A stretch of 64,000 nt of DNA, from the NCBI GenBank assembly GCA_963729625.1, contig CAVSOU010000008.1, positions 544,001-608,000 on the forward strand. The letters are read 5' to 3'. A program made the translations under genes and the position numbers. A model generated the notes under the pieces. It saw only the letters and a program-made list of their open reading frames with translations, was not told the DNA's origin and made no database searches. Shown in pieces: positions 1 through 64,000 of the stretch (position 1 is the stretch's first letter; each line of letters begins with the position of its first letter). The stretch comes from an uncultured bacterium (lineage in GTDB: Bacteria; Chloroflexota; UBA5177; JANWHV01).

Positions 1-17
1 GGGGCGGTGAGAGCCAT
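1..17 (-). CDS. 5' end of a gene running off the window (MALTAP...)
   Basis: Minus-strand ATG at 17 with GGGAGG Shine-Dalgarno at 32-27, downstream of and co-oriented with the glpD-like gene. Confidence 0.4.
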
Positions 18-116
18 GGTCAAGAACCTCCCAATCGCGTTTCAGTATAGCTCGACTGGATGCAGGGGACGCTACCGCAAGGCGCAATCCAGGGCGAGTC
101 GCGGCGGATGTGATAG

Positions 117-1811
117 CTACGCGGGAGAGGCCCCTGCTGGGACGTCCGCGAGCTCCGGCGCGGCGCCGAGCGCGATCTGTTCGTCGAATGCCGCCCGCTC
201 TGCGCGCATGCGATCGCCGTCCCACTGCAGGCGTTGGGCCAGGAACCGGGCCACCGCCTCGGCGGCATCGCGCCCGCGCTCGGCCGACAAACCGATGGTG
301 AGACGCCGAAGCACCACGTCGGCGAGGGTCAGAGCGCCCTCCTCGTCCACCGCGTACAGGACCTGCGCCATGACGTCGGGGTACCGGGAGCTGAGCGGCG
401 CCAGGAGCTCGCGGTCCGCGCGTATGTAGTCCAGCACGCGGACGTATCGAGAGCCATACACGCGAATGAGGTGTTCCACCAGCGCCGGATCGATGCCCAG
501 CCGTCGTGCCTGTGGATCGCGCTGTACCTCGACATAGCGGTCGATGTCGTGCAACAGTCCACCTGGAAGAGGTAGGTCGGCGGTACGGCCCTTGACGCGC
601 TGCTTGAGGATCCGGCAGGCAGCATCGACGAGGTCTTCAGCTACCGAGCGGTATGCCGTGAGCTTGCCGCCGATGATGCTCAGAAGCCCGGGCACGCCAT
701 CCTTGGCGCCGTGATCATAGAGAATATGCCTGCGCGAGACATCCGACTCCGGGATGCCTTCGATATGCATGAGCGATCGCACGCCTGCCCACGTGTAGTG
801 GATAGTCTCCCACGGCGCATTGGGATAAGCATAGCGCGCCTCGGCCAGCAGGTAACGGGCGTCCTCGGGATCGGTCACAATGCGGTCGAGGTCGCCGGTG
901 TAATCCGTGTCGGTCGTGCCGAGCAGCGAGAAACCGTTCCAGGGCACGACGAAGAAGAGCCGGCCATCGCTCCGCGCGTAGAGCACAACCGCCGTATCGC
1001 CGACTTTCGGCAGGACAAGATGCACGCCCTTCGTGCGGCGCGACAGCGTGCGAGACTCTCCGGTCATGACGCCAATTTCATCCAGCCAGGGGCCGGCCGC
1101 GTTGATCACCAGGCGGCTCGCCAGCTCGAGGCGCCGGCCGGATAGCGTGTCTTCGGCAACCACGCCACGCACGGCCTTACCCTGGCGGAGCAGCCCGGTC
1201 GCACGCGTGTGATTGTAGAGCGTGGCGCCGGCCTCGCGTGCGGCGATTGCGTTCTCCACATTGAGTCGCTCGGTGAAGGTAATCTGGCCGTCGTAGTAGC
1301 GGAACGATCCTTGCAGGCCGTCACGATGCAGGCCGGGCTCGAGCTGCAACGTCTCGGCCGCGCTGAGATGGCGGTGGTTGGAGACACTCTTGTCGTAGGA
1401 GAGCAGGTCGTAAAGGATCATGCCGGCGCGAAGCCGCAGCCGGTAATAGACGCTCTTGTCGTAGAGCGGTACGAGGAAGGACAGCGGTCTTACCAGATGC
1501 GGAGCGTTGCGGAACAGGCGCTCGCGCTCGCGCATGTCCTCCCGCACGAGAGCAAAATCGTACATTTCCAGGTAGCGCAGTCCGCCGTGCGCCAGTCGCG
1601 TGGAGCGGTTACTGGTTCCCCAGCCGTAGTCTTCCTTTTCGATCAGCGCGACGCGGAGTCCGCGAAGCGCGGCATCGCGTGCGGTCGCGAGCCCGATAAT
1701 GCCGCCTCCGACGACCACCAGGTCGTATGTGAAAGCATTCGCAACCAGTCCTAGTTCGTGCGTGAAGCGGTGCACCGCATACCCCTCAAGGATTATCGGC
1801 AGGGGCTTCAA
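117..1811 (-). CDS. glpD: FAD-dependent glycerol-3-phosphate dehydrogenase/oxidase family (true start probably nearer 1750-1775)
   Basis: GGGIIG FAD motif, GTSNRSTRLAHGGLRYLE, VINAAGPW, GTTDT, WAGVR, GGKLTAYR; C-terminal DAO_C-like region. Confidence 0.85.
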   Translation of the reverse strand: MKPLPIILEGYAVHRFTHELGLVANAFTYDLVVVGGGIIGLATARDAALRGLRVALIEKEDYGWGTSNRSTRLAHGGLRYLEMYDFALVREDMRERERLFRNAPHLVRPLSFLVPLYDKSVYYRLRLRAGMILYDLLSYDKSVSNHRHLSAAETLQLEPGLHRDGLQGSFRYYDGQITFTERLNVENAIAAREAGATLYNHTRATGLLRQGKAVRGVVAEDTLSGRRLELASRLVINAAGPWLDEIGVMTGESRTLSRRTKGVHLVLPKVGDTAVVLYARSDGRLFFVVPWNGFSLLGTTDTDYTGDLDRIVTDPEDARYLLAEARYAYPNAPWETIHYTWAGVRSLMHIEGIPESDVSRRHILYDHGAKDGVPGLLSIIGGKLTAYRSVAEDLVDAACRILKQRVKGRTADLPLPGGLLHDIDRYVEVQRDPQARRLGIDPALVEHLIRVYGSRYVRVLDYIRADRELLAPLSSRYPDVMAQVLYAVDEEGALTLADVVLRRLTIGLSAERGRDAAEAVARFLAQRLQWDGDRMRAERAAFDEQIALGAAPELADVPAGASPA

Positions 1812-2072
1812 TCACTGCCGTCTCAGGCACATGGTACCCTCTGGCGCGACGCGGCGAGTACTGCCGGGATTCACCGGGACCTCGGGAGGCGCAAGATGTG
1901 CGGACACGCGGAGACGCGAACCCGTACGCCGCGCCCGTCTGGTGGAGCAGCGGGTCCACGCCGGACCACGATCGCGGCCCAGCTGTGGTGGGAAGACGCG
2001 ATAATCAGTGTGGTGCGTGAAGACCGCACGGCATCACAGCACAATGGAGACGAGAACGAGGAGTTGGCGAGC

Positions 2073-4151
2073 ATGCCAGTTGAAACGGCGGCAACGGGGT
2101 GGATCCTGCAGACGGCTTCGACCGGCTACGCGCTGGAAGTGACCGACGACGGGCACGTGCTGCATCGGTATTGGGGGAAACGGCTGGTTGGCGTAGAAGA
2201 CTATAGCAGGGCAGCCGCAGACATCGGGCCCTTCACCGACCAGCTTGTCGAACCTGAGGAGTATCCTGCGCACGGTGGTATCAAGTACAGCGACCCGTGC
2301 CTGAAAGCCACATTTTCCGACGGCACGCGTGACCTTGTACTGCGTTTTGTGCGGGCGGAGATTCCGGAACAGGAACCCGAGTGTCTTGACCTGTACCTGG
2401 CTGATGTGTGCTATCCGCTGGACGTCGTTCTGCATTATCGCGTGCATAGCGCGTACGATCTGATCGAACGCTGGGTCAGCGTGCGGAATACGGGCGAGTC
2501 CCTGGTTACGCTGGAGCGCATCTGGTCGGCGCAGTGGCATCTGCCACAGGGCGACGAGTATCGCTTGACCCATTTTGCGGGTGGCTGGTCGGACGAGGGC
2601 CATATCGTGCGTGAGCCGCTCACGCGCGGCATCAAACGCCTCGAGAGCAGGCGGCTCACCACGAGTCACCACCATGCGCCCTATTTTGCCGTTGACCGCG
2701 GCACCGCCGACGAAGAGAGCGGAGACGTCTGGTTCGGTACCCTGGCCTGGAGCGGGAACTGGGCGATGTCCGCCGAAGTCACCGACTTCGCCGTCACGCG
2801 GATCGGCATTGGGCTCAACGACTGGGATTTCGCGCTCTGCTTGCGGCCGGGCCAAGCGTATACCACGCCGGCCTGCTTTGGCGGCTATAGCGCGTCCGGC
2901 TTCGGCCACGCCAGCCGGCATCTGCATGACTTCGCGCGAGAGAATTTGCTGCCGCACGGCTGGGAGGTACACAAAGTCCTCTACAACTCCTGGGAGGCCA
3001 CGACGTTTTCCGTCGACGAGACGTCGCAGGCGGAGCTGGCGCGGCTTGCGGCTGCCATGGGCGTAGAGTTGTTCGTGATGGACGACGGCTGGTTTCACGG
3101 ACGCGCCGCGGATAACGCCGGCCTGGGCGACTGGTGGCCGGATGCGCGGAAGTTCCCGCGGGGACTTGCTCCGCTCATCGCGGACGTCAATGCCCTGGGC
3201 ATGGACTTCGGTCTCTGGATCGAGCCCGAGATGGTGAACCCGGATAGCGACTTGTATCGCGCCCATCCGGACTGGGTCATCCACTTTCCGACACGGCAGC
3301 GGTCGGAGGCGCGCAATCAGCTCATTCTCAATCTGGCGCGCACGGACGTGCAGGACTACCTCATCGCTTCCATCGACGCGCTTCTGTCCGAGAACAATAT
3401 CGCGTTCGTCAAGTGGGACATGAATCGAAACGTGAGCGAACCCGGTTGGCCCGACGCGCCGGTCGAGGCTCGTGAGCTGTGGGTACGGTATGTCGAAGGT
3501 CTCTACCACGTGTGGGGCACGCTGCATGCACGGCATCCGCGCATCATCTTTCAAAGCTGCTCCGGCGGCGGCGGTCGCGCGGACTTCGGCATGCTGCGGC
3601 TCGCGGACCAGATCTGGACCAGCGACAACACCGAGGCGACGGCGCGGCTGGGTATTCAGGAAGGCTTCTCCTTCCTGTTTCCCGCCTCGACGATGGAGGC
3701 CTGGGTCACCGACGTGGGGCGCGGCATGGTTCCCCTGAGCTTCCGGTTTGCAGTCGCCATGAGCGGCGTGCTTGGAGTCGGTGGTCACCTCGCCCGCTGG
3801 TCTGAAGAGGAGCGAGCGGAGGCCGCGCGCTGGATCATGCTCTACAAGGAGATCCGCCCGATCGTGCAGGCAGGCGATCAGTACCGCCTGCGCTCGCCGC
3901 AGCGTGACGGGTTCGCCGCCGTACAGTACATGTCGAAGGACAGATCCGAAGGGGTCCTGTTTGCCTACAGGACCTGGCTGCCGGATCCGCGGCGGCTACC
4001 GGTGATCTATCCACGCGGCCTGGAGTGGACTGCCGAGTACGAGATCGAGGGCATCGCGGGCGCCAGGTCGGGCGCAGGCTGGATGCACGGTGGGATCAGG
4101 GTGAAGCTCGGCAACCTGGAGAGTACGATCAGACGCATCCGGCGGCTGTAG
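2073..4151 (+). CDS. alpha-galactosidase, GH36
   Basis: YNSWEA, FVMDDGWF, FGLWIEPEMVN, VKWDMNR, SCSGGGGR, WTSDNT motifs; GAGGAG RBS before ATG 2073. Confidence 0.92.
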   Translation: MPVETAATGWILQTASTGYALEVTDDGHVLHRYWGKRLVGVEDYSRAAADIGPFTDQLVEPEEYPAHGGIKYSDPCLKATFSDGTRDLVLRFVRAEIPEQEPECLDLYLADVCYPLDVVLHYRVHSAYDLIERWVSVRNTGESLVTLERIWSAQWHLPQGDEYRLTHFAGGWSDEGHIVREPLTRGIKRLESRRLTTSHHHAPYFAVDRGTADEESGDVWFGTLAWSGNWAMSAEVTDFAVTRIGIGLNDWDFALCLRPGQAYTTPACFGGYSASGFGHASRHLHDFARENLLPHGWEVHKVLYNSWEATTFSVDETSQAELARLAAAMGVELFVMDDGWFHGRAADNAGLGDWWPDARKFPRGLAPLIADVNALGMDFGLWIEPEMVNPDSDLYRAHPDWVIHFPTRQRSEARNQLILNLARTDVQDYLIASIDALLSENNIAFVKWDMNRNVSEPGWPDAPVEARELWVRYVEGLYHVWGTLHARHPRIIFQSCSGGGGRADFGMLRLADQIWTSDNTEATARLGIQEGFSFLFPASTMEAWVTDVGRGMVPLSFRFAVAMSGVLGVGGHLARWSEEERAEAARWIMLYKEIRPIVQAGDQYRLRSPQRDGFAAVQYMSKDRSEGVLFAYRTWLPDPRRLPVIYPRGLEWTAEYEIEGIAGARSGAGWMHGGIRVKLGNLESTIRRIRRL

Positions 4152-4184
4152 CGAAACTCTGCGTTCAATCCCCATGACAGCAGA

Positions 4185-4217
4185 CGACCGGCACGCGGGT
4201 TTTGCGCATGCCGGTCG
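4185..4217. terminator. hairpin between convergent GH36 and fbaB
   Basis: Inverted repeat CGACCGGCA ... TGCCGGTCG. Confidence 0.5.
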
Positions 4218-4283
4218 CCTGGCAACCTGACACAGTTTTGAACGTTGCCGGTGTCACGCGAGCGCTCGACCGGCGGGAAAATG

Positions 4284-5363
4284 CTAGGCGATAGTCACGT
4301 CCTTGCAGAGATACACGTCCTGGATCGCATGGAGAAGAGCGGCGCCCTCCGCCATCGGTCGCTGGAACGCCTTCCGGCCGGAGATAAGCCCCGTGCCGCC
4401 TGCTCGCTTGTTCACGACCGCGGTCAGCACGGCTTCCGACAGGTCCGTTGCTCCCGAGGAAGCGCCGCCTGAATTGATGAGCCCTGCACGGCCCATGTAG
4501 CAGTTCATCACCTGGTAGCGGGTCAGGTCGATAGGGTTATCGGTGGTCAGGTCGCTGTACACTTTGCTGCTGGTCTTGCCGAACTTGATGGCGTTGTATC
4601 CGCCATTGTTCTCCGGCAGCTTCTGCTTGATGATGTCGGCTTCGATCGTAACGCCCAGGTGGTTGGCCTGGCCCGTGAGATCGGCGGACAGATGGTAGTC
4701 GACGCCATCCTTCTTGAAAGCAGGGTTGCGCAGATAGCACCAGAGCACGGTTGCCAGTCCCAGCTCGTGTGCCCGGTGGAACGCCTTTGCAACTTCCTGG
4801 ATCTGGCGCCCGGACTCGGCGGAGCCAAAGTAAATCGTGGCGCCGACGGCGGTAGCGCCGAGGTTCCAGGCCTGCTCGACGGTGCCGAACATGATCTGGT
4901 CGGCTTTCTCGGGGTATGTCAGAAGCTCATTATGATTGATTTTCACGATGAACGGGATCTTGTGCGCATACTGACGAGCGATGGATCCAAGCACGCCAAA
5001 CGTGGAAGCGACGGCATTGCACTCACCCTCGAGAGCAAGCTGCACGATATTCGCCGGATCAAAGTACGCGGGATTCGGCGCGAACGACGCGCCGGCAGAG
5101 TGCTCGATGCCCTGGTCCACCGGTAGAATCGACATATAGCCGGTGCCGGCAAGGCGACCGGTGTGAAACATCTGGCTGAGGCTGCGCAGTACCTGCGGCG
5201 AGCGATCGCTATGCGCGACCACACGATCGATAAAGTCGGGTCCTGGAAGATTCAGGTTCTCGGCAGAGACTTTTGCCTTGTACGTAAGCAGGTCCTGCTT
5301 GGCGCCCAGCAGTTCCACGATACGATCGATGGACTGTGCGGGCTTGGAAGCAACTGTTACCAT
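4284..5363 (-). CDS. fbaB: class I fructose-bisphosphate aldolase (DhnA/FbaB type)
   Basis: [37 protein letters not shown] Schiff-base Lys, [10 protein letters not shown]. Confidence 0.93.
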
Positions 5364-5533
5364 AACGAGCTACCTTCCCTTGTCCGATAGTGTTGAGCTG
5401 ATCGGCGTGACAGCGCACGCGTGACAGTTGGCTGCCTCTATAAGCGTATCAACTGCGCTTGCGTGGCAATCAGGGCTGGATGCCCCTGCGATGCAGGACA
5501 AGTGGCCCTTCTTGGCGTCGCCGAGATCCTCTC

Positions 5534-5650
5534 TCAGGCAAACGAGATCTTGAAGCACTGGACGTAATCGCAGGGCTTCTCCAGCGGCAGGTCGATGGCC
5601 AGACCCCGGCTGGTCTGCTCGAACGACACGGGCGCTTCGCAGCCGAGGAG
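5534..5650 (-). pseudogene. 3' remnant resembling an alpha-L-fucosidase C-terminal domain
   Basis: LLGCEAPVSFEQTSRGLAIDLPLEKPCDYVQCFKISFA* matches the recalled LLG...L.I.LP...P....FKI tail; no upstream gene body. Confidence 0.45.
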
Positions 5651-5669
5651 GCAGGATAGGGTCGTGCGG

Positions 5670-6377
5670 ATGGTCAAGCAGCTCGACGAAGGGCAGCGCG
5701 CCGGGGTCGCCACGATCGACGACGTGGCACGCCATGCCGGTGTCTCCACTGCCACGGTCTCGCGCGTGCTCAACGGAGTCGGCGGCGTGCGTGACGCATT
5801 GGCCGACCGCGTGCATGCCTCGTGCGAGGTACTGCAGTACCGGCCGAACACTACCGCTCGTATCCTGGCTGGCGGACGCTCCAGGTCCATCGGTCTGTGG
5901 GCTCCCGACATCAGGAATCAATTCTTTATGGATATCGTCAGCGGCTCACTGCAGGCAGCGCAGGAGCTCGGCTATCTCGTCACGCTCGCCAGCTACCCCG
6001 GGGAGGTGCCGGACCGGCGACACCGGCACTACGCCGACTTGCTGGCGTCGGCTGCTTTGGGCGGCGCTGTAGTGATAGGCAGTCGCGACCGTGAGCTCGC
6101 GCTGGATCTGCTGCGGCAGCGCGGCATTCCAATCGTCACCATCGACCATCAGCCGGTTGATGAGACATCGGACCTGGTGAACATCGACAACGTGCGGGCC
6201 GCTCGCGACGCCGTGGCCCACCTCGTGACGCAGGGTTACCGGCGGATCGGCATCCTCGCGGGACCACGGGCTACGATGACCGGCCGCGACCGGTTGGCTG
6301 GGTACCGGCTGGGGCTGCTGGACGCCGGCCTGGCGCACGATCCGGCGCTCGAGTACTCCGCTCACTCATCATCTTGA
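5670..6377 (+). pseudogene. LacI-family regulator, C-terminally truncated (~235 aa)
   Basis: TIDDVARHAGVSTATVSRVLN HTH, YRPN hinge, DNVRAARDAVAHL...GYRRIG; stops about 100 aa short of typical LacI length. Confidence 0.7.
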
Positions 6378-6610
6378 TGTGGGCGCAGAACTTCGATCCC
6401 TCGCTGCGACCGATGATGATGCTCGCCTCGGCCGCGCTTGTCACGATTGCCGTCACTGAACGATGCGCGTCAGGGCGAACACCGACCGCCGAGCGAGGGG
6501 CTATACTCAGCATGTGCCTGCTATGCCCGCCTTCAACGCCGGCCAGGTACTGGAGAATTGCCGGTGGACTTTCGCGGGTATCGAGAGGGCTAGGGAGTTG
6601 GAGTACGCAG

Positions 6611-7108
6611 ATGGAGAAGACGAAGAGCATCGAGCTGTTGAACAGAGCTGTCGCCGATGAGCTTCAGGCAGTACACCAGTACATGTATTTCCATTTTCAT
6701 CTGGGCGACCAGGGATTTGGACCGCTCTCGCAGTTGTTCAAGCGGATCGCCATTGAGGAAATGGGGCATGTGGAGCTGCTGGCAGACCGCGTGCTGTTCC
6801 TGAAGGGCGACGTCGAAATGGCTGCCGCCGGACCGATCCAGAAGATCGCGGAACCGGAAGCCATGCTTGCGAAGGCCATGGCGATGGAAGAAGAGGGCGT
6901 CCAATCGTACAACGCCTCAGCGCTTGCCTGCACCGCGAACGCGGATTCCGGCTCGAAACAGCTGTTCGAACAACTGCTGCGGGACGAGGAGGGCCACGGC
7001 GATCAGTTCGAGAAGCAGCGCGATAATATCCGGCGCTTTGGCCTGAGCTATCTGGCGCTGCAGTCGTTTGGCATCGCCGCGACCGAGAGCGCGCCCGCGG
7101 CGGACTGA
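6611..7108 (+). CDS. bfr: bacterioferritin
   Basis: LLN...DELQAVHQY, EEMGH (haem Met and ferroxidase ligands), DEEGH. Confidence 0.85.
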   Translation: MEKTKSIELLNRAVADELQAVHQYMYFHFHLGDQGFGPLSQLFKRIAIEEMGHVELLADRVLFLKGDVEMAAAGPIQKIAEPEAMLAKAMAMEEEGVQSYNASALACTANADSGSKQLFEQLLRDEEGHGDQFEKQRDNIRRFGLSYLALQSFGIAATESAPAAD

Positions 7109-7296
7109 GGTGATCTGGGCGTAGATTTCCAGCTATAGTGCGGCAAGACAGTAGTCGGCGCCCACTCCTGAAGAGAGCCGCCACCAGTCTCGAGGACGTG
7201 CATGCCTGGGATATCACTTGAGCCGAGTTCTGTTTGGGTCTGGTCGCCATGCCGGCAAGGGCGGGCGTTCATTGCCTCGATCAAGGAGAGCAGCTG

Positions 7297-8259
7297 ATGA
7301 AAATAGGAGCATTCGCGGTCTTACTGTCCGATCGGCCGTTGGAGCAGGCGCTCGACTATCTCAAGATGACAGGCCTGGACATGGTAGAGATTGGCACCGG
7401 CGGTTATCCCGGCGCGGCCCACGCCAAACCCACGGAGTTGCTGGCCGATTCGGCAAAGCTGGCGGCATTCAAGCACGCCATCGATTCCCGCGGCTTGCAG
7501 ATCAGCGCGCTGTCCTGCCATGGCAACCCGCTGCATCCGCAGGCGAGCATCGCCGCCGCGCACCACGAAGACTTTCGCAACACCGTCTTGCTGGCCGAGC
7601 GGCTGGGCGTGGAGCGCGTGGTTACGTTCTCGGGCTGCCCGGGCGACAGCGATCAGGCCAAGTATCCTAACTGGGTCACCTGCCCCTGGCCTGACGACTT
7701 TTCCGCCCTGGTGGCGTGGCAGTGGGAACAGAAGGTCATTCCCTACTGGCAGGAGCAGGCGGATTTTTGTCGCCGGCACGGCGTGCGGGTGGCGCTGGAG
7801 ATGCACCCCGGCTTCGTGGTCTACAGTGCTGAGACCATGCTGCGCCTGCGCGAGGCCGTGGGCGACCAGATTGGCGCCAACCTCGATCCGAGCCACCTGT
7901 TCTGGCAAGGCGCGGATCCGATCGAAGCAGTGCGCGCCTTGGGCCCGGCCATCTTCTACGTCCACGCCAAGGACACGGCTATCGACAAGTTCAACACCGG
8001 GCGGAACGGCGTGCTTGATACCAAGTCCTATCGCGACGAGGCCAATCGCTCCTGGATCTTCCGCACGGTCGGCTACGGGCACGATGCCAAATTCTGGAAA
8101 GACTTCGTCAGCGCGCTGCGCCTGGTGGGCTATGACTGGGTGCTCAGCATCGAGCACGAAGACAGCCTGATGTCCGTTCCCGAAGGCCTGAGCAAAGCAG
8201 TGGCGCTGCTCAAGGAAGCGGTGATTACCGAGAAGCTCTCCGGCATGTGGTGGGCCTGA
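7297..8259 (+). CDS. sugar phosphate isomerase/epimerase (xylose isomerase-like TIM barrel)
   Basis: LEMHPG, NLDPSHLFWQG, VHAKDT, LSIEHED metal ligands; AAGGAG RBS. Confidence 0.85.
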   Translation: MKIGAFAVLLSDRPLEQALDYLKMTGLDMVEIGTGGYPGAAHAKPTELLADSAKLAAFKHAIDSRGLQISALSCHGNPLHPQASIAAAHHEDFRNTVLLAERLGVERVVTFSGCPGDSDQAKYPNWVTCPWPDDFSALVAWQWEQKVIPYWQEQADFCRRHGVRVALEMHPGFVVYSAETMLRLREAVGDQIGANLDPSHLFWQGADPIEAVRALGPAIFYVHAKDTAIDKFNTGRNGVLDTKSYRDEANRSWIFRTVGYGHDAKFWKDFVSALRLVGYDWVLSIEHEDSLMSVPEGLSKAVALLKEAVITEKLSGMWWA

Positions 8260-8534
8260 CAGCGGCTGCGCCACTCTGACCTGAGCCTTCGTGCGCGCAA
8301 TCGAAATAGAGCGGCGTTCCGGCCGATCGTGGCCGGCTCCCCCGCTTCGTGGTCGATCCTGGCCCGGTGCGCCGGTTCGCAGGATAGGCGCGCTCCGTAC
8401 GGGGATCCAAGCCGTGAAAGCATGTCGCGTCAGCGCAGTGCAAGTAGCTCGCTCAGCTAGCGCGGTGCAATTGGTCGTACAACCGGGGCGCGGGCAACTC
8501 CTCCTCGTGTTGCAGATCGCGCCTGTGCTTTGTT

Positions 8535-9578
8535 TTAGACCTGCCATTCGTCTATTGGAGTGGTCGATCGGACGACGTGCATGCCCGCGTTCCGGAAACC
8601 GGCCAGCGCGCTCTCCGCCTGTTCGGTGAAATCGGCCAGGTAGCCGCCGTGTCCATCCGGTACAACCACGCTCGACATGCAGTCCTGGAGAATGTAGACC
8701 TTGCCGGCCAGTGACGGGTCGACTGCCCTGATCTCGTCCAGCAGATCTTCCAGCGTGCTCTTCACGCAGTGACTGGCCGCCTCACCCGCTACCACGACGG
8801 CATCGGCGGCCAGCAACCGCGCGATGAATGAGCTGTTCTTGTCCGCCAGCATGCCGCCATCATGCCGCTGCAGCACCTCGGGACGCAGGATGCTGTAGTT
8901 CTCTGTCAGGGGTAGACCGCCCTTCAACTCGATCCAGGCCTGAGTCTGCCGGACGAAGGCGTGGAAGAGCTGCGCCTCCTGCACAACTCCGGCCAGCGTA
9001 TGGCCCTGGCTGCCAAGGAGGCAGTGGAACGGCCAGAGATAAAGCTCGTACTTGCCCTCCCGGGCAAGCGCCTCGCAATAGAATGTCACCTGCGCCAGGA
9101 GCCACGCATAGTCGCCGTCGCAAAGCCACTCCGCGACCGCCGGATTCGGCCGCAGCGCGCCGGCGAGAATGTCTTCGAGATGCACGACGGTGTGCGGCGG
9201 CGGCACGTTTCCGGCGGCATCCAACCAGAAAGCGGGAAAGAAGATCTGCTCTGGAAAGTGCGTGTCCAGGGTGGTGGTAATCGCCGTGATCGCGCCGAGA
9301 TTGCGGTAGATGAACTCCGCAAGTCTCCGGCAATCGTCCAGCGCGCCTTCGCCTGAGCGACCGCCGACGTAGAGGCTGCCTGCCGGAAAGCAGAAATCCT
9401 TCTGCGCGTCGATCACCAGCAGATGAACGCGCCGCCGGTCGGCCGAGGCCAATCCGATGTCGAACCGGCGCCGCCACGCCGCCGCTGCCGCCAGCAGCGC
9501 ATGCGGATCGGGCCGGAAGTCCCAGCGGCGCGCGTTTGCCGGATCGAAGAATGGAGGCACGGGCAAGGTAGCCTGCAT
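8535..9578 (-). CDS. nicotinamidase/isochorismatase-like cysteine hydrolase, long form
   Basis: VIDAQKDF, LDTH, WPFHC, AGEAASHCV catalytic and metal motifs. Confidence 0.8.
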   Translation of the reverse strand: MQATLPVPPFFDPANARRWDFRPDPHALLAAAAAWRRRFDIGLASADRRRVHLLVIDAQKDFCFPAGSLYVGGRSGEGALDDCRRLAEFIYRNLGAITAITTTLDTHFPEQIFFPAFWLDAAGNVPPPHTVVHLEDILAGALRPNPAVAEWLCDGDYAWLLAQVTFYCEALAREGKYELYLWPFHCLLGSQGHTLAGVVQEAQLFHAFVRQTQAWIELKGGLPLTENYSILRPEVLQRHDGGMLADKNSSFIARLLAADAVVVAGEAASHCVKSTLEDLLDEIRAVDPSLAGKVYILQDCMSSVVVPDGHGGYLADFTEQAESALAGFRNAGMHVVRSTTPIDEWQV

Positions 9579-9845
9579 GATCGCACGATCCTTCCTGACT
9601 GCTCGAGCGTCGACCAGGTGCCGCTATGCGCGCTTCGTGTAGAGCCAGGGGCGCTCGGCCTTTCACGCGATCGAGCACTCACCCGTCGGCTTCGACAGCC
9701 TCCACAGCCTCCCGTACTTTGCCCATCAGACCGCAGGACCAAGAATGCCGCGAAGCACATCATCCATACCCAGCATAGTACGCGCTAGCAACCGCGCCCG
9801 CCACCGGGTAAGGTCGGAATCTCAGACGCGGCTGTTGGCGCCAGC

Positions 9846-9868
9846 TACAATACATCTAGACTGTCTAG
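9846..9868 (+). promoter_or_regulatory. -10 box plus palindromic operator of the decayed TA operon
   Basis: TACAAT (9846-9851) followed by CTAGAC-T-GTCTAG (9856-9868). Confidence 0.6.
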
Positions 9869-9885
9869 CTAGAAAGAAGCGACAG

Positions 9886-10014
9886 GTGCATGCTTCATGG
9901 CCCTTACAGGAAGCGAAGAACAAGCTCAGCTTGGTTGTACAGCAGGCCGCCAGCCAGGGTCCTCAGTTGATCACGGTACGCGGCCGGCCTGCGGCAGTGC
10001 AGAGTGCAGTGTGA
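9886..10014 (+). pseudogene. Phd/YefM antitoxin, N-terminal half only
   Basis: WPLQEAKNKLSLVVQQAASQGPQLITVRGRPAAV then a stop after 42 codons. Confidence 0.8.
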
Positions 10015-10018
10015 AGGT

Positions 10019-10168
10019 TTGCAGCGCGGGACACCACTGCCGGTCATCGACTGCCTTCTGACCGCTACGGCGCAGGTTCACAACTTGACGGTAGCCACCC
10101 GTAATGTGGATGACCTGCTGCGATGCGGGGCTACGGTACTCAACCCATGGCAACATGCGTCGCCTTGA
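10019..10168 (+). pseudogene. VapC PIN toxin, C-terminal fragment (not in the ORF track)
   Basis: Translates [49 protein letters not shown], a typical VapC tail. Confidence 0.8.
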
Positions 10169-10275
10169 TGTGCTCTGCTGCATATGCGCCTTTCGCGGTA
10201 TCCTTCGCTTCAGCGATCTCAGACAATGACCGTCGATGGATTGTGCCAGAATGGCACAGCAAGGAGCCGCAGAGC

Positions 10276-11652
10276 ATGTCCGAGCAAACCAAGTTCCTCC
10301 TGGACGAGTCGCGCATCCCAGAAGCCTGGTATAACATTGCCCCCGATCTGCCGTCGCCCCAGCCACCGCCCTTGCATCCTGGTACGGGCAATCCGATCGG
10401 CCCAGCCGATCTGGCGCCTCTCTTCCCTATGGCGTTGATCATGCAGGAGGTGAGCGGCGAGCGCTTCATCGAGATTCCGGAAGAAGTGCGCGCGGCCTAT
10501 CGCCTGTGGCGGCCCACGCCTCTGTATCGGGCCCACCGCCTGGAGCGCGCGCTCGACACGCCGGCAAAGATCTTCTATAAGTACGAGGGCGTCAGCCCAG
10601 CGGGCAGCCACAAGCCGAACACCGCCGTGCCGCAGGCCTACTACAACAAAGCCGAGGGCGTCAAGCGCATCGCCACTGAGACCGGCGCCGGCCAGTGGGG
10701 CAGCGCCGTTGCCCTTGCTTGCGGCCTCTTCGGGCTGGAGTGCAAAGTCTATATGGTGCGCATCAGCTACGATCAGAAACCCTATCGCCGCTCGATGATG
10801 CAAGCCTGGGGCTCGTCCGTGGTGCCCAGCCCGAGCCCGGATACACAGTCCGGCCGAAAGATCCTGAGCGAACATCCTGACAGTCTCGGCAGTCTCGGCA
10901 TCGCCATCAGCGAGGCCGTCGAGGACGCCGCCACGCGCGAGGACACCAGGTATGCGCTGGGCAGCGTGCTGAATCACGTACTGCTTCACCAGACCGTCAT
11001 CGGACTGGAGGCCATCGACCAGCTGGATATGGCCGGCGCCTATCCGGACGTGGTCATCGGGTGTGTCGGGGGCGGCAGCAACTTCGGCGGCATTGCCCTA
11101 CCCTTCGTGCGCGAGAAGCTGGCGGGGAAGGCGATCCGCATTGTCGCCGTGGAGCCCGCAGCGTGCCCGAGCCTGACGCGCGGCGTCTACGCGTACGACT
11201 TCGGCGACTCAGCAGGACTGGCGCCGATGGTGGCCATGCATACGCTGGGGCACAACTTCATGCCGGCCGGGATCCACGCCGGCGGACTGCGCTATCACGG
11301 GATGAGCCCCCTGATCAGCCATCTTTACAGGCTGAATCTGATCGAGGCCCGCGCCTACACGCAACGCCCGTGCTTCGAAGCGGGGCTGACGTTCGCGCGG
11401 ACGGAGGGCATTGTCCCGGCGCCCGAGGCCACGCACGCGATCAAGGGCGCAGTCGACGAGGCCCTGCGCTGCAAGGCGGAAGGCGTCTCGCGCACCATCC
11501 TCTTCAACCTCAGCGGCCACGGTCACTTCGACATGGCTGCCTGGGACTCCTATCTTTCAGGTGCCATGGTCGACTACGAGCTGCCCGACGCAGAGATCGC
11601 ACGAGCGCTCAAGGACATTGAATCGATGCCCAAGGTGCCGGCCATCGCGTAG
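10276..11652 (+). CDS. trpB2: tryptophan synthase beta type 2 (TrpB-like PLP enzyme)
   Basis: [20 protein letters not shown] lysine, [30 protein letters not shown]; AAGGAG RBS. Confidence 0.92.
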
Positions 11653-11890
11653 GTAGCGACTGTCGCGAGGCGGCCTGGCATGAGCCGGGCTGCCTCGCGA
11701 CATGCATGCAACCGTTTGCCCGGCCCTGCCGCAGCCCGCATGCCGTGCCGCAACGATCCCGGAGGGGCGTACGTACCTGGCCTCCGGCCGCGCGCGTACT
11801 GTCGTCGATCGCGGCGTCTACGTCATCGCCCAGGGCAGTTGCCACGGCCAGGGGCGCATCGATCGGACCACGATTGGTCTGCAGGCATGG

Positions 11891-13261
11891 TCAGATCTCA
11901 CGCGCATCAAACGCCGCGGCTGGCCGGTACTTGGCCAGCGGAAGTGTGACTGTGAAGAGCGCGCCGCCGCCAGGCGCGTTCGCGGCGGTGATGCGGCCAT
12001 TGTGCGCGTCAACAATCCAGCGCGCGATGGCCAGCCCGAGGCCCGAGCCTTTCCCTGTCCGTGCCTTGTCGGCACGGTAGAAGCGCTCGAATATGCGCGG
12101 CAGATCTGCCGGATCGATGCCCGGCCCGGTATCCCGCACGACCAGCCGCGCGCTGTTGCCATGCGGCTCGGCGCTGACCGTGACCGTGCCGCCTTCCGAG
12201 GTGTATTTGAGCGCGTTGTCGAGGAGAATGAGCAGGAGCTGCCGCAAGCGGCCTTCGTCGCCCACGAGTTGGAGGCCCGGCACACTGCCGCCGGAGAGGG
12301 TGATGTTGCGATCCTCCGCCAGCATGTCGACCGCCTCGACGCTATCATTCACCAGCTTGGTGAAATCAACCGGCCGGCGTTCGACGGCGATAGCGCCGCT
12401 ATCGGCGCGCGCCAGCAGCGACAGGCTTTCTACCAGGCGGGTCAGGTGATTGTTCTGATCGAGAGTCTGCTCGAGCGCGCGTTGCTGCTCGGCAATCGAC
12501 TCCTCGGCGAGGCCGAGCTCGGCAGCAGTGCGCATGATCGCCAGCGGCGTGCGTAGCTCGTGCGCGGCATCGGCCACGAAATCGCGCTGGCGCTTCAGCG
12601 AGATCTGGATCGGCCGCAGCGCGCGCCGAGCCAGCAGTGCGCTGATACCGGCTGCTGCCACGATGCCCAGCACACTGACGGCGAGCATGTCGCGCAGCAG
12701 CGAGCCGAGACTGTTGAGGTAGTTCTTCTCTGAAATAGCTACTTCCTCCACGCCGAGCACCGCCTGTGTGCCGTCTCGAAGCTGGACACTGATCGGCACG
12801 GTCTCCACGAGATAGGGCTGTTGCCCATTACTGACCTCGACGCAGCACTGAACACTGCCGGTATTGAAAGCCTGTTGGATAGAGGAATACGTGACGATCT
12901 GCTCGGAAGAGCTGGAGACCAGATTGCCGTTGCCGTCGACAACGGCATAGTACATATCGTCCTGGTTATCCTGGCTGTTGCAGTCCGGTTGGGTCGCGGC
13001 AGGTGGGCCGAACTGGCCCGTCAGTCCGAGCTCGACCTCGAGCTGGCGCACGCAGCGGGAAGGATTGGCTGCGCGGTAGCGCAGCGTGCTTTCCAGGGAT
13101 TGGTAGAGTTTCTGCTGCGTGGTGAAGTACACGAGCGTGCCGGATATGAGCAGCAAGGCAAAGATAAGCGCGGAGGTCAGAGCTGCAAGGCGCCAGCCCA
13201 CGCGCCGAACCGACACAGCGTCGGGATCTGCCACGGCGTTCTTTCGTCGAATCCAAAGCAT
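11891..13261 (-). CDS. membrane sensor histidine kinase
   Basis: Two TM helices; ADAAHELRTPL H-box, DNALKYT, DTGPGI, FERFYR, GSGLGLAI. Confidence 0.93.
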   Translation of the reverse strand: MLWIRRKNAVADPDAVSVRRVGWRLAALTSALIFALLLISGTLVYFTTQQKLYQSLESTLRYRAANPSRCVRQLEVELGLTGQFGPPAATQPDCNSQDNQDDMYYAVVDGNGNLVSSSSEQIVTYSSIQQAFNTGSVQCCVEVSNGQQPYLVETVPISVQLRDGTQAVLGVEEVAISEKNYLNSLGSLLRDMLAVSVLGIVAAAGISALLARRALRPIQISLKRQRDFVADAAHELRTPLAIMRTAAELGLAEESIAEQQRALEQTLDQNNHLTRLVESLSLLARADSGAIAVERRPVDFTKLVNDSVEAVDMLAEDRNITLSGGSVPGLQLVGDEGRLRQLLLILLDNALKYTSEGGTVTVSAEPHGNSARLVVRDTGPGIDPADLPRIFERFYRADKARTGKGSGLGLAIARWIVDAHNGRITAANAPGGGALFTVTLPLAKYRPAAAFDAREI

Positions 13262-13357
13262 TGAACGCTCCTTCCTGCAAAGCCGGAACCCGTCGCCTGG
13301 GTGGGGGTCTGAGGCAGCCGCAGCAAGCTCCTATGCGCGCATGAGGGCGCTACTCAT

Positions 13358-14029
13358 TCAGGCCTTTATCTTGTATCCCACGCCACGAACCGTCTGAATC
13401 AACTGACGCTCATATCCTTCGTCCACCGCTTTGCGCAGGCGCCGTATGGTCGCGTCCACCACATTGGCAAACGAGCCGAAGCCGTAGTCCCACACGCGCT
13501 CCATAATCATTGTGCGGCTCAGGACCTGGCCGGGATGGCGCATGAGGTATTCCAGCAGTGCGAACTCTTTCGGCGAGAGCGGGATAAGGCTTCCGCCGCG
13601 GTAGACCTCGTGAGCCTGCCGGTCGAGCACGAGATCGCCAACTTCCAGACGATCGTCGTCCGCGCGCCGGCCATTGCGCCTGGTTATGGCGCGAAGACGC
13701 GCCAGGAGCTCTTCGAAGGCGAAAGGCTTCGTCAGGTAGTCGTCGGCGCCGGCATCAAATCCACGAAGCCGGTCGCGCAAGGCGTCACGCGCGGTCAGAA
13801 TCAGCACCGGGACCGTAGACTGGTCGGAGCGCAGCTGGCGCACGATCTCCAGCCCGTCGATGCCGGGCAGCATGACATCGACGATGAGCGCGTCATAGCT
13901 GCCGGTCTGCGCGCGCTCCAACCCGTCATTGCCGTCATACGCCACGTCGACGGTGTGGCGCTCTTGCGTCAGGCCCCGTCGCAAGAGATCGGCCAGCGAC
14001 TTATCGTCTTCTACAACTAAGGTGCGCAT
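13358..14029 (-). CDS. OmpR/PhoB-family response regulator
   Basis: LVVEDD, DVMLPGIDG, GADDYLTKPF, LSPKEFALLEYL, IQTVRGVGY. Confidence 0.95.
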   Translation of the reverse strand: MRTLVVEDDKSLADLLRRGLTQERHTVDVAYDGNDGLERAQTGSYDALIVDVMLPGIDGLEIVRQLRSDQSTVPVLILTARDALRDRLRGFDAGADDYLTKPFAFEELLARLRAITRRNGRRADDDRLEVGDLVLDRQAHEVYRGGSLIPLSPKEFALLEYLMRHPGQVLSRTMIMERVWDYGFGSFANVVDATIRRLRKAVDEGYERQLIQTVRGVGYKIKA

Positions 14030-14088
14030 AGCATGAAATTCCTCCGGACATTTCTCTGGCGAGCATAGCAAACCAATATGATCGTTGC

Positions 14089-14175
14089 ATGACAATCTTG
14101 TCATCGAGCTGTCATAAATGGATCATGGTTGTGTCATAGAGGGGTCATGGGTTAGTCATCGAAAATAACTATGCT
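14089..14175 (+). promoter_or_regulatory. array of six RTCAT direct repeats (11-bp period) plus -10 box for htrA
   Basis: GTCAT/ATCAT at 14100, 14111, 14122, 14133, 14144, 14155; inverted ATGAC at 14089; TATGCT at 14170. Confidence 0.8.
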
Positions 14176-14356
14176 GGAAAGGTACCGATATACATGATGC
14201 ACGAGTGCCAACCGGCAGTTCGGCTGGTGGCATTCGACAGCATCCGGTGGGTTCAGCCACCGCTTGAAGCGAGCCTCGGCCCACGGCGTGTTCCTTACCC
14301 GTGAGCAGAGGCGCAGGCAACCTCAACTGAAAGGCTCAGGAGAAAGGGAAGTAATC

Positions 14357-15463
14357 ATGGCAAAGAGACTTACTACGCTCGCCGCGGCGACGCTGATCGT
14401 CGCGGGAGGCATCGGCGACCACATCCTTACGACTTCCACGTCCAATCAGCCCGCCGCGCTGGCGGCCGTGGCCGCGCAACAGGCTGCGGTGCAAGCCGCG
14501 CCGGCCGCTTCCACGTCGCTCGACGCCGCGACTGAACATGCCTACGCGGTTGCCAGCCCATCGGTTGTCTTTGTCAACAACGTCAATGTTGGCAGCGGCT
14601 CGGGCGTAATCTACGACAAGACCGGCGATATCGTCACCAATTACCACGTGGTTGCAAACGCCCAGACGATCACGGTTACGCTTTCCTCCGGCAAGACCTA
14701 CACCGGGCGCGTGGTCGGTAGCGATGTGAAGGATGACCTGGCGGTAATCCACATCGACGCCACGAACCTTCCTGCCGCGCACTTCGCCGGCGCGGGATCG
14801 TTCCGCGTGGCACAAATGGTCCTGGCAATCGGCAACCCGCTGGATCTTCAGCAGAGTGTGACATTCGGCCTGATCAGCGCGCTTGACCGCACGGTTTCGG
14901 AGTCCTCCAGCAGCGGCGCCTATCTGCCGGATGCCATTCAGACCTCTGCGCCGATTAACCCCGGCAATTCCGGTGGCGCGCTGGTCACGCTTGATGGAAC
15001 GGTCGTCGGCATTCCGACGCTTGAAGCCGTCGATCCTCAAAACAACAACGGTGGCGCGGCTCAGGGCATTGGGTTTGCCATCCCGAGCACACGAGTGACA
15101 ACCATTGCACATCAGATCATCGTCTATGGGCGTGTTGTTCACTCCGGACGCGCTTACCTCGGCGTGAGCACGACCGACAACAGCAGTGCGGGTGGTCTCT
15201 CAATCTTCGGCCAGCAACAGCAGCAGGGCAATACTCCCGGAGCGCTCGTGACCGATGTGGCCGCCGGCAGCCCAGCGGCGCAGGCCAGCCTGCAGCAGTA
15301 TGACGTGATCACGGCTGTGAACGGCAAGGCTATCGCCGGCAGCGACGATCTGCTCACCGCTCTCGCGCACGCCAAGCCGAGCCAGACAATCACCCTTACC
15401 GTCAACCGCAATGGACAGACCTCGGACCTCAAGGTGACACTCGGCGAGCTGACAGTTTCCTAA
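14357..15463 (+). CDS. htrA: HtrA/DegP-like serine protease with PDZ domain
   Basis: N-terminal signal/anchor; GSGSGVI, VTNYHVV, DLAVI, IQTSAPINPGNSGGAL; C-terminal PDZ. Confidence 0.92.
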   Translation: MAKRLTTLAAATLIVAGGIGDHILTTSTSNQPAALAAVAAQQAAVQAAPAASTSLDAATEHAYAVASPSVVFVNNVNVGSGSGVIYDKTGDIVTNYHVVANAQTITVTLSSGKTYTGRVVGSDVKDDLAVIHIDATNLPAAHFAGAGSFRVAQMVLAIGNPLDLQQSVTFGLISALDRTVSESSSSGAYLPDAIQTSAPINPGNSGGALVTLDGTVVGIPTLEAVDPQNNNGGAAQGIGFAIPSTRVTTIAHQIIVYGRVVHSGRAYLGVSTTDNSSAGGLSIFGQQQQQGNTPGALVTDVAAGSPAAQASLQQYDVITAVNGKAIAGSDDLLTALAHAKPSQTITLTVNRNGQTSDLKVTLGELTVS

Positions 15464-15478
15464 CCCGCATTCCATCCG

Positions 15479-15521
15479 CGGCGCCCGCAGGGCAAACCCC
15501 ACCTTGTTCTTGCGGGCGCCG
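15479..15521. terminator. hairpin downstream of htrA, facing the RHS gene end
   Basis: CGGCGCCCGCA ... TGCGGGCGCCG, 11-bp perfect arms. Confidence 0.6.
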
Positions 15522-15707
15522 TACCTCCTGAAGCTTCCACGCGACTATCCGCCCGTCGCGGTCACCGTCGACCTCGCGGTGTGTCTGTCAACTCGTTTGC
15601 AACAGAACACCAGTCCCCACTGCAGGAACGTGTGCTTTGGTTTCATGATCCACTCTCGTTGCCGTCTTTGACGTCGTGCTGCATCCCTGGCGGATAGACG
15701 GCACAGC

Positions 15708-18700
15708 TCACTGTGGATTGTCGTCGAGCGTCGAAGCTTCCAGGACCGTAAAAGCTAACGGAGCAAGGATCATCGCCTCTACCGTGCTCAAAGTCTTGAG
15801 CCCGCTGGACAGGGCCTTGGCGGTACTCACCACATCCTCGGCCGCCGAAACGCCGGCAATGGTGAGACCAAGGTCTGCCAGCTTGTTGCCCAGCACAAGA
15901 CTTGCGATGCCTATGGTGAAGTTGCTGTACGCATCGTTCCGGTAGTTCCCGTGCCTTGGTAACCCAGCCGTCCATTCGAGCGCAAGTGATTGGAAAACGA
16001 GGATCACTGAGACGGCCGGTAAGTTCAGACCGGTGGCCAGCAGCGTATCTCCCGCAGCGCTGGCTGTTATTCCTTTCGTGACTCCTGCGAGGTCGATCAG
16101 GCCGGTCAACAGCCCCGTAGAGACCTGGGAGCACAGGAGGTCTTCAAGACCTTGGGCCGAAGTGTTAGTAAACTTTGCCTTGCAGGCCGTCAGCTTGGTC
16201 AGGCTCTGCACCGCCCCCGGAACGTCCACCGTGCCATAGATAACGTCCACATCCTTGCTAACCGTATCGGTCTCGGCCCCGGCAGACTGTATTTTGGTAA
16301 TCGTGGAGCCTATGCTTAGCCCCTTCCCCAGCGCTGTCAGCGCTCCTCCAAGCCAGGTCGACGCGGTTGCGATTCGATCCACTACTTGCGCAACACTGAG
16401 GTCGGCCAGAGTGAAGTCCAAACCGCTGGGATCCACGAGACTTACCGGGTTATCCCGCGCATACAGATAGCGGTGCAAGGTTAATGGATCCTTGAGCGTG
16501 GGGTCCATTGGATCCTCGCTCAGGAAACGACCCTGCGTTGGGTCCATATAGCGCGCACGCAGATAGTACAGTCCCACTCCCGCGTCGAACTGCTGCCCGC
16601 CATAGAGAAAGGGGTTGGGCACCGTGCCGGTCGAGGCTAGCAGGTTGCCGAAAGCATCGTAACGGTAGCTGTTCTGCACCGTGCCCGCGCTGCCTGCCAG
16701 CAGCCGCGTATTCTGGTTGCCATCGTAGAGGTAGTAGGATAGTGCACCTGCGCCCTGGTCCATGCTGATGCGCTCGTTGCCGTAGACGTAGTCGACGGTC
16801 GGCCCGCCGCTCTGCGTGGTTTCCACTACCTGCGGCAGGCCGTCCAGCCCATTGGGGTCCACAAGGTAGGTGGTGATCGTTCCGCCCGTCGTGCTGGTGG
16901 TGCGATTGCCGTCGCCATCGTATGTGTAGCTGGTCGTGCTGCTACCGCTGCTCACGCTGAGCAGCTGGTTCTGGCTGTCGTAGCTGTAGCTGGTCGACAC
17001 GCTCCCGTTGGCACTGCTGAGCAGATTGCCGTCTGCATCGTAAGTTTCGGTGGTGGTGCCGCCTGGTCCGGTTTGGGATGTCATCTCGCCCCTGCTGTTG
17101 TAACGCGAGGTGGTGGTGCCAGTGTCGTCGACTCGCGTCAGACGATTGCCTGCCAGATCGTACGTGTAGGCGGTATTCGCCAGCGTCGTGCCACCGCGCG
17201 ACTGCTGCTCGTGGGTCAGCCGCCCATCGGCATCGTAGCTGTACGTGTAGGTAGCTAACGCGCCGGTTTGGTCGGTCTCTTGCACGCTGGTGCGCTGGCC
17301 CGCGGCATCGATGGTGTAGAGGTCCTGCCAGATCTGGACATTGCCCGGCCCGGTGGTAGTCAGGCTGACCAGCCTGTTCAGCTCGTCGTAGCTGTAGACG
17401 GTCGTCACCCCATTCGGCAGGGTGCGCTGGGCGAGATTGCCGCGGCTGTCATAGCCATAAGCGGTTGTGTGGTGCGCGGGGTCGACGACCTGGATCAGCC
17501 TGCCGGCGGCATCGTACTGGTAGCTCGTGGTGCCGGCTAGAGTGGTGAGGCTCGTGCGGCGACCGGCGCCGTCATACGTGTACTGCAGGGTGCTGCCGCC
17601 GGGCTCGGTGATCGTGGTAATGCGGCCCATCGTGTCGATGGCGTAGCTGGTGGTCTGGATGCTGCCGCCCTGCTGGTTGCCCATCGTCTTGCGCTGCCCG
17701 CCGGAGTAGTAGGTGTAGGTGACGGTGTGGTCCGGATAGGCGATCGTGCTCACCCGGTTCATGGTGTCGTAGCTATAGGTCGTTACCTGGCCGCGCGCGT
17801 TGGTGGTGGTGGCCAGATTGCCCGCCGCGTCGTAGGTGTAGCTCTTGGCCGCGCCATCGGGATACGTGGTGCCGGTCAGGTTATTGTTCAGGTCGTAGGA
17901 ATACTTCGTGACGTTGCCGACGTCGTCATTCTGGTAATTGAGGTTGCCGTTGGCATCGTAGCCATAGATTGCACCCTGATATAGTGGGTTCGTATTCGTG
18001 ATCGGGTCCCGGACCCGGGACAGGTTGCCGCTTGGGTCGTAGGCGTAGCTGGTGAGGCGACCAAGAGGATCCGTCACGCTGGCCAGCTGATTGACATTGG
18101 AATAGGTTTCGGCGGTGGTCACGGTCGTGGGCACGCCGCCGATCGTGACGGCCGTGCTGGTCCCGGTACGGTGATGGCCGGCATCGTAAGTGTAGGTGGT
18201 GACGTGGCCTGCCGGATCGGTCACCGTGGTGCGGTCGCCGGTCACCGGGTCATAGCCGTAGGAGATGCTGTTGCCTAGCGGGTCCGTTACCTTGGTCAGC
18301 CGGTTCGCGCTGTCGTAGCTGTACGTCGTGCTGTCCCCTGCGCCATCGGTGCTGCTGATCTTGCGGCCTGCTGCATCGTAGCCGACGCTCGTCTTGCTGC
18401 CGTCCGGGTAGTCGGTTTCAACCAGCCGGTTGTCGGCGTCATAGATGTACTGTGTGGTCCGGCCGTTCTGATCGATGCTGGCGACGAGATTCCCATTGGC
18501 GTCGTAGGCCTCGCCGGCGGTCGATCCGTCCGGGTAGACGGTCTGCACCAACTGCCCGAGCGCATCGTAGGAATAGCTGCTGGTGTTGCCGCGGGGGTCA
18601 GTAGTTGTCAGCAGCCGGCCCGCCGCGTCATACGTATTCGTGGTAACGCCGCCCTGCGGGTCGGTGGTCGTCAGCATGTTACCTGCCGCATCGTACGTGT

Positions 18701-21700
18701 AGGATGTGACGGCTGTCTTGCCTCCACCAACCAGCGTTGTGCTGGCGGTAACGCGACCCAGTGGATCGCGGGTGTAGGTCGTGCCTGCGTTATTTGGCCC
18801 GCTGTAGGTGTTGACGCCGGTTGCCACGTAGTTGAGAAACTGCGATGAGCCGTTAGGGTACGTCACGCCGCTTGGCACGGAATTACCCACGTAGGAGAAG
18901 TTCGTCGTGTTACCCATCGCGTCTTGCAGCGTAGCCGGGCTGCCGAAGCTGGTATACGTCAGCGTGCTCTGTGTCTTGCCGTTGAAGCTCTGGCTCAGCA
19001 GATGGTGCTGCGCGTCGTACTGATAGCTGGTGGTGTTGCCCAGCGGATCGGCGTCCTGCGTCAGGTCGCCGTTCGTGTTGTAGGCCATGCTCGTCGTATG
19101 ACCGAGCGGGTCGGTCGCCGTGAGCGGCTTGTGCGTGGTCGGGTCGTAGGTATAGCTGGTCGTGTTCCCCAGTGGATCGGTGGACTGGGTGACATCGCCG
19201 AAGTCGTCGAAGATGTTGGTAGTGTGGTTTCCGCGCGCATCGGTGATCACCTGCTGGTGCGTGTTCAGGTTCACGTTGAATGTGGTCGTCTTGCCGTTGA
19301 TGTCGGTGATACTCGTGAGCTGACCCTGAGCGTTGTAGAGTGCGGTGGCCGGGCTCCTGCCCGTTGGGTCGGTCTCGCCGAGTAGGTCGTGGTTGCTGTC
19401 GTAGTGGTAGGTGGTCACGCCGCCGTTCTCGTCGGTCACCGTGGCCAGGTCACCATTGGAATCGTAGCCATACAGGATCGTCTTGCCCGCCGGATCGGTG
19501 ATCTTGGTGATGCGGCCCTGGCTGTCGCGGCTGAACTGCACGGCAGGGCCGCGCGTGCTTGTCACGCCGCTGGATGCGTAGGTGAGCTTGTCGTTGCCGC
19601 CCGGCGTATCCACTTCGGTCAGGCCATCGGCCACGTTGGCGGTGATCTTGAACACGGTGCCGTCGGTGGTGGTCACTGCCAGCTTGGCTGGCGCATAGGG
19701 AGAGAAATTGTTGAAGAGGTCGAACCAGCACTGAGGAGCCGAAGTATCGACACCGGAAGCCAGCCCCGTGCTGGCGCCGTTGATGTCGGCCAGCGTCGCG
19801 CCTGTCGTCGGGTCGGGACTCCAGGCCGGCGCGAAGAGCTCGAAGCCGTCGATGTTCTGGCCCGTGTCGCCGGGATTGAAGTTGAAAGTCATGGGCTGAT
19901 TGGAGATCGGAAGCTGCACAGTGATGTTGCCCAGGCATGTGTCTTCGGTGGCGCTACCCGAGGCCGTTGCCTCCGTCCAGTTCACCCCGAAGTCGCCCTG
20001 GGTGCGCAGGAAGTTATCGAAGGAGCGATTGACCACGATGGGGATGCCGGTCACCGAGACCGAGAGATCGGGCACCGTGAACTGCAGGTTGCCGACCTTG
20101 AGCCGGCCCAGCACGCTGATAGTCGGGCCAGTGAAGGTGACGGTCTTGCCGTCGATGGCGCTGACCTGAAGTCGCAGCGTGTACTGGCCATCACGGAGGC
20201 TCGTGGTATCGAGTGTGCCAAGCGTGCCGTTGCTCACCGTGCTCGTGCCCGTGACGAAGGTGGTGAAGACGCTGCTGCCCAGGGATGCATAGGCGAGGGT
20301 AAAGCCCGCAAGCGTACCGCCGCTTACCCCGGCCGAGCCGATGATCGGCAGTTTGCCGCTGACCTGCTGTGCACTTGTCGGCGAGGTGATGGAAGCGGCG
20401 AGGTGCTCGTTGGGGTTCAAGGTCGCGCTGGGCGTAGCAGTGAGAGTGGGCGCAGCGGTGGCCGTTGGCGTGCTGGTTGGGGTACGGGTCCCGGTGGGAC
20501 TACTGGTCGGCGTGGATGTGTTTGCAGCGGTGCCGCTCGCGGTAGGCGTAGCGCTGGGGCTCAACGTGCCGGTAGGGGTATCGGAGGGCGTGAGCGTGCT
20601 GGTCGGCGTCCCAGTTGGCGTGACGCTCGGCGTATTTGTGCCGGTGCTGGTGGGTGTGGACGTGAGCGTGATAGTCGGGATCGGCGTGCTCGTCGGCACG
20701 AAGCTGGGCGCCACGTCGGGGCCGCTGAAGGCAATGGAGCTTGCGGTGAAGAACGACCCGATACTCGTGGAGATGAAGACCGCGCCGGTTTGGCCGGGTG
20801 CCGGCAGCGGCGCCCCAGTCGTCCCATCAAAGCGGTCGACCTTGGTCGAGGCAAATGTGTCGACGTACAGGTTCCCATCGGGCCCGAATGCCAGGCTTTC
20901 CGCCTGAACGACGCTGCTCGTATCGACAAAGATGGCGCCGCTCTTGCCCGGAGCAGGCAGCGGATCGCCGGTCGTGCCGCTGTAGCGCAGCACCGCAGAG
21001 AGGTCAAAATCGCTCACGTAGAGATTGCCGTCCAATCCTACGGCGATCCCGCCCGTGGCCAGCAATCCACCGCTGCCGCGCGGCACGAACACGGCTCCGC
21101 TTTGCCCGGCCGCCGGCAGCGGCGCACCGGTCGTGCCATCGTAACGACGAATCACGTTGTCGCCGAAATCGGTGATGTAGAGATTGTCATCGCGCCCAAA
21201 GACGAGATCGTAGGGGCTGGCAAGGCCACCGCTGCCGGCCGGAACGAACGTGGCGCCGCTCTGGCCGGGCGCGGGCAGCGGCACGCCGGTGCTACCCTTG
21301 AAGCGGTATACGGCGCCCCCCGACGGATCGAGGAGGAAGAGGTTGCCGTCCGGGCCGAACACGATGTGCCCCGGATTCACGCTCAGGGCGCTGCTCCCGG
21401 CCGCCACGAAGGTCGAGCCGTACTGGCCGGGCGCGGGCAGCGGGCTCAGCGTGGCGCCGTCGAAGCGGAGCACCGGATCGCCCGAGCCGCCGGCGTTGCT
21501 TAGGTAGAGGTTGCCGTCCGGTCCCACGATGGCGTCGAGCGGGATGCCGAGGTCCACGGCGCCGGTCGAGAGCAGCGTGTCGATGGGATTGCCGGCAACC
21601 CCGTCGTAACGCCGCACGCTCCCGTGTGAGAGGGTATCGGCATTCACTTCGATAAGTGCGTCCCATGGCACGGTCACCGGGTTCGAGGTGACGGCACCGC

Positions 21701-24254
21701 CGCCGATCGTGGCCCCGGCCTGTACGGTATCCGTGCCGCCTATGCCGCGGTTTACGTAGCTGAAGGTCGCCACGCCGGCGCTATTTGTCGTGGCGCTCAG
21801 CTGTTGGGCGTTAGGCCCGGTGATGGTGAGCGTGACCGGCGTGTTGGGCACAAGGCTACCGGTAGAATCGGCGGCGGTCACGATGAACTTCTGCTGGCTG
21901 CCGCGGTGCAGACCCACGAAGAGCGGGCTGATGCTGAGCGTGCCGAAGAGCTGCGTCACCCATTGCACGGTACCGGTGTTGGAGGTGATGGTCGGAATGG
22001 CTCCCGCTTGCTGCACGCTCGCTACCACCGTATCCAGGCCGGTCAGGGTGCTAGTGTAGCTGAAAGTCGCGTTGCCCAGGTCGTCGGTGATGGCCTGCCC
22101 CATCACGCCGGCGTTCGGCCCGCTGATCGCGTTGAAGTTCACGGTTACTCCAACCTGCGGCGAGGCGCCGACCACGTCGGCCACATTCGCCGTGAAGGAC
22201 TCAGGCTTCTGTACCTGCTGGCTGGCGCTCAACGGCTGGAGCGTCACCGTGGTGCCCTGCGCGTTCACGCCCGTGGTGCCCATGGGGTGCCACGCGAACA
22301 CGCAATCGGTATTGCCGCCGCCATCGTCGACGATGTGTCCGGTGTCGAACAGACTGGTTTTGCTGCCGTCGCCCAGGCTGACTGTGACGACGGGCGGATA
22401 GTAGAACGGCGGCAGTGCGCTGGTACAGCTGGGGTTGGGCAAGCTCGGCACGTCGTCGCTGGTATCGAAGTCGCCGCCGTTGACGGAAGCGAGGATCACC
22501 GTCTTCCCCGCGGGAATCGTCAACGGGAGCTGCGACGGGATATTCCCGGTCGGATGCAGCCAGGGATCGAGGACCGTCAAGCCGTACGTCGGGTTGGGGA
22601 ATGCGACGGAGACGTCGTTCAGCACGGCAGTATTCGGCGTGTGGTTGTCAATGCGAATGGCTCCGGTGTCGCAATCCACGCCGCTGGTGCAGTTGCCCAC
22701 GAAGATCACGTCCGGCGCACCGGCCCAGGGTCGCGGGAAGTTCAGACCATCTGGGGAACCGTCAGCATACGCTACGGAGACGACCAGTCCCCCGGGTAAG
22801 ACATACGGCGGGGTGGGAGTCGCGTCGGCGGTGGCGGTGTCCGTGGCGGTGTCCGTGGCGGTGCTGGTGTCCGTGTCCGTGGCGGCGGCGGTGCTGGTCG
22901 CGGTTGCCGTGTCCGTGCCGGTTTGGCTCGGCGTTGGCGTATCTGTGACGGCCGTGGTACTGGTTGCCGCCGGCGTCTCGGTGTCTGTGCCGGTGCTCGT
23001 TGCTGTCGAGGTATCCGTAGTGACACTGGTGGTGGTTGAGGCTGGGGTGCTGGTCGTGGTCGGCGTAGCCGTGCCGGTGTCCGTTGGAGATGTGGTAGCG
23101 GTGTCGCTGCCGGTCTGGGTTGGCGTTGGCGTGGTGGTGAGAGCGGAAGTCGTGGTAGCGGTCTCGCTGGCCGTCTGGCTTGGCTCCGGCGTATTAGTAT
23201 CCGTGCCGGTGTGCGCAGGCGTCGTGGTAGCGGTTTCGCTGCCAGTCTGGCTCGGCTCCGGTGTATCGGTGTCTGTGCTGGTGGCGGCGATGCGCGTGGG
23301 AGTCGCCGTTGCAGTGTCCGTACCCGTCGGGCTCGACGTTGGCGTGTTGTTAGGGGCTCCGGTGCTGGTCGCCGTTGGCGTAAGCGTTTGCGTCGGCGCG
23401 TGCGTGACTGTGTTCGTCGGGGTCAGCGATGGCCTGGTGGTTGGCGGTAGCGAAGGTGTGACTGTGCTGGTTGGCGCCGGGGCAGAGGTACCAGTCGGAG
23501 TACTGGTCCATGTATTGGTACGAGAAGGTGTGGCTGTGCCGGTTGACGTCGCATAGGACGTAGCGGTCGGCGTGATGGTGGGGATCGGCGGGAGTGTCGG
23601 CGAGCTCGTGGGGGCCTGGGCACAGACAGGTCCGCCGACAGTATAGAGGATCAGGGCATCCCCATCGCCATCGGCATGGTCATCCCAGTCGCCATTGCTG
23701 TCAGTCTTCACCGTTATGTCGGTCCCAACTGTGGTCGCAGCAAACCGCGACGTGAACGTGACGGTGACCGTCATCGGCAGCCATGTATCGCGCACGTTTC
23801 CTATCCTGATAAGCGTCGGATAGACGGTCGTCGTCAGGTTGACATCGCCGGTTCCTCTTGCCTTGACGTGGGCAATCTGGCTGGCAGGCCAGCAGCCTGA
23901 CAGCAGGACAAAGGCGATTTGCTCTTGCGCTGTGGGTCGCGAGCCGTCGACGCGCCAGGTGAACGTATCCGAAGTCCCGGGCGTAGTAGGCGCTAGCAGC
24001 CTAGCCGTATAGCCCCGGCCAGCAGATCCGGCGTCGTCAATGGCGGCAATAGGCTGATTGGGGGTTCCGGCGGTCGAGCTATCCTCCTCGGTGGCCGTAG
24101 GGGTTGGGCTCTGCCGCGCGTTGACCTGGGCGTGCTGCGCCGCTGCAGCCGGTATGGCAGGCCAGGTCGGAGCTGTGGCGAGAAGCGTGATGAGCACGAG
24201 TGCGGCGCGCAGATAGCTCGCGCGTGCGAAGACCTGTTTCCCCTGACCTCCCAT
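15708..24254 (-). CDS. giant secreted RHS/YD-repeat protein (signal peptide, Thr/Pro linkers, Big-1-like Ig domains, NHL-like propeller, YD shell, C-terminal payload)
   Basis: Many YD repeats; YYLRARYMDPTQGRFLSEDP and YLYARDNPVSLVDPSG core motifs; purine-rich RBS before ATG 24254. Confidence 0.93.
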   Translation of the reverse strand: MGGQGKQVFARASYLRAALVLITLLATAPTWPAIPAAAAQHAQVNARQSPTPTATEEDSSTAGTPNQPIAAIDDAGSAGRGYTARLLAPTTPGTSDTFTWRVDGSRPTAQEQIAFVLLSGCWPASQIAHVKARGTGDVNLTTTVYPTLIRIGNVRDTWLPMTVTVTFTSRFAATTVGTDITVKTDSNGDWDDHADGDGDALILYTVGGPVCAQAPTSSPTLPPIPTITPTATSYATSTGTATPSRTNTWTSTPTGTSAPAPTSTVTPSLPPTTRPSLTPTNTVTHAPTQTLTPTATSTGAPNNTPTSSPTGTDTATATPTRIAATSTDTDTPEPSQTGSETATTTPAHTGTDTNTPEPSQTASETATTTSALTTTPTPTQTGSDTATTSPTDTGTATPTTTSTPASTTTSVTTDTSTATSTGTDTETPAATSTTAVTDTPTPSQTGTDTATATSTAAATDTDTSTATDTATDTATADATPTPPYVLPGGLVVSVAYADGSPDGLNFPRPWAGAPDVIFVGNCTSGVDCDTGAIRIDNHTPNTAVLNDVSVAFPNPTYGLTVLDPWLHPTGNIPSQLPLTIPAGKTVILASVNGGDFDTSDDVPSLPNPSCTSALPPFYYPPVVTVSLGDGSKTSLFDTGHIVDDGGGNTDCVFAWHPMGTTGVNAQGTTVTLQPLSASQQVQKPESFTANVADVVGASPQVGVTVNFNAISGPNAGVMGQAITDDLGNATFSYTSTLTGLDTVVASVQQAGAIPTITSNTGTVQWVTQLFGTLSISPLFVGLHRGSQQKFIVTAADSTGSLVPNTPVTLTITGPNAQQLSATTNSAGVATFSYVNRGIGGTDTVQAGATIGGGAVTSNPVTVPWDALIEVNADTLSHGSVRRYDGVAGNPIDTLLSTGAVDLGIPLDAIVGPDGNLYLSNAGGSGDPVLRFDGATLSPLPAPGQYGSTFVAAGSSALSVNPGHIVFGPDGNLFLLDPSGGAVYRFKGSTGVPLPAPGQSGATFVPAGSGGLASPYDLVFGRDDNLYITDFGDNVIRRYDGTTGAPLPAAGQSGAVFVPRGSGGLLATGGIAVGLDGNLYVSDFDLSAVLRYSGTTGDPLPAPGKSGAIFVDTSSVVQAESLAFGPDGNLYVDTFASTKVDRFDGTTGAPLPAPGQTGAVFISTSIGSFFTASSIAFSGPDVAPSFVPTSTPIPTITLTSTPTSTGTNTPSVTPTGTPTSTLTPSDTPTGTLSPSATPTASGTAANTSTPTSSPTGTRTPTSTPTATAAPTLTATPSATLNPNEHLAASITSPTSAQQVSGKLPIIGSAGVSGGTLAGFTLAYASLGSSVFTTFVTGTSTVSNGTLGTLDTTSLRDGQYTLRLQVSAIDGKTVTFTGPTISVLGRLKVGNLQFTVPDLSVSVTGIPIVVNRSFDNFLRTQGDFGVNWTEATASGSATEDTCLGNITVQLPISNQPMTFNFNPGDTGQNIDGFELFAPAWSPDPTTGATLADINGASTGLASGVDTSAPQCWFDLFNNFSPYAPAKLAVTTTDGTVFKITANVADGLTEVDTPGGNDKLTYASSGVTSTRGPAVQFSRDSQGRITKITDPAGKTILYGYDSNGDLATVTDENGGVTTYHYDSNHDLLGETDPTGRSPATALYNAQGQLTSITDINGKTTTFNVNLNTHQQVITDARGNHTTNIFDDFGDVTQSTDPLGNTTSYTYDPTTHKPLTATDPLGHTTSMAYNTNGDLTQDADPLGNTTSYQYDAQHHLLSQSFNGKTQSTLTYTSFGSPATLQDAMGNTTNFSYVGNSVPSGVTYPNGSSQFLNYVATGVNTYSGPNNAGTTYTRDPLGRVTASTTLVGGGKTAVTSYTYDAAGNMLTTTDPQGGVTTNTYDAAGRLLTTTDPRGNTSSYSYDALGQLVQTVYPDGSTAGEAYDANGNLVASIDQNGRTTQYIYDADNRLVETDYPDGSKTSVGYDAAGRKISSTDGAGDSTTYSYDSANRLTKVTDPLGNSISYGYDPVTGDRTTVTDPAGHVTTYTYDAGHHRTGTSTAVTIGGVPTTVTTAETYSNVNQLASVTDPLGRLTSYAYDPSGNLSRVRDPITNTNPLYQGAIYGYDANGNLNYQNDDVGNVTKYSYDLNNNLTGTTYPDGAAKSYTYDAAGNLATTTNARGQVTTYSYDTMNRVSTIAYPDHTVTYTYYSGGQRKTMGNQQGGSIQTTSYAIDTMGRITTITEPGGSTLQYTYDGAGRRTSLTTLAGTTSYQYDAAGRLIQVVDPAHHTTAYGYDSRGNLAQRTLPNGVTTVYSYDELNRLVSLTTTGPGNVQIWQDLYTIDAAGQRTSVQETDQTGALATYTYSYDADGRLTHEQQSRGGTTLANTAYTYDLAGNRLTRVDDTGTTTSRYNSRGEMTSQTGPGGTTTETYDADGNLLSSANGSVSTSYSYDSQNQLLSVSSGSSTTSYTYDGDGNRTTSTTGGTITTYLVDPNGLDGLPQVVETTQSGGPTVDYVYGNERISMDQGAGALSYYLYDGNQNTRLLAGSAGTVQNSYRYDAFGNLLASTGTVPNPFLYGGQQFDAGVGLYYLRARYMDPTQGRFLSEDPMDPTLKDPLTLHRYLYARDNPVSLVDPSGLDFTLADLSVAQVVDRIATASTWLGGALTALGKGLSIGSTITKIQSAGAETDTVSKDVDVIYGTVDVPGAVQSLTKLTACKAKFTNTSAQGLEDLLCSQVSTGLLTGLIDLAGVTKGITASAAGDTLLATGLNLPAVSVILVFQSLALEWTAGLPRHGNYRNDAYSNFTIGIASLVLGNKLADLGLTIAGVSAAEDVVSTAKALSSGLKTLSTVEAMILAPLAFTVLEASTLDDNPQ
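20720..21650 (-). repeat. NHL-like beta-propeller repeats within the RHS protein
   Basis: Five copies of GPDGNLY...(F/Y)xGxxxxPLPA(P/A)G(Q/K)xGxxF(V/I) plus one degenerate blade. Confidence 0.75.
22810..23610 (-). repeat. Thr/Pro-rich low-complexity linker with SQT(G/A)(S/T)(E/D)TAT repeats
   Basis: Roughly 270 aa dominated by T/P/S/A with internal repeats such as TPEPSQTGSETATT. Confidence 0.75.
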
Positions 24255-24366
24255 GTCGCTCGTTCCCCCTTTGCCGCTCCCAGCTGCTGGCCGTGTGCCT
24301 GCCGTTGCTGGCAAAGCCGGTCCGGTCCGGTCACCTGTGAAGCCTGGGCCCCGCACCATGAGGACA

Positions 24367-24456
24367 ACGCTACTCCGGCCATGTTCGCCGACTGTTGCAG
24401 TTTTGCGTTCGCCCGCCTCTGGCGCGCTTGTGTCCGGGCCTGCTTCCTTGTGTAGC
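24367..24456 (-). promoter_or_regulatory. conserved promoter element, copy A (upstream of the RHS gene)
   Basis: GCTACACAAG-N11-GGACACAAG-N4-CCAGAGG-N2-GGC-N10-CTGCAAC-N20-GTAGCGT. Confidence 0.7.
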
Positions 24457-24578
24457 CGCGGCCCGATCTCGCACGGTCTCCCCCGTATGGATGTGCTCGC
24501 TCAGCCCAAGATCACGCTGATGCGGCTGTAAGCCCGTGGTCTCGAGGATGTTGTTGGGTCCTGTGGCGCCGGCAGTAA

Positions 24579-27500
24579 CTACGTCGATTCGGAGGCGTGT
24601 AGCGCCAGCACGTCGGTGATGATGCCGTTCAGAGACATCGTTTGGCCTTCCGCCCACCTGACGGCGAACATGTCATCAGCGCCGAGCAACTGTCGCACCC
24701 AAGCGACGTCGGCCGCGAATACCTTTTGCGAACTCGGCGGGAGCGGATGGCCGACGGCAGTGTACTCCGCCTCGACGGCACCAAGCAGATTCGCCGCCAG
24801 CGCCGGATTCCCTTCGCCTGCGATCATTAGTGCCCAGTTTTGTAGCACATCGGCCAGCGCCACCCGTTCGCCAAGGGTCCGGTATCCGTGCATGCTGAGG
24901 CGGAAGTGGGCGATCGCCTCCCGATAGTGTTCCTGCTCGCAGGCTATGCGACCCAACTCGTTGTGGACACCTGCACTCCCCGAGATATCGGCCTGTTCAT
25001 CGAACTGTGGTAGCACCGAATCGAGCAACGTCGCGGCACGCGGCAGGTCACCGGCCAGGCGATAGCAGACTGCCTGGTTGAAGAGCGTATAGCGGATCGG
25101 ACAGAACGCGTGGCGGTCATCCAGCGTCCGCCGCTGCCCCAGGCATTCCTCGTTGAGCGTGATGGCACGGGTGTAGTCGCCCTCCTCCTGAGCGACGAGG
25201 GCCAGGTTGTGCAGCGCTCTCACGATATTCGGCGTATCACTCTCGCGCCGGAATATCGCCAACGACTCTTCATAGAGTGCTGCTGCCTGCACCCGGTCTC
25301 CCTGAAACCTGGCGACGTTGCCCAGTCCGTTGAGGGCGTTAGCCACTTCGCCGCTATTGTGCGTGGCACGGCCAAGGGCGAGGCACTCTTCATGCACCGC
25401 ACGGGCCAGTTCGTGATCACCCTGGTTGATCGCGAAGTGGCCTAATCCTCGTAAGGCTCGCAGCCGCGCGACCGGAGCGCCGCCTTCGCGAGAAAGCACG
25501 GCCGAGAGCCAGGTGCGTCCCTCGATCCAATGCCCTCGCGCCGCCCAGAACCACCAGAGTGCTCCTGCCAGGCGGATACCCGCATGCACATCCTCGTCCT
25601 GCCGCACACACCACTCGAGCGCAGCCCGCAGATTGTCGTGCTCAATTTCCATGCGCTCGACCCAGGCGGGCTGAGGGGGACCGTGCGAAGCCGGCCACGC
25701 ACGTTCCGCAAACGCCAGGCACCAGCGCAGATGCCGATCCCGCGCCTGGGCCTCCTCTCCGTGCTCTCGAAGATGCTGGACTGCATAGTGGCGCACTGTC
25801 TCGAGCAGCCGGTAGCGGCACGACGTCTCTGGGTCGTCCTCGATCTGCACCAGGGACTTGCTCGCCAGCCTGGCAAGCAGGTCAGATACGCCGGCTTCCT
25901 CCAACGGGCTGTCCGAACAGACGGCTTCCACGGCGTCGAGCGTCCAACCACCTGCAAATACTGATAGTGTGCGGAACAGTGCCTGTTCGTCGTCGCTGAG
26001 CAGGTCGTAGCTCCAATCCATCACCTCACGGAGCGTCTGATGGCGAGGCAAGGCCGCCCGATTCCCGACCGTGAGCAATCGGAACCGATCGTGCAGCCGG
26101 GCGGCAAGGTCGCCGGGAGAGAGCTGTCCGAGACGAGCAGCCGCCAATTCTATGGCCAGGGGAATTCCGTCGAGTTGGGTGCAGATCTCCACGATGGCCC
26201 GCCAATTGTCGAGCGTCAAGGCAAAGTCAGGCCGCACCAGCCGCGCGCGCTCGACGAGGAGACGCGTCGCGGCGTGCCGGCCCACCTCCTGCAGCGAGAG
26301 CTCGCCTCGCCGGGCCCGTGGAGGGACGGCGAGAGACGGCAACCGCCACACCGTCTCGCCCAGCACACCTAGCGGTTCCCGGCTGGTGGCCAAGATCTGC
26401 GTGCTAGGGCACTCCCGTAAGATAGAGGCCACGAACGCTACGCTAGCGGCTATCACATGCTCGCAGTTGTCGAGGATCAGCAGCATCCGGCCCGACCGCA
26501 GAATGGAGATCAGCGTCGGCAGCGAAGACCGGTCCGTACCTGGATGCAAGCCGAGTGCGCCGGCCGTCTGGCAGGCGATAGGCTCAAGATCAACCTCCCT
26601 TTCAGGCGCCAGCACGGCCAGCTCCACCAACCACAGGCCATCGGGATACACACTCCGCAATTCATGGCCAAGCTCGATCGCCAGGCGCGTCTTTCCGCAG
26701 CCGCCCGCACCGGTCACGGTGAGCAGGCGGCACGCTTGGCCGGCCGGAGATGCCGCGCCACCGGAGAGTAGCCGGGCCAGCGTCGCCAGCTCTTGCTCGC
26801 GTCCGAGAAAGCTGGTCAGCGGCGTGGGCAAGTTGGAATGCTGCGCGGAGGCAGCGTGGCGGCTTGCCACCGCCGCCTGATAGTGCTCCTCGGTTTCGCT
26901 GTCCGGCGCCATGTCGAGATCGCGCCGCAGTGCGTCGGCCACCTGCTTGTAGGTACGGGCAGCCTCGGGAGCCCGCCCGGCCGCGACTTGTACGCGCATC
27001 AGGGATCGCGCCGCCGGCTCATTGCACGCATCGATGGCGAGGACTGCCCGCAGGCAGCGCGCCGCTTCACCCAGCACCCCATCCCGTTCGCGCAGATCGG
27101 CCAGGCGAAGCAAGAGCGCGAGGTACTGCTGGCGTAGCTCCTCCCTGCGCATGACCGCCCACTCATCGTACACGTCGTCCGGCAAATACTCTCCACCATA
27201 GAGCGCCAGTGCGGCCCGGCACGCAACAGCATCCCCGCCAGCCAAAGCGATGGCAGCAGCGCGCTCGAAGGCACGTGCATCCAGCCAGTCCTCAGGCGGC
27301 GTGTTCTCAGGTGCGGGGGCGAGCACCAGCAGGCCGCCCTCAAGGCGCACATACCCGAGCTCTCCCGTGCGCTGTCCCAATACCTTGCGGAGACGGTGAA
27401 CGGTCGTTCGCAGGTATGTGGCGGCCATGGCAGGCTCCTCCTCGGGCCTGAGCAACTCGGCCAGTTGTTCGCGGTGCCGCCGGTGCCGAGGCGCGCTCAG

Positions 27501-27866
27501 CAGGCATTTGAACAGCATTGTTGCCTGGCGGTGACGCCAGGTCTCCGCCGGCAAAGGTGTGCTACCACGCCAAACAGCAAAACCACCGAGCGTTCGCACC
27601 CGAAGCGGCGCGTACGTCTGGGCCGCCACCATCGCTTCAGGCAACTCGAGCGGCTCCGGCGTCGCCGCCGCCTCGGGTGGCAGGTGCTTGCCGATATAAC
27701 GCGAGCGCCGTCGCCCACCCTCGCGCCAGTAGGCATACCAGTAGGGACCGTGACCTGGAGAACCCAACACGCAGGTTGGGCACGCGAGCTTGTTGCAGCG
27801 TCGAAACTGCTGACTATACGTGACGCGTGTCGCCGCCGCCAACTGACCGGTAGCCATGCCGCGCAC
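24579..27866 (-). CDS. AfsR/SARP-like regulator: Cys/His Zn-ribbon (DUF6788-like) + BTAD + NB-ARC/STAND ATPase + TPR
   Basis: RRCNKLACPTC...GHGPYWYAYW; LRVRTLGGF, WLDARAFE, ALALYGGEYLPD (BTAD); TGAGGCGKTRLA, LILDNCEH, LDGIPLAIELAA; TPR tail. Confidence 0.88.
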   Translation of the reverse strand: MRGMATGQLAAATRVTYSQQFRRCNKLACPTCVLGSPGHGPYWYAYWREGGRRRSRYIGKHLPPEAAATPEPLELPEAMVAAQTYAPLRVRTLGGFAVWRGSTPLPAETWRHRQATMLFKCLLSAPRHRRHREQLAELLRPEEEPAMAATYLRTTVHRLRKVLGQRTGELGYVRLEGGLLVLAPAPENTPPEDWLDARAFERAAAIALAGGDAVACRAALALYGGEYLPDDVYDEWAVMRREELRQQYLALLLRLADLRERDGVLGEAARCLRAVLAIDACNEPAARSLMRVQVAAGRAPEAARTYKQVADALRRDLDMAPDSETEEHYQAAVASRHAASAQHSNLPTPLTSFLGREQELATLARLLSGGAASPAGQACRLLTVTGAGGCGKTRLAIELGHELRSVYPDGLWLVELAVLAPEREVDLEPIACQTAGALGLHPGTDRSSLPTLISILRSGRMLLILDNCEHVIAASVAFVASILRECPSTQILATSREPLGVLGETVWRLPSLAVPPRARRGELSLQEVGRHAATRLLVERARLVRPDFALTLDNWRAIVEICTQLDGIPLAIELAAARLGQLSPGDLAARLHDRFRLLTVGNRAALPRHQTLREVMDWSYDLLSDDEQALFRTLSVFAGGWTLDAVEAVCSDSPLEEAGVSDLLARLASKSLVQIEDDPETSCRYRLLETVRHYAVQHLREHGEEAQARDRHLRWCLAFAERAWPASHGPPQPAWVERMEIEHDNLRAALEWCVRQDEDVHAGIRLAGALWWFWAARGHWIEGRTWLSAVLSREGGAPVARLRALRGLGHFAINQGDHELARAVHEECLALGRATHNSGEVANALNGLGNVARFQGDRVQAAALYEESLAIFRRESDTPNIVRALHNLALVAQEEGDYTRAITLNEECLGQRRTLDDRHAFCPIRYTLFNQAVCYRLAGDLPRAATLLDSVLPQFDEQADISGSAGVHNELGRIACEQEHYREAIAHFRLSMHGYRTLGERVALADVLQNWALMIAGEGNPALAANLLGAVEAEYTAVGHPLPPSSQKVFAADVAWVRQLLGADDMFAVRWAEGQTMSLNGIITDVLALHASEST

Positions 27867-27925
27867 CGTTCTCAGGGAACTCCGCCGTCCCTCTACCTAA
27901 TCTCTAAGGTGCCTGAGGTGCTCCT

Positions 27926-28014
27926 GCTACACAAGCGCGTTGGGTGGACACAAGATGACCAGAGGATGGCAGATCGTGGGCTGTAACGGATACGCACGAC
28001 CGCTTGTGTAAGCT
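27926..28014 (+). promoter_or_regulatory. conserved promoter element, copy B (upstream of the small ORF)
   Basis: GCTACACAAG-N10-GGACACAAG-N4-CCAGAGG-N2-GGC-N10-CTGTAAC-N20-GTAAGCT. Confidence 0.7.
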
Positions 28015-28081
28015 GTGCACATAAGCTACGCCAGCGGCTTCAGAGGCATACGGCAAACGGCCCGAGGGAAGATCGAAATCG

Positions 28082-28309
28082 ATGACGAGGTACGATGCCT
28101 ACGTTCTGCGGTTCTGGCAAAGCACGGGAAAGGATGGGCCACAGTGGAAGGGTAGGATAGAACACCTTGGGCGCGGCGAAAGCGTGCAGTTTGACAACCT
28201 GGAGGCCTTACTGCATCACATACGCACAATCGCCGGCGTAGAGCGTGGTCTGGGCAGCATGGACCGCGGTCCAGGACACGGAGAAGCCGGAAAGAGCATG
28301 GCGCCCTAG
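28082..28309 (+). CDS. small hypothetical protein (YVLRFW...WKGRIEH...GE...FDNLEALL)
   Basis: 75 aa with globular-looking composition, GAGGGA RBS-like sequence upstream, divergent from the STAND regulator. Confidence 0.7.
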   Translation: MTRYDAYVLRFWQSTGKDGPQWKGRIEHLGRGESVQFDNLEALLHHIRTIAGVERGLGSMDRGPGHGEAGKSMAP

Positions 28310-28506
28310 CCGTGCAGCGTCCGGGCGACATTGTCGGCAGTGTGATTCGGGAGATCGTCCTCGTGAAGACCAATCCTAGCTACGGGCCTGATGCCTGGCA
28401 TCCGGGCACGGGCACTGTCATCGGGACGGTCTGCACCAGCTAGATTCTGGCTGCGCGCCGGCCCCATCAGCACAAGTCACTCCCAATGTCTTCGCAGCAG
28501 CGACCA

Positions 28507-28542
28507 GCAAGACCTCCGGGACATCGTCGCCGGAGGTCTTGC
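28507..28542. terminator. hairpin downstream of the tandem RHH gene
   Basis: GCAAGACCTCCGG-N10-CCGGAGGTCTTGC, 13-bp perfect arms. Confidence 0.6.
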
Positions 28543-28577
28543 CCGTGCCGAAACAGCAGGAAGGGCCGCGCCCAGGA

Positions 28578-29024
28578 CTACCGCGCCTTCTTCCCCTGGC
28601 CATGCACGCCGTTGGCCCGCTGAAAGGCGAGGTCGTCATTCAGCCGGTAGTCGACGAGCGCTTTGATCAGCATCTGATTGATCGAACCCCGGCAGTTAAA
28701 CGCCTTGGTTCGCAGCCACTCGTACATCTCATCAGTCAGGTGAACGTTGAATTTCACGCTTCCGGCCGCGGCGCCGGTCGGCTTGAGCGCGAGAGGCGTC
28801 GTGACATCGGGCGACATCTCACGCAGGGCCCGGATTGCCGCGAGCACCATGCTGTTCATGCTGCGGCGATCGACGAATGCGCGATAGCGCAGCCACTCGT
28901 ACTGTGCTGCCGGCAGGCGACACTGCATGAATCGCGTTCCGTCCATGGCCGCCGGTGCTGCAACAACCTTTTGCCTATCTATCATCTGCAACACGTGCGA
29001 CGCCTCCTTGGTCATCCTCTTCAT
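28578..29024 (-). CDS. tandem ribbon-helix-helix (Arc-like) DNA-binding protein
   Basis: Two similar units: FMQCRLPAAQYEWLRYRAFVDRRSMNSMVLAAI and FNVHLTDEMYEWLRTKAFNCRGSINQMLIKAL. Confidence 0.7.
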   Translation of the reverse strand: MKRMTKEASHVLQMIDRQKVVAAPAAMDGTRFMQCRLPAAQYEWLRYRAFVDRRSMNSMVLAAIRALREMSPDVTTPLALKPTGAAAGSVKFNVHLTDEMYEWLRTKAFNCRGSINQMLIKALVDYRLNDDLAFQRANGVHGQGKKAR

Positions 29025-29254
29025 TTACCCAGGTAGCCCCCCGGCAACATCGGTCTGGACATCCCTACATTTCTTCCTATCGGCAGCAACTCGGCAAACC
29101 AATAGAGTGAACTTCAGGGCAGTATTGAGCAACGTGGCCAACTGGACTGCAGGGAGCGGGTTTGCTAAGATTGCCTGGATTGGGAGCCTCTTTAGCGAAG
29201 CCGCTACAGAAGCAGTCCACACGATCGACGACGATCATCTGGAGGTCCACGTTC

Positions 29255-30532
29255 ATGACGATGACCCCGGTCGAAAAGGCCACCGTGCTCGATCAGAGCT
29301 CCGTGCTCGAGCTTGCCCTGCGGCAGTTCGAGGCCGCAGCCGACCATCTGCAGCTTGAGACACGCTTCCGGCGCATCCTGCGCCGGTCGCGACGCGAGTT
29401 GACGGTGACATTTCCGGTGCGCATGCGCGACGATTCATTCGCGGTGTTCACTGGCTATCGCGTCCACCACAACATCGTGCGCGGACCGGCGTCCGGCGGC
29501 ATTCGCTATCACCCAGATCTCAATATCAACGCCATCCGCGCTCTGGCGCTCTGGTCTACGTGGCGCTCGGCACTGTTGCGCATACCATTCGGCGGAGCCT
29601 ACGGAGGCGTCGTATGCGACCCGACCTCGATGACCGAAGCGGAGCGCGAGAATCTGACACGCCGCTTTACCACTGAGATCTCCATCCTGCTTGGGCCTGA
29701 TCGCGACATCCCGTCGCCGGATCGCTCGACTGACGCACAGGTAATGGCCTGGATGATGGACACCTACAGCATGCACCGCGGCTATTCCGTGCCCGCTGTA
29801 GTGGCGGGGAAGCCGGTGGCGATCGGCGGATCGCGAGGCTGGGCCGCCTCCAGCGGCCTGGGAACAGCCGTGCTCTGCCGCGAGCTCGCCCGGCTCCGCG
29901 GCCTGAACGTGGAGAACACGCGTATCGCGCTGCAGGGCACCGGGCCCATAGGCGCATCCGCGGCGCATGTGCTGCATGAATGGGGCGCGCGGATCGTGGC
30001 GATCGGTGATGGCCAACAGGGCGTTTTCCAGAACAACGGACTGGACGTTCCGGCTGTTCTCCGGTACATCGCCGAGCACGGCTCCCTGCAGGGCTGCCCC
30101 CTCGGTTCGCCCGTGGACAGCCCGACCCTCGCGCCGCTGCCGTGCGACATTTTGGTCCTGAGCGGCTTCGAGCGCATCGACGAGCAGTCGGCGAAGGCCA
30201 TGCAGGCCATGATGGTGGTGGAAGGAGCCTATGGCACGATCGCGCCGGAGATCGACGCGTTGCTCGAGGCGCGGGGCGTCATGGTACTGCCCGATATTCT
30301 CGGCGGATCGGGCGGAACCGCGGCGTCGTACTTCGAATGGGTCCAGGATATTCAAGAGACGTTCTGGAGCGAGAGCCAGATCAATGTCCGGATCGAGGAG
30401 ATGCTGCTGCGCGCGTTTGAAGACACCTATGCGCTGCATCAGCGCGACGGTATCTCACTTCGCCTGGCCGCCCATTGTCTGGCCGTCGGGCGGGTGGCCG
30501 ATGCGCATCGGATTCGGGGACTGTACCCGTAG
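29255..30532 (+). CDS. Glu/Leu/Phe/Val dehydrogenase homologue with degenerate active site
   Basis: FTGYRVHHN, GGIRYHP, MAWMMDTYS, GKPVAIGGS, SYFEWVQ retained; catalytic lysines replaced; GGAGG RBS. Confidence 0.85.
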   Translation: MTMTPVEKATVLDQSSVLELALRQFEAAADHLQLETRFRRILRRSRRELTVTFPVRMRDDSFAVFTGYRVHHNIVRGPASGGIRYHPDLNINAIRALALWSTWRSALLRIPFGGAYGGVVCDPTSMTEAERENLTRRFTTEISILLGPDRDIPSPDRSTDAQVMAWMMDTYSMHRGYSVPAVVAGKPVAIGGSRGWAASSGLGTAVLCRELARLRGLNVENTRIALQGTGPIGASAAHVLHEWGARIVAIGDGQQGVFQNNGLDVPAVLRYIAEHGSLQGCPLGSPVDSPTLAPLPCDILVLSGFERIDEQSAKAMQAMMVVEGAYGTIAPEIDALLEARGVMVLPDILGGSGGTAASYFEWVQDIQETFWSESQINVRIEEMLLRAFEDTYALHQRDGISLRLAAHCLAVGRVADAHRIRGLYP

Positions 30533-30534
30533 TC

Positions 30535-30801
30535 ATGGGCATCGAGGACGCGGGCCGGTGGGTGCCGCTGACCTACTACTTGCGCCTGAAACGCGGCCAG
30601 CATCCGGCTGTCGAGGTGACGTTTCGGCAGATCGAGGCGGTACTCGGGGATGCACTGCCGAAGCCGGCGCGCAAGCAGCCGGAGTGGTGGCGCAACGACG
30701 CCGCCACTCCGCAGGGTCATGCCTGGCTCGACGCTGGCTGGACGGTAAGCGCGGTGGATTTGTCGAATGAGCGGGTGACGTTCGTGCCTTCGGGTGCTTG
30801 A
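30535..30801 (+). CDS. small conserved protein, DUF7662-like
   Basis: PL..YL...VEVTFRQIEAVLG..LP..A...EWWRN...QGHAWLDAGW.V..VDL...VTF pattern; starts 2 nt after the GDH-like stop. Confidence 0.7.
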   Translation: MGIEDAGRWVPLTYYLRLKRGQHPAVEVTFRQIEAVLGDALPKPARKQPEWWRNDAATPQGHAWLDAGWTVSAVDLSNERVTFVPSGA

Positions 30802-30926
30802 GCGCCTTCTGAATCAAGATCCTTACACAAGCGCTTCGAGGCTGTTGCGCAAGCAACGATCGTGTTTCCCAGCATCGCTGCTTTGCGCGTGTGCGACGGC
30901 GATGAGGATGGGGACGTGGCGCCGGT

Positions 30927-31289
30927 CTATCTGTTGCCGGAGGTCTGGCCGGGCAGGTCAAAGACGATGAGAAGTGCCTGGTCGATGTCGGCGATGGCCG
31001 TCGCATCGAGCATGCCAAGTCTGCGCAGGAGTCTGCCGTGGCCAAGCACCCGAACCTGCTCGCCCATGGCGACAGAATCCACGACCAGGCCCCCATCTGG
31101 GGCATGCAGCACCGTTTGGCTCGGGTAGATGCGTTGTCCATGGTAGGTCGTGCAGGGAACTGCCAGCACGATACGGCTGTTTGCATTGATCGCGTTGCGA
31201 GAGACGATAACGACCGGCCGGCCGGCTGCTTGTTCGGACCGTTCGGTCGGATCGAGCCGTGCACTGTACATCTCGCCGCGCAAGATCAT
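30927..31289 (-). CDS. mazF: MazF/PemK-family toxin
   Basis: RGEMY.A.LDPT..SEQ...RPVVIVSRNAIN, VPCTT, DSVAMGEQVR. Confidence 0.85.
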   Translation of the reverse strand: MILRGEMYSARLDPTERSEQAAGRPVVIVSRNAINANSRIVLAVPCTTYHGQRIYPSQTVLHAPDGGLVVDSVAMGEQVRVLGHGRLLRRLGMLDATAIADIDQALLIVFDLPGQTSGNR

Positions 31290-31558
31290 CGCTGCTCAGC
31301 CACCTGAAACTCCTCCCAGCTCGATCGGTCCAGGCCCTTTTCCAGCATCTCGGCTTCGGCGAGGTAGTCTGCATCGCTCGCCATGTCTGCGAATGCAGCG
31401 TCGATCGCTGCCCGGCGGTGCTCGGCCAGAAACCGGCGCAGCGCTTCCGCAAGCAGGTCGTTGCGCGATCTGGCCATACCCGCGTCGACCGCCCGGTCGG
31501 CGGCGTCGAGCAACTCCTTGGGCAGGGCGACCGTGGTGCGCGTGACTTCCGCGTTCAT
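31286..31558 (-). CDS. RHH (CopG-like) antitoxin
   Basis: RTTVALPKELLDAAD...SRNDLLAEALRRFL, acidic C-terminus; ATGA overlap with the toxin. Confidence 0.8.
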   Translation of the reverse strand: MNAEVTRTTVALPKELLDAADRAVDAGMARSRNDLLAEALRRFLAEHRRAAIDAAFADMASDADYLAEAEMLEKGLDRSSWEEFQVAEQR

Positions 31559-31578
31559 CTCTGTTGAATCCTATCCAG

Positions 31579-31610
31579 GCATCGAGATCGATGCTTTGAA
31601 TGATAGCATA
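31579..31610 (-). promoter_or_regulatory. TA operon operator and -10 box
   Basis: Palindrome GCATCGA-GA-TCGATGC (31579-31594) just downstream of minus-strand TATGCT (31610-31605). Confidence 0.55.
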
Positions 31611-31952
31611 GTCGGTGCACCCTAGAGAAAGAATCTCGCCCGGTGTGAGCGGTGGGCGTTCATGTTCGTTTAAGAGTCGCTAGACTATCATGCATGTGTA
31701 GAACGTTGCGGAACGACACGATCGGATTCCCTCAGTTCGATCGGCCGTTCTTGCCGGCAGCGCGCGATCCGAGGCAATTCGTGCTTCGCCCAGTCGCCGG
31801 CCGCGACAAACAGGCAAGCGTGACCGATACAAGGGGATCTCGCGCTACAGGCCTGGCACAAGCGAACCCTGCCGCGGTGCTATCGCGTAACCAGCGTTCG
31901 GAGGCATCGCGCATCCCGATCGATCTCGGGGTGAGCGATGCAGGTGGGAAGG

Positions 31953-34900
31953 ATGGCAATGAAAAGTAAAGTCGCGCGCGTCATACATCTCGGGCTGCTC
32001 GCCGGCCTCGTACTCGGCTTAATCGTGCCGGCGGCAAACGGCACATCCCAGGCATCAGCCGCCTCGGCCGGCGCCGGTGTCTCCGACCGTTCGACGGTTG
32101 TCGACAGCGCCACCGGGCGGATGTATATCGTCTATGGCAATGTGCTGCACCTGGTGTCCACCCCTCAGGTGTTGACAGTGCTGGGCATCGCGGCATCGTC
32201 CGCCGTGAAGCTCGACAGCACGCAGTTGGCGCAGCTGCAGGAAGGCGCACCGCTGACGCTGCGGGAGACCAACGGACAGACCGATCCGCTGTCGCCGGTG
32301 GCGTCAGGCACGGCGTCGCTGACGCTCAGCACGGCGAGCGTGCCTGCCGGCGAGCCGTTCTCGGTGCAAGGGGCGGGATTCACGCCCTCAGAGCCGGTTC
32401 AGCTCGTCTTCGACTTTGGGCAGGTAAGCAGCACGCTGCACGCGGATGCCACGGGCGTCTTCAGCGGGACGTTCGTCATGCCTGTCTCGGTAACGCCGGC
32501 AATCATCCGCGTCTTTGCCTTTGGCGGGCTGAGCAAGATCATGGAAATCGAGCCGATTGCCGTACTCGAGAAAGAAGGTCCGCCGCACCTCACGGCAAGC
32601 GCTGCCAAGCTCTACCCCGGGGACGGCGTCGGCGTGGCGGGAACCGGTTTTCAGCCGTACGAAACCGTCTCCATCTACTTCACCGCGGGCGGCACTTCCG
32701 TGGAGACGGCCGCGGACGTGCGTGGCGCATTCACGGCGCAAACTGTGACCGCGCCGGCGACGATCTCGCCGGGCAGTCACAGCATCACGGCGAGCGGGAA
32801 GACCAGCCATCACTCCACGAAGGTCTATGTCACGATTGTCGCGCGGCCGATCGTGAAAGCAAGCCTGGTCGTAAGCCCGGCCGAGACGCGTGCCGGGCAG
32901 CCGATTGTGCTGAGCGGCGCTGGTTTCCTGGCCAATGAACTGGTGCACGTGCGGATTGGCGCGGCGCAGGCCTTCGACCTCCGTGCCGACGGCAACGGCG
33001 CGTTTCAGAATGTGCGGGTTTCGCTGAGCCAAAGTCTGGCGGCGGGAAAGGCCACCGTCAGCGCGACAGGCACGTCATCGCAGCGCAGCAGCATCGCCAC
33101 CCTGTCCATCGTGGCGCCGCTGCAGACGAACGCGATTCCGGCTGACGGCTCGCTCATCCGCGATCAGTCGACCGGCAGAGTCTACTTCATCTGGGGAAGC
33201 GTGCGCCACTGGATCGACAGCCCGGCTGTGCTTCAGACTCTCGGCTTCAGCAGCGCGAGTCCGGTGGATCTGCCTTCCGCGGCAGTGACTGCGATCAAGA
33301 ACGGCGCCACGTTAGGGCTGACGCTTGTCGACGGTCTCGTGTTCCCGCTTGCGCCCGTCAGCAACAGCGGTGCATCGCTCCGGCTATCGGAGCCATCCGA
33401 CACGCCCGGGAAAGTGTTTACCATTACCGGCTCGCGTTTCGCGCACTTCGAGGCCGTGCAGATCGTGTTCGCGGGAGCGGCGCAGGTCGTCGCTACCGAC
33501 GGCAGCGGCAACCTCACAGCGTCGCTCGTCGTCCCGGGCTCCGCGCAGCCAAACAGCGTGTTGCAGGTGATCGTGTTGGGCCAGGCCAGTCACGTATTCG
33601 CTATGGAACCGTTCAACGTGATCAACGCGCCGGCCACGGCGAGCCTCATCTCGCAGACGCCGAGCGTGCTCCAGGGCGCGCACGCAATCGTGAGCGGCAG
33701 TGGCTTTTTGCCAAACGAACAGGTGAACCTGTTCCTGGGCCAGACCGCATCGGCTGCGCCGGCGCAGGCGGATCAAAACGGTATCTTCTCGTCCGGCGCG
33801 CTGGTAGTGCCGCCATCACTGAGCGTGGGTTCGCACAGCCTCATGGCCTACGGCCTGTCCAGCAAGCGATTTGCTCAGGGCACCATTACTATCGTGAAAC
33901 CGTCGCTGAGCCCTCCTACGCTCTCTACGGATCGTACCAGCGTCAACCCGGGCAGCCTCGTGCAGGTGCGCGGCTACAACTTCGCGGCGCACGAGACCGT
34001 CCACGTGAGCTTCGGCTCGACACTGGTCCTCTCGTTGCAGAGCGGATCCAGCGGCCAGTTCGGTCCCGTGGGCATCACTATTCCCACCACCACGCCCGCC
34101 GGCAGCTACACACTCAGCGGCACTGGCGGCACATCTAATTCGACCGCGACGGTGACGCTGACGATCGTGGCCTACAACCCATCTATCAGCATCTCTCCGG
34201 TGTATGCGATTCCCGGCACGAGAATCGCCGTGGGCGGGAACGGCTACGCCGCGGGCGAAATCGTGACGCTGGCCCTGAACGGGCAGGCTCTGGCGACAAG
34301 CCCCGGCCAGATCAAGACCGGCCCAGCCGGCGCCTTCTCCGCGAGCTTCATCGTGCCGCCCACGGCGCTTGCCGGGGCGAACACCGTGGCGGCGTCGGGC
34401 GCCACGAGCCGAGCCTCGGCCACGATGGGTCTTGCCGTGAGTCTGCCGGTGCAGTCCACGTGGTATTTCGCGGGCGGGAACACGGCACCCGGATTCGACA
34501 CGGAGATCGCGCTGGTCAACCCAAATGGCGCGCCTACCAACGTCACCTTCTCGTTCATGTTTACGAGCGGGAGCCCCATGCCGTATTCGATGGTCGTGGG
34601 CGCCGATAGCCGGGCCACGGTCAACGTGGGCTCCATCGTGGGAGCGGGCCGTGCCGTCTTCACCATGCTGACCGCCGATCGCAAGATTGGCGCCTCGGAA
34701 ACGGTCTTCCGAAACGGCCAGGACTTCAGCTCGACGAGCGGCGCCAGCGCACCGTTGCGCACGTGGTATCTCGCAGAGGGCTATACGGGCCTCAGTTTCC
34801 ATGAGTACATCCGCATCTTCAATCCAGGCATCGGCCAGGCGCATGTCGACTTGCGCCTGCTGCCGTTCAATGGCCGTCCCGCCACCTCGCTCATCGAGCT

Positions 34901-35708
34901 GCTAGCGGCCCAGACGGGGACCATCGTCGACGTCAACGCGATCGAGTCTGGTCTCTCGCTGTCGGCGATCGTCAGCAGCGACCAGCCTGTCGTCGTGGAG
35001 CGGCTGATGACCTTCGGGCCTGGCGGCTACGGCGCCACCGAGCAGGTTGGCGCGTCGGCGCCATCCAGCACCTGGCTGTTTGCCGAAGGCTCTACAGTGA
35101 ACAACTTCGAGACGTATTACACGATTCTCAACCCGAGCTCATCGCAGCTCGCCGCGGTCACGGCGACGTTCTTTGACCAGGCCGGCAACGTGTTGGCGAA
35201 CACGACAGTGCTGATCAATCCGCTGCGACGCGGCAACATCAAGGTCAACGATCTGCTGCGCTCGAGCGGTATCGCCACGATCCTCACCTCAAACATCCCG
35301 GTGGTGGCAGAGCGGCCCCTCTACTTCGGATCGCCGAATTCGTCCACCGCTGGGTCGGGGGGCAGTGACGTATTCGGACGCAACGGCGGCGGCGTGAGTT
35401 GGCTTTTCCCCGAGGGGAATACCAGCGCAGGGTACACGGAGTTTCTTCTCCTCCAGAATCCCAGCGCGCGGCCTGCGCCGGTGACCGTCCGCTTCTTCGA
35501 AACCAACGGCCAGACCGTCGACTACGGCGTGACGCTGCCCGGGAAGAGCCGGACCACCGTCGACGTGCTGCGGAATGTTCCCACGCTGCCGCCAGGATTG
35601 CACGGATCGATCGTGCAGTCGACGAACGGCGTGCCGATCATCGCGGAACAGAGCATCTATAGCGACAACTTCACAAAAGGTGATGGCGAAGCTGGAATCT
35701 CACAATAG
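31953..35708 (+). CDS. large secreted/surface protein with Ig-like repeats and four C-terminal W(Y/L)xxEG-type repeats
   Basis: Signal peptide; repeated G.GF...E.V...ADxxGxF modules; WYFAGG, WYLAEG, WLFAEG, WLFPEG units each followed by NP. Confidence 0.8.
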   Translation: MAMKSKVARVIHLGLLAGLVLGLIVPAANGTSQASAASAGAGVSDRSTVVDSATGRMYIVYGNVLHLVSTPQVLTVLGIAASSAVKLDSTQLAQLQEGAPLTLRETNGQTDPLSPVASGTASLTLSTASVPAGEPFSVQGAGFTPSEPVQLVFDFGQVSSTLHADATGVFSGTFVMPVSVTPAIIRVFAFGGLSKIMEIEPIAVLEKEGPPHLTASAAKLYPGDGVGVAGTGFQPYETVSIYFTAGGTSVETAADVRGAFTAQTVTAPATISPGSHSITASGKTSHHSTKVYVTIVARPIVKASLVVSPAETRAGQPIVLSGAGFLANELVHVRIGAAQAFDLRADGNGAFQNVRVSLSQSLAAGKATVSATGTSSQRSSIATLSIVAPLQTNAIPADGSLIRDQSTGRVYFIWGSVRHWIDSPAVLQTLGFSSASPVDLPSAAVTAIKNGATLGLTLVDGLVFPLAPVSNSGASLRLSEPSDTPGKVFTITGSRFAHFEAVQIVFAGAAQVVATDGSGNLTASLVVPGSAQPNSVLQVIVLGQASHVFAMEPFNVINAPATASLISQTPSVLQGAHAIVSGSGFLPNEQVNLFLGQTASAAPAQADQNGIFSSGALVVPPSLSVGSHSLMAYGLSSKRFAQGTITIVKPSLSPPTLSTDRTSVNPGSLVQVRGYNFAAHETVHVSFGSTLVLSLQSGSSGQFGPVGITIPTTTPAGSYTLSGTGGTSNSTATVTLTIVAYNPSISISPVYAIPGTRIAVGGNGYAAGEIVTLALNGQALATSPGQIKTGPAGAFSASFIVPPTALAGANTVAASGATSRASATMGLAVSLPVQSTWYFAGGNTAPGFDTEIALVNPNGAPTNVTFSFMFTSGSPMPYSMVVGADSRATVNVGSIVGAGRAVFTMLTADRKIGASETVFRNGQDFSSTSGASAPLRTWYLAEGYTGLSFHEYIRIFNPGIGQAHVDLRLLPFNGRPATSLIELLAAQTGTIVDVNAIESGLSLSAIVSSDQPVVVERLMTFGPGGYGATEQVGASAPSSTWLFAEGSTVNNFETYYTILNPSSSQLAAVTATFFDQAGNVLANTTVLINPLRRGNIKVNDLLRSSGIATILTSNIPVVAERPLYFGSPNSSTAGSGGSDVFGRNGGGVSWLFPEGNTSAGYTEFLLLQNPSARPAPVTVRFFETNGQTVDYGVTLPGKSRTTVDVLRNVPTLPPGLHGSIVQSTNGVPIIAEQSIYSDNFTKGDGEAGISQ

Positions 35709-35728
35709 ACCTAGCGAAGGGACCACGG

Positions 35729-38689
35729 ATGCATCAATCGCCGACCGTGTGGCTGCGCATCGCCGCGCTGGCAGCAGTCTGCACGCTGCCCTGTATGGAC
35801 CCGGCGAAGGCCGCATCGGCATTCGCACAAGCTCAGCCTGCCGCGGCTGTCGTGACTGTGACGACAAGCGCCCCGGCGGGACGCTACACGGTCGGCCAGC
35901 CGATCTCTGTCACCGTCTTGGAAAGCAATCCCAGCCAGTCCGAGCGCATCTACAGTCGCACCGAGTACCTGCTGGACTACTTTGGCAATGCTACCACCGT
36001 CGTCTCCGATACCATCGCCCTGGCAGCCGGCGAGAACTTGTCCAGCCCGGTCTCCGTTCCGATCGCGGGCTCCGGGTACTACGAGTATCACGTGACCCTC
36101 ACCGACCAGGCCACGCAGCAGCAGGTCACCGCCTTCGCGCCCATCGGCATAACTCGGCCGCAACCGGCAGGACTTGACCCGCAGTCGGCGTTCGGGATCA
36201 ACGGTACTCTGACCGAGGCCTATGGGACGAACGCCGCTGCCATGGCAAGCACGGCACAACTCATGGCGCAAGCGGGCATACGCTACGATCGCGAAGAGCT
36301 GCGCTGGGATCGCATCGAGCCGCACGCGGGCAGCGGTCAGTTCAACTTCGCGGCGACGGACGCGGCGATTGCAGCCGCGCACAACGCCGGCATTCAGGTG
36401 CTGGGATTGATCGACTACTGGGGCAGTCTGCCGCAGCCTGACACGACCGTCACCGTCACCGGCAGTTACACCATCACCGGTTGCAGCAAGACTCCAGCCT
36501 GCGCGTATACGCCGGCGGGTGACGCCATGTTCGCGAATTACGCGGCCGCCGTCGTCCATCGCTATATGCCCGGCGGCGCCCTCGCCACCCAGCAGGGCTG
36601 GGGAAACAGCTACGGTATCACGAATTGGGAAGTCTGGAACGAGCCTTCCACGCAGGCGTTCTGGCGGCACGATCTCACGGACTATGTCGCGCTCTTCGGC
36701 GGCCTCTACAAGGCCGCTTCGGTCGCCGTCCGGCAGGCCGATCCGAGCGCCAACGCGACGTATGACGAGAGCGGAACCGCCATCGACGCCGCGGTCAAGG
36801 CCGCGGGAGGAGTCTCGCAAATCCTGAGCGTGCACAGCTACAGTGGAGGGCTCGATCCCGACGCCGCGCTCAGCTCGCCCACGCTTCCCCGCGGCGGGCA
36901 GGGCACGGCGCCGGCGGCGATCGGCGCTATTGTCGCCCAGGGCTTGCCCGTGTGGATCACGGAGACCGGGTATCCGACCGACGGTACCGTGACCGCGCGC
37001 CAGCAGGCAGAGTACCTGGTGCGATCGTACGTGGACTTCCAGGCGCAGGGCGTCAAGAAGACCTTTTGGTTCAAGTTCCGTGAGGATGCCCCCGGGGGTG
37101 ACAACCTCTACGGAATAACCAGCCAGAACGGCGCTCTCAAGCCCGCATACGTGGCGTACTCCACCATGGCCCAGCACTTGCAGGACGCGACGTTCGTCTC
37201 CTCGGCCCAGGTTGGCACCGCGGTCCGCGCGTATCTTTACAGCCTGGTCGACGGTTCGACGGAAGCAGTGCTGTGGAGCACCGCGGAGAACGGCGCCATG
37301 ACCATTCCAGCCGGCAGTGGGGCCGCGATGAGCGCCGACGACATCATGGACAATCCGACCGGGCAGCTGACCGCGGCCGGGCTGACGTTGCCGCTCTCCG
37401 GCGACCCGGTGTTTCTCACCGTCAAGGGTATGGCGGCGGCCCAGATCAAGAACGCGCTCGAGCAGGCGCAGGTCACCGGCATCAACCCGGTCGGCTCCGT
37501 CGTGAGCATGGCGCCCGGACTGAGCAATGGTTTGCCGAACCTCAATGTGACGGTGTCCGCTCGCATCGACGTAGCGATTTCCGGCACGGTCGCGCTCAGC
37601 TTGCCGGTCGGCTGGGTCGCGCCGGTGGTGAGCAAGCGATTCGCCCTGCTGCAGCCCGGCCAGTCCACGTCGCTGAGCTTTCGCCTGAATGCGGAGGTTA
37701 ACCACCCGGACGACCATGTTGGCGCGACGGCTATCGCAACCACCGGCATCTCGAATACCGCCCGCATACCGGTGGCAGAGTATGCATTGACCTATGGCCA
37801 TCCGGCCATTGACGGCACGCTGGCGACCTGGGCCACGGCGTCGGAGGCCAGCTTGATCGAGCTGCGGCCCGACCAGATTGTGGGCATTCCCGGCTGGACG
37901 CCACAGAATCTCTCGGCGCGGATTTACACCATGTGGGACGAGCAGCACTTCTACTTCGCGGCCGACGTGAAGGACGAGACGTTCGACTATGCCCCGATCG
38001 GTTTCAACATGTACAAGGGCGACTCGATCCAGTTTGGCTGGGCAATGGATCCCGATGCCTGGCTGCGCAACGCGGGCAAGGGCAGGACAAACGTGGCGGT
38101 CGGCCTCACGCACCAGGGCCCGGCCAACTTTCAGTACAACCTCCTCGGTCCCTGGGTGGACATGAAGCAACAGATCGAGCCCGATCCTGCCAGCGGCGAT
38201 CTCATCTACACGGTAGCGGTCCCTTGGAGCCGCCTGGCCAAGTACGTACCGAAGATCGGCAAGCAGTTCGCCTTCGACGCGATCATCAACCAGAACGAAC
38301 ACGGGGTCCGGATCGGCTGGATACAGGTTACGCCTGGTATGGGCATCGGCTTCTATCCCTCGCAGTTTCCCCTGTGGAGCATAATCGGAAGCAACCCGGC
38401 TGCCGGTCTGCGGCTCGGCGGGCTGGTGGCGCCGGACCAGGGCGCGACCTCGTTCACGCTGCCCACGGCGCACGGCCAGCTGGTGATTCACAATGGAGGC
38501 ATGCGGACGATCTCGCTGCAGATCGACGGCGCGCCGCTCGTTCTCGGTCCCGCTGGGATCACGCTGGCGCCATCGGGCGATACCAGCGTGGACATTTCGC
38601 GCTACGTGCATGCCGGCACGAACACGGTGAGCGCCAGCGCCGTGGGCGTCACGAGAGCAGGGGCGGCGGTGCTCGCATTCTTCCAGTAG
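35729..38689 (+). CDS. secreted clan GH-A glycoside hydrolase (GH39/GH5-like) with CBM9-like domain
   Basis: Signal peptide; WDRIEP, WEVWNEP acid/base, PVWITETGYPT nucleophile; IDG.L..W, WDEQHFY, GDSIQF. Confidence 0.8.
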   Translation: MHQSPTVWLRIAALAAVCTLPCMDPAKAASAFAQAQPAAAVVTVTTSAPAGRYTVGQPISVTVLESNPSQSERIYSRTEYLLDYFGNATTVVSDTIALAAGENLSSPVSVPIAGSGYYEYHVTLTDQATQQQVTAFAPIGITRPQPAGLDPQSAFGINGTLTEAYGTNAAAMASTAQLMAQAGIRYDREELRWDRIEPHAGSGQFNFAATDAAIAAAHNAGIQVLGLIDYWGSLPQPDTTVTVTGSYTITGCSKTPACAYTPAGDAMFANYAAAVVHRYMPGGALATQQGWGNSYGITNWEVWNEPSTQAFWRHDLTDYVALFGGLYKAASVAVRQADPSANATYDESGTAIDAAVKAAGGVSQILSVHSYSGGLDPDAALSSPTLPRGGQGTAPAAIGAIVAQGLPVWITETGYPTDGTVTARQQAEYLVRSYVDFQAQGVKKTFWFKFREDAPGGDNLYGITSQNGALKPAYVAYSTMAQHLQDATFVSSAQVGTAVRAYLYSLVDGSTEAVLWSTAENGAMTIPAGSGAAMSADDIMDNPTGQLTAAGLTLPLSGDPVFLTVKGMAAAQIKNALEQAQVTGINPVGSVVSMAPGLSNGLPNLNVTVSARIDVAISGTVALSLPVGWVAPVVSKRFALLQPGQSTSLSFRLNAEVNHPDDHVGATAIATTGISNTARIPVAEYALTYGHPAIDGTLATWATASEASLIELRPDQIVGIPGWTPQNLSARIYTMWDEQHFYFAADVKDETFDYAPIGFNMYKGDSIQFGWAMDPDAWLRNAGKGRTNVAVGLTHQGPANFQYNLLGPWVDMKQQIEPDPASGDLIYTVAVPWSRLAKYVPKIGKQFAFDAIINQNEHGVRIGWIQVTPGMGIGFYPSQFPLWSIIGSNPAAGLRLGGLVAPDQGATSFTLPTAHGQLVIHNGGMRTISLQIDGAPLVLGPAGITLAPSGDTSVDISRYVHAGTNTVSASAVGVTRAGAAVLAFFQ

Positions 38690-38790
38690 GGGACGGGTGG
38701 CTGCTCCCAGCTTGGTCGGCCCGGCGTGCTAGAATGTGCTTGGGATCAGTGCAATTGCAAGTGCTCGCATCAGAGCCTGAGAGCCGTGGA

Positions 38791-41181
38791 ATGGGTATAC
38801 GCGCGCAGCCTGCCACCTTCGCGGACCTGCTCCAGCGCTACCGTCGGGCGGCAGGTCTGACGCAGGAGGAGCTGGCGGAGCGCGCACACCTGAGTGCCCG
38901 CGGCATCAGTAATCTGGAGCGCGGCGTGCGCCGCCTGCCGCGGCGAGATACCGTCCGCCTGTTGATCGAGGCGCTGTCGCTGCCGGCCGAGGAACGTGCG
39001 TTTCTGGAAGGCGCATCGCGTAGCCTGGGTGAGCCGGCGATCGTGTCGCTGCCGGCCGATCATGACGAACACACTGCTGTCGCCGTTCCAACCAATCTGC
39101 CGCTCGCACTTACCAGTTTCGTCGGGCGTGAGCGAGAACTGGCAGCGATATGGCGCCTGCTTGGCGAGACCCGGCTGCTCACCTTGACCGGCGCCGGAGG
39201 ATGTGGCAAGACTCGGCTCGCCCTGGAGGCGGCGCGAGAGCTGACTCGCCAACCGAACCCTGGGTCGACGTACGCTGACGGCATCTGGCTGGTCGAGCTG
39301 GCCCCTCTGAGCTCGGCGGCCGCGGCCTTATTGGCAGTCGCGTCAGTGTTGGGCGTACGAGAGAGGCCCGGACGGCCCCTGTTGGAGAGCCTGTCCGCCT
39401 TCCTTTGTTCCAAGCAGGTTCTCCTGATCCTGGACAACTGTGAGCACCTGCTGGACGCCTGCGCCGCGCTGGCCGAAGGCGTGCTGCGCGTATGCCCGCA
39501 GCTGACGATCCTGGCCACCAGCCGGGAAGCGCTGGGCATCGGAGGCGAGCAGACCCTGCGAGTGCCCTCGCTCCGCTTGCCCGACTCCAGTGTGCGGCCC
39601 AGTACCGAACAGGCACTGGCGTGCGAAGCAGTGCGACTGTTCGTGCAGCGGGCGCACGTGGCGCGCTCGGAGCTCACGCTGACCGCGCAGCATGTCGCGA
39701 TGATCGAGGAGATCTGCCGGAGGCTGGATGGCATTCCACTCGCGCTCGAGCTGGCGGCCGCTCGGCTCTCAGCCCTCTCGATCGACCAGCTGTCGACGCG
39801 GCTGCATGACCGGTTTCACCTGCTGACCGGCGGCAGCCGCACCGCGTTGCCGCGCCAGCAGACGCTCAGGGCCACGCTCGACTGGAGCTATGATTTGCTG
39901 AGCAGGCCGGAACGCCTGCTCTTCCGGCGCCTCTCGGTGTTCGCCGGCGGCTGGACGCTCGAAGCGGCGGAGGCGATCTGTGAAGACCGCGACCTCCTGC
40001 AGGAGCAGACACTGGATCTGCTAGCAGGGCTGGTCGCAAAATCGATCGTGCTGCTGGACGATGCCAACGCAGGTGCGCGCTACCAGCTGCTGGAGACGGT
40101 GCGGCAGTACGGGCACGAGAGGCTGGCGGCGGCAGGGGAAGCGCCGAGACAGATGAGCCGCCATCTAGATTGGTACGCACACCTGGCGGAGCTGGCTGCG
40201 CAGGGAATGGGTGGGGCAGCGCGAGAGCAGTGGCTGGAACGGCTCGAGGTGGAACTGGAAAACCTCAGGACCGCCCTGCTCTGGAGCAGGCTCGACGAGG
40301 GTCGTTATGAAGCAGGATTGCGGCTGGTCGCGTCGCTTGAGGACTTCTGGTACCAGCGCGGGTACGCAAGTGAGGGCCGGCGGTGGCTGGAGGATCTGCT
40401 GGCACGTGCGAGTTCGGCTTCGATGGCCTTACGGGCACGCGCGCTCGAAGTGTTAGGTTTGCTGACCCACTACCAGGGCGAGGAGTCTCAGGCACTGGCA
40501 CTCTTCGAGTCGGCATATATCCTGCACAGCTCCGCTGGGAACGAGCGCGGAGCGGCATGGGCCCTTTCTCACCAGGGGCTGGCGGCGATCTACCTGGGCG
40601 ATCTCGAGTGCGCGAAGGCGCTCCTTGAACAGGCTCTGCCCGCGCATCAGGCGCACGGCGACCGGCATGGCGTCGCCTGGATACTGAACTACCAGGCGCA
40701 GATTCAGCAGCTACAGGGCCATTACACGCGCTCGGCCGCCCTCTATGAGGAGAGCCTGCAGGTGTTCCGTGTTTTGGGCGACAGGTTCGGTATCAGCGAC
40801 CAGCTTGGTCATCTGGGCAACGTCGCGCGGGAGCTGGGCGACTTCCCTGAGGCAAAGCGGCTCTTTCAGGAGAGCCTCCAGGTACTTCGCGCCATCATGG
40901 ACAAGCCGGGCTTTGCCAAATGCTTCGAGGGCCTGGCAATGACAGCAGCGGCCGAGGGGCAGCCGGAGCGCGCTGCACGGCTCATGGCCGCCGCGCATTG
41001 CCTGCGCGAGGCCATCGGGACGCCCATGGAAGTAGTAGACCGTATAGCCTGCGAGCGCACCCTGGCCGATGTCCATGCCTCGTTGGGCGAGGAAGCGTTC
41101 GCGGCCGCGTGGGCGGAGGGAGAGGCGACAACGCTGGAGGAGGCCACGGCAGAGGCGCTGGAGCTCGAGGCAGGCCTGTGA
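38791..41181 (+). CDS. XRE HTH + NB-ARC/STAND ATPase + TPR regulator
   Basis: LLQRYRRAAGLTQEELAERAHLSARGISNLERG; TGAGGCGKTRLA; LDNCEH; LDGIPLALELAA; TPRs. Confidence 0.88.
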   Translation: MGIRAQPATFADLLQRYRRAAGLTQEELAERAHLSARGISNLERGVRRLPRRDTVRLLIEALSLPAEERAFLEGASRSLGEPAIVSLPADHDEHTAVAVPTNLPLALTSFVGRERELAAIWRLLGETRLLTLTGAGGCGKTRLALEAARELTRQPNPGSTYADGIWLVELAPLSSAAAALLAVASVLGVRERPGRPLLESLSAFLCSKQVLLILDNCEHLLDACAALAEGVLRVCPQLTILATSREALGIGGEQTLRVPSLRLPDSSVRPSTEQALACEAVRLFVQRAHVARSELTLTAQHVAMIEEICRRLDGIPLALELAAARLSALSIDQLSTRLHDRFHLLTGGSRTALPRQQTLRATLDWSYDLLSRPERLLFRRLSVFAGGWTLEAAEAICEDRDLLQEQTLDLLAGLVAKSIVLLDDANAGARYQLLETVRQYGHERLAAAGEAPRQMSRHLDWYAHLAELAAQGMGGAAREQWLERLEVELENLRTALLWSRLDEGRYEAGLRLVASLEDFWYQRGYASEGRRWLEDLLARASSASMALRARALEVLGLLTHYQGEESQALALFESAYILHSSAGNERGAAWALSHQGLAAIYLGDLECAKALLEQALPAHQAHGDRHGVAWILNYQAQIQQLQGHYTRSAALYEESLQVFRVLGDRFGISDQLGHLGNVARELGDFPEAKRLFQESLQVLRAIMDKPGFAKCFEGLAMTAAAEGQPERAARLMAAAHCLREAIGTPMEVVDRIACERTLADVHASLGEEAFAAAWAEGEATTLEEATAEALELEAGL

Positions 41182-41258
41182 CGTGCCTGAAACGCCGGCA
41201 TATTCCATGTAAACCGCGCGACATCACTGCATGAAGGGAGCAGAAACAGCCGGCCTGA

Positions 41259-41726
41259 TTACCCGTGCAACTGCCTTGCCAGCTGGGCGCAGTGGATCGT
41301 GTCATGAGCGACGATGTGGATAGTAAGGCCGGCGATGGTAATCGTCCCCTGCTCCGCGTGGCACCCCGTCCTGGCCCACCCCGACGCATCGAGCGCGGCA
41401 AGGTCGGCGGTGTACTCGGCGCGAAGGCGGATGAAGGTCCGCAGCGCCTCGTGCAGATCGGCCTGCCGGTAGTTCCGGTCGCGTGCCCACTGCTCCTGGT
41501 CGTAGCCGGCCAAGAACGGGTCATCCTGGTCGCGCATGGCGCGCATGCGCTCGATGGTGCGCTCCTCCGCATCCCGGAGGTGACAGACGACCTCGACGAC
41601 CGACCAGCCCTCGTCTCCGCCCCGCGATGCGCGGGCGCGATCCTGTGTTACGCCACGCAGCAAACCTTCCAGGCAGGCCGGCGCGGCCTGCAGCGCGTCA
41701 ATCAGGTCCCTCGATTGGTCATACAT
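41259..41726 (-). CDS. DinB family protein
   Basis: WSVVEVVCHLRDAE, YDQEQWA, AHDTIHCAQL. Confidence 0.85.
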   Translation of the reverse strand: MYDQSRDLIDALQAAPACLEGLLRGVTQDRARASRGGDEGWSVVEVVCHLRDAEERTIERMRAMRDQDDPFLAGYDQEQWARDRNYRQADLHEALRTFIRLRAEYTADLAALDASGWARTGCHAEQGTITIAGLTIHIVAHDTIHCAQLARQLHG

Positions 41727-41999
41727 CGCTGGTCGCTCCTAGCACACTGGCGGCCCGTCTCGACGCGCATCCGCGCGCCCGCAAGGACACCCACATTGTA
41801 GAACGGCAAGACCATATCGGTCTCGCTTGCTCATGGTGGCCGCCACGAGATCAGATGCGCGACCGTCCGTTTTCAGCTGTTTACGCCGCTGCAGTATCAC
41901 CAGTATGCTAGGGATAGAGGATGGGTGATAGGTATCGACACCGTCCATCTCGGCAGGTGAAGCCGGGGGCATGCAGCCTAGAGAAAAGGGGGAAAGACA

Positions 42000-43496
42000 A
42001 TGGTGTGTCCATCCCTGGGTACCTGGCTGGGGCACGTCCTGCGCGGTCTTGCGGTCTGCTCGTTTGTCGCCTGCGGCGCCATCACTGAGGGGAGTATCGC
42101 TGCGCCTGCGGGGAACGCGGCAGCGCAGCGGCCCAACATCGTCTTCATCCTGACGGACGACCTTTCCTGGAACCTGGTGCAGTACATGCCGCACGTGCTG
42201 CAGCTTGAGAGCCAGGGAGTCACGTTTGACCACTACATCGTCACGGACTCGCTGTGCTGCCCGTCGCGCTCGTCCATCTTCACCGGCCTCTTCCCTCACG
42301 ACACCGGCGTCTTTGGAAACACGGGGTCAGCTGGCGGGTACTACGCGTTCCTCGCTAACGGCGACGAGGGCAAGACGTTCGCGATCGCGGCCCAATCGAG
42401 CGGCTACCGCACGTCGATGATGGGTAAGTACCTCAACGGCTACGAGCCGTCGAGCCTGTTCATTCCGGTGGGTTGGAGCGACTGGCATGTGGCCGGCGAG
42501 GGCTACCCGGAGTTCAATTACGGCCTCAACGAGAACGGCAAAGTCGTGCACTACGGGGGCCCGAGTAACCCGAGCAACTATCTGACTGACGTGCTCGCCG
42601 ACCGGGGCGCAGCATTCATCAACGAGGCTGCCGACGCGCACCAGCCGTTCCTGCTGGAAGTTGCGACGTTTGCGCCCCATGCACCGTATACGCCCGCTCC
42701 ACGCGACGCCGGCCACTTTCCCGGACTGACGGCGCCGCGAACAGCCGCATTTGATCAGAACAACGTCAACCCTCCCACGTGGCTCGGCCCGCGGCCTCCC
42801 TTGACGCGCAAGCAGATCAACACAATTAACGTTGGGTTCCGACGGCGCGCCCAGTCCGTGCAGGCGGTTGATGATTTGCTTGTCCGGGTGGAAGCCACGC
42901 TCAAAGCCCGTGGCCTGGACACGAATACCTATATCGTCTTCAGCTCTGACAACGGCTACCACATGGGCGAGCACCGGCTCCTGCCCGGCAAGATGACCGC
43001 GTTCGATTCGGACATCCGGGTGCCGTTGATCGTCGCCGGTCCGGGCGTGCCGCGCGGACGTACCCTCTCACAACTGGCGGAGAACATCGACCTCAACCCC
43101 ACGTTCATCCAGCTTGCCGGCGGCACACCAAACCCGTCCGTCGACGGGCACAGTCTCGTGCCGCTGATCCTGGGCCAGTCGGTGCCGAGCTGGCGGACCG
43201 CCGCGCTGGTCGAACACCACGGGCCGGATACGGACGTCACGGATATCGATTACGAGAACGGCGCGCTGGGGGGTAATCCCACGACCTATAAGGCGATCCG
43301 GCTGCCGAACGCTGTGTATGTCGAGTACGCCAACGGCGAGCACGAGTACTACCGCATCGATCAGGATCCGGAGGAGCTGGTCAATGTGTACGGTCACCTC
43401 AGCGCGTCTGAGCAAGCCCAATTGCACGCGACCGTGGCCGCACTCTCGACGTGCCATGACGCGAGCAACTGCTGGGCGGCCGGCCTCCCGCGCTGA
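42000..43496 (+). CDS. secreted sulfatase (N-acetylglucosamine-6-sulfatase-like)
   Basis: PNIVFILTDD, CCPSRSSIFTG formylglycine motif, GKYLN, SDNGYHMGEH. Confidence 0.9.
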   Translation: MVCPSLGTWLGHVLRGLAVCSFVACGAITEGSIAAPAGNAAAQRPNIVFILTDDLSWNLVQYMPHVLQLESQGVTFDHYIVTDSLCCPSRSSIFTGLFPHDTGVFGNTGSAGGYYAFLANGDEGKTFAIAAQSSGYRTSMMGKYLNGYEPSSLFIPVGWSDWHVAGEGYPEFNYGLNENGKVVHYGGPSNPSNYLTDVLADRGAAFINEAADAHQPFLLEVATFAPHAPYTPAPRDAGHFPGLTAPRTAAFDQNNVNPPTWLGPRPPLTRKQINTINVGFRRRAQSVQAVDDLLVRVEATLKARGLDTNTYIVFSSDNGYHMGEHRLLPGKMTAFDSDIRVPLIVAGPGVPRGRTLSQLAENIDLNPTFIQLAGGTPNPSVDGHSLVPLILGQSVPSWRTAALVEHHGPDTDVTDIDYENGALGGNPTTYKAIRLPNAVYVEYANGEHEYYRIDQDPEELVNVYGHLSASEQAQLHATVAALSTCHDASNCWAAGLPR

Positions 43497-43561
43497 TCGC
43501 GCCTTGGCCGGACCTGATACCGTGACAGCGCTCCGGGCTGTTGTGTTCGCCATGTGAGCTT

Positions 43562-43605
43562 TCGCCACTCATGCGGCACCAGGTACTGTGCCGCGTGAGT
43601 GGCGA
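43562..43605. terminator. long hairpin between the convergent sulfatase and TetR pseudogene
   Basis: TCGCCACTCATGCGGCAC-N8-GTGCCGCGTGAGTGGCGA, 18-bp arms with one G-U pair. Confidence 0.6.
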
Positions 43606-43631
43606 GCCCTGGTCGCCGTGATACCAGCGAG

Positions 43632-44116
43632 CTAACCGGCTTCGATGCCTGCACCTTCACTCGGCGCGCGCCGCACGAGCTCGGTAAAGCCTGCATAGGC
43701 GCGAAGGCGCTGCGCTTCAACGGCCCTGGCTCCAGGAAACGTCAACGTGAGGACCGCAGTCCGCGGTCGGCCGCCTGCATCGAACACACACGCTCCAGAT
43801 AGCCGCGGAACCCTGTCCAGGCGTTCTCCGCCTGCAACGCCTCCTCGACCGCGTTCGCATAGGCCGTCATGGCGTGCTCAAAGCTCGCGGCAATCAGGTC
43901 TTCACGGGTGGGGAAACGGCGATAGAGCGTGGCGATGCCCACCCCCGCGCGGTGGGCGATCTCCTCCAGCGGCGCGTCCAGCCCGTCTTCCGCGAACACG
44001 ACGCGCGCCGCTTCCAGCAGGCACTCGCGATTGCGCGCGGCGTCGACACGCAACGGCGCGCGCTCGACGGTACTCGACGGCACAGGCTCCGGCGCAGAGT
44101 CACTGTACGACGGCAC
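43632..44116 (-). pseudogene. TetR-family regulator, frameshifted near 43753 and truncated
   Basis: LRVDAARNR...AGVGIATLYRRFPTREDL; after DRGLR the sense continues in another frame as VLTLTFPGARAVEAQRLRAYAGFTELVRRA. Confidence 0.75.
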
Positions 44117-44132
44117 GCCTCAAGCATAGCAT

Positions 44133-44154
44133 AAATGGAGGGCATTCTCCATTT
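44133..44154. promoter_or_regulatory. TetR-type operator palindrome
   Basis: AAATGGAG-N6-CTCCATTT; weaker copy at 44181-44202. Confidence 0.65.
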
Positions 44155-44264
44155 GTACCACAATGTGTTATGCTCGATTCAAGTGGACACAAGTCCCCAG
44201 TTTTCAGGCGACAGCCAGAAATGGTCCGCCGTCGACGCACTATTGTAGAGAGAAGACTGCATCC

Positions 44265-44477
44265 ATGCGTGCTATTGCTGTAGAAGACTTTGGCGCCGTG
44301 CCTGCCCTGCGCGATCTCCCCATTCCCGAGCCCGGGCCGGACGAGGTTTTGGTCCGTGTCCACGCGGCTTCGCTCAACGGCTTCGACCTGGCCGTCGCCG
44401 CGGGCAGGCTCAAGGGGATTATGGAGCACCGCTTCCCTGTGGTGCTCGGCAAGGGCTTCGCCGGAGGGAACCTGTGA
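44265..44477 (+). pseudogene. MDR-family quinone oxidoreductase, N-terminal 70 aa only
   Basis: LPIPEPGPDEVLVRVHAASLN..D...FPVVLGK.FAG then stop; Rossmann domain absent. Confidence 0.8.
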
Positions 44478-45064
44478 TCCGAATCGCTGTGATCCTCGGC
44501 ACCACCCGTCCGGGCCGCTTCGGCGAGAAGCCGGCCGCCTGGATCGCCAATCGCCTTGCCGCGCGTGGTGACGTGGACGTCGCGCTGCTCGACCTGCGCG
44601 AGTACCCGCTCCCGTTTTATGAGGAGCTCATGTCGCCTGCACGCACCGGGCGAGAGTACCGCACGCCGGAGGTAGCGCGCTGGGCGCAGGCGGTGGATGC
44701 GGCGGACGGCTATGTGATCGTCGCCGGCGAATACAACCACGGCTACCCGGCAGTGCTCAAGAACGCCATCGACCACACATTCGTGCAGTGGCATCGCAAG
44801 CCGGTAGCCTTCGTGGGCTACGGCAACGCCGGTGGCGCGCGGGCCATCGAGCAGTTGCGGCTGGTGGCGGTCGAGCTCGAGATGGCGCCGCTGCGCCACG
44901 CTGTGCATATCCTGCCCGATGTGATGCGCCCCGCGATGGCGGCGCCGTCGCCCGTGGACCCGGCTGTCTTCGCGGAGCTGGAGCCGCGCGCCGATCTGCT
45001 CGTCGAGGACCTCGTCTGGTGGGCGCGGGCTCTGCAGTCAGCCCGCGCCTTGCCGCAGCCGTAG
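44474..45064 (+). CDS. NADPH-dependent FMN reductase
   Basis: ILGTTRPGR, EYNHGYPAVLKNAID, KPVAFVGYG..GGARAIEQLR. Confidence 0.9.
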   Translation: MIRIAVILGTTRPGRFGEKPAAWIANRLAARGDVDVALLDLREYPLPFYEELMSPARTGREYRTPEVARWAQAVDAADGYVIVAGEYNHGYPAVLKNAIDHTFVQWHRKPVAFVGYGNAGGARAIEQLRLVAVELEMAPLRHAVHILPDVMRPAMAAPSPVDPAVFAELEPRADLLVEDLVWWARALQSARALPQP

Positions 45065-45132
45065 CACTCTTACTGCGACGCAGTTGTTGGGGAAGAACGG
45101 CAACACCATGGTACTGCGAGAGGACGGACCTC

Positions 45133-47076
45133 TCACGATGCCACGGCCTGGAACGCCGGTCCGGGCCGTGCTTCTTCCTCCTCCAGGTTCGCGCCCCTGA
45201 ACTGGCTGTTGTAGAGATCGGCGTAGAAGCCGCCCTTCTCCAGCAGCTCGCGGTGTGTGCCATGCTCGATGATGCTGCCGTGATTCATCACCAGAATCAT
45301 CTCGGCATCCCGAATGGTCGACAGCCGGTGGGCAATGACGAAGCTCGTTCTTCCCGCCATCAGCACGGCCATGGCCTTCTGGATCAGGACTTCGGTACGG
45401 GAGTCGACGTTGCTGGTGGCCTCGTCCAGGATGAGAATCGCCGGATCGGCAAGGATGGCGCGCGCGATCGTCAGCAGTTGCCGCTGGCCCTGAGAGATGT
45501 TCGACGCCTCCTCGTTGATTACGGTGTCGTAGCCCTCAGGCAAGGTTCTGACGAAGTGATCGGCATGGGCAGCCTTCGCCGCGCGCATGATTTCTTCCTC
45601 CGTGGCGCCCTTGCGGCCGTAGGCGATGTTTTCACGAATGGTGCCTGAGAACAGCCAGGTGTCCTGCAGCACCATGCCGAACATGTGGCGCAGCGCCTCG
45701 CGCGGCATCTCGCGAATGTCCACGCCGTCGACCAGGATCCTGCCACGGTCGACGTCATAGAAGCGCATCAGCAGGTTCACCAGCGTGGTCTTCCCGGCAC
45801 CGGTCGGTCCTACGATGGCGACGGTGTGGCCCGGTTCGACGTCGAGATTCATGCCCGTGATCAGCGGTTTGTCGGCGACGTACCTGAAGTCGACATCCTC
45901 AAACCGGACCACCCCTTGCGGTGACGTTATGACCCTTGCGTCGGCACTCTCAGGAATCTCCTCCGTCTCGTCGAGCAGCTCGAAGACGCGCTCGGCCGAG
46001 GCAACCGTCGACTGAATGACGTTCGCGATGTTGGCCGTTTGCACGATGGGCTGGGTGAACTGCTGGGAGTACTGGATGAACGCCTGCACGTCGCCGATGG
46101 CGATCTTGCCCTTGGTGACGAAGATGCCGCCGACGACACAGACGATTACGTAACCGATGTTGCTGATAAACTGCATGACCGGCATCAGAATGCCGGACAC
46201 GAATTGCGCGCGCCAGGCGGCGCCGTAAAGCCGCTCGTTGATCCCCGTGAACCGCTCAATGGCGTCGCGCTCCCGCCCGAATGCTTTGACGATCGTATGG
46301 CCGGTATACATCTCCTCGACGTGCCCGCTCAGCTCACCCAGCTCCTTCTGCTGCGCCGCGAAATACTTCTGCGAGCGTTTCGCGATCTGCATGGTGGCCA
46401 GCACATAAATGGGGATAGTCACGATCACCACAAGCGTCAGCACCACGTTGATCGACAACATCATGATCACAACGCCAAGAAGCGTGACGACAGACGTGAG
46501 CAGCTGCGTCAGATTCTGTTGCAGCGTGGTCGCGATGTTGTCGATATCGTTGGTGACACGGCTCAGAATCTCACCGTGTGTCCGCGTATCGAAGAACTTG
46601 AGGGGCAGGCGCGTGAGCTTGTCGTTTACATCCTTGCGCATCTGATAGACGATTCTCTGCGCGATCCCGGCCATCATGTACTGCTGGATATAGCTGCAGA
46701 TTGCGCTGATGAGGTAGAGCCCGATGAGCAGCAGGATAATATGCCCGATGTAGTCGAAGTCCAGGCTAGGCATCGGCTTACCCTGGCGCAAGGCCGTGTA
46801 CTTCGCGATCAATCCCTCGAATATCTTGGTCGTGGCATTGCCCAAGATCTTGGGACTGACAATCATGAAGGCCGTGCTCAGAATGGCGAACACCAGCACG
46901 ATAGCCAGTCGCAGCCGGTGGGGCTGCAGATAGCGCAACAGGCGCTTGAGCGTACCCTTGAAATCCTTCGCCTTCTCGGCCGGCCGCATGAGGCCGCCCA
47001 TCGGGCCGCCTCGGCCACTGCCAGGGCCAAATCCCGGACGGTCGGGCGGCCGCTGCGCTGGACGCTGCTCGTTCAT
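45133..47076 (-). CDS. heterodimeric ABC exporter, subunit with consensus Walker B
   Basis: TMD + GPTGAGKT, ISQGQRQ, LILDEATS, IAHRLST. Confidence 0.93.
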   Translation of the reverse strand: MNEQRPAQRPPDRPGFGPGSGRGGPMGGLMRPAEKAKDFKGTLKRLLRYLQPHRLRLAIVLVFAILSTAFMIVSPKILGNATTKIFEGLIAKYTALRQGKPMPSLDFDYIGHIILLLIGLYLISAICSYIQQYMMAGIAQRIVYQMRKDVNDKLTRLPLKFFDTRTHGEILSRVTNDIDNIATTLQQNLTQLLTSVVTLLGVVIMMLSINVVLTLVVIVTIPIYVLATMQIAKRSQKYFAAQQKELGELSGHVEEMYTGHTIVKAFGRERDAIERFTGINERLYGAAWRAQFVSGILMPVMQFISNIGYVIVCVVGGIFVTKGKIAIGDVQAFIQYSQQFTQPIVQTANIANVIQSTVASAERVFELLDETEEIPESADARVITSPQGVVRFEDVDFRYVADKPLITGMNLDVEPGHTVAIVGPTGAGKTTLVNLLMRFYDVDRGRILVDGVDIREMPREALRHMFGMVLQDTWLFSGTIRENIAYGRKGATEEEIMRAAKAAHADHFVRTLPEGYDTVINEEASNISQGQRQLLTIARAILADPAILILDEATSNVDSRTEVLIQKAMAVLMAGRTSFVIAHRLSTIRDAEMILVMNHGSIIEHGTHRELLEKGGFYADLYNSQFRGANLEEEEARPGPAFQAVAS

Positions 47077-48800
47077 GCTACTTCCTCTTCCGACAGCTGC
47101 GACGAGACGATCTCGCGGTAGACTTCACATGCGGTGAGCAGCTCCCGGTGCGTGCCGATGCCCGCGATCCGGCCTTCGTCCAGCACGATGATTCGATCGG
47201 CGTCCATCACCGTTGCCACACGCTGCGCGATCAGGAGGACCGTGGCGTCGGCCGTCTCCTGCTTGAGCGCGGCACGCAGGCGGGCGTCCGTCTTGAAGTC
47301 GAGCGCGGAGAAGCTGTCATCGAAGATGTAGATCTCCGGGCGCTTGGCCATCACGCGCGCTATGGACAGCCGCTGCTTCTGCCCGCCGGACACATTCGTG
47401 CCGCCCTGCGTCACGCCCGCGTCGAAGCCGCCGTCCATGGCCTCGATGAACTCCAAGCCCTGGGCCACATCCGCGGCGTGCCGCACTTCTTCGTCCGTGG
47501 CGTCGTCGTTGCCGAATCGGATGTTCTCTGCAATCGTGCCGCTGAACAGCACCGTCTTCTGCGGCACATAGCCGATCTTGGCCCTGAGATCCGCCTGCGC
47601 CATTTCCCTGATATCGACGCCGTCGACGAGCACGGCGCCGCTGTTCACGTCGTAGAAGCGGGGAATGAGGTTGATCAAGGTGGACTTGCCCGCGCCCGTG
47701 CTGCCGATGATCGCGGTCAGCTCGCCGGGCTTCGCGCTGAACGAGATATTGCTGATCGCCGGCTGCTCCGCCCCCGGATAGCTGAACGTCACATCGCGGA
47801 ACTCCACGTAGCCCCTCTCGGCATCGGCCCGCTCGGCCTGCTGGGGATCCCTGATCTCCGGCGCCGTATCCAGCACCTCGTTGATCCTGTCCGCCGCTGC
47901 TGCGGCCCGAGGCACCATCACGAACATCATGGAGACCATCAGGAAAGCGAACATTATCTGCATGGCGTACTGTATGAACGCGATCAGTGAGCCGATCTGC
48001 ATGTCGCCGTGGTCGATGCGGATGGCGCCGAACCATACGATGGCGAGGCTTGTCAGGCTCATAACCAACATCAGCACCGGCATCAGAAACGCCATGATCC
48101 GGTTGACGGCGATGGCGTTATTCGTCAGGTCCTCGTTGGCGTTCTCGAACCGCTCCTTTTCGTCGTCGATACGGTTGAAGGCGCGAATGACCCGAATGCC
48201 GATCAGGTGCTCGCGCAGCACCAGGTTCACTTTGTCGATCTTGATCTGCATGAGCCTGAAAAGCGGAATCCCCTTCCGGGCAATCAGCACAATAGCCGCG
48301 ATGAGCACCGGGACCGATACCGCGAGTACCAGGGTCAGCGGCTTGTCGAGCGACAGTGCCATGATGATGCCGCCAACGGCCATGATCGGTGCCATGATCA
48401 TCAGGCGCATGATGATCATGGTGACCATCTGCACCTGCGTCACGTCGTTGGTCGTACGCGTGATCAGGGTCGCGGTGCCGAATTTGTCAAACTCATGCAG
48501 CGAGAAGCTCTCCACTCGCTGGAAGATCTCATCGCGCACAATGCGGCCGAAACCCATGGCGGCTTTCGCCGACAGGAAGCTGGCGATGACGGCGCACACC
48601 ATGCCGCCCGCGGCGATCGCCAGCATCACGCCGCCGACCTGCACGATGTAGGTAATGTTGTTCGGGACGATGCCGTTGTCCACGATATCGGACATGAGCG
48701 TGGGCAGGTAGAGGCTGGCAATCGCCTGGCAGGCCACCAGCACGATGACGGCAAAGATGGGCACCCTATACGGGCGAAGGAAGCGGAAGAGCTTGATCAT
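47073..48800 (-). CDS. heterodimeric ABC exporter, subunit with degenerate site (EfrA/TM287-like)
   Basis: TMD + GSTGAGKS, VSGGQKQR, IFDDSFSALD, IAQR. Confidence 0.93.
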   Translation of the reverse strand: MIKLFRFLRPYRVPIFAVIVLVACQAIASLYLPTLMSDIVDNGIVPNNITYIVQVGGVMLAIAAGGMVCAVIASFLSAKAAMGFGRIVRDEIFQRVESFSLHEFDKFGTATLITRTTNDVTQVQMVTMIIMRLMIMAPIMAVGGIIMALSLDKPLTLVLAVSVPVLIAAIVLIARKGIPLFRLMQIKIDKVNLVLREHLIGIRVIRAFNRIDDEKERFENANEDLTNNAIAVNRIMAFLMPVLMLVMSLTSLAIVWFGAIRIDHGDMQIGSLIAFIQYAMQIMFAFLMVSMMFVMVPRAAAAADRINEVLDTAPEIRDPQQAERADAERGYVEFRDVTFSYPGAEQPAISNISFSAKPGELTAIIGSTGAGKSTLINLIPRFYDVNSGAVLVDGVDIREMAQADLRAKIGYVPQKTVLFSGTIAENIRFGNDDATDEEVRHAADVAQGLEFIEAMDGGFDAGVTQGGTNVSGGQKQRLSIARVMAKRPEIYIFDDSFSALDFKTDARLRAALKQETADATVLLIAQRVATVMDADRIIVLDEGRIAGIGTHRELLTACEVYREIVSSQLSEEEVA

Positions 48801-49507
48801 GTGTGGTTCACTCCGGCTAGCGGTGTTGTTTCCGTGGCCGCTGAAACAGGGCGCACGCGTCCGTGGGAGTACGCATTGTCACCTGGGAATCGACATATGC
48901 CGTGGAAATACAGCCGCACCGCGTAAGCGGCCAACTCCTCGCGGCTTACCGCGAAATCGCTCCGCAACTCCGGCCTGCTGTGTGTCCGCGTGAGGGACAG
49001 CAGAAAGCGCGCAGCTACCGGCGCGGGAATCGCCGTGTCCAACTCACCCGTCGCCTGCCCCTGCCGGATGATCGCGACGAGCTCGTCGAGCATACGCGTG
49101 ACGGCTTCATGCAGCCCCGGTTGGTCGTGGAACGCCGCGGAGAGCGCATGCCGCTGCGGACCCGCGAGTGCCGAAATCCACGCCTGCTGTTTCGCGATGG
49201 CCGAGGTCAGAATGATGCTTAGGCGTTCGACAGCCGGTCGCTCAGCATCAGCGAGACGCTCCCGGATGCGCGCTTCGGCGTATTCCACGCCGCGCCTGAC
49301 AATCGCGCCGACAAGATCCTCTTTCCTGGCAAAGTGCTGATACAGGGTACCCTTGCTTACGCCCACGCGCTCGGCAAGCTCGTCCATAACGAGCCCCTCA
49401 TAGCCCTGCTCATTGAGGATTCGCTCTGCCTCCTCCAGAATGAGCAGCTCCCGTTGCGCACGTTGACGCTCCCGCAATGACACCTGGGCGCGCGCCCTGT
49501 CGTTCAT
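48797..49507 (-). CDS. TetR-family regulator
   Basis: LAERVGVSKGTLYQHFARKEDL; overlaps the ABC start. Confidence 0.9.
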   Translation of the reverse strand: MNDRARAQVSLRERQRAQRELLILEEAERILNEQGYEGLVMDELAERVGVSKGTLYQHFARKEDLVGAIVRRGVEYAEARIRERLADAERPAVERLSIILTSAIAKQQAWISALAGPQRHALSAAFHDQPGLHEAVTRMLDELVAIIRQGQATGELDTAIPAPVAARFLLSLTRTHSRPELRSDFAVSREELAAYAVRLYFHGICRFPGDNAYSHGRVRPVSAATETTPLAGVNHT

Positions 49508-49565
49508 TCCAGCTCCTCACCCGATTGGTTTGCGGACTACCCGACCATAAGCGATCATGACGGAG

Positions 49566-49600
49566 TATACTCCTTGGTCATATTTTATACCTTAGGGTCA
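49566..49600. promoter_or_regulatory. paired TetR operator-like sites
   Basis: TATAC-TCCTTG-GTCA and TATAC-CTTAGG-GTCA, 20-bp period. Confidence 0.55.
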
Positions 49601-49801
49601 ATGTCTATCAATAGAGTCACGAGTCGAGCTAAGCGGTTCTCGGAAGCGCTCGAGACGAGGGGCTGCCAAGGTGAAGAGCATGGACCCCCAGCCGCCAGGG
49701 TGGAAGATCGGCACCGCCTCCGGCTGCGGCCGGATGGAAGAGGGGCCTCGGCTGCGGCTGGCTGGTCCTCGGGCCGTCTTCATCATCACCAATTGCCGGG
49801 T

Positions 49802-51580
49802 CTACGCCTCGACCGGCTCCTCCATGCCGTGAATGAAGCGCTTGCCGCGCATGAGGGAAGCGACGGCCGCCACGATCGAGAAGACCGCGGAGACATAGAA
49901 GGCTGCGTGCAGGCTGTCGATGAAGGCGGGCATGATCAGGTGCGGAAAGAAGGTCTTGCCGAACAAGGTAGCCTGCGCCTGGGCGCCGAGATGGGCAGCC
50001 ACGGATGGGGGTACCAGCGAGTGCATGGGATTGTAACCCAGGAAGGCAGCGAAGAGCACGCTGATGGGCGGCAAGCCGGCGATTTGATGAGCTACTCTCA
50101 CGGGCAGACCATTCTGCGTTAGCCCGGCCGACATCACGGTAGGGAGCGAGGAGGCCAGACCAGCCGTCAAGATGGTGAAGAACAAGGCCATGCTCACCAT
50201 CATGCCGGCGTTCTGAAACGTGCCACGCATCCCGGAGGCCACGCCCCGGTCCTCTGCCGGCACGGAGTTCATGATGCTGGTGGTGTTCGGCGCGGCGAAC
50301 AGGCCCATCCCGGCGCCCATGAGCAACAGGACGGCAAAGAACGCCCAGCGATTGAAATCCCCGGGCAAGAGATTCAGCAGCAGGAAGCCGACGGCGGTGA
50401 TAGCCATGCCGCCAGTGGCAAAGGCGCGCGCGCCGTAGCGGTCGGACAGCCAGCCGGAGACCGGGCCAAAACCGATGAAGCCGAGCATCATCGGCATCGT
50501 GTAGATGCCGGCCCAGAGCGGCGTGTCCTCGAATGAGACGCCGTGCAGCGGGAGCCAGATGCCCTGGAGCCAGATGATCAGCATGAACTGCAGACCGCCG
50601 CGCGCCAGGGAGCTGAGAAAGCCGCTCAGGTTTCCGGCCGCGAACATACGGATCTTGAACAGCCTGAGGTGGAACAACGGATCGGGGGCGCGCGTCTCAA
50701 GCCAGAGAAACGCGGCAAGCAGCAGCACGCCGATCACCAGGGCGGCAATCACCCAAGGGTTGGTCCAGCCCAGCGCACTTGTGCCGTATGGCTCGATGCC
50801 GTACGTGACGCCGACGAGAAGGACGGTCAGCCCGACCAAGAAGGTGAGATTGCCGGGGATATCGAGGTGCTGGCCGGTGCGGATGGTGGCGATCTCGTGC
50901 AGGCGGAGGTACGCCCACACGGTGCCGAAGAGGCCAAACGGTACGCTGACCAGGAAGACCAGACGCCAGTCGACGGTGGCGAGCCAGCCGCCGACCAGCA
51001 AGCCGCCCAGGGAGCCGGAGATACCGGCAATCTGATTGATGCCCATGGCCAGGCCTCGCTCATGCGGCGGGAATGCATCGGTCAACAAGGCCGGGCTGTT
51101 GGCAAACAGGAATGCGCCCCCGACTCCCTGCACTACCCGAAAAGCCAGCAGCTCGATGCCGGCCTGCGTGCCGGTACCGGGCGTGAAGACCAGGAGCAGC
51201 GACCCCAGCGTGAAGATGGCAAAGCCCAGGTTGTACATACGGACCCGCCCGAACATGTCTGAGATGCGGCCGAAGGTCACCAGGAGCGTCGCGGTGACGA
51301 TCATGTACCCCATCAAGATCCAGAGCAAGAACCCGGAGTTGCCCGGCGCCATCGGATTGAGGGCGATACCGCGGAAGATGGCCGGCAGCGAGATCATCAT
51401 GATGCTGCCGTTGATGGTGGCCACCAGCATCCCGATTGTCGTGTTGGAGAGCACGATCCACTTGTACAGGTCGCCGCGGCGCGTGGCTATGGGTCTCGTA
51501 CTTGGTGGGCCATTATCTCCAAGCGCGACCGCTCCACCAGGACTCAGGACATTCGTGCGCCCCTCTGTGGGCGTGAGCAC
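49802..51580 (-). CDS. MFS DHA2 (EmrB/QacA-like) efflux pump; start uncertain
   Basis: GRISDMFGR motif A, FRVVQGVGGA, many TM helices. Confidence 0.88.
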   Translation of the reverse strand: MLTPTEGRTNVLSPGGAVALGDNGPPSTRPIATRRGDLYKWIVLSNTTIGMLVATINGSIMMISLPAIFRGIALNPMAPGNSGFLLWILMGYMIVTATLLVTFGRISDMFGRVRMYNLGFAIFTLGSLLLVFTPGTGTQAGIELLAFRVVQGVGGAFLFANSPALLTDAFPPHERGLAMGINQIAGISGSLGGLLVGGWLATVDWRLVFLVSVPFGLFGTVWAYLRLHEIATIRTGQHLDIPGNLTFLVGLTVLLVGVTYGIEPYGTSALGWTNPWVIAALVIGVLLLAAFLWLETRAPDPLFHLRLFKIRMFAAGNLSGFLSSLARGGLQFMLIIWLQGIWLPLHGVSFEDTPLWAGIYTMPMMLGFIGFGPVSGWLSDRYGARAFATGGMAITAVGFLLLNLLPGDFNRWAFFAVLLLMGAGMGLFAAPNTTSIMNSVPAEDRGVASGMRGTFQNAGMMVSMALFFTILTAGLASSLPTVMSAGLTQNGLPVRVAHQIAGLPPISVLFAAFLGYNPMHSLVPPSVAAHLGAQAQATLFGKTFFPHLIMPAFIDSLHAAFYVSAVFSIVAAVASLMRGKRFIHGMEEPVEA

Positions 51581-51593
51581 ACCTGCCACAAAG

Positions 51594-52526
51594 CTACCGT
51601 TTTCGCGGCGGAGGCTCATCAGCCTCCCCGGGGCGTTCATGCACGTCGCCCGCGCCGCCCTGCACGACGTGCAGCCGCGGGCCGGTGGCGCCACCAGTGC
51701 GCACGAGCAGCACGGCCGCTGCCTTCTGGTGGACCACGCGCTCGGCCACCGTGCTGGGGAGCCAATGCAGGAGCGACATATGCGCATGCGTGGCCATGAC
51801 GATCATGTGCTCCGTTCCGGCCAGCTCACGTATGGCCGACTCCGGACAGCCCACCACTACTCGCCGGTCCACGATCTGTAGGCCCTGCCGCCCCAGTTGC
51901 TCCGCGACGCCGGCCAGGTAGCACTCGCCCCCGGGCCGCTGGCTTTCGTCCTGCACTACCCGCAAGAGACTCACGCGATGCACCACGGTAGGCGCCAGGG
52001 CTGCCAGCACCCGCAGCACGTCCTCGTGCGCGGCCGATCCATCCAGAGGCACCACGGCGTGCGCCAGGCACACTGGGTCAACGCAGCCATCCAGCAGCAG
52101 CAGTGGCGCCGTCCCGTGGCGCAGCAGGTGGGTGACCACGGACCCAAGGGTCAGTCGAGCCGGGCCGGCATGGCCGTGCAGACCCAGCACCACCAGGTCT
52201 ATCCAGTGTTCACGCTCGTAGAGCAGCAGCTGAGGCGCCACGTCTCCGAGGAGCGTGGTGGTAGATGCGCTGAGGCCGCCTGCCACCAAGCGCGCGCTGG
52301 CAGCCTCGAGCGAGGCCAGGGCCGCGTCCTCGTCGGCACGCAGCGCGACATCGTAGGCCGATTGCGGCAGGTAGGCGCCCATCACCGCCCAGGGCGGCAT
52401 GGGCAAGCGAACGACACGCACCAGATGAACCGTGGCATGGGTAGCCAGGGCCAGCGTCCGTGCGACCGGCAGCGCCTGTTCCGCCGCCCGCGAGCCGTCC
52501 AGGGGAACCAATACTTGACGGAACAT
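51594..52526 (-). CDS. tandem universal stress protein
   Basis: MFRQVLVPLDGS...LGSVVTHLL; second VVPLDGS...IVMATH; AGGAGG RBS. Confidence 0.88.
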   Translation of the reverse strand: MFRQVLVPLDGSRAAEQALPVARTLALATHATVHLVRVVRLPMPPWAVMGAYLPQSAYDVALRADEDAALASLEAASARLVAGGLSASTTTLLGDVAPQLLLYEREHWIDLVVLGLHGHAGPARLTLGSVVTHLLRHGTAPLLLLDGCVDPVCLAHAVVPLDGSAAHEDVLRVLAALAPTVVHRVSLLRVVQDESQRPGGECYLAGVAEQLGRQGLQIVDRRVVVGCPESAIRELAGTEHMIVMATHAHMSLLHWLPSTVAERVVHQKAAAVLLVRTGGATGPRLHVVQGGAGDVHERPGEADEPPPRKR

Positions 52527-52594
52527 TCCGCTCACCTCCTGCCCACAGCACGCCAGGCACACCGACCCGCGCACCCTGACCAGGGCACTATCGA

Positions 52595-52628
52595 TTGTAC
52601 TATACAACCAGATAGGTGTACCATGCAA
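52595..52628. promoter_or_regulatory. MarR-type operator pair
   Basis: TTGTA-CTA-TACAA palindrome and near-copy GTGTA-CCA-TGCAA between divergent usp and marR. Confidence 0.55.
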
Positions 52629-52697
52629 GCAAGTCCACCGGCAAGACGGCAGGCTGCTGGTGCATGGCAAGCCCCGGTGCACAGGAGGGGAGGACTG

Positions 52698-53207
52698 ATG
52701 GCCCGAGTAGATGCAGCATGCGACCATGATTTCATAGACCTGGTCGCACACGAGACCGCGGTGCTCATTCGCCGGGGGGAGTCCGCGCGCAAGCGGGCGC
52801 AGACTCTGGACCGGTCTGCCTACCTGCTGCTGGATGCCGTCGCGGCGCACAACCCGCTGGCGCTCGGCTGCCTGGCGGAGCGCTTCCAGCTGGATATCTC
52901 CACAGTCAGCCGGCAGGTGGCGATGCTGGAAGCTAAGGGCCTGGTGGCGCGCGAAACCGACCCGCGTGACGGTCGGGTCAGCCTGCTGGCGGTCACCGAG
53001 ACCGGGATGAGCCAGTTGCAGGCCACCCGCGCCGCGCGGCGCGCTTTCTTCGCCGGGTTGCTGGCGGACTGGAGCGACGAGGACTGCCGGGCCCTTGGCA
53101 CCATCTTGCGCCGACTCAACCAGGCCATTGCCAGACGCGACCGCAGCAGGCGAACGAGCGTCGTGCAACGGTCAGCCGGCGCTGTCGTTCGCGTGGAAGC
53201 CCAGTAG
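52698..53207 (+). CDS. MarR-family regulator
   Basis: LDRSAYLLL, LDISTVSRQV, DPRDGR, TETG; GGAGG RBS. Confidence 0.88.
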   Translation: MARVDAACDHDFIDLVAHETAVLIRRGESARKRAQTLDRSAYLLLDAVAAHNPLALGCLAERFQLDISTVSRQVAMLEAKGLVARETDPRDGRVSLLAVTETGMSQLQATRAARRAFFAGLLADWSDEDCRALGTILRRLNQAIARRDRSRRTSVVQRSAGAVVRVEAQ

Positions 53208-53234
53208 GCAGGTCAAGTCAGAGGCAACGCGCCA

Positions 53235-55574
53235 TCAGGCAATCTCGCTCGCGGCCACCGATTCCTCGGCTGCGTCCGCATTTCCTTGTCGGGCCAGCGC
53301 CGATGGCCACCAGTTCCACCGCCCGATCAGCACCACCAGCGAGGGGATCAGCAGCGTGCGGATCAGGAAGGTGTCCATCAGGATTCCGGCGGCGATGCCC
53401 AGGCCGATCTGCTGGATCTGCCCTCCACCCGCCACGGTGAGCACCGCGAAGGAGCCTGCGAGGATCAGACCAGCGGAGATCACCGTGCTGCCCGTGGCGT
53501 TAATGGCCCGTGCGACCGCGGGGGCGAGCGCCCCGTCGTGCGCTTCCTCCCTAATGCGCGTCATCACCAGGATGTTGTAGTCCGATCCCAAGGCCATCAG
53601 AAAGATGAACATGAAGAACGGCAATATGAAGTTCAGCCCAGAGCCACCGCCGATGACCATGAACACGACCACCCCCAGTCCCAGGGCGGCCAGGTACGAG
53701 AGCCCAACGCTGGCGATCAGATACCAGGGAGCTACCAGGCTGCGCAGCACCAGCGCCAGCAGAAGCGCGATCACCGCCATGACCGCCGGCACCACGTGCT
53801 GGAGATCGCTGTTCGAGATAGCGCTGATGTCGGCGGCAAATGCCACCTCACCCGCTACTCCGTTCGTCGTGGCGCCCGTGGCCGCCGCGACCTGGCTGAG
53901 TGCCTGGCGCACGGTGGGGAGTGCCTGCATCGCGGCTGTGCTCGTCGGGTCACCCGCGGCGAGCGTGGCGTAGAACTGTACCGTCTTGCCATCGGCGCTG
54001 ATGAATTGTGCCGTGGCGCGATAGGCGTTGTAGAGCCCGGAAGAGACGGAGACACCGGCTGGCAGCTCAGGCGGCAATTTGATTGCCGGGCCGAGCGCCA
54101 TGTGCAACCGCATCAGCTGAGCCGGTGACAACGGGAAGCCATTCGGGTTTAAGGGCCCGCTGATCGCGGAAAAAGCTCGTTCCGCTCGCAGGGCTTGATC
54201 GGCCCGCGCCAGCAATGCCGGCTGCTGCCAGACGGACACAGAGTACCGCAGTAGCAGGTTGGTAGGGTTGGCCTGGGCGGCCGGGAAATGCGCGCTCAGC
54301 ACCGCCGTACCTGTTGCCGACTGGCTCGTGGTGCTCGTCGAGCCATTGTCGGTGAAGCCGGCCGGCGCGTAGTGCAGGACCGCCAGAGCCAAGCAGCCGA
54401 ACACGATCAGCCCGACCGCCAGTGTGCGCGCCGGGCGACGAATAATCTGGCCGGCGATCCGGCCCCACAACCCGACACGCAGCTCCCCAATCCGCACATT
54501 GGTCGGCCAGAACACCGCGGTGCCGAAGATCGCCAAGAGCGCGGGCGTCAGGGTGAGGCCGGCGAGCAGCATGATGGCGATACCGATTGCCAGCGCCGGA
54601 CCAAGCCCCTGGTAGAAGCCCAGGCTGGCCAGCAACAGACAGAGCAGGGCGCCGATTACCGTGCCCGCGGAAAAGGTAATGGTCTCTCCCACGCGCCACA
54701 GGCTCTGCACGACGGCGGCTTGCGGCGCCAGGCCGCGGCCTATCTCTTCGCGGACGCGGAAGACCAGGAAGATGCCATAGTCGGTGCCCGCGCCCAAGAT
54801 CAGGATCACCAGAATGATCTGCGTGATTGGGGAGATCTGCACCCCAATCTTGTGCGCCTCGGCGATGATCGGTCCTGACAGCACGACGACGAGGCCGGCC
54901 GGCAGGAGCGTCAGCAAGGGGGCCAGGAGAGCGCGGTAGATGACGAAGAGCAGCAGCAGGATGAACACCACACTCAGCAGCTCAGTCACCGCCAGAGTGT
55001 GGTTGCTGGCCTTCTGGTTGTCCACATTAGTAGCCAGCTGGCCTGTGAGATAGAGCGAGAGACCGGCCGGGGCGCCCACCGCGCCGAAGGTGGAGCGGAT
55101 GGCGTCGACCGCGGTCTGGCTGCCCGAACCACCCTGGGCGGTCCGAGCCGCTAGCTCCACCAGGGCCTTGCGAGCGGTCCCGTCGGCGGACACCCCCTGG
55201 TCGCGCACGACGGCCACGTCGGCCACCCTTCGTACGGCAGCCTCTGCCCTATCAATGGCAGCTTGGTCCGCGATCGTGAGTGGCCCGCCACTGCGCGCGG
55301 CGACAAGAAGTGCCGTCGGCAGAGTACCTTGCTGGAAAGGAGAGGCGAGCAGTGCAGCCTGCATGCTGGGGCTGTTGCTGGGCAGGAAGGAGCTGTTGTT
55401 GTTGTTCGAGACGCTGGATAGGCTTGGGAGTACCCTACCGGCGAGTATCGTGGCGATAACCCAGACCCCAACGATCAGGAAGCGATGCCGCACGGTGAAC
55501 CGGCCAAGCAGAGCAAACGGCGCGCGGTCAGGCGCGCCGTCGGGGGCGCGGCCAGTGGTATTCGGAAAGTGCAT
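53235..55574 (-). CDS. MMPL/RND-family membrane transporter
   Basis: GAGTDYGIFL..R.REE and ALGSDYNIL..RIREE in two repeated halves. Confidence 0.9.
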   Translation of the reverse strand: MHFPNTTGRAPDGAPDRAPFALLGRFTVRHRFLIVGVWVIATILAGRVLPSLSSVSNNNNSSFLPSNSPSMQAALLASPFQQGTLPTALLVAARSGGPLTIADQAAIDRAEAAVRRVADVAVVRDQGVSADGTARKALVELAARTAQGGSGSQTAVDAIRSTFGAVGAPAGLSLYLTGQLATNVDNQKASNHTLAVTELLSVVFILLLLFVIYRALLAPLLTLLPAGLVVVLSGPIIAEAHKIGVQISPITQIILVILILGAGTDYGIFLVFRVREEIGRGLAPQAAVVQSLWRVGETITFSAGTVIGALLCLLLASLGFYQGLGPALAIGIAIMLLAGLTLTPALLAIFGTAVFWPTNVRIGELRVGLWGRIAGQIIRRPARTLAVGLIVFGCLALAVLHYAPAGFTDNGSTSTTSQSATGTAVLSAHFPAAQANPTNLLLRYSVSVWQQPALLARADQALRAERAFSAISGPLNPNGFPLSPAQLMRLHMALGPAIKLPPELPAGVSVSSGLYNAYRATAQFISADGKTVQFYATLAAGDPTSTAAMQALPTVRQALSQVAAATGATTNGVAGEVAFAADISAISNSDLQHVVPAVMAVIALLLALVLRSLVAPWYLIASVGLSYLAALGLGVVVFMVIGGGSGLNFILPFFMFIFLMALGSDYNILVMTRIREEAHDGALAPAVARAINATGSTVISAGLILAGSFAVLTVAGGGQIQQIGLGIAAGILMDTFLIRTLLIPSLVVLIGRWNWWPSALARQGNADAAEESVAASEIA

Positions 55575-55690
55575 TGCTATCAGAACCTCTCTCTGAAGTG
55601 CGAGGGCGTCGCGTCACGAGAACGAGTGCAGGCACCTTCGATACCTGGCAACGCCAGCTGAGAACTCGACGCCTGCAAAGCCGGCGGGCG

Positions 55691-56371
55691 TCAATGGTCC
55701 GTGTAGTTGCCATGCGTGGTTCTCCCGCTGATCTGATCGCGTCGGAGCAAGCCATTGAAGAACAGGCGGATCACGCTGCGACTCATATCGTCCATGTCGA
55801 TGGGAACAGGCAGGGCGAGTGACGCGTGCGTGATCACGCGTACGGCCCCGAACAGGGCGAGCGCCACTGTCTCGGGCTGCGCTTCCGGGTCGATCTCGCC
55901 GGCCCGCTTGCCCTCCTCGATGATCGCCCCCACGCAGGCAAAGAGCCGCGCGATGCTGGCGGAGAGTTGACCGTTCGTGCGCAACGTCTCTTTGAGTTTG
56001 TGCGGATCGACCCCTTGGAGAAACTCCACCCAGCCGGCGTGGCCCTCGATCATTTGCCGCATGATCGCCTCGATTCGTGCCTGGGCTGTCAGTCCCGGTG
56101 AGGCCGCTATTCCTTCGAGGATCGCGATCAACCGATCGATGCCTCGGCCTATCACGGCTGCAAGCAGGTCCTCTTTCGAGGGGAAATGCAGGTAGATCGT
56201 GCCTTTCGCAATACCCACCCGTTCGGCCAGCGCGTCGAGCGACAGGGTGCCCGCACCCACTTCGCCAAGCATGCGCTCGGCTTCGACCAAGATCAGTTCC
56301 TCGCGCTCCCGGCGCTGACGCTCGCGGAGGCTCGTTGGTGGATGGGCCGTGCCCGGCGTGACGCCTTCCAT
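55691..56371 (-). CDS. TetR-family regulator (paralogue of 48797-49507)
   Basis: SLRERQR..RE.LIL.EAER.L and LAERVGIAKGTIYLHFPSKEDL. Confidence 0.9.
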   Translation of the reverse strand: MEGVTPGTAHPPTSLRERQRREREELILVEAERMLGEVGAGTLSLDALAERVGIAKGTIYLHFPSKEDLLAAVIGRGIDRLIAILEGIAASPGLTAQARIEAIMRQMIEGHAGWVEFLQGVDPHKLKETLRTNGQLSASIARLFACVGAIIEEGKRAGEIDPEAQPETVALALFGAVRVITHASLALPVPIDMDDMSRSVIRLFFNGLLRRDQISGRTTHGNYTDH

Positions 56372-56415
56372 CGCGCATCACTCCCTTCCAGACCCGTGAC
56401 TTTATAGACTATTCG

Positions 56416-56448
56416 TGACTCTATGGTCAAAATATAGCAGTGCGGTCA
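56416..56448. promoter_or_regulatory. TetR operator-like sites
   Basis: TGAC-TCTATG-GTCA palindrome plus a second GGTCA 19 bp later. Confidence 0.55.
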
Positions 56449-56748
56449 CCAAGTGTCAATGCGGTCTCGCATGCGCGGTACTGCTTGTCGCCGGTCCGCA
56501 TGAAGCGTGATGCAAAGCATACGCTGGCCACGAAAAGCGACTCAGCCTGCCGCTCCTGGCGGTTGGTGTTACCGACGCCGATGTCATACATGAGGTTGGT
56601 GGGCGGTTCGGTAGTGCGAAGCCGCAAGCGTCGCCGACTCTGGTCTTGGTAGCAACTCCGACATCCTGGTCTATCACGCGCGATGTATGATACGTCCGGG
56701 CTTCCGTCGTTCCGTGGAGTTCGATGGATGCAGGATGGAGGCGACACC

Positions 56749-57513
56749 GTGAAGCCAAATGCAGTGAAGCGGAAGCTGGCCGCCGGCGAGACAGTGCTGG
56801 GTCTGTTTCTCGGATCGGACAGCCCGGACCTCGTGGAGATCTTCGGCTATGCCGGCCTCGACTTCGTGATGATCGACGCCGAGCACGGCACGATCGATCC
56901 GCACCATGCCGAGAACCTGGTGCGCGCGGCCGAGTGCTCGGGCATTACGCCGCTGGCGCGCGTCACGCAGAGCACGCCGCAGACCATCCTTCGCTTTCTT
57001 GATGCAGGTGCGCAGGGCGTGATGATCCCTTGGTGCCAGTCCGCCGGCGAAGCGCGAGCGGCTGTACAGGCGGTGAAGTACTATCCCACAGGCAGGCGCG
57101 GTTTGGCCGGCGCGCGCGCCGCGGCGTTCGGCATGCAAATGCCGCTGCCCGACTACGTGCCCCTGGCCAACGCCGAGACCATGGTGATAACGCAAATCGA
57201 GACGGTCGGCACGCTCGACGCGCTTCCAGAGATGTTGCAAGTACCGGACATCGATGTATTCTTCATCGGCCCGACCGACCTTTCGCGGTCGATGGGGTAT
57301 CCCGGGCGCACACACGAACCGGCGGTGCAAGAAGTGATTGAGCGTACTATCGCCCAGATACTCGCGGCCGGCAAGAACGCGGGCATCCACACGCGAGATG
57401 CGGAGGATCTCAAACGCAATCGCGACCGGGGCGTGCAATTCCTCAGCGCCGGCGCCTACGGGGTCGTTGCTCGTGCAGTGCGCGAGTTTGTGGCCTCAGG
57501 CAGGCAGCCATAG
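56749..57513 (+). CDS. HpcH/HpaI aldolase family
   Basis: DFVMIDAEHG, LDAGAQGVMIP, YYPTGRRG, QIET, FIGPTDLS. Confidence 0.9.
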   Translation: MKPNAVKRKLAAGETVLGLFLGSDSPDLVEIFGYAGLDFVMIDAEHGTIDPHHAENLVRAAECSGITPLARVTQSTPQTILRFLDAGAQGVMIPWCQSAGEARAAVQAVKYYPTGRRGLAGARAAAFGMQMPLPDYVPLANAETMVITQIETVGTLDALPEMLQVPDIDVFFIGPTDLSRSMGYPGRTHEPAVQEVIERTIAQILAAGKNAGIHTRDAEDLKRNRDRGVQFLSAGAYGVVARAVREFVASGRQP

Positions 57514-57570
57514 CCGCGGCCAGAGATCCGCGGGCGCCTCTTTGGTCAGGACCTGGTGCGAGATAGTGTG

Positions 57571-59991
57571 CTACTTGCTCCAGAAATCGGCGATCTTGGC
57601 ATCAGCCACCACGGGAACGAGCGTGATAAGCTTCTCACCTGCCTTCACCATTTCGTGTTCCACGATCTTGCAGACGGCGTCTGCCTGGTCTTCAATGGCT
57701 TCCACCACGATCTCGTCGTGCACGGTGTTCACGACGCGTGCATCGTAGCCCTGCAAGGCTTCATTCAATCCGACCAGTGCCAGCTTTGTCATGTCAGCGT
57801 TTGCGCCTTGTATCGGCGAGTTCTTGCCCTGGCGTTCGATGCTGGCGCGCTTCTTGTTGTACTCGGGATCGTTCTGATCCAGCGGTGGATAGTAGCGTTT
57901 GCGGCCAAGGAGTGTGATGCTGTAACCTTTGCGAACGGCGTCTCGTCCCGCTTTGTCCAGCCAGCGCTGGATGCCGGCATAGGCCTTGAAGTACTGGTCG
58001 ATCAAGCGCCTTGCTTCCTCCGTGGAGACGCCGAGCTGGACGCCGAGGGCAGTCGGACCGCGGCCATACGCCAGGCCGAAATTGATCACCTTGGCGGCAC
58101 TGCGCTGCTGCTTGTCCACCAGGTCGGGCGGCACCTGGAACATCTGGCTGGCTGTCAGCCGATGCAGGTCTCCGCCGGACTGGAAGGCTTCGACGAACGC
58201 GGGATCCTCGCTGAGCTGGGCCAGAATGCGCAGCTCAGCCTGACTGTAGTCGCAGGTGATCAACTTGTAGCCGGGGGGCGGCACGAAGCATCCGCGAAAA
58301 TCGCTGGTAGCCGGGATCTGCTGGATGTTGGGATTTGTGCATGAGAAACGGCCGGTATCGGCGCCGATTTGGTTGAAGTCCGGGTGGATACGACCCGTCC
58401 TTTTATGAATCAGGTCGAGGAACTTCTCGCCGAACGCGGACAGCAGCTTCTCAAAACCGCGATACTCCAGCAGCTTCTTGATGGCAGGATGTTCGAACTT
58501 CATGAGGGTCGATTCCATCGTGTCCGGCAGGTTGATCCCCATGCGAGCAAATGTCTCCAGCAACTGGGCATTGCTGTTCAAGTTGATCGCCGGTCCACCG
58601 AAAAGTGATTGCTGGGGTACAGCATCGGCTACCAGCAGGCCCAGCTCATTGGCACAACGGTCGCGCTCGGCTTGGGCGGAATCGATGATCTTGCGCCAGC
58701 GATCCTGATCGATCAGGCAGCCTGCCAGCTCCATCTCGCCGACGGCGACCAGCGTCTTGAACTCGAGGGCAGCGACGTTCACCAGGAATTCACGGCGAAG
58801 GGCATCCCGTTGCTGCTTGTAGATAGTGAACAGCACGAGCGCGTCGCGCGCGGCATAGCGAAGCTGTTCCTCCGAGAACGCGCCGGACTTATCAACAAAG
58901 CTGGACCGCACGGATTTGTCCAGGGTGATGCCGGCATATTTCTGGGCCAGAGATACCAGCCCAATCTCACGGCTGATACCGGCCGTCAGGACGCGCTCGG
59001 CTAACATGGTGTCGTAGATACGCCGCGTGGTGATGCCGACCTGGCTGCGCAGCATCTTGTAGTCGAACTTGGCGTTCTGCATCAGCTTGAGCGTGCGGTC
59101 ATCCTCGAGAATGCGGCGGAGCGGACGCGGGTCAACCCTTCGCGCATCGACCAGATAGGCGCGGTCGGGCGTTGCCACCTGAACCAAGAGCAGTGCGTTC
59201 TCGGCGAACGGGTCCAGGCCCGTGGTTTCGGTATCCACGGCGACGATGGGCTCACCGGAGAGCAAAGCAATGACTTCTGCCAGCCGCGTCGGCTCGATGA
59301 TCAGCTCGAATTCGGCATTGACTGTTGCGACGCTGCCGGTATCGGGCCCACTATCCACGTCGAACAACGCTCCGGCATCATCGACCGTCACAACGTGCAC
59401 CGACGGCGCAGGCGCTGGCCCTTGCGGCGACGCGGGATCTTCTTGCACGGCTACGGGCTTGTCTTCGACAATGATCGGAGCCTCGACCGAGAGCTCGGGC
59501 AGATCGGCGAGCGCCAGCGCCGACGCCCGCTTGGCGAAGCCATTGCCGCGGCCATTCCCGTTGGTTGCACGTCTGGCTGGGGCAGGATCCTCGGGTTCCG
59601 GGTCGGCCCCCGCACGCAGTTGCGCCACCGGCGCGCGCTGTGCGGGGGGGTGCTTGACCGCATTCATGCTGCTCGCGTTTGGCTGCTCCGCAGTATGTTG
59701 CTCTACAACTGGGGCCACAGCCAGGCGGGCAAGGGCGAGCGCCTCGACCACCACGCGGTTGGGAATCTTGTAGACCACGCTGTCGAACGCCGCGTCGGGC
59801 GGGCGCTCGCCGCAAATCGGGCAAGCGGGAAGATCGGGATTGAAGGCAACCTCACAGGAGACGCAGGGCAGATACCGCTTCACGCGCGCGCCACACAAGG
59901 CGCAGGAGACGTCTTGACCGAACGGCAGCGTGTCCGGCAGGGCGGTCACCATGAGACAAATGGGGCACGTGACCTTACCGGCGGCGATCAT
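57571..59991 (-). CDS. family A DNA polymerase with 3'-5' exonuclease and N-terminal zinc ribbons, no 5'-3' exonuclease
   Basis: ExoI DTETTG, ExoII NAKFD, ExoIII YAARD; motif A DYSQAELR, B RSAAKVINFGLAYG, C VHDEI; four CxxC at the N-terminus. Confidence 0.88.
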   Translation of the reverse strand: MIAAGKVTCPICLMVTALPDTLPFGQDVSCALCGARVKRYLPCVSCEVAFNPDLPACPICGERPPDAAFDSVVYKIPNRVVVEALALARLAVAPVVEQHTAEQPNASSMNAVKHPPAQRAPVAQLRAGADPEPEDPAPARRATNGNGRGNGFAKRASALALADLPELSVEAPIIVEDKPVAVQEDPASPQGPAPAPSVHVVTVDDAGALFDVDSGPDTGSVATVNAEFELIIEPTRLAEVIALLSGEPIVAVDTETTGLDPFAENALLLVQVATPDRAYLVDARRVDPRPLRRILEDDRTLKLMQNAKFDYKMLRSQVGITTRRIYDTMLAERVLTAGISREIGLVSLAQKYAGITLDKSVRSSFVDKSGAFSEEQLRYAARDALVLFTIYKQQRDALRREFLVNVAALEFKTLVAVGEMELAGCLIDQDRWRKIIDSAQAERDRCANELGLLVADAVPQQSLFGGPAINLNSNAQLLETFARMGINLPDTMESTLMKFEHPAIKKLLEYRGFEKLLSAFGEKFLDLIHKRTGRIHPDFNQIGADTGRFSCTNPNIQQIPATSDFRGCFVPPPGYKLITCDYSQAELRILAQLSEDPAFVEAFQSGGDLHRLTASQMFQVPPDLVDKQQRSAAKVINFGLAYGRGPTALGVQLGVSTEEARRLIDQYFKAYAGIQRWLDKAGRDAVRKGYSITLLGRKRYYPPLDQNDPEYNKKRASIERQGKNSPIQGANADMTKLALVGLNEALQGYDARVVNTVHDEIVVEAIEDQADAVCKIVEHEMVKAGEKLITLVPVVADAKIADFWSK

Positions 59992-60330
59992 GATTGTGAG
60001 GGCTCCCCGAGGAACAGTTATGGTGCAACGCGGACTCGACCGCCCGCACAACACATTGTACGAGCTAACACGGAACCCGTGGGTGGGCTTCTCCCCCTAC
60101 GTGGCAGTCTCCTCGGCGCGATCCTCGAGATTGCAGTTCTGTCACCGGGTGTCGACGGTTCGTGCATGATCACCTCCGAGCGCATTGCTACGCCAGGTCC
60201 ATGAGCGTAACGTGCGGTTGATTGCGAATATCGTGTGCTATGCTGGCATGAGAGCCGGACCGGAGGGGTCGCGCAACGCCGGCAAGCCCGCCGCGAACGC
60301 GGCGCTGCATCGAACGCGGGGAGTCGATCG

Positions 60331-61035
60331 ATGGGAAGTATGTTGGCACGGATGAACCAGCCCGATATGCGCTGGCCGCCCGATGACACCGAGGAGAGCG
60401 TCGTGGGTACGGATTGGCATCAGACGACGATTATGAACCTTCGCTGGGGGATCAACGAGATAGCGCGCGCGGACGCGGTCTCAGGTGAGCCTCTGCCGTG
60501 GCAGGCATCGGGGCAGATACTGATCACGGGATTCATCCGGCATGATAGCAGCCGGTACTCGGTGTTGCCTGATGTCTTCGTGTACCGCAAGCCGTTCGAG
60601 CGGGAACGCCAGTCTCTTTCGCTGCGGCGAAATGGGGTGCCGGCATTGATCGTCGAAGTGGCCAGCGAGTCGACCTGTGATGCCGATCTCGATCTGGCAA
60701 CGGGCAAGGGGTGGGCCTACGCGCACGCCGGCGTGCAGGAGTACCTGGTGGTCGATCCGTCCGGCCTCTACATGGAGGAACCGCTGTGCGCCTGGTATCT
60801 GGTCGAAGGCCAGTACCAAGAAGCGACGCTGGACTCCGACGGCATCTGGTGGAGCCGGGAGCTGCGCCTGGGTATCGGGTTTCCCGATGGGCAGGCCGCG
60901 GTCTACGATCGGGCTCGCCAGCGCCAGCTGCGAGAAGGCGAGATCTCCACATATATAGCACAGCAGCAGGCGGAGATCGTTCAGCAGCAGGCGGAGATCG
61001 CGGACCTGCGGCGTCGCCTCGACGAGCTCAAGTGA
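60331..61035 (+). CDS. Uma2-family PD-(D/E)xK-fold putative endonuclease
   Basis: PDVFV, P.LIVEVASEST, YAHAGVQEYLVVDP, coiled-coil tail. Confidence 0.8.
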   Translation: MGSMLARMNQPDMRWPPDDTEESVVGTDWHQTTIMNLRWGINEIARADAVSGEPLPWQASGQILITGFIRHDSSRYSVLPDVFVYRKPFERERQSLSLRRNGVPALIVEVASESTCDADLDLATGKGWAYAHAGVQEYLVVDPSGLYMEEPLCAWYLVEGQYQEATLDSDGIWWSRELRLGIGFPDGQAAVYDRARQRQLREGEISTYIAQQQAEIVQQQAEIADLRRRLDELK

Positions 61036-61117
61036 CGATTTCCGACAATCAGACAAGAGTGGTGTCGCCGCCGCCGCCGCCTACGAGCGGCATATACAGG
61101 CGCTGCTCCAAGATCGT

Positions 61118-61216
61118 GCCAGGATCGCCGAAGCAACAAAGGAGGTAGTTCCTCTCAGCATTGCGGACGGGCAGCAAGCCGTCAGGCTGGTGCGCGAGCG
61201 TGCACCAGAGTGGAGC
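61118..61216 (+). pseudogene. alpha/beta hydrolase (esterase) internal fragment
   Basis: VVPLSIADGQQAVRLVRERAPEW resembles the D...A.R.VR..A.EW motif preceding the nucleophile strand. Confidence 0.5.
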
Positions 61217-61328
61217 GGCCAGCCCTTGGCGTACGTGGAGGCTCTGTCATTGGAGCCGGGGGCCGCGTTTTGCTCCGGGCGCCGTCTGGCACGTATGATT
61301 TCGAGATTGCCAGGCTAGAGGGAACCAC

Positions 61329-62018
61329 ATGACGCTACAGCAACCTTCGCGCGCCGCGGAAGTGCGGGGCGGCACGACGGTAGAAAGTCTGCGTATCGAT
61401 CACCTGCGTGAGATCCTGGGGATAGGCGCCCGTCGGCCCCGCCTGTCCTGGACGGTAGCGACAACTGCCGCTGGATGGCATGCTCTCGGCGCGGTGGCAG
61501 ACTGGCTACATCGCACGGTAGCCGGCCTGGCGCCGCCGGCGCCAGGGTATCGGCGCCTGGACATCCATCCCATTCCTGGCACCGGCCTCACCGCCGCGCG
61601 AGCCCGGCACCTCACGCCATACGGCATCGCCGAGTCGTCCTGGACCTGGGATGCCGGACAGCTCACCGTAGCAGTGGTCATTCCGCCAAACACGACCGCG
61701 CAGGTCACCTTACCCGGTTCCAGCAGCGGTCCGGTCGAGGTCGGGTCCGGGCGCCACTCCTGGACGCTGGCATACAACCTGCCCATGGCATTGCCTCGCG
61801 ACCCAGCGACGAGATTGGACGAGGTGCTCAGCGGGCAGGACATGCTCCACGTCCTGCGGACGCTCCTGCAGGATTGTGCACCGACCACTGCGGCACGAAT
61901 TACGACGACCGCGATGATGCACTCGAGCCGAGACAGGACGCTTCGCGAAATTGTTGCCTCCCTACCGGGCGGACCGGCAGTGCTCGAGCGCATTGGGACC
62001 GGCGCGCGGTGCGCGTGA
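61329..62018 (+). pseudogene. GH78 alpha-L-rhamnosidase with in-frame loss of the catalytic core
   Basis: N-terminal LGIG..RPRLSW joined directly to C-terminal ALGAVADWLHRTVAGL...PGY...TPYG...VVIPPNTTA.V.LP. Confidence 0.8.
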
Positions 62019-62109
62019 CCCCGCGCCTCAGCGCAGGAGACCATGCACTGCCGACGTTGTCTGCCGGCACTAGAATCATGTATGGGGAAGAGCATATACG
62101 ACCAAAGCA

Positions 62110-62193
62110 GTGGAAACGTTGCTGGAGATCTACGCTCTGCCGTTTACCAGCGCCATGAGCGACGGCCATGCCGGAGCCGTCATGGCGGCATAC
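62110..62193 (+). pseudogene. GH3 beta-glucosidase internal fragment
   Basis: TLLEIYALPFTSAMSDGHAGAVMAAY resembles the GH3 L.EIY..PF..A.....A..VM.AY motif. Confidence 0.55.
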
Positions 62194-62202
62194 CGCACCT
62201 TC

Positions 62203-62259
62203 ATCATCCAACTGTCATATCAGGATCATATGGCCATCATGGTGGTGGCCTATGCTGGA
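62203..62259 (+). promoter_or_regulatory. four RTCAT direct repeats (11-bp period) plus -10 box
   Basis: ATCAT/GTCAT at 62203, 62214, 62225, 62236; TATGCTGGA at 62251. Confidence 0.75.
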
Positions 62260-62335
62260 CCTGTGCCGATGCAGGTAAGAAACGCCCGGTCAGGCGCCCT
62301 GCATCGGCCCAGCACTGATGTATCAGGGGAGATTG

Positions 62336-62731
62336 ATGATTACGGCAACGGAACGGCCCGCGCAGCCGGGCGCCGCCGGCGATATGGTGGCCCGGCCACG
62401 CGGCGACGTCGGCAAATCGACGCAACCTCGCGCGAGCGGTGGCGCTGCCGAGCAGCAGTTGCGCAGGAGCCAGGCGCTGCAGCGGCTGCCCGGCCTCAAG
62501 CAGAACATCGCCATGCTCAGCGTGGCGGCCTTCAGTGTCTTCAGCCTGCTGGTCGGCAGCCATCAAATCGGGAACGGCAGCGCGAGCGCGGCGACATCCG
62601 CGAGCCAGAATGGGAACGGCGCACAAGCGCAATCAAGCCAGGGAACCTCGGGGTACCTCAGTCAGAATCAAGGAGGCTATAGCTTTGGCTCAGGCGGTTC
62701 ATCGCCCGTTGCCGGATCCGGAACCTCCTGA
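62336..62731 (+). CDS. small single-pass membrane protein with Ser/Gly/Gln-rich tail ending SGTS
   Basis: Hydrophobic IAMLSVAAFSVFSLLVG, low-complexity tail, GGGGAG RBS, first gene before apbE. Confidence 0.7.
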   Translation: MITATERPAQPGAAGDMVARPRGDVGKSTQPRASGGAAEQQLRRSQALQRLPGLKQNIAMLSVAAFSVFSLLVGSHQIGNGSASAATSASQNGNGAQAQSSQGTSGYLSQNQGGYSFGSGGSSPVAGSGTS

Positions 62732-62750
62732 TCTGGATACACCTGCCGGC

Positions 62751-63734
62751 GTGGCGCGCGAGCGCTTCCACGCCATGGGCACGACGGTGTCGCTCCTGCT
62801 GCCGGAGGCGCGGGCAGGCGACGGCAGGCGGGCCGTCCAGGCGCTCTTCGAGGAGTGGGAGGAGACGCTCAGCCGCTTTCGACCCGACAGCGAGCTGTCG
62901 CGCCTCAATCGGAGCGCCGGCACGACGGTCGCGGTGAGCCCGCTGCTGTACCACGTGCTGCAGACGGCCCTGTCGGCAGCCGAAGCGACAGGAGGCGCCT
63001 ACGATCCGACACTGCAGCGCCAGATCGCGGAACTTGGCTACGACCGCACGTTCGACGATCTCATCACAACGCTGGAAGATGGCGGCAGCCTGCCTGAGCG
63101 CGTGACCGCGGAGGCAGCCCGGCCTCGGCCAGGCGGCGGCTGGCGCCGGATCAGGCTCGACCGGGAACGCGGCCGGGTCACGCTGCCCGAGGACGTCGGC
63201 GTGGATTTCGGAGGCATCGCCAAAGGGCTGGCGGTAGATGAGTCGCTCGTGCGGCTGAAGCTGATCGGCATCGAGGCGGCGATGGTCAACGCGGGTGGCG
63301 ACCTCGCCGTGCGCGGGCTGCCTCCACAGGCTGATTGCTGGCCCGTCGTGGTACAGGGTATCGGCCGTGCCTGGACCATCCCGCTGCGCAACGGCGCCAT
63401 TGCCACGTCGGGCGTCGCGCGCCGGCACTGGCGACGGGGAGGCAGCGAGCGCCATCACTTGCTCGATCCGGAAACCGGAATGCCGGCGGCGAGTGCGATG
63501 TGGGCCGTGACGGCAGTAGCCGGCGTCTGCGGTCAGGCCGAAGTGGCGGCGAAGACGGCATTCATCCGCGGCCCTGTCGGCGGTCGCGCGTTCCTCGAAT
63601 CGCACGGCTTGGCCGGGCTGCTGGTGCGGAGTGACGGCAGCTGGATCGTGGTCGGCAATTTGCTGCTTACCGATCTGGAGGAAGTTGGCTTACCGGGGCC
63701 AGGGTGGGGAGAATGGCGGATTGGAATCAGGTGA
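62751..63734 (+). CDS. apbE: FAD:protein FMN transferase; start uncertain (62733-62775)
   Basis: AMGT, SRFRPDSELSRLN, DFGGIAKG, NAGGD, ATSG, HHLLDP.TG. Confidence 0.9.
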   Translation: MARERFHAMGTTVSLLLPEARAGDGRRAVQALFEEWEETLSRFRPDSELSRLNRSAGTTVAVSPLLYHVLQTALSAAEATGGAYDPTLQRQIAELGYDRTFDDLITTLEDGGSLPERVTAEAARPRPGGGWRRIRLDRERGRVTLPEDVGVDFGGIAKGLAVDESLVRLKLIGIEAAMVNAGGDLAVRGLPPQADCWPVVVQGIGRAWTIPLRNGAIATSGVARRHWRRGGSERHHLLDPETGMPAASAMWAVTAVAGVCGQAEVAAKTAFIRGPVGGRAFLESHGLAGLLVRSDGSWIVVGNLLLTDLEEVGLPGPGWGEWRIGIR

Positions 63735-64000
63735 CGTGGACAGTGGCCCGCGCCGGCGGTATGACGGCGTATGCGCTGGTCACCGCCTCGGTGGTGCTCG
63801 GCCTCGCGCTTTCAATGCGCTGGCAGCGGCCAAACTGGCCGCGCCTGATTACCAAAGAGCTGCACTCGTTCGTCACGCTGCTCAGCCTGGTGTTCGTGAT
63901 CGTGCATGTCGGCGCCGTGTGGATCGACCCGTACCTGAATTTCAGCTGGAACGAGGTGTTCGTGCCCTTTGCCAGTCACTATCGCCCCCTGTGGACGGCC
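63713..64000 (+). CDS. ferric reductase-like (MsrQ-like) transmembrane haem protein, partial (not in the ORF track)
   Basis: MADWNQVTWTVARAGGMTAYAL...ELHSFVTLLSLVFVIVHV...DPY...VPFASHYRPLWTA, with two His haem-ligand candidates. Confidence 0.8.
   Translation, partial: MADWNQVTWTVARAGGMTAYALVTASVVLGLALSMRWQRPNWPRLITKELHSFVTLLSLVFVIVHVGAVWIDPYLNFSWNEVFVPFASHYRPLWTA

Follow-up and report, generated by a model that had tools for sequence, protein, structure and literature searches.

The regulator and its two neighbors

The window analyzed here, a 64,000-nucleotide stretch of a Chloroflexota genome, contains a large regulatory gene that lies between the gene for a giant RHS protein and that for a small protein. 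The regulator is encoded on the minus strand at 24579..27866, with a likely start at ATG 27857. It combines a DUF6788 CCCH knuckle (about residues 13-60), an OmpR-type wHTH (about residues 85-180), a BTAD domain (residues 196-330), a P-loop NTPase and a series of TPR repeats (about residues 790-1010). The BTAD domain matches Pfam PF03704 (E 1e-12; 49.1 bits against a cut-off of 22.1), and the repeats match TPR_12 (E 7.9e-19) and further TPR families. The wHTH gives a weak Trans_reg_C match (18.9 bits against a cut-off of 26.2); AAA_16 and AAA_22 both fall under their cut-offs in the NTPase, in which a Walker A motif, GAGGCGKT, and a Walker-B-like LLILDN can be read in the translation. The knuckle residues C21, C26, C29 and H36 are invariant across 17 paralogues. 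The closest relative of solved structure is AfsR (PDB 8k60_I, E 1.6e-14 by sequence search), and phmmer aligns residues 85-470 of the regulator with residues 22-417 of AfsR. An AF2 model of residues 1-336 (pLDDT 81.4) resembles the AfsR SARP domain 8k60_J (E 7e-10, TMt 0.77, 28% identity over 260 columns) and EmbR 2ff4 (E 1.3e-07). The protein is thus SARP-like (wHTH and BTAD) by sequence and by predicted fold, and the architecture given in the first-pass annotation is borne out by the Pfam, AfsR and fold matches. Orthology to AfsR was considered and rejected: the NCBIfam AfsR model NF053617 matches partially (E 8.9e-27), at 93.4 bits against an equivalog cut-off of 1430, and what the two proteins have in common is the architecture. 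Among the PADLOC defense models, none matched the regulator except a TPR model.

The small protein gene (28082..28309, plus strand) encodes 75 amino acids and is preceded by an SD-like GAGGGAAG. No Pfam or NCBIfam family matched the product, and no internal repeats were seen on reading its sequence. In its AF2 model (pLDDT 78.8), residues 7-51 form a β-β-β-α core, and the tail is disordered. Orthologues in two same-genus genomes, G001 and G003, are 63-69% identical, and a profile search recovered 2202 cluster representatives at E≤1e-3; by these sequence criteria the ORF is a real gene and belongs to a large family without a name. In a survey of the phylum, 20 of 151 genomes carry the small gene, and a wHTH-BTAD gene lies at most 1.5 kb away in 17 of 30 small-gene loci.

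On the other side of the regulator, the minus-strand RHS ORF (15708..24359) encodes up to 2883 amino acids. As listed it begins at ATG 24359. Its true start is uncertain because a second ATG, at 24254, follows an SD-like GGGGGA and opens a signal-peptide-like stretch; this second ATG is the more likely translation start as judged from the sequence. The protein has the layout of RHS polymorphic toxins, in which YD repeats (Pfam RHS_repeat, E 1.2e-133, 20 stretches; NCBIfam YD_repeat_2x) lead to an Rhs-associated core (TIGR03696, residues 2567-2647) and then to a variable C-terminal domain, here of ~236 amino acids. It differs from them in that this domain matches no family, the C-terminal 244 amino acids giving no Pfam or PADLOC match and only Atlas leads below 0.9. 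It also differs in that no immunity gene is visible downstream, because the next gene is convergent and encodes an HtrA-like protease; no ORF there matches a family. The N-terminal 751 amino acids of the RHS protein have no match in four same-genus genomes.

Two outward-facing candidate promoters

Each neighbor is preceded by a candidate promoter of ~90 bp. Five blocks, kept at fixed spacing, are common to both elements; the intervening sequences are unrelated. Element A runs from 24456 to 24367 on the minus strand, upstream of the RHS gene. It comprises a first distal repeat R1, GCTACACAAG (24456-24447), a second repeat R2, GGACACAAG (24435-24427), a CCAGAGG block (24422-24416), a proximal block, TGCAACAGTCG (24399-24389), a degenerate downstream half (24388-24378) and a -10-like TAGCGT (24372-24367). 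Transcription would start at ~24360, and ATG 24359 lies 8 nt past the -10-like hexamer. Element B runs from 27926 to 28014 on the plus strand, within the 224-bp divergent spacer that separates the regulator from the small gene. Its R1 (27926-27935), R2 (27946-27954), CCAGAGG (27959-27965), proximal block TGTAACGGATA (27982-27992), position of the downstream half (27993-28003) and -10-like TAAGCT (28009-28014) lead to a predicted start at ~28021. In the focal copies, the distal repeats sit at about -93 to -67 relative to the predicted start. These positions and orientations agree with those first annotated for both copies, as does the observation that both elements point away from the regulator gene between them, each facing a gene start. 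R1 of element B lies 69 nt from the regulator ATG, and autoregulation through this repeat may therefore occur as well.

Rarity and conservation of the elements

The window contains eight occurrences of the repeat motif ACACAAG where 4.4 would be expected; five of them fall inside the two elements. Throughout the 5,411,702-bp genome, the pattern ACACAAG-N9-13-GGACACAAG has exactly two matches, elements A and B, both beside the regulator; a reversed control pattern has none. With at most one mismatch allowed, 3 of 41 related genomes are positive, all of the same genus. In G001 and G003, the element is kept between the orthologous regulator (63% and 65% identity, respectively) and the divergent orthologous small gene, so that the proposed association of the element with regulator and small gene extends to both genomes. 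G001 has a second perfect copy at a distance of 620 kb, and this copy precedes a gene for a GDSL hydrolase with no obvious signal peptide. Co-occurrence of the motif with regulator and small gene holds in these same-genus genomes; the RHS gene as second target is not conserved. On the genomes compared, the link between element and RHS gene is specific to the focal genome and seen in one genome only. No printed report joining a dedicated SARP-STAND promoter to an RHS gene was found in the literature (STAND, BTAD and Rhs).

Five copies of the element from three same-genus genomes were aligned over 108 columns. Of these columns, 27 are identical in all five copies and 16 in four, all of them within the blocks. 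Counted on the sequences, R2 keeps a distance of 34 bp to the yTGnAAC block in every copy. The best-conserved blocks are the distal repeats, with 10/10 and 8-9/9 positions kept. Pairwise identity between copies is 45-55%; elements A and B, at 48%, resemble copies in other genomes at least as closely as they resemble one another. A recent duplication is excluded, as is a dispersed repeat, since identity is confined to the blocks and the distance from R2 to the box is constant. The alignment supports selection on the blocks, as first suggested from the contrast between kept blocks and differing spacers. The same data make it extremely improbable that the copies delimit a mobile cassette containing the regulator or were left behind by a duplication. 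Such an origin would account for two mutually inverted copies with one gene between them, but the limited, block-confined identity, a gene start faced by each copy, the total of only two copies in the genome and the 620-kb separation in G001, where the copies do not flank the regulator, all speak against it.

An arrangement of conserved blocks with spacers that vary in sequence but not in length is likewise typical of structured RNAs, and in some copies a 5' GCTAC could pair with a 3' GTAGC. That the blocks belong to a leader or small RNA rather than to DNA-binding sites is nevertheless very improbable. RNAalifold on the five copies yields -1.68 kcal/mol with only six weak pairs, no Rfam family reaches its gathering score in the window and the blocks are direct repeats. 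Moreover, the 3' block occupies the expected -10 position, so the element would be mostly untranscribed.

Paralogous modules and a candidate proximal SARP box

The same architecture recurs in the focal genome at C10:983772, at C11:695716 and upstream of C8:295689. Same-genus genomes contain 8-19 regulator paralogue matches each, and a small gene is encoded divergently at 8 of the 20 regulator loci from the genus. One paralogous promoter in the focal genome precedes a gene for a TIR-nSTAND1-WD40 protein.

SARPs are described as binding direct repeats that overlap the -35 region (PMC10936776). Paralogous promoters carry a proximal 11-bp tandem that matches at 10/11 positions in L053, 8-9/11 in C11, 8/11 in L054 and 7/11 in both C10 and L062. 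Beyond the genus, 8 of 24 small-gene loci have an 11-bp tandem (at least 8/11) that ends 3-8 nt upstream of a TAnnnT, against 0.195 expected from 200 shuffles. The focal yTGnAAC(G) block occupies the position of the upstream repeat in the paralogous promoters. In the five focal copies conservation is limited to this upstream half (ctG.aACg); with the downstream 11 bp it agrees at 2-5/11 positions, about the chance level, for which reason the reading of the focal block as a SARP box rests on positional homology with the paralogues. An LRxxxHRLR recognition helix is paired with TGnAACG boxes in seven regulator-promoter pairs, and an LYxALHAxR helix is paired with GTGCAAG boxes at L054 and in C8:308171 with the promoter at C8:295689, suggesting, in this small sample, that helix and box sequence covary.

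The first-pass annotation had taken the ACACAAG repeats, with their period of 19-20 bp, for the site of the SARP domain. If so, activation would be class-I-like from about -70/-90, and yTGnAAC...TAnnnT would be the core promoter. The exceptional conservation of the repeats favors this arrangement, as does the fact that they differ from one paralogous module to another; in copy B, R2 and the following CAGAGG are 11 bp apart with an 8/11 match, which would suit a side-by-side dimer. We consider it unlikely, given the clear 11-bp tandem directly upstream of the -10 in paralogous and out-of-genus promoters, comparable to the afs box (PMC10936776), the covariation of the recognition helix with the proximal box, and the out-of-genus promoters, which retain the SARP pairing without CACAAG repeats. 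The ACACAAG repeats are probably an extra distal element and not the SARP box. A forward repeat pair is present in 7 of 12 promoters of the DUF6788 type and in 1 of the 13 others, a correlation confounded by phylogeny because 11 of the 12 DUF6788-type promoters come from one genus.

The promoters could also be driven by another paralogue or by a sigma factor of an alternative, ECF-like kind with TGnAAC...CGTA as its recognition sequence. With so many paralogue matches per genome, a different one could be the true binder, and the proximal blocks are similar among paralogous promoters; TGnAAC and CGTA also resemble ECF -35 and -10 motifs. ECF promoters have a spacing of 16-17 nt, which the 19-20 nt found here exceeds. 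The exact repeat flanks, GCTA- and GGA-, are confined to sites linked to the focal orthologue group, and adjacency is retained in three genomes. The core TG[ACT]AAC-N20-GTAGnnT is not enriched genome-wide (four matches against four for the control), which counts against such a driver and is compatible with a tiny regulon, yet lends the latter no independent support. A different driver of these promoters is, on balance, decidedly unlikely.

A proposed small regulon of an AfsR-like regulator

The best explanation, held at a probability of roughly 0.65, is that elements A and B are promoters in a very small regulon controlled by the product of the gene between them, the AfsR-like SARP-STAND regulator. 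The TPR/NTPase part would sense some signal. The SARP domain (wHTH and BTAD) would then occupy a proximal box that overlaps the -35 position and consists of the yTGnAACg block, the next 11 bp and a spacer of ~5 nt before a TAGnnT or TAAGCT -10. From this box it would recruit RNA polymerase in the manner of AfsR at the afs box; we infer activation rather than repression. Counting against this explanation, the -10 follows TGnAAC at a spacing of 21 nt, which is not that of a normal sigma-70 promoter. The distal repeats, GCTACACAAG-N10/11-GGACACAAG, together with CCAGAGG, would form an extra upstream element that probably decides which paralogous regulator acts where. Its putative reader is either the N-terminal CCCH knuckle (DUF6788) or further protomers of the oligomerized regulator. 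One output would be the small partner protein, which is conserved and would serve as a functional counterpart of AfsS without homology to it; it may bind the regulator, and may act as the cofactor or feedback protein first suggested. The other would depend on the genome, being here a signal-peptide-bearing, polymorphic-toxin-like RHS protein and in a sister genome the GDSL hydrolase.

Comparison with known systems

AfsR is the textbook example of a bacterial NLR-like transcription factor, and to our knowledge work on it has been confined to Streptomyces. According to published accounts, this large SARP-NOD-TPR regulator activates an adjacent small-protein gene and has a very small direct regulon (PMC10936776, PMC10832544, bioRxiv 10.64898/2026.09.02.748808). 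In the same accounts, the AfsR-binding box of afsS spans -40 to -19 and consists of two 11-bp repeats, 22 bp in all (PMC10936776), AfsR has few direct targets (bioRxiv 10.64898/2026.09.02.748808), and AfsS binds AfsR and depends for its function on its repeated sequences (PMC10832544). The focal system resembles this arrangement in the domain order SARP, P-loop NOD and TPR, in an adjacent small-protein gene that is apparently a conserved direct target within a predicted, very small regulon, and in the paralogous and out-of-genus boxes, two 11-bp direct repeats that end about 5-8 nt upstream of the -10. It differs in its occurrence in Chloroflexota and in the DUF6788 CCCH knuckle added at the N-terminus of the regulator. 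The small gene lies divergent to the regulator rather than downstream of it, and its product is predicted to be β-β-β-α without internal repeats, unlike AfsS as described (PMC10832544). In addition, the promoters carry a further pair of repeats, distal to the box and 34 bp upstream of it, and the predicted second target is an RHS gene rather than a regulator gene such as wblH. As the AfsR/afsS arrangement is already documented in these sources, the locus is a variant of that kind and not the categorically new system first proposed.

Other families share parts of this design. The small cluster-situated SARPs (ActII-ORF4, RedD) and EmbR have the wHTH and BTAD fold in common with the regulator; the small SARPs lack the NOD-TPR sensor and control biosynthetic clusters, none of which is visible around the focal locus. 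In MalT/LAL-type STAND factors and NLR-related conflict systems, an NTPase and repeat sensor likewise governs the output, but the output domain here is a SARP module rather than a LuxR-type HTH or a death effector.

Implications

A more far-reaching reading, which we regard as doubtful, is that Chloroflexota have expanded STAND regulators, each with a small partner, one or two conflict or effector genes and a bipartite operator whose distal repeats are read by DUF6788, and with AfsS-like feedback. If true, DUF6788 would be a second, previously unrecognized DNA-reading module. The -35 SARP box would be generic and read by the wHTH, the distal pair would be paralogue-specific, and the DUF6788 module would insulate the 8-19 paralogues from cross-talk. 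The effectors would be an RHS toxin here and a TIR-STAND-WD40 protein or a hydrolase elsewhere, and the small protein would have converged on the role of AfsS without being homologous to it, acting in feedback on the regulator.

The findings suggest that the logic of AfsR, in which a sensor-regulator has an adjacent small-protein gene as its conserved direct target and acts on one or two further promoters, is present in another phylum. New here relative to AfsR are a partner apparently unrelated to AfsS, the extra Zn-knuckle, the putative extra upstream operator and a probable toxin-like RHS output in place of antibiotic regulation. The locus provides a compact test case for how many paralogous SARP-STAND regulators could remain mutually insulated, for the role of a large unnamed small-protein family and for polymorphic-toxin genes that may be controlled by a signal-sensing NTPase.

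Organization of the locus and of the twin elements

The Chloroflexota genome G000 (5.4 Mb, 21 contigs, 87% completeness) encodes in the window (C8:544001-608000) a 1095-aa AfsR-like regulator (24579..27866, minus strand), a 2883-aa RHS ORF on the same strand (15708..24359) 120-220 nt downstream of it, and a divergent 75-aa small ORF (28082..28309, plus strand). Element A (24456->24367, minus strand) lies between the regulator stop codon and the RHS start, and element B (27926->28014, plus strand) lies in the 224-bp spacer separating the regulator from the small ORF. The two-copy observation of the first-pass annotation is confirmed: both elements follow the pattern GCTACACAAG-N10/11-GGACACAAG-N4-CCAGAGG-N2-GGC-N10-CTGYAAC-N20-G-TAnnnT. 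A sigma-70 consensus scan of 24200-28400 called neither element; its sole match, TTGGCG-18-TATAGT (27813-27842, minus strand), falls inside the regulator ORF as annotated, at its 5' end, and the assignment of the regulator's start codon (GTG 27866 or ATG 27857) and own promoter is therefore provisional.

Beyond the small gene, a 1256-aa protein whose sole Pfam match is DUF5719 is encoded at 31938-35708 (plus strand), 3.6 kb past the small gene and after a glutamate dehydrogenase gene. Overlapping ORFs of 966 and 986 aa, without Pfam match, occupy both strands of 35711-38689, and a second STAND-type regulator with an XRE-type HTH (HTH_31/HTH_3), AAA_16 and MalT-like TPR is present at 37933-41181 (plus strand).

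Rarity and conservation of the elements

ACACAAG occurs eight times in the window, compared with 4.4 expected, and five of the eight lie inside the elements. The pair ACACAAG-N9-13-GGACACAAG has two matches in the whole of G000, namely elements A and B, and a reversed control has none. In the motif scan of this and related genomes that the first-pass annotation had proposed, the distal repeat pattern (at most one mismatch) was detected in 3 of 41 genomes, all of a single genus (G000, G001 and G003), together with an orthologous regulator and small gene, and was not found in the congeneric G002 or G004. Scans of genome and metagenome contigs yielded one related locus each (1/20, the G003 contig itself, and 1/54, with a promoter identical to that of G003); the remaining loci were chance matches and no further target genes emerged. 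A one-mismatch match at locus L021 falls in a BNR-repeat ORF and probably reflects chance.

An alignment of the five copies from three genomes (108 columns) contains 27 columns identical in all copies and 16 more identical in four, all within the blocks, and the distance from the distal repeat R2 to yTGnAAC is 34 bp in every copy. Pairwise identity ranges from 45 to 55%, and the two G000 copies (48%) are no closer than copies from different genomes. With this identity, and with the second G001 copy 620 kb from the regulator, an origin by duplication or from a mobile element does not fit. The annotation had also allowed for a dispersed repeat, which is not borne out by two G000 copies and conservation limited to the blocks. 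Blocks and spacing are, on this comparative evidence, under selection, and the elements represent neither a recent duplication nor a dispersed repeat. That the elements form a structured RNA is unlikely: RNAalifold gave -1.68 kcal/mol on the copies, in a MAFFT alignment whose 11-nt gap in copy A was wrongly placed, and no Rfam match was obtained.

The regulator

Pfam scanning of the regulator detects BTAD above cut-off, a weak Trans_reg_C, AAA_16/AAA_22 matches and many TPR matches. Its N-terminus is DUF6788-like (E 7e-4) and suggests a putative CCCH zinc knuckle, since C21, C26, C29 and H36 are invariant across 17 paralogues. The best solved relative is AfsR, both by sequence (8k60_I, E 1.6e-14, residues 85-470) and structurally: for residues 1-336, the AF2 model (pLDDT 81.4) matches 8k60_J at E 7e-10 with TMt 0.77 and also EmbR (E 1.3e-07). 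Orthology with AfsR is ruled out by the NCBIfam equivalog (93 bits, cut-off 1430). For AfsR, the SARP part by itself has been shown to be constitutive. Proteins with DUF6788-BTAD-ATPase-TPR architecture are common in metagenomes, where their annotation is generic only.

The small protein and its pairing with the regulator

The small ORF is, judging from its homologues, a real gene. Orthologues in G001 and G003 are 63-69% identical, four paralogues exist in G000, and a profile search retrieved 2202 cluster representatives at E<=1e-3 (118 of them at E<=1e-10). Family members are labelled hypothetical in the source databases, and none of 42 scanned reaches any Pfam cut-off. The AF2 model (pLDDT 78.8) comprises three strands, one helix and then a disordered tail; it has no Foldseek match in the PDB at E<=0.001 and only unnamed clusters, all below 0.9, in the Atlas. 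The best VIA-align wide match, to COMM domains (Z 4.6), is inside the noise range. The predicted complex of regulator residues 1-336 with small-protein residues 1-60 scored 0.11 (mark 0.32), which weighs neither for nor against binding.

The regulator and small gene are, by their co-occurrence, the conserved core of the module. The regulator orthologue and its divergent small gene are kept in both G001 and G003, with the element between them, and synteny downstream of the small gene is absent relative to either genome. The N-terminal 336 aa of the regulator have 8-19 matches in each of the other four congeneric genomes, and a small-protein gene lies divergently upstream in 8 of the 20 regulator loci listed, some of the other 12 ending at contig edges. 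G000 itself has five small genes and five full DUF6788-SARP N-termini; three of these small genes are at most 5 kb from a regulator of that kind. A phylum-wide search placed the small gene in 20 of 151 genomes (14 of 97 genera), with a wHTH-BTAD gene within 1.5 kb, divergent or tandem, at 17 of the 30 small-gene loci listed.

The proximal box

The first-pass annotation took the ACACAAG repeats for the SARP site. This is probably a mis-assignment, as paralogous promoters of the same genus carry an 11-bp tandem exactly at the position of CTGYAAC-N20 in elements A and B. The upstream and downstream repeats are CTGAAACGAGC/CTGAAACGACC at locus L053 (10/11 identical, -10 TAGGCT), TGTAACGCCGC/CGCGACGCCGC at C11:695716 on another G000 contig (8/11, TAGACT) and TGCAAGAAGTA/TGCAAGAGGGC at L054 (8/11, TATGAT); the match is 7/11 at both C10:983772 and L062. 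Outside the genus, the box repeats are GTAACGG-like, and 8 of 24 small-gene loci have a pair of 11-bp direct repeats, matching in at least 8/11 positions and ending 3-8 nt upstream of TAnnnT, against a chance expectation of 0.195 for such a tandem with TAnnnT (200 shuffles). The same geometry characterises the afs box at afsS, which PMC10936776 describes as 22 bp with two 11-bp repeats, at -40 to -19 and overlapping the -35.

Within the box, the five focal copies conserve the upstream repeat alone (ctG.aACg); because the downstream 11 bp match it at just 2-5 of 11 positions, the SARP box is assigned here by position. If TAGCGT and TAAGCT serve as the -10 hexamers, the predicted transcription starts are near 24360 and 28021, which would put the ACACAAG repeats at about -93 to -67.

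A putative recognition helix LRxxxHRLR accompanies TGnAACG boxes, and LY(T/S)ALHA(L/V)R accompanies GTGCAAG boxes (L054, C8:308171). Helix and box seem to vary together, which in a small sample is suggestive only.

An orphan small-protein gene in G000 (C8:295477-295689, minus strand) has a full two-tier promoter with GTGCAAG twice at an 11-bp period (GTGCAAGAAGC/GTGCAAGTCCG, upstream/downstream), then TATGAT. A regulator paralogue 12.5 kb away (C8:308171-311215) has the helix NLYSALHAVR, matching that of the G001 regulator L054, and the small gene adjoining L054 has a box of the same type as the orphan gene.

The distal repeats

Paralogous modules likewise carry the distal repeats and the CCAGAG block with different flanks, as TTGCACAAG and GCGCACAAG at L053, GCACACAAG and GCGCACACAAG at L051, GTGCACAAAC twice at period 20 on C11, and TTGCACAAG and GTACACAAG on C10. 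A forward CA[CA]AA[GC] pair is present in 7 of 12 promoters that adjoin DUF6788-bearing regulators, versus 1 of 13 where the adjacent regulator lacks DUF6788. A link between the pair and DUF6788 is put forward as a hypothesis only, because 11 of the 12 DUF6788-type promoters come from one genus.

Putative targets of the promoters

The second site differs from genome to genome, preceding the RHS gene in G000 and a GDSL/SGNH hydrolase gene in G001. The RHS protein contains YD repeats and an Rhs-associated core (residues 2567-2647); its N-terminal 751 aa have no match in G001-G004, assemblies that are 83-95% complete, so that true absence is not implied. Its Gly/Ala/Leu-rich C-terminal domain (15708-16442, minus strand, ~236 aa) has no family match. 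The gene end faces a convergent HtrA-like protease gene (Trypsin_2 and PDZ; 14264-15463, plus strand), which leaves no same-strand room, and hence no immunity gene is evident.

Paralogous promoters precede other genes. At L022 (G001), a PrsW-protease-like gene and a Zn-ribbon gene are followed by a small-protein gene; on C10, a TIR-like-nSTAND1-WD40 gene is followed by a small-protein gene. The C10 locus (G000:C10:982700-989700; L063:4686-11631) is a split module, in which a 370-aa DUF6788-wHTH-BTAD protein is divergent from the promoter C10:983772. This promoter has the architecture of the elements and is followed in order by the gene for the 1528-aa nSTAND1-WD40 protein (N-terminal TIR-like region at residues 115-210, PADLOC TIR models), the small-protein paralogue and a PrsW-protease/double-Zn-ribbon gene. 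PrsW-family genes with double zinc ribbons adjoin small-protein paralogues twice (L022:6510-9902, G001:C20; L063:10498-11631), one upstream in the same orientation and one directly downstream. At G000:C11:692269-696051 (L064:4228-8115), a regulator paralogue is present as overlapping ORFs (SARP-NTPase 4228-6423, TPR 6375-7613), which may reflect a frameshift or faulty assembly, followed by the promoter (GTGCACAAAC twice; TGTAACGCCGC/CGCGACGCCGC; TAGACT), a tandem small-protein paralogue and an RCC1-repeat protein.

Comparison with AfsR-afsS

Most likely, the elements are promoters that depend on the regulator, and the probability of the proposed mechanism as a whole is put at about 0.65. They may instead be bound by a different paralogue or by an alternative sigma factor; the TGnAAC...GTAG core lacks genome-wide enrichment. 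An ECF-like core promoter was rejected, with enrichment absent at every spacing of 14-24 nt.

The first-pass annotation proposed a new system in which a STAND regulator has two matching promoters driving the RHS gene and the small gene. The outline of regulator-dependent promoters holds, and the extent of novelty was overstated relative to AfsR-afsS. AfsR activates the adjacent afsS, and AfsS binds AfsR and raises its DNA binding (PMC10832544); ChIP-seq detects very few direct AfsR sites, afsS and wblH (bioRxiv 10.64898/2026.09.02.748808). A literature search with subscription journals and supplements outside its range found no description of such modules in Chloroflexota, none combining STAND, BTAD and Rhs, and none of DUF6788; among the papers listed for AfsR in Chloroflexi/Chloroflexota, none concerned such regulators by title or abstract. 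By analogy, the locus appears to work like AfsR-afsS in every sequence-testable feature, but in a different phylum, with an extra Zn knuckle in the regulator, a small protein unrelated to AfsS, an additional distal operator and an RHS target.

Follow-up and report, generated by a model that had tools for sequence, protein, structure and literature searches.

A glutamate dehydrogenase paralogue without its three pocket lysines, a possible ligand sensor, in a conserved three-gene unit of one Chloroflexota genus

Inactive and moonlighting relatives of metabolic dehydrogenases

Eukaryotes offer well-documented examples of metabolic enzyme look-alikes that have lost activity and serve as sensors. 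Among bacteria, we know of only a few such cases, for example GdhA and the alanine-dehydrogenase-like, NAD+-sensing accessory protein ADLP of Thermus. In PMC9570180 and bioRxiv 10.1101/2025.10.31.685773, GdhA is described as an inactive regulatory subunit and GdhB as the catalytic subunit of Thermus glutamate dehydrogenase (GDH). A preliminary description of the DNA analyzed here had invoked a non-catalytic regulatory subunit in Thermus, in agreement with both sources. The present analysis concerns a GDH-like gene in a 64,000-nucleotide stretch of DNA from an uncultured Chloroflexota bacterium, the whole of which is referred to as the window. Its product resembles Thermus GdhA (PDB 3aoe) in being a GDH homologue that is predicted to be non-active and may serve in regulation, and in keeping the residues aligned with the leucine allosteric site. 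The two systems differ in arrangement, as GdhA and GdhB are encoded by neighbouring genes and assemble into one hetero-hexamer, whereas the window gene has no adjacent gdh. In sequence comparison, GdhB (3aoe_A, aligned end to end, E 3e-112) is a closer match to the window protein than GdhA is (3aoe_E, E 1e-88). The comparison with Thermus holds less well than the preliminary description implied: the catalytic neighbour is absent and the conserved partners are two putative DNA-binding proteins.

The closest analogue for the proposed working of the window protein is ADLP from T. thermophilus, in which, according to bioRxiv 10.1101/2025.10.31.685773, the catalytic lysine is replaced, NAD(H) binding is kept and a CoA transferase is regulated by contact. 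ADLP belongs, however, to the alanine dehydrogenase fold family, has a CoA transferase as its partner instead of small DNA-binding-type proteins, and has a tested function, whereas that of the window protein is a proposal. Control of a transcription factor by GDH-family proteins is exemplified by RocG and GudB of B. subtilis, 'trigger enzymes' that inhibit the regulator GltC (PMC6794564). These are active, moonlighting enzymes, and GltC is a LysR-type protein encoded elsewhere, in contrast to the putative DNA-binding partners in the window, whose genes adjoin the GDH-like gene. The canonical short hexameric GDHs (Thermotoga maritima, 1b26/2tmg, and this genome's own paralogues L001 and L002) share with the window protein its length, both Pfam domains and about 45–50% identity, but 16 conserved columns, all in the cleft, and position K89 differ, and the glutamate pocket of the window protein is left without any lysine.

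Scaffold and pocket of the GDH-like protein

Translation of the GDH-like ORF yields 425 residues with no stop, and the 425-codon frame is open in all five genomes of the genus. The protein belongs to the ELFV (Glu/Leu/Phe/Val) dehydrogenase superfamily, as both Pfam domains were matched over their full length above curated cut-offs (PF02812, E 1e-45, 154.9 bits against 25.3; PF00208, E 6e-46, 157.5 bits against 23.4). It also aligns end to end with T. maritima GDH (1b26/1b3b, E 1e-116 to 7e-117), in keeping with the full-length GDH homologue and intact reading frame of the preliminary description. NCBIfam equivalog scores were 397 bits against 620 and 389 bits against 750, thresholds that the canonical paralogues of the genome also fail to reach (520–529 bits). 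An alternative in-frame ATG at 29261, two codons downstream, corresponds to the MTP start of the orthologues. AlphaFold2 modelling from a 21-row clade alignment gave a mean pLDDT of 66, with the NAD domain above 90 and domain I below 50, the latter attributed to the shallow alignment. In their source records, the clade sequences are annotated 'glutamate dehydrogenase'.

Substitutions were judged against solved GDH chains and 201 canonical family members. By this standard, the six replacements quoted in the preliminary description were all borne out: GPAKGG to GPASGG, MTWK to STWR, GG[AG]KGG to GGAYGG, GFGNVG to GTGPIG, EGANG to EGAYG and ANAGGV to GGSGGT. Further fixed changes, which it had not listed, are PAPDVNTN to PSPDRSTD, GSxGR to GSxGW, EATG to (A/S)SG and PAALE to LSGFE. 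Pocket positions are given in C. symbiosum numbering (K89, K113, K125, D165, R205, N373 and Ser380), and their roles are taken to be those described for C. symbiosum GDH and for bovine GDH. K125 in GG[AG]KGG is thus presumed to be the catalytic lysine and K89, K113, R205 and N373 to be ligands of the substrate carboxylates, and D165, equivalent to D156 in the GDH-like protein, is presumed to be the catalytic aspartate position. A statement of these residue roles was not found in our literature search, which included passages of PMC12364357 and PMC12301742.

At the six positions K89/K113/K125/D165/R205/N373, canonical KKKDRN is present in 201 of 266 aligned family members, whereas the 22 sequences of the clade read ARYDWY (18), SRYDWY (2), CRYDWY (1) or ARFDWY (1). 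All three pocket lysines are replaced in every clade sequence (K89 by A, S or C, K113 by R and K125 by Y), as are the pocket arginine R205 (by W) and asparagine N373 (by Y). The catalytic-lysine position corresponds to Tyr116 of the window protein; it is Tyr in 21/22 members and Phe in one, P0015. The sharing of the substitutions among orthologues, a point raised in the preliminary description, extends to 22/22 sequences with an overall divergence of up to about 36%, and such fixation indicates that they are not due to chance. With the three lysines, the γ-carboxylate arginine and the asparagine all gone, it is highly improbable that the protein still works as a glutamate dehydrogenase.

Other functional positions are kept. 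D156 and S358, the latter equivalent to Ser380, are invariant in the clade, as are the glycines of GxGxxG (G228, G230 and G233) and the acidic NAD-ribose residue D252 after the second strand, and the Asn of the motif is changed to Pro (N231P). The cofactor motif that had been called replaced is therefore altered in its letters (GFGNVG to GTGPIG) but not in kind, and dinucleotide binding is not obviously lost. R137, D169, R421, Y424 and P425 are likewise invariant and align with the residues named in PMC9570180 for the leucine site of Thermus GDH, an allosteric site between subunits; conserved in ordinary GDHs too, they fail to single out a GdhA-type subunit. Across the alignment, 104 columns were conserved in both the clade (n = 21) and the canonical set (n = 201), with 88 identical and 16 different. 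The 16 differing columns all fall in cleft motifs (101, 104, 116, 154, 196, 200, 231, 293, 302–304, 326, 350–352 and 357), and their invariance within the clade argues for a new, selected pocket that could bind or catalyse. In the GDH-like clade, these comparisons indicate a retained scaffold around a pocket that was remodelled and has since been held constant.

The three-gene unit, its distribution and its candidate regulatory DNA

Gene order was read in five genomes of one genus. A divergent ribbon-helix-helix (RHH) gene, the GDH-like gene and a DUF7662 gene form a conserved three-gene unit (Table 1), found in this order in 5/5 genomes with varying outer flanks. The GDH-like and DUF7662 genes are 2, 2, 5 and 5 nt apart in four genomes; in the fifth (G001), they are separated by about 1.1 kb containing an ORF on the opposite strand. 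Purifying selection was detected on all three genes. For the GDH-like gene, ω was 0.059 (dS 0.39) and 0.097 (dS 0.79) in the two unsaturated genome pairs and 0.11–0.17 in the remaining eight; the canonical paralogue, at 0.060, is about equal to the unsaturated pairs. The dN/dS comparison among orthologues suggested in the preliminary description thus gave an overall range of 0.06–0.17. Values for the RHH gene were 0.04–0.07 in close pairs and those for the DUF7662 gene 0.14–0.17. Synonymous sites are saturated between most genome pairs.

Table 1 Features of the three-gene unit and its flanking DNA (positions in the window)
Feature	Position	Strand	Basis or remark
Single-chain tandem Arc-like ribbon-helix-helix protein, 148 aa	28578..29024	-	Pfam Arc, internal repeat
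CGATCGACGACGATCA, in candidate regulatory DNA of the unit	within upstream region 29025-29254		
Promoter-like element: TGGACT, 17 nt, TAAGAT	29143..29171	+	alignment of five upstream regions
Conserved 5'-leader motif CGATCGACGAYGATCA, candidate operator	29222..29237	+	nearly invariant in 5/5 upstream regions
GGAGG	29241-29245	+	after leader motif, 9 nt before ATG of GDH-like gene
GDH-family paralogue without three pocket lysines, 425 aa	29255..30532	+	translation, Pfam, alignments, selection
DUF7662 (PF24698) protein, 88 aa	30535..30801	+	starts 2 nt past GDH-like stop
Terminator-like hairpin, T-rich tail	30843..30868	+	42 nt past DUF7662 stop; consensus scan

The GDH-like orthologue is present in 5/5 genomes of the genus and in 0/396 other sampled Chloroflexota. 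The source genome holds three ELFV genes, two canonical (C11:458 kb and C8:687.7 kb) and the pseudo-GDH (C8:573.3 kb). All eight of its PPDK_N (dikinase-like) matches lie far from these three genes. Canonical gdh genes thus occur elsewhere in the genome, as the preliminary description had proposed to check, and none is adjacent, as it had stated, the nearest lying about 113 kb from the GDH-like gene. Canonical gdh genes are also present in all five genomes. Among the matches listed for contigs of relatives, no clade member was seen, the best genome-contig (50% identity) and metagenome-contig (49%) matches being canonical GDHs; no RNA sequencing run carrying the sequence was among the matches listed, and DNA runs contributed small shares only. 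Lysine-less copies are common in the wider family, where 22/145 cluster representatives examined are without the catalytic lysine. A common origin of three lysine-less groups was considered and rejected as unsupported, as FastTree support was 0.79 for the clade with group x and 0.45 for the clade with groups x and b, and the grouping may reflect long-branch attraction. Our literature search found nothing on this lysine-less clade as a pseudoenzyme or as an inactive or paralogous GDH.

The tandem RHH neighbour of the preliminary description was confirmed. Repeat 1 scored 22.1 bits with Pfam Arc (cut-off 20.4), and repeats 1 and 2 share 38% identity over 40 aa (E 2e-8). An Arc match was obtained for 4/5 orthologues, and a profile comparison with Mnt gave E 0.044. 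The gene stands beside the GDH-like gene in 5/5 genomes and its product is a putative repressor of the unit. At the 29 loci examined with other DUF7662 genes nearby, tblastn gave no match to the RHH protein.

The second neighbour, previously called DUF7662-like, scored 47 bits against a Pfam cut-off of 26, is the sole copy in the genome and had atlas matches exclusively to DUF7662 clusters; no paper on DUF7662 was found in the literature. Its AlphaFold2 model (pLDDT 86, element order H-S-H-H-S-S) looks winged-helix-like, with the best structural matches to CtsR (Z 5.3, r.m.s.d. 2.6, 66 aligned), RepE (5.2), Pi (4.8) and CooA (4.6), although Z values of about 5 lie in a common range, and a Foldseek search with the model returned nothing at E ≤ 0.001. 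Winged helices double as protein-binding modules. Complex prediction for the GDH-like and DUF7662 proteins gave a score of 0.00 and a mark of 0.32, which speaks neither for nor against a contact. Directly downstream, the window also contains a MazF/RHH pair.

Within the candidate regulatory DNA, the block GTTTGCTAnGATnGCC of the promoter-like element is conserved in 5/5 genomes; the element is put forward by inference only, because a simple sigma-70 consensus scan of 28000-31700 called no promoter. The leader motif is nearly invariant despite synonymous sites that are saturated between most pairs. It occurs once in the window and is not significant by count alone, because at least one match was obtained in 18/100 shuffles. 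The downstream hairpin is likely to mark the end of a two-gene transcript, although the terminator call is weak, because three sites were found against 1.9 expected in shuffles.

A possible ligand-sensing role and its alternatives

Strong selection, a rebuilt pocket and two constant DNA-binding-type neighbours point towards a protein that would sense a small molecule, its original chemistry having been dropped. We tentatively favour, as possible though short of probable, a 'trigger' pseudoenzyme that senses a ligand and is coupled to partners that bind DNA. In such a mechanism, the GDH-like protein, a member of the short hexameric GDH family, would fold, probably as an oligomer, and would have lost the ability to deaminate glutamate. 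Its ligand would be NAD(P)(H), a small carboxylate of probably hydrophobic or aromatic character, or both, and the bound state would be relayed by contact to the DUF7662 protein encoded on the same transcript, to the tandem RHH repressor, or to both. DUF7662 and RHH, both presumed to bind DNA, would then control transcription of the unit itself and perhaps that of further genes. Fixation of the substitutions, the low ω, the shared gene order with gaps of 2–5 nt in 4/5 genomes, the GltC and ADLP precedents and the winged-helix topology of the DUF7662 model speak for this reading, as does the placing of DUF7662 before PIN genes and beside MazF at other loci, typical of DNA-binding antitoxins. 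The modest Z values of that model, the interruption in G001, the non-distinctive leader motif and the uncalled promoter weigh against it. Of the pseudoenzyme acting as sensor or scaffold in the preliminary description, the part that stands is a protein that is probably not a working GDH and is maintained by selection; the sensor or scaffold part is less secure, as the new invariant pocket residues suit a novel active site no less than a sensor.

The pocket is also what a re-purposed oxidoreductase would present, one carrying out NAD(P)H-dependent chemistry on another substrate, for example a hydrophobic or aromatic 2-oxo acid, an imine or a ketone, with Arg104 holding the carboxylate and Tyr116 or Asp156 as the proton donor. 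The invariance of the replaced cleft residues, the restriction of the conserved-but-different columns to the cleft, the retention of D252, of the GxGxxG glycines and of the catalytic-position Asp, and a constraint on the GDH-like gene equal to that of a canonical enzyme all speak for it. However, the natural Phe in place of Tyr116 in P0015 argues weakly against a hydroxyl as the catalytic group, the nicotinamide-side motifs are altered as well (N231P, PAA to LSG and ANAGG to GGSGG), and the constant partners are two small DNA-binding-type proteins rather than pathway enzymes or transporters. To our knowledge, catalysis throughout the Glu/Leu/Phe/Val dehydrogenase family depends on the catalytic lysine. 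We therefore regard new chemistry as a somewhat unlikely explanation. Assembly into mixed hexamers with one of the two canonical GDHs, whose activity would be tuned, for example by leucine, appears clearly unlikely. Such a subunit would follow the inactive GdhA that regulates GdhB in PMC9570180 and bioRxiv 10.1101/2025.10.31.685773; the 88 shared columns together with R137, D169, R421, Y424 and P425 would allow for assembly and for the binding of an allosteric ligand, and canonical gdh genes are carried by each of the five genomes. Yet the nearest canonical gdh is about 113 kb away, the conserved neighbours are RHH and DUF7662, and a rebuilt, frozen substrate pocket would be needless for a mere assembly partner.

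The company kept by DUF7662 elsewhere in Chloroflexota raises the thought of a toxin–antitoxin- or defence-like unit, with a GDH-fold effector acting, for example, on NAD or an essential metabolite, neutralization by DUF7662 and repression by RHH. Among 27 other loci, five have DUF7662 immediately before a co-directional PIN gene, which is the place of DNA-binding antitoxins, and one has it as an HTH fusion next to MazF; in other Chloroflexota, it precedes methylase–HNH genes at two loci and occurs in CBS–DUF7662–DUF4268 proteins at four, one of them adjoining RloB. The MazF/RHH pair downstream in the window fits the same picture. Against this, no model of PADLOC (2023 library) matched the three unit proteins at E ≤ 0.01, and the unit is passed down in a single genus at a constant location, with housekeeping-like divergence and no patchy distribution. 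We know of no GDH-fold effector. Such a unit strikes us as improbable, and equally so its stress-switch version, in which an NAD-binding, GDH-derived hexamer with an aromatic-lined pocket would be checked by a winged-helix DUF7662 protein under RHH auto-repression. A decaying duplicate (an incipient pseudogene) or chance similarity has only the loss of catalytic residues in its favour, and is refuted by the ω range of 0.06–0.17 and the substitutions fixed in 22/22 sequences, with the frame open in 5/5 genomes; its probability is negligible.

The pocket of this GDH-like protein appears to have been cleanly rebuilt and frozen, which is more than merely disabled. Because a GDH-fold protein is here tied to a pair of small proteins of DNA-binding type, the concept of a specialised 'trigger' pseudoenzyme can be tested directly with a few proteins and 230 bp of DNA, and the uncharacterised DUF7662 family acquires a probable fold along with a characteristic genomic role. 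Were the toxin–antitoxin-like reading true, the unit would be the first with a metabolic-dehydrogenase fold as its active arm. For the family at large, the 22/145 representatives without a catalytic lysine imply that automatic 'glutamate dehydrogenase' labels overstate the capacity for nitrogen metabolism in many metagenome-derived genomes.

Remodeling of the glutamate dehydrogenase pocket

The glutamate dehydrogenase (GDH)-like gene lies in a window (C8:544001–608000) of a 5.4-Mb genome (G000; ~64% GC, 87% complete) from a small Chloroflexota class with 21 species genomes in GTDB. In agreement with the preliminary description of a full-length and intact frame, it was translated without a stop into 425 residues containing both complete Glu/Leu/Phe/Val (ELFV) dehydrogenase domains by Pfam profiles, and its orthologues start at the equivalent MTP. 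The protein aligned end to end with the short hexameric GDHs of T. maritima (1b26/1b3b, E ~1e-116) and Thermus (3aoe_A, E 3e-112). The six motif changes initially listed were all present relative to solved chains and canonical relatives. The accompanying claim that the cofactor motif is replaced holds for its letters (for example, N231P) but not for its signature, as the GxGxxG glycines and the acidic D252 were invariant.

To collect relatives, 5.8 billion proteins were screened with a word index; 8,000 candidates were scored and the best 120 listed. Among these 120 matches were the query and 22 sequences at 63–90% identity (P0002–P0022 and the fragment P0025); beyond this clade, identity fell to at most 54% and the catalytic lysine was kept in all 97 remaining matches. 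Six positions that we take to be those of the GDH pocket (K89, K113, K125, D165, R205 and N373 in C. symbiosum numbering) read ARYDWY in 18 of the 22 clade sequences long enough for alignment, SRYDWY in two, and CRYDWY and ARFDWY in one each. The canonical KKKDRN occupied the same positions in 201 of 266 aligned family members. Comparison of columns at least 90% conserved in the clade (21 rows) with those at least 80% conserved in the canonical set (201 rows) gave 104 columns conserved in both, of which 88 held the same residue. The 16 that differed (canonical to clade: M101S, K104R, K116Y, A154S, R196W, T200S, N231P, L293A, P302L, A303S, A304G, N326Y, A350G, N351G, A352S and V357A) were all within motifs lining the substrate and nicotinamide cleft. 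Judged from these alignments, the scaffold of the GDH-like protein is retained and its pocket rebuilt. D156 (the catalytic-Asp position) and Ser358 were invariant in the clade. Also kept were R137, D169, R421, Y424 and P425, the counterparts of residues that PMC9570180 assigns to the leucine allosteric site of Thermus GDH; ordinary GDHs conserve them as well.

Pairwise Nei–Gojobori analysis of the five genomic orthologues, a comparison proposed in the preliminary description, gave omega values of 0.059–0.168 over 10 pairs, including 0.059 (dS 0.39) and 0.097 (dS 0.79) for the two pairs with dS < 1. The canonical paralogue gave 0.060 for the pair from this genome and G004. Together with substitutions fixed in 22 of 22 clade sequences, this range rules out a decaying duplicate; neither neutral decay nor orthologues without the substitutions were found. 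Whole-genome searches recovered an orthologue at 67–87% identity in all five genomes of the genus, but none in the 16 class members outside it (best match ≤48%; the tally includes the unpublished genome G018). A phylum-wide sample of 401 genomes gave five matches at E ≤1e-145 and no orthologue in the other 396. A FastTree phylogeny of 65 sequences recovered the clade as monophyletic (support 1.0), with a long stem branch (0.49 substitutions per site).

GDH diversity was surveyed using the best 150 of the 50%-identity cluster representatives (P0121–P0270) from a library of 1.84 billion proteins. Among the 145 readable at the lysine column, 22 had Q, M, S, A, W, G, C, R or H in the correct PFGGxXGG context, often with K89 and K113 also changed; none of these 22 had Tyr at the catalytic position or the combination found in the clade. 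Lysine-less GDH homologues are not rare, and the 22 represent a large, diverse and seemingly unstudied set. The pocket remodeling of the GDH-like protein is unusually thorough. Two more lysine-less groups occur in the same class: group 'x' of the same genus (L106, G002:C227; L108, G003:C123; L111, G001:C278; L202, G004:C16), with GGSAGA and I/L at K89, and group 'b' of family f2 (L104, L107, L109 and L110), with GGAAGG and K89 and K113 kept. Both are flanked by unrelated housekeeping genes (hemC, mutS/mutL, PBP, 2-hydroxyacid dehydrogenase and AMP-binding enzyme). A group 'x' copy was not seen in the 87% complete assembly studied here. Nothing on the clade was found in the papers searched, and sources label close relatives of the GDH-like protein plainly as glutamate dehydrogenase.

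A conserved unit with RHH and DUF7662 genes

ORFs around the five orthologues were compared across the five related genomes of the genus. The immediate neighbors were of the same kind in all five, and their assignment as DUF7662 and tandem RHH genes was borne out by Pfam and internal repeat. The Arc-like domain of the RHH protein scored above the Pfam cut-off and was matched by four of five orthologues; its halves align to each other (E 2e-8), and it is a single-chain tandem RHH. The GDH-like stop and DUF7662 start are separated by 2 nt (G000 and G004) or 5 nt (G002 and G003), and by ~1.1 kb in G001, the only non-contiguous case. Purifying selection was evident in close pairs for DUF7662 (omega 0.14–0.17) and the RHH core (0.04–0.07). 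Although synonymous sites are saturated, every one of the five upstream regions retains a promoter-like TGGACT-17-TA(A/C)GAT block and a CGATCGACGAYGATCA motif directly 5′ of the ribosome-binding site; neither is statistically distinctive alone. A consensus scan placed a terminator-like hairpin 3′ of the DUF7662 gene.

The outer flanks vary: on the upstream side, four genomes encode an ABC ATPase together with an FtsX-type permease, and the window a BTAD + AAA + TPR regulator. The 75-aa ORF beside this regulator matched nothing in Pfam or PADLOC, lacks a counterpart at the four related loci and may not be a gene. Directly after the DUF7662 gene in the window is a MazF/PemK (E 1e-19) and CopG-type RHH pair, the CopG-type match (19.4 bits) being slightly below the cut-off of 20.5; the pair is absent at the same place in G004, where other genes, including an aldo-keto reductase, are found.

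Features of the GDH-like locus and its surroundings
Feature	Position	Strand	Remarks
BTAD + AAA + TPR regulator, 1,095 aa, AfsR/SARP-like architecture	24579..27866	-	window; replaces ABC ATPase/FtsX pair
75-aa ORF	28082..28309	+	between BTAD regulator and RHH gene
Tandem RHH protein, 148 aa	28578..29024	-	upstream, opposite strand, 5/5 genomes
Candidate ribosome-binding site GGAGG	9 nt 5′ of GDH-like ATG	+	from sequence
GDH-like gene	29255..30532	+	
DUF7662 gene	30535..30801	+	downstream, same strand as GDH-like gene
MazF/PemK toxin gene	30927..31289	-	4-nt overlap with next
CopG-type RHH antitoxin gene	31286..31558	-	
Secreted-looking repeat protein, 1,256 aa, DUF5719 region	31938..35708	+	72% identity downstream of unit in G004
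254-aa ORF, no Pfam family	L117 990..1754 (G001)	+	opposite-strand ORF in 1.1-kb spacer

DUF7662 is present once in this genome and in 58 of 401 sampled Chloroflexota; no mention of the name was found in the literature searched. An AlphaFold2 model from a 37-row alignment was confident (pLDDT 86), with the order helix, strand, helix, helix, helix, strand, strand. Foldseek returned no match at E ≤0.001. The best exhaustive structural matches were winged-helix DNA-binding domains (CtsR, Z 5.3; RepE, 5.2; Pi, 4.8; CooA, 4.6), followed by Stn1, Z-alpha, PurR, GntR and ScpB. Z values of ~5 are in a range common for this aligner, and the modeled fold is best described as winged-helix-like, a consistent theme among matches but not proven.

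At 27 other loci, 91 of 127 greedy ORFs were annotated, the 36 omitted being short or at locus edges. DUF7662 was found directly 5′ of a same-strand PIN gene (L216, L220, L224, L230 and L231), fused to HTH_3 with PemK/MazF as its neighbor (L212), 5′ of methylase-HNH genes (L210 and L215), after MBL/RMMBL genes (L203 and L209), beside an enolase-family gene (L227) and within ~500–590-aa proteins with a C-terminal DUF4268 (L206, L213, L219 and L223). CBS domains occur in the same protein as DUF7662-DUF4268 or in the ORF just upstream (L213), and the L219 protein adjoins an RloB-like gene. The remaining loci had no informative neighbor, and the tandem RHH protein was not found at any of these loci. 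Judged from these neighbors, the domain typically stands where an antitoxin or regulator that binds DNA would be encoded, and the five PIN loci suggest a new antitoxin DNA-binding domain.

Possible roles of the GDH-like protein

The rebuilt and frozen pocket, the retained dinucleotide signature and inter-subunit site, and two small DNA-binding-type partners with no metabolic neighbors lead us to favor, tentatively and at somewhat less than even chances, a ligand-sensing pseudoenzyme that acts on transcription. The main rival, a re-purposed oxidoreductase, fits the invariant new pocket equally well, and we regard it as rather unlikely; the natural Tyr-to-Phe variant P0015 at the former catalytic position weakly favors binding over acid–base catalysis. 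A Thermus-like subunit of canonical GDHs would have partners in the genome. Among its three ELFV genes, L001 (C11:458 kb) and L002 (C8:687.7 kb) contain every canonical motif, so that the search for a catalytic gdh elsewhere yielded two copies. The nearest is ~113 kb away, consistent with the original observation that none adjoins the GDH-like gene, and such a subunit is improbable. Less probable still is a toxin–antitoxin-like unit, for all the toxin genes beside DUF7662 at other loci.

As a ligand-sensing pseudoenzyme, the GDH-like protein would influence transcription by contacting other proteins, and would thus be a 'trigger enzyme' devoted to that task. There are precedents: B. subtilis GDHs act on a regulator by inhibiting GltC (PMC6794564); Thermus GdhA is an inactive GDH homologue used as a regulatory subunit; and a Thermus alanine-dehydrogenase-like protein, with its catalytic lysine replaced, is an NAD(H)-sensing regulator of CoA transferase (both bioRxiv 10.1101/2025.10.31.685773). 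Pseudoenzyme paralogues of amino-acid dehydrogenases are a known kind, and what is new here is the partner set.
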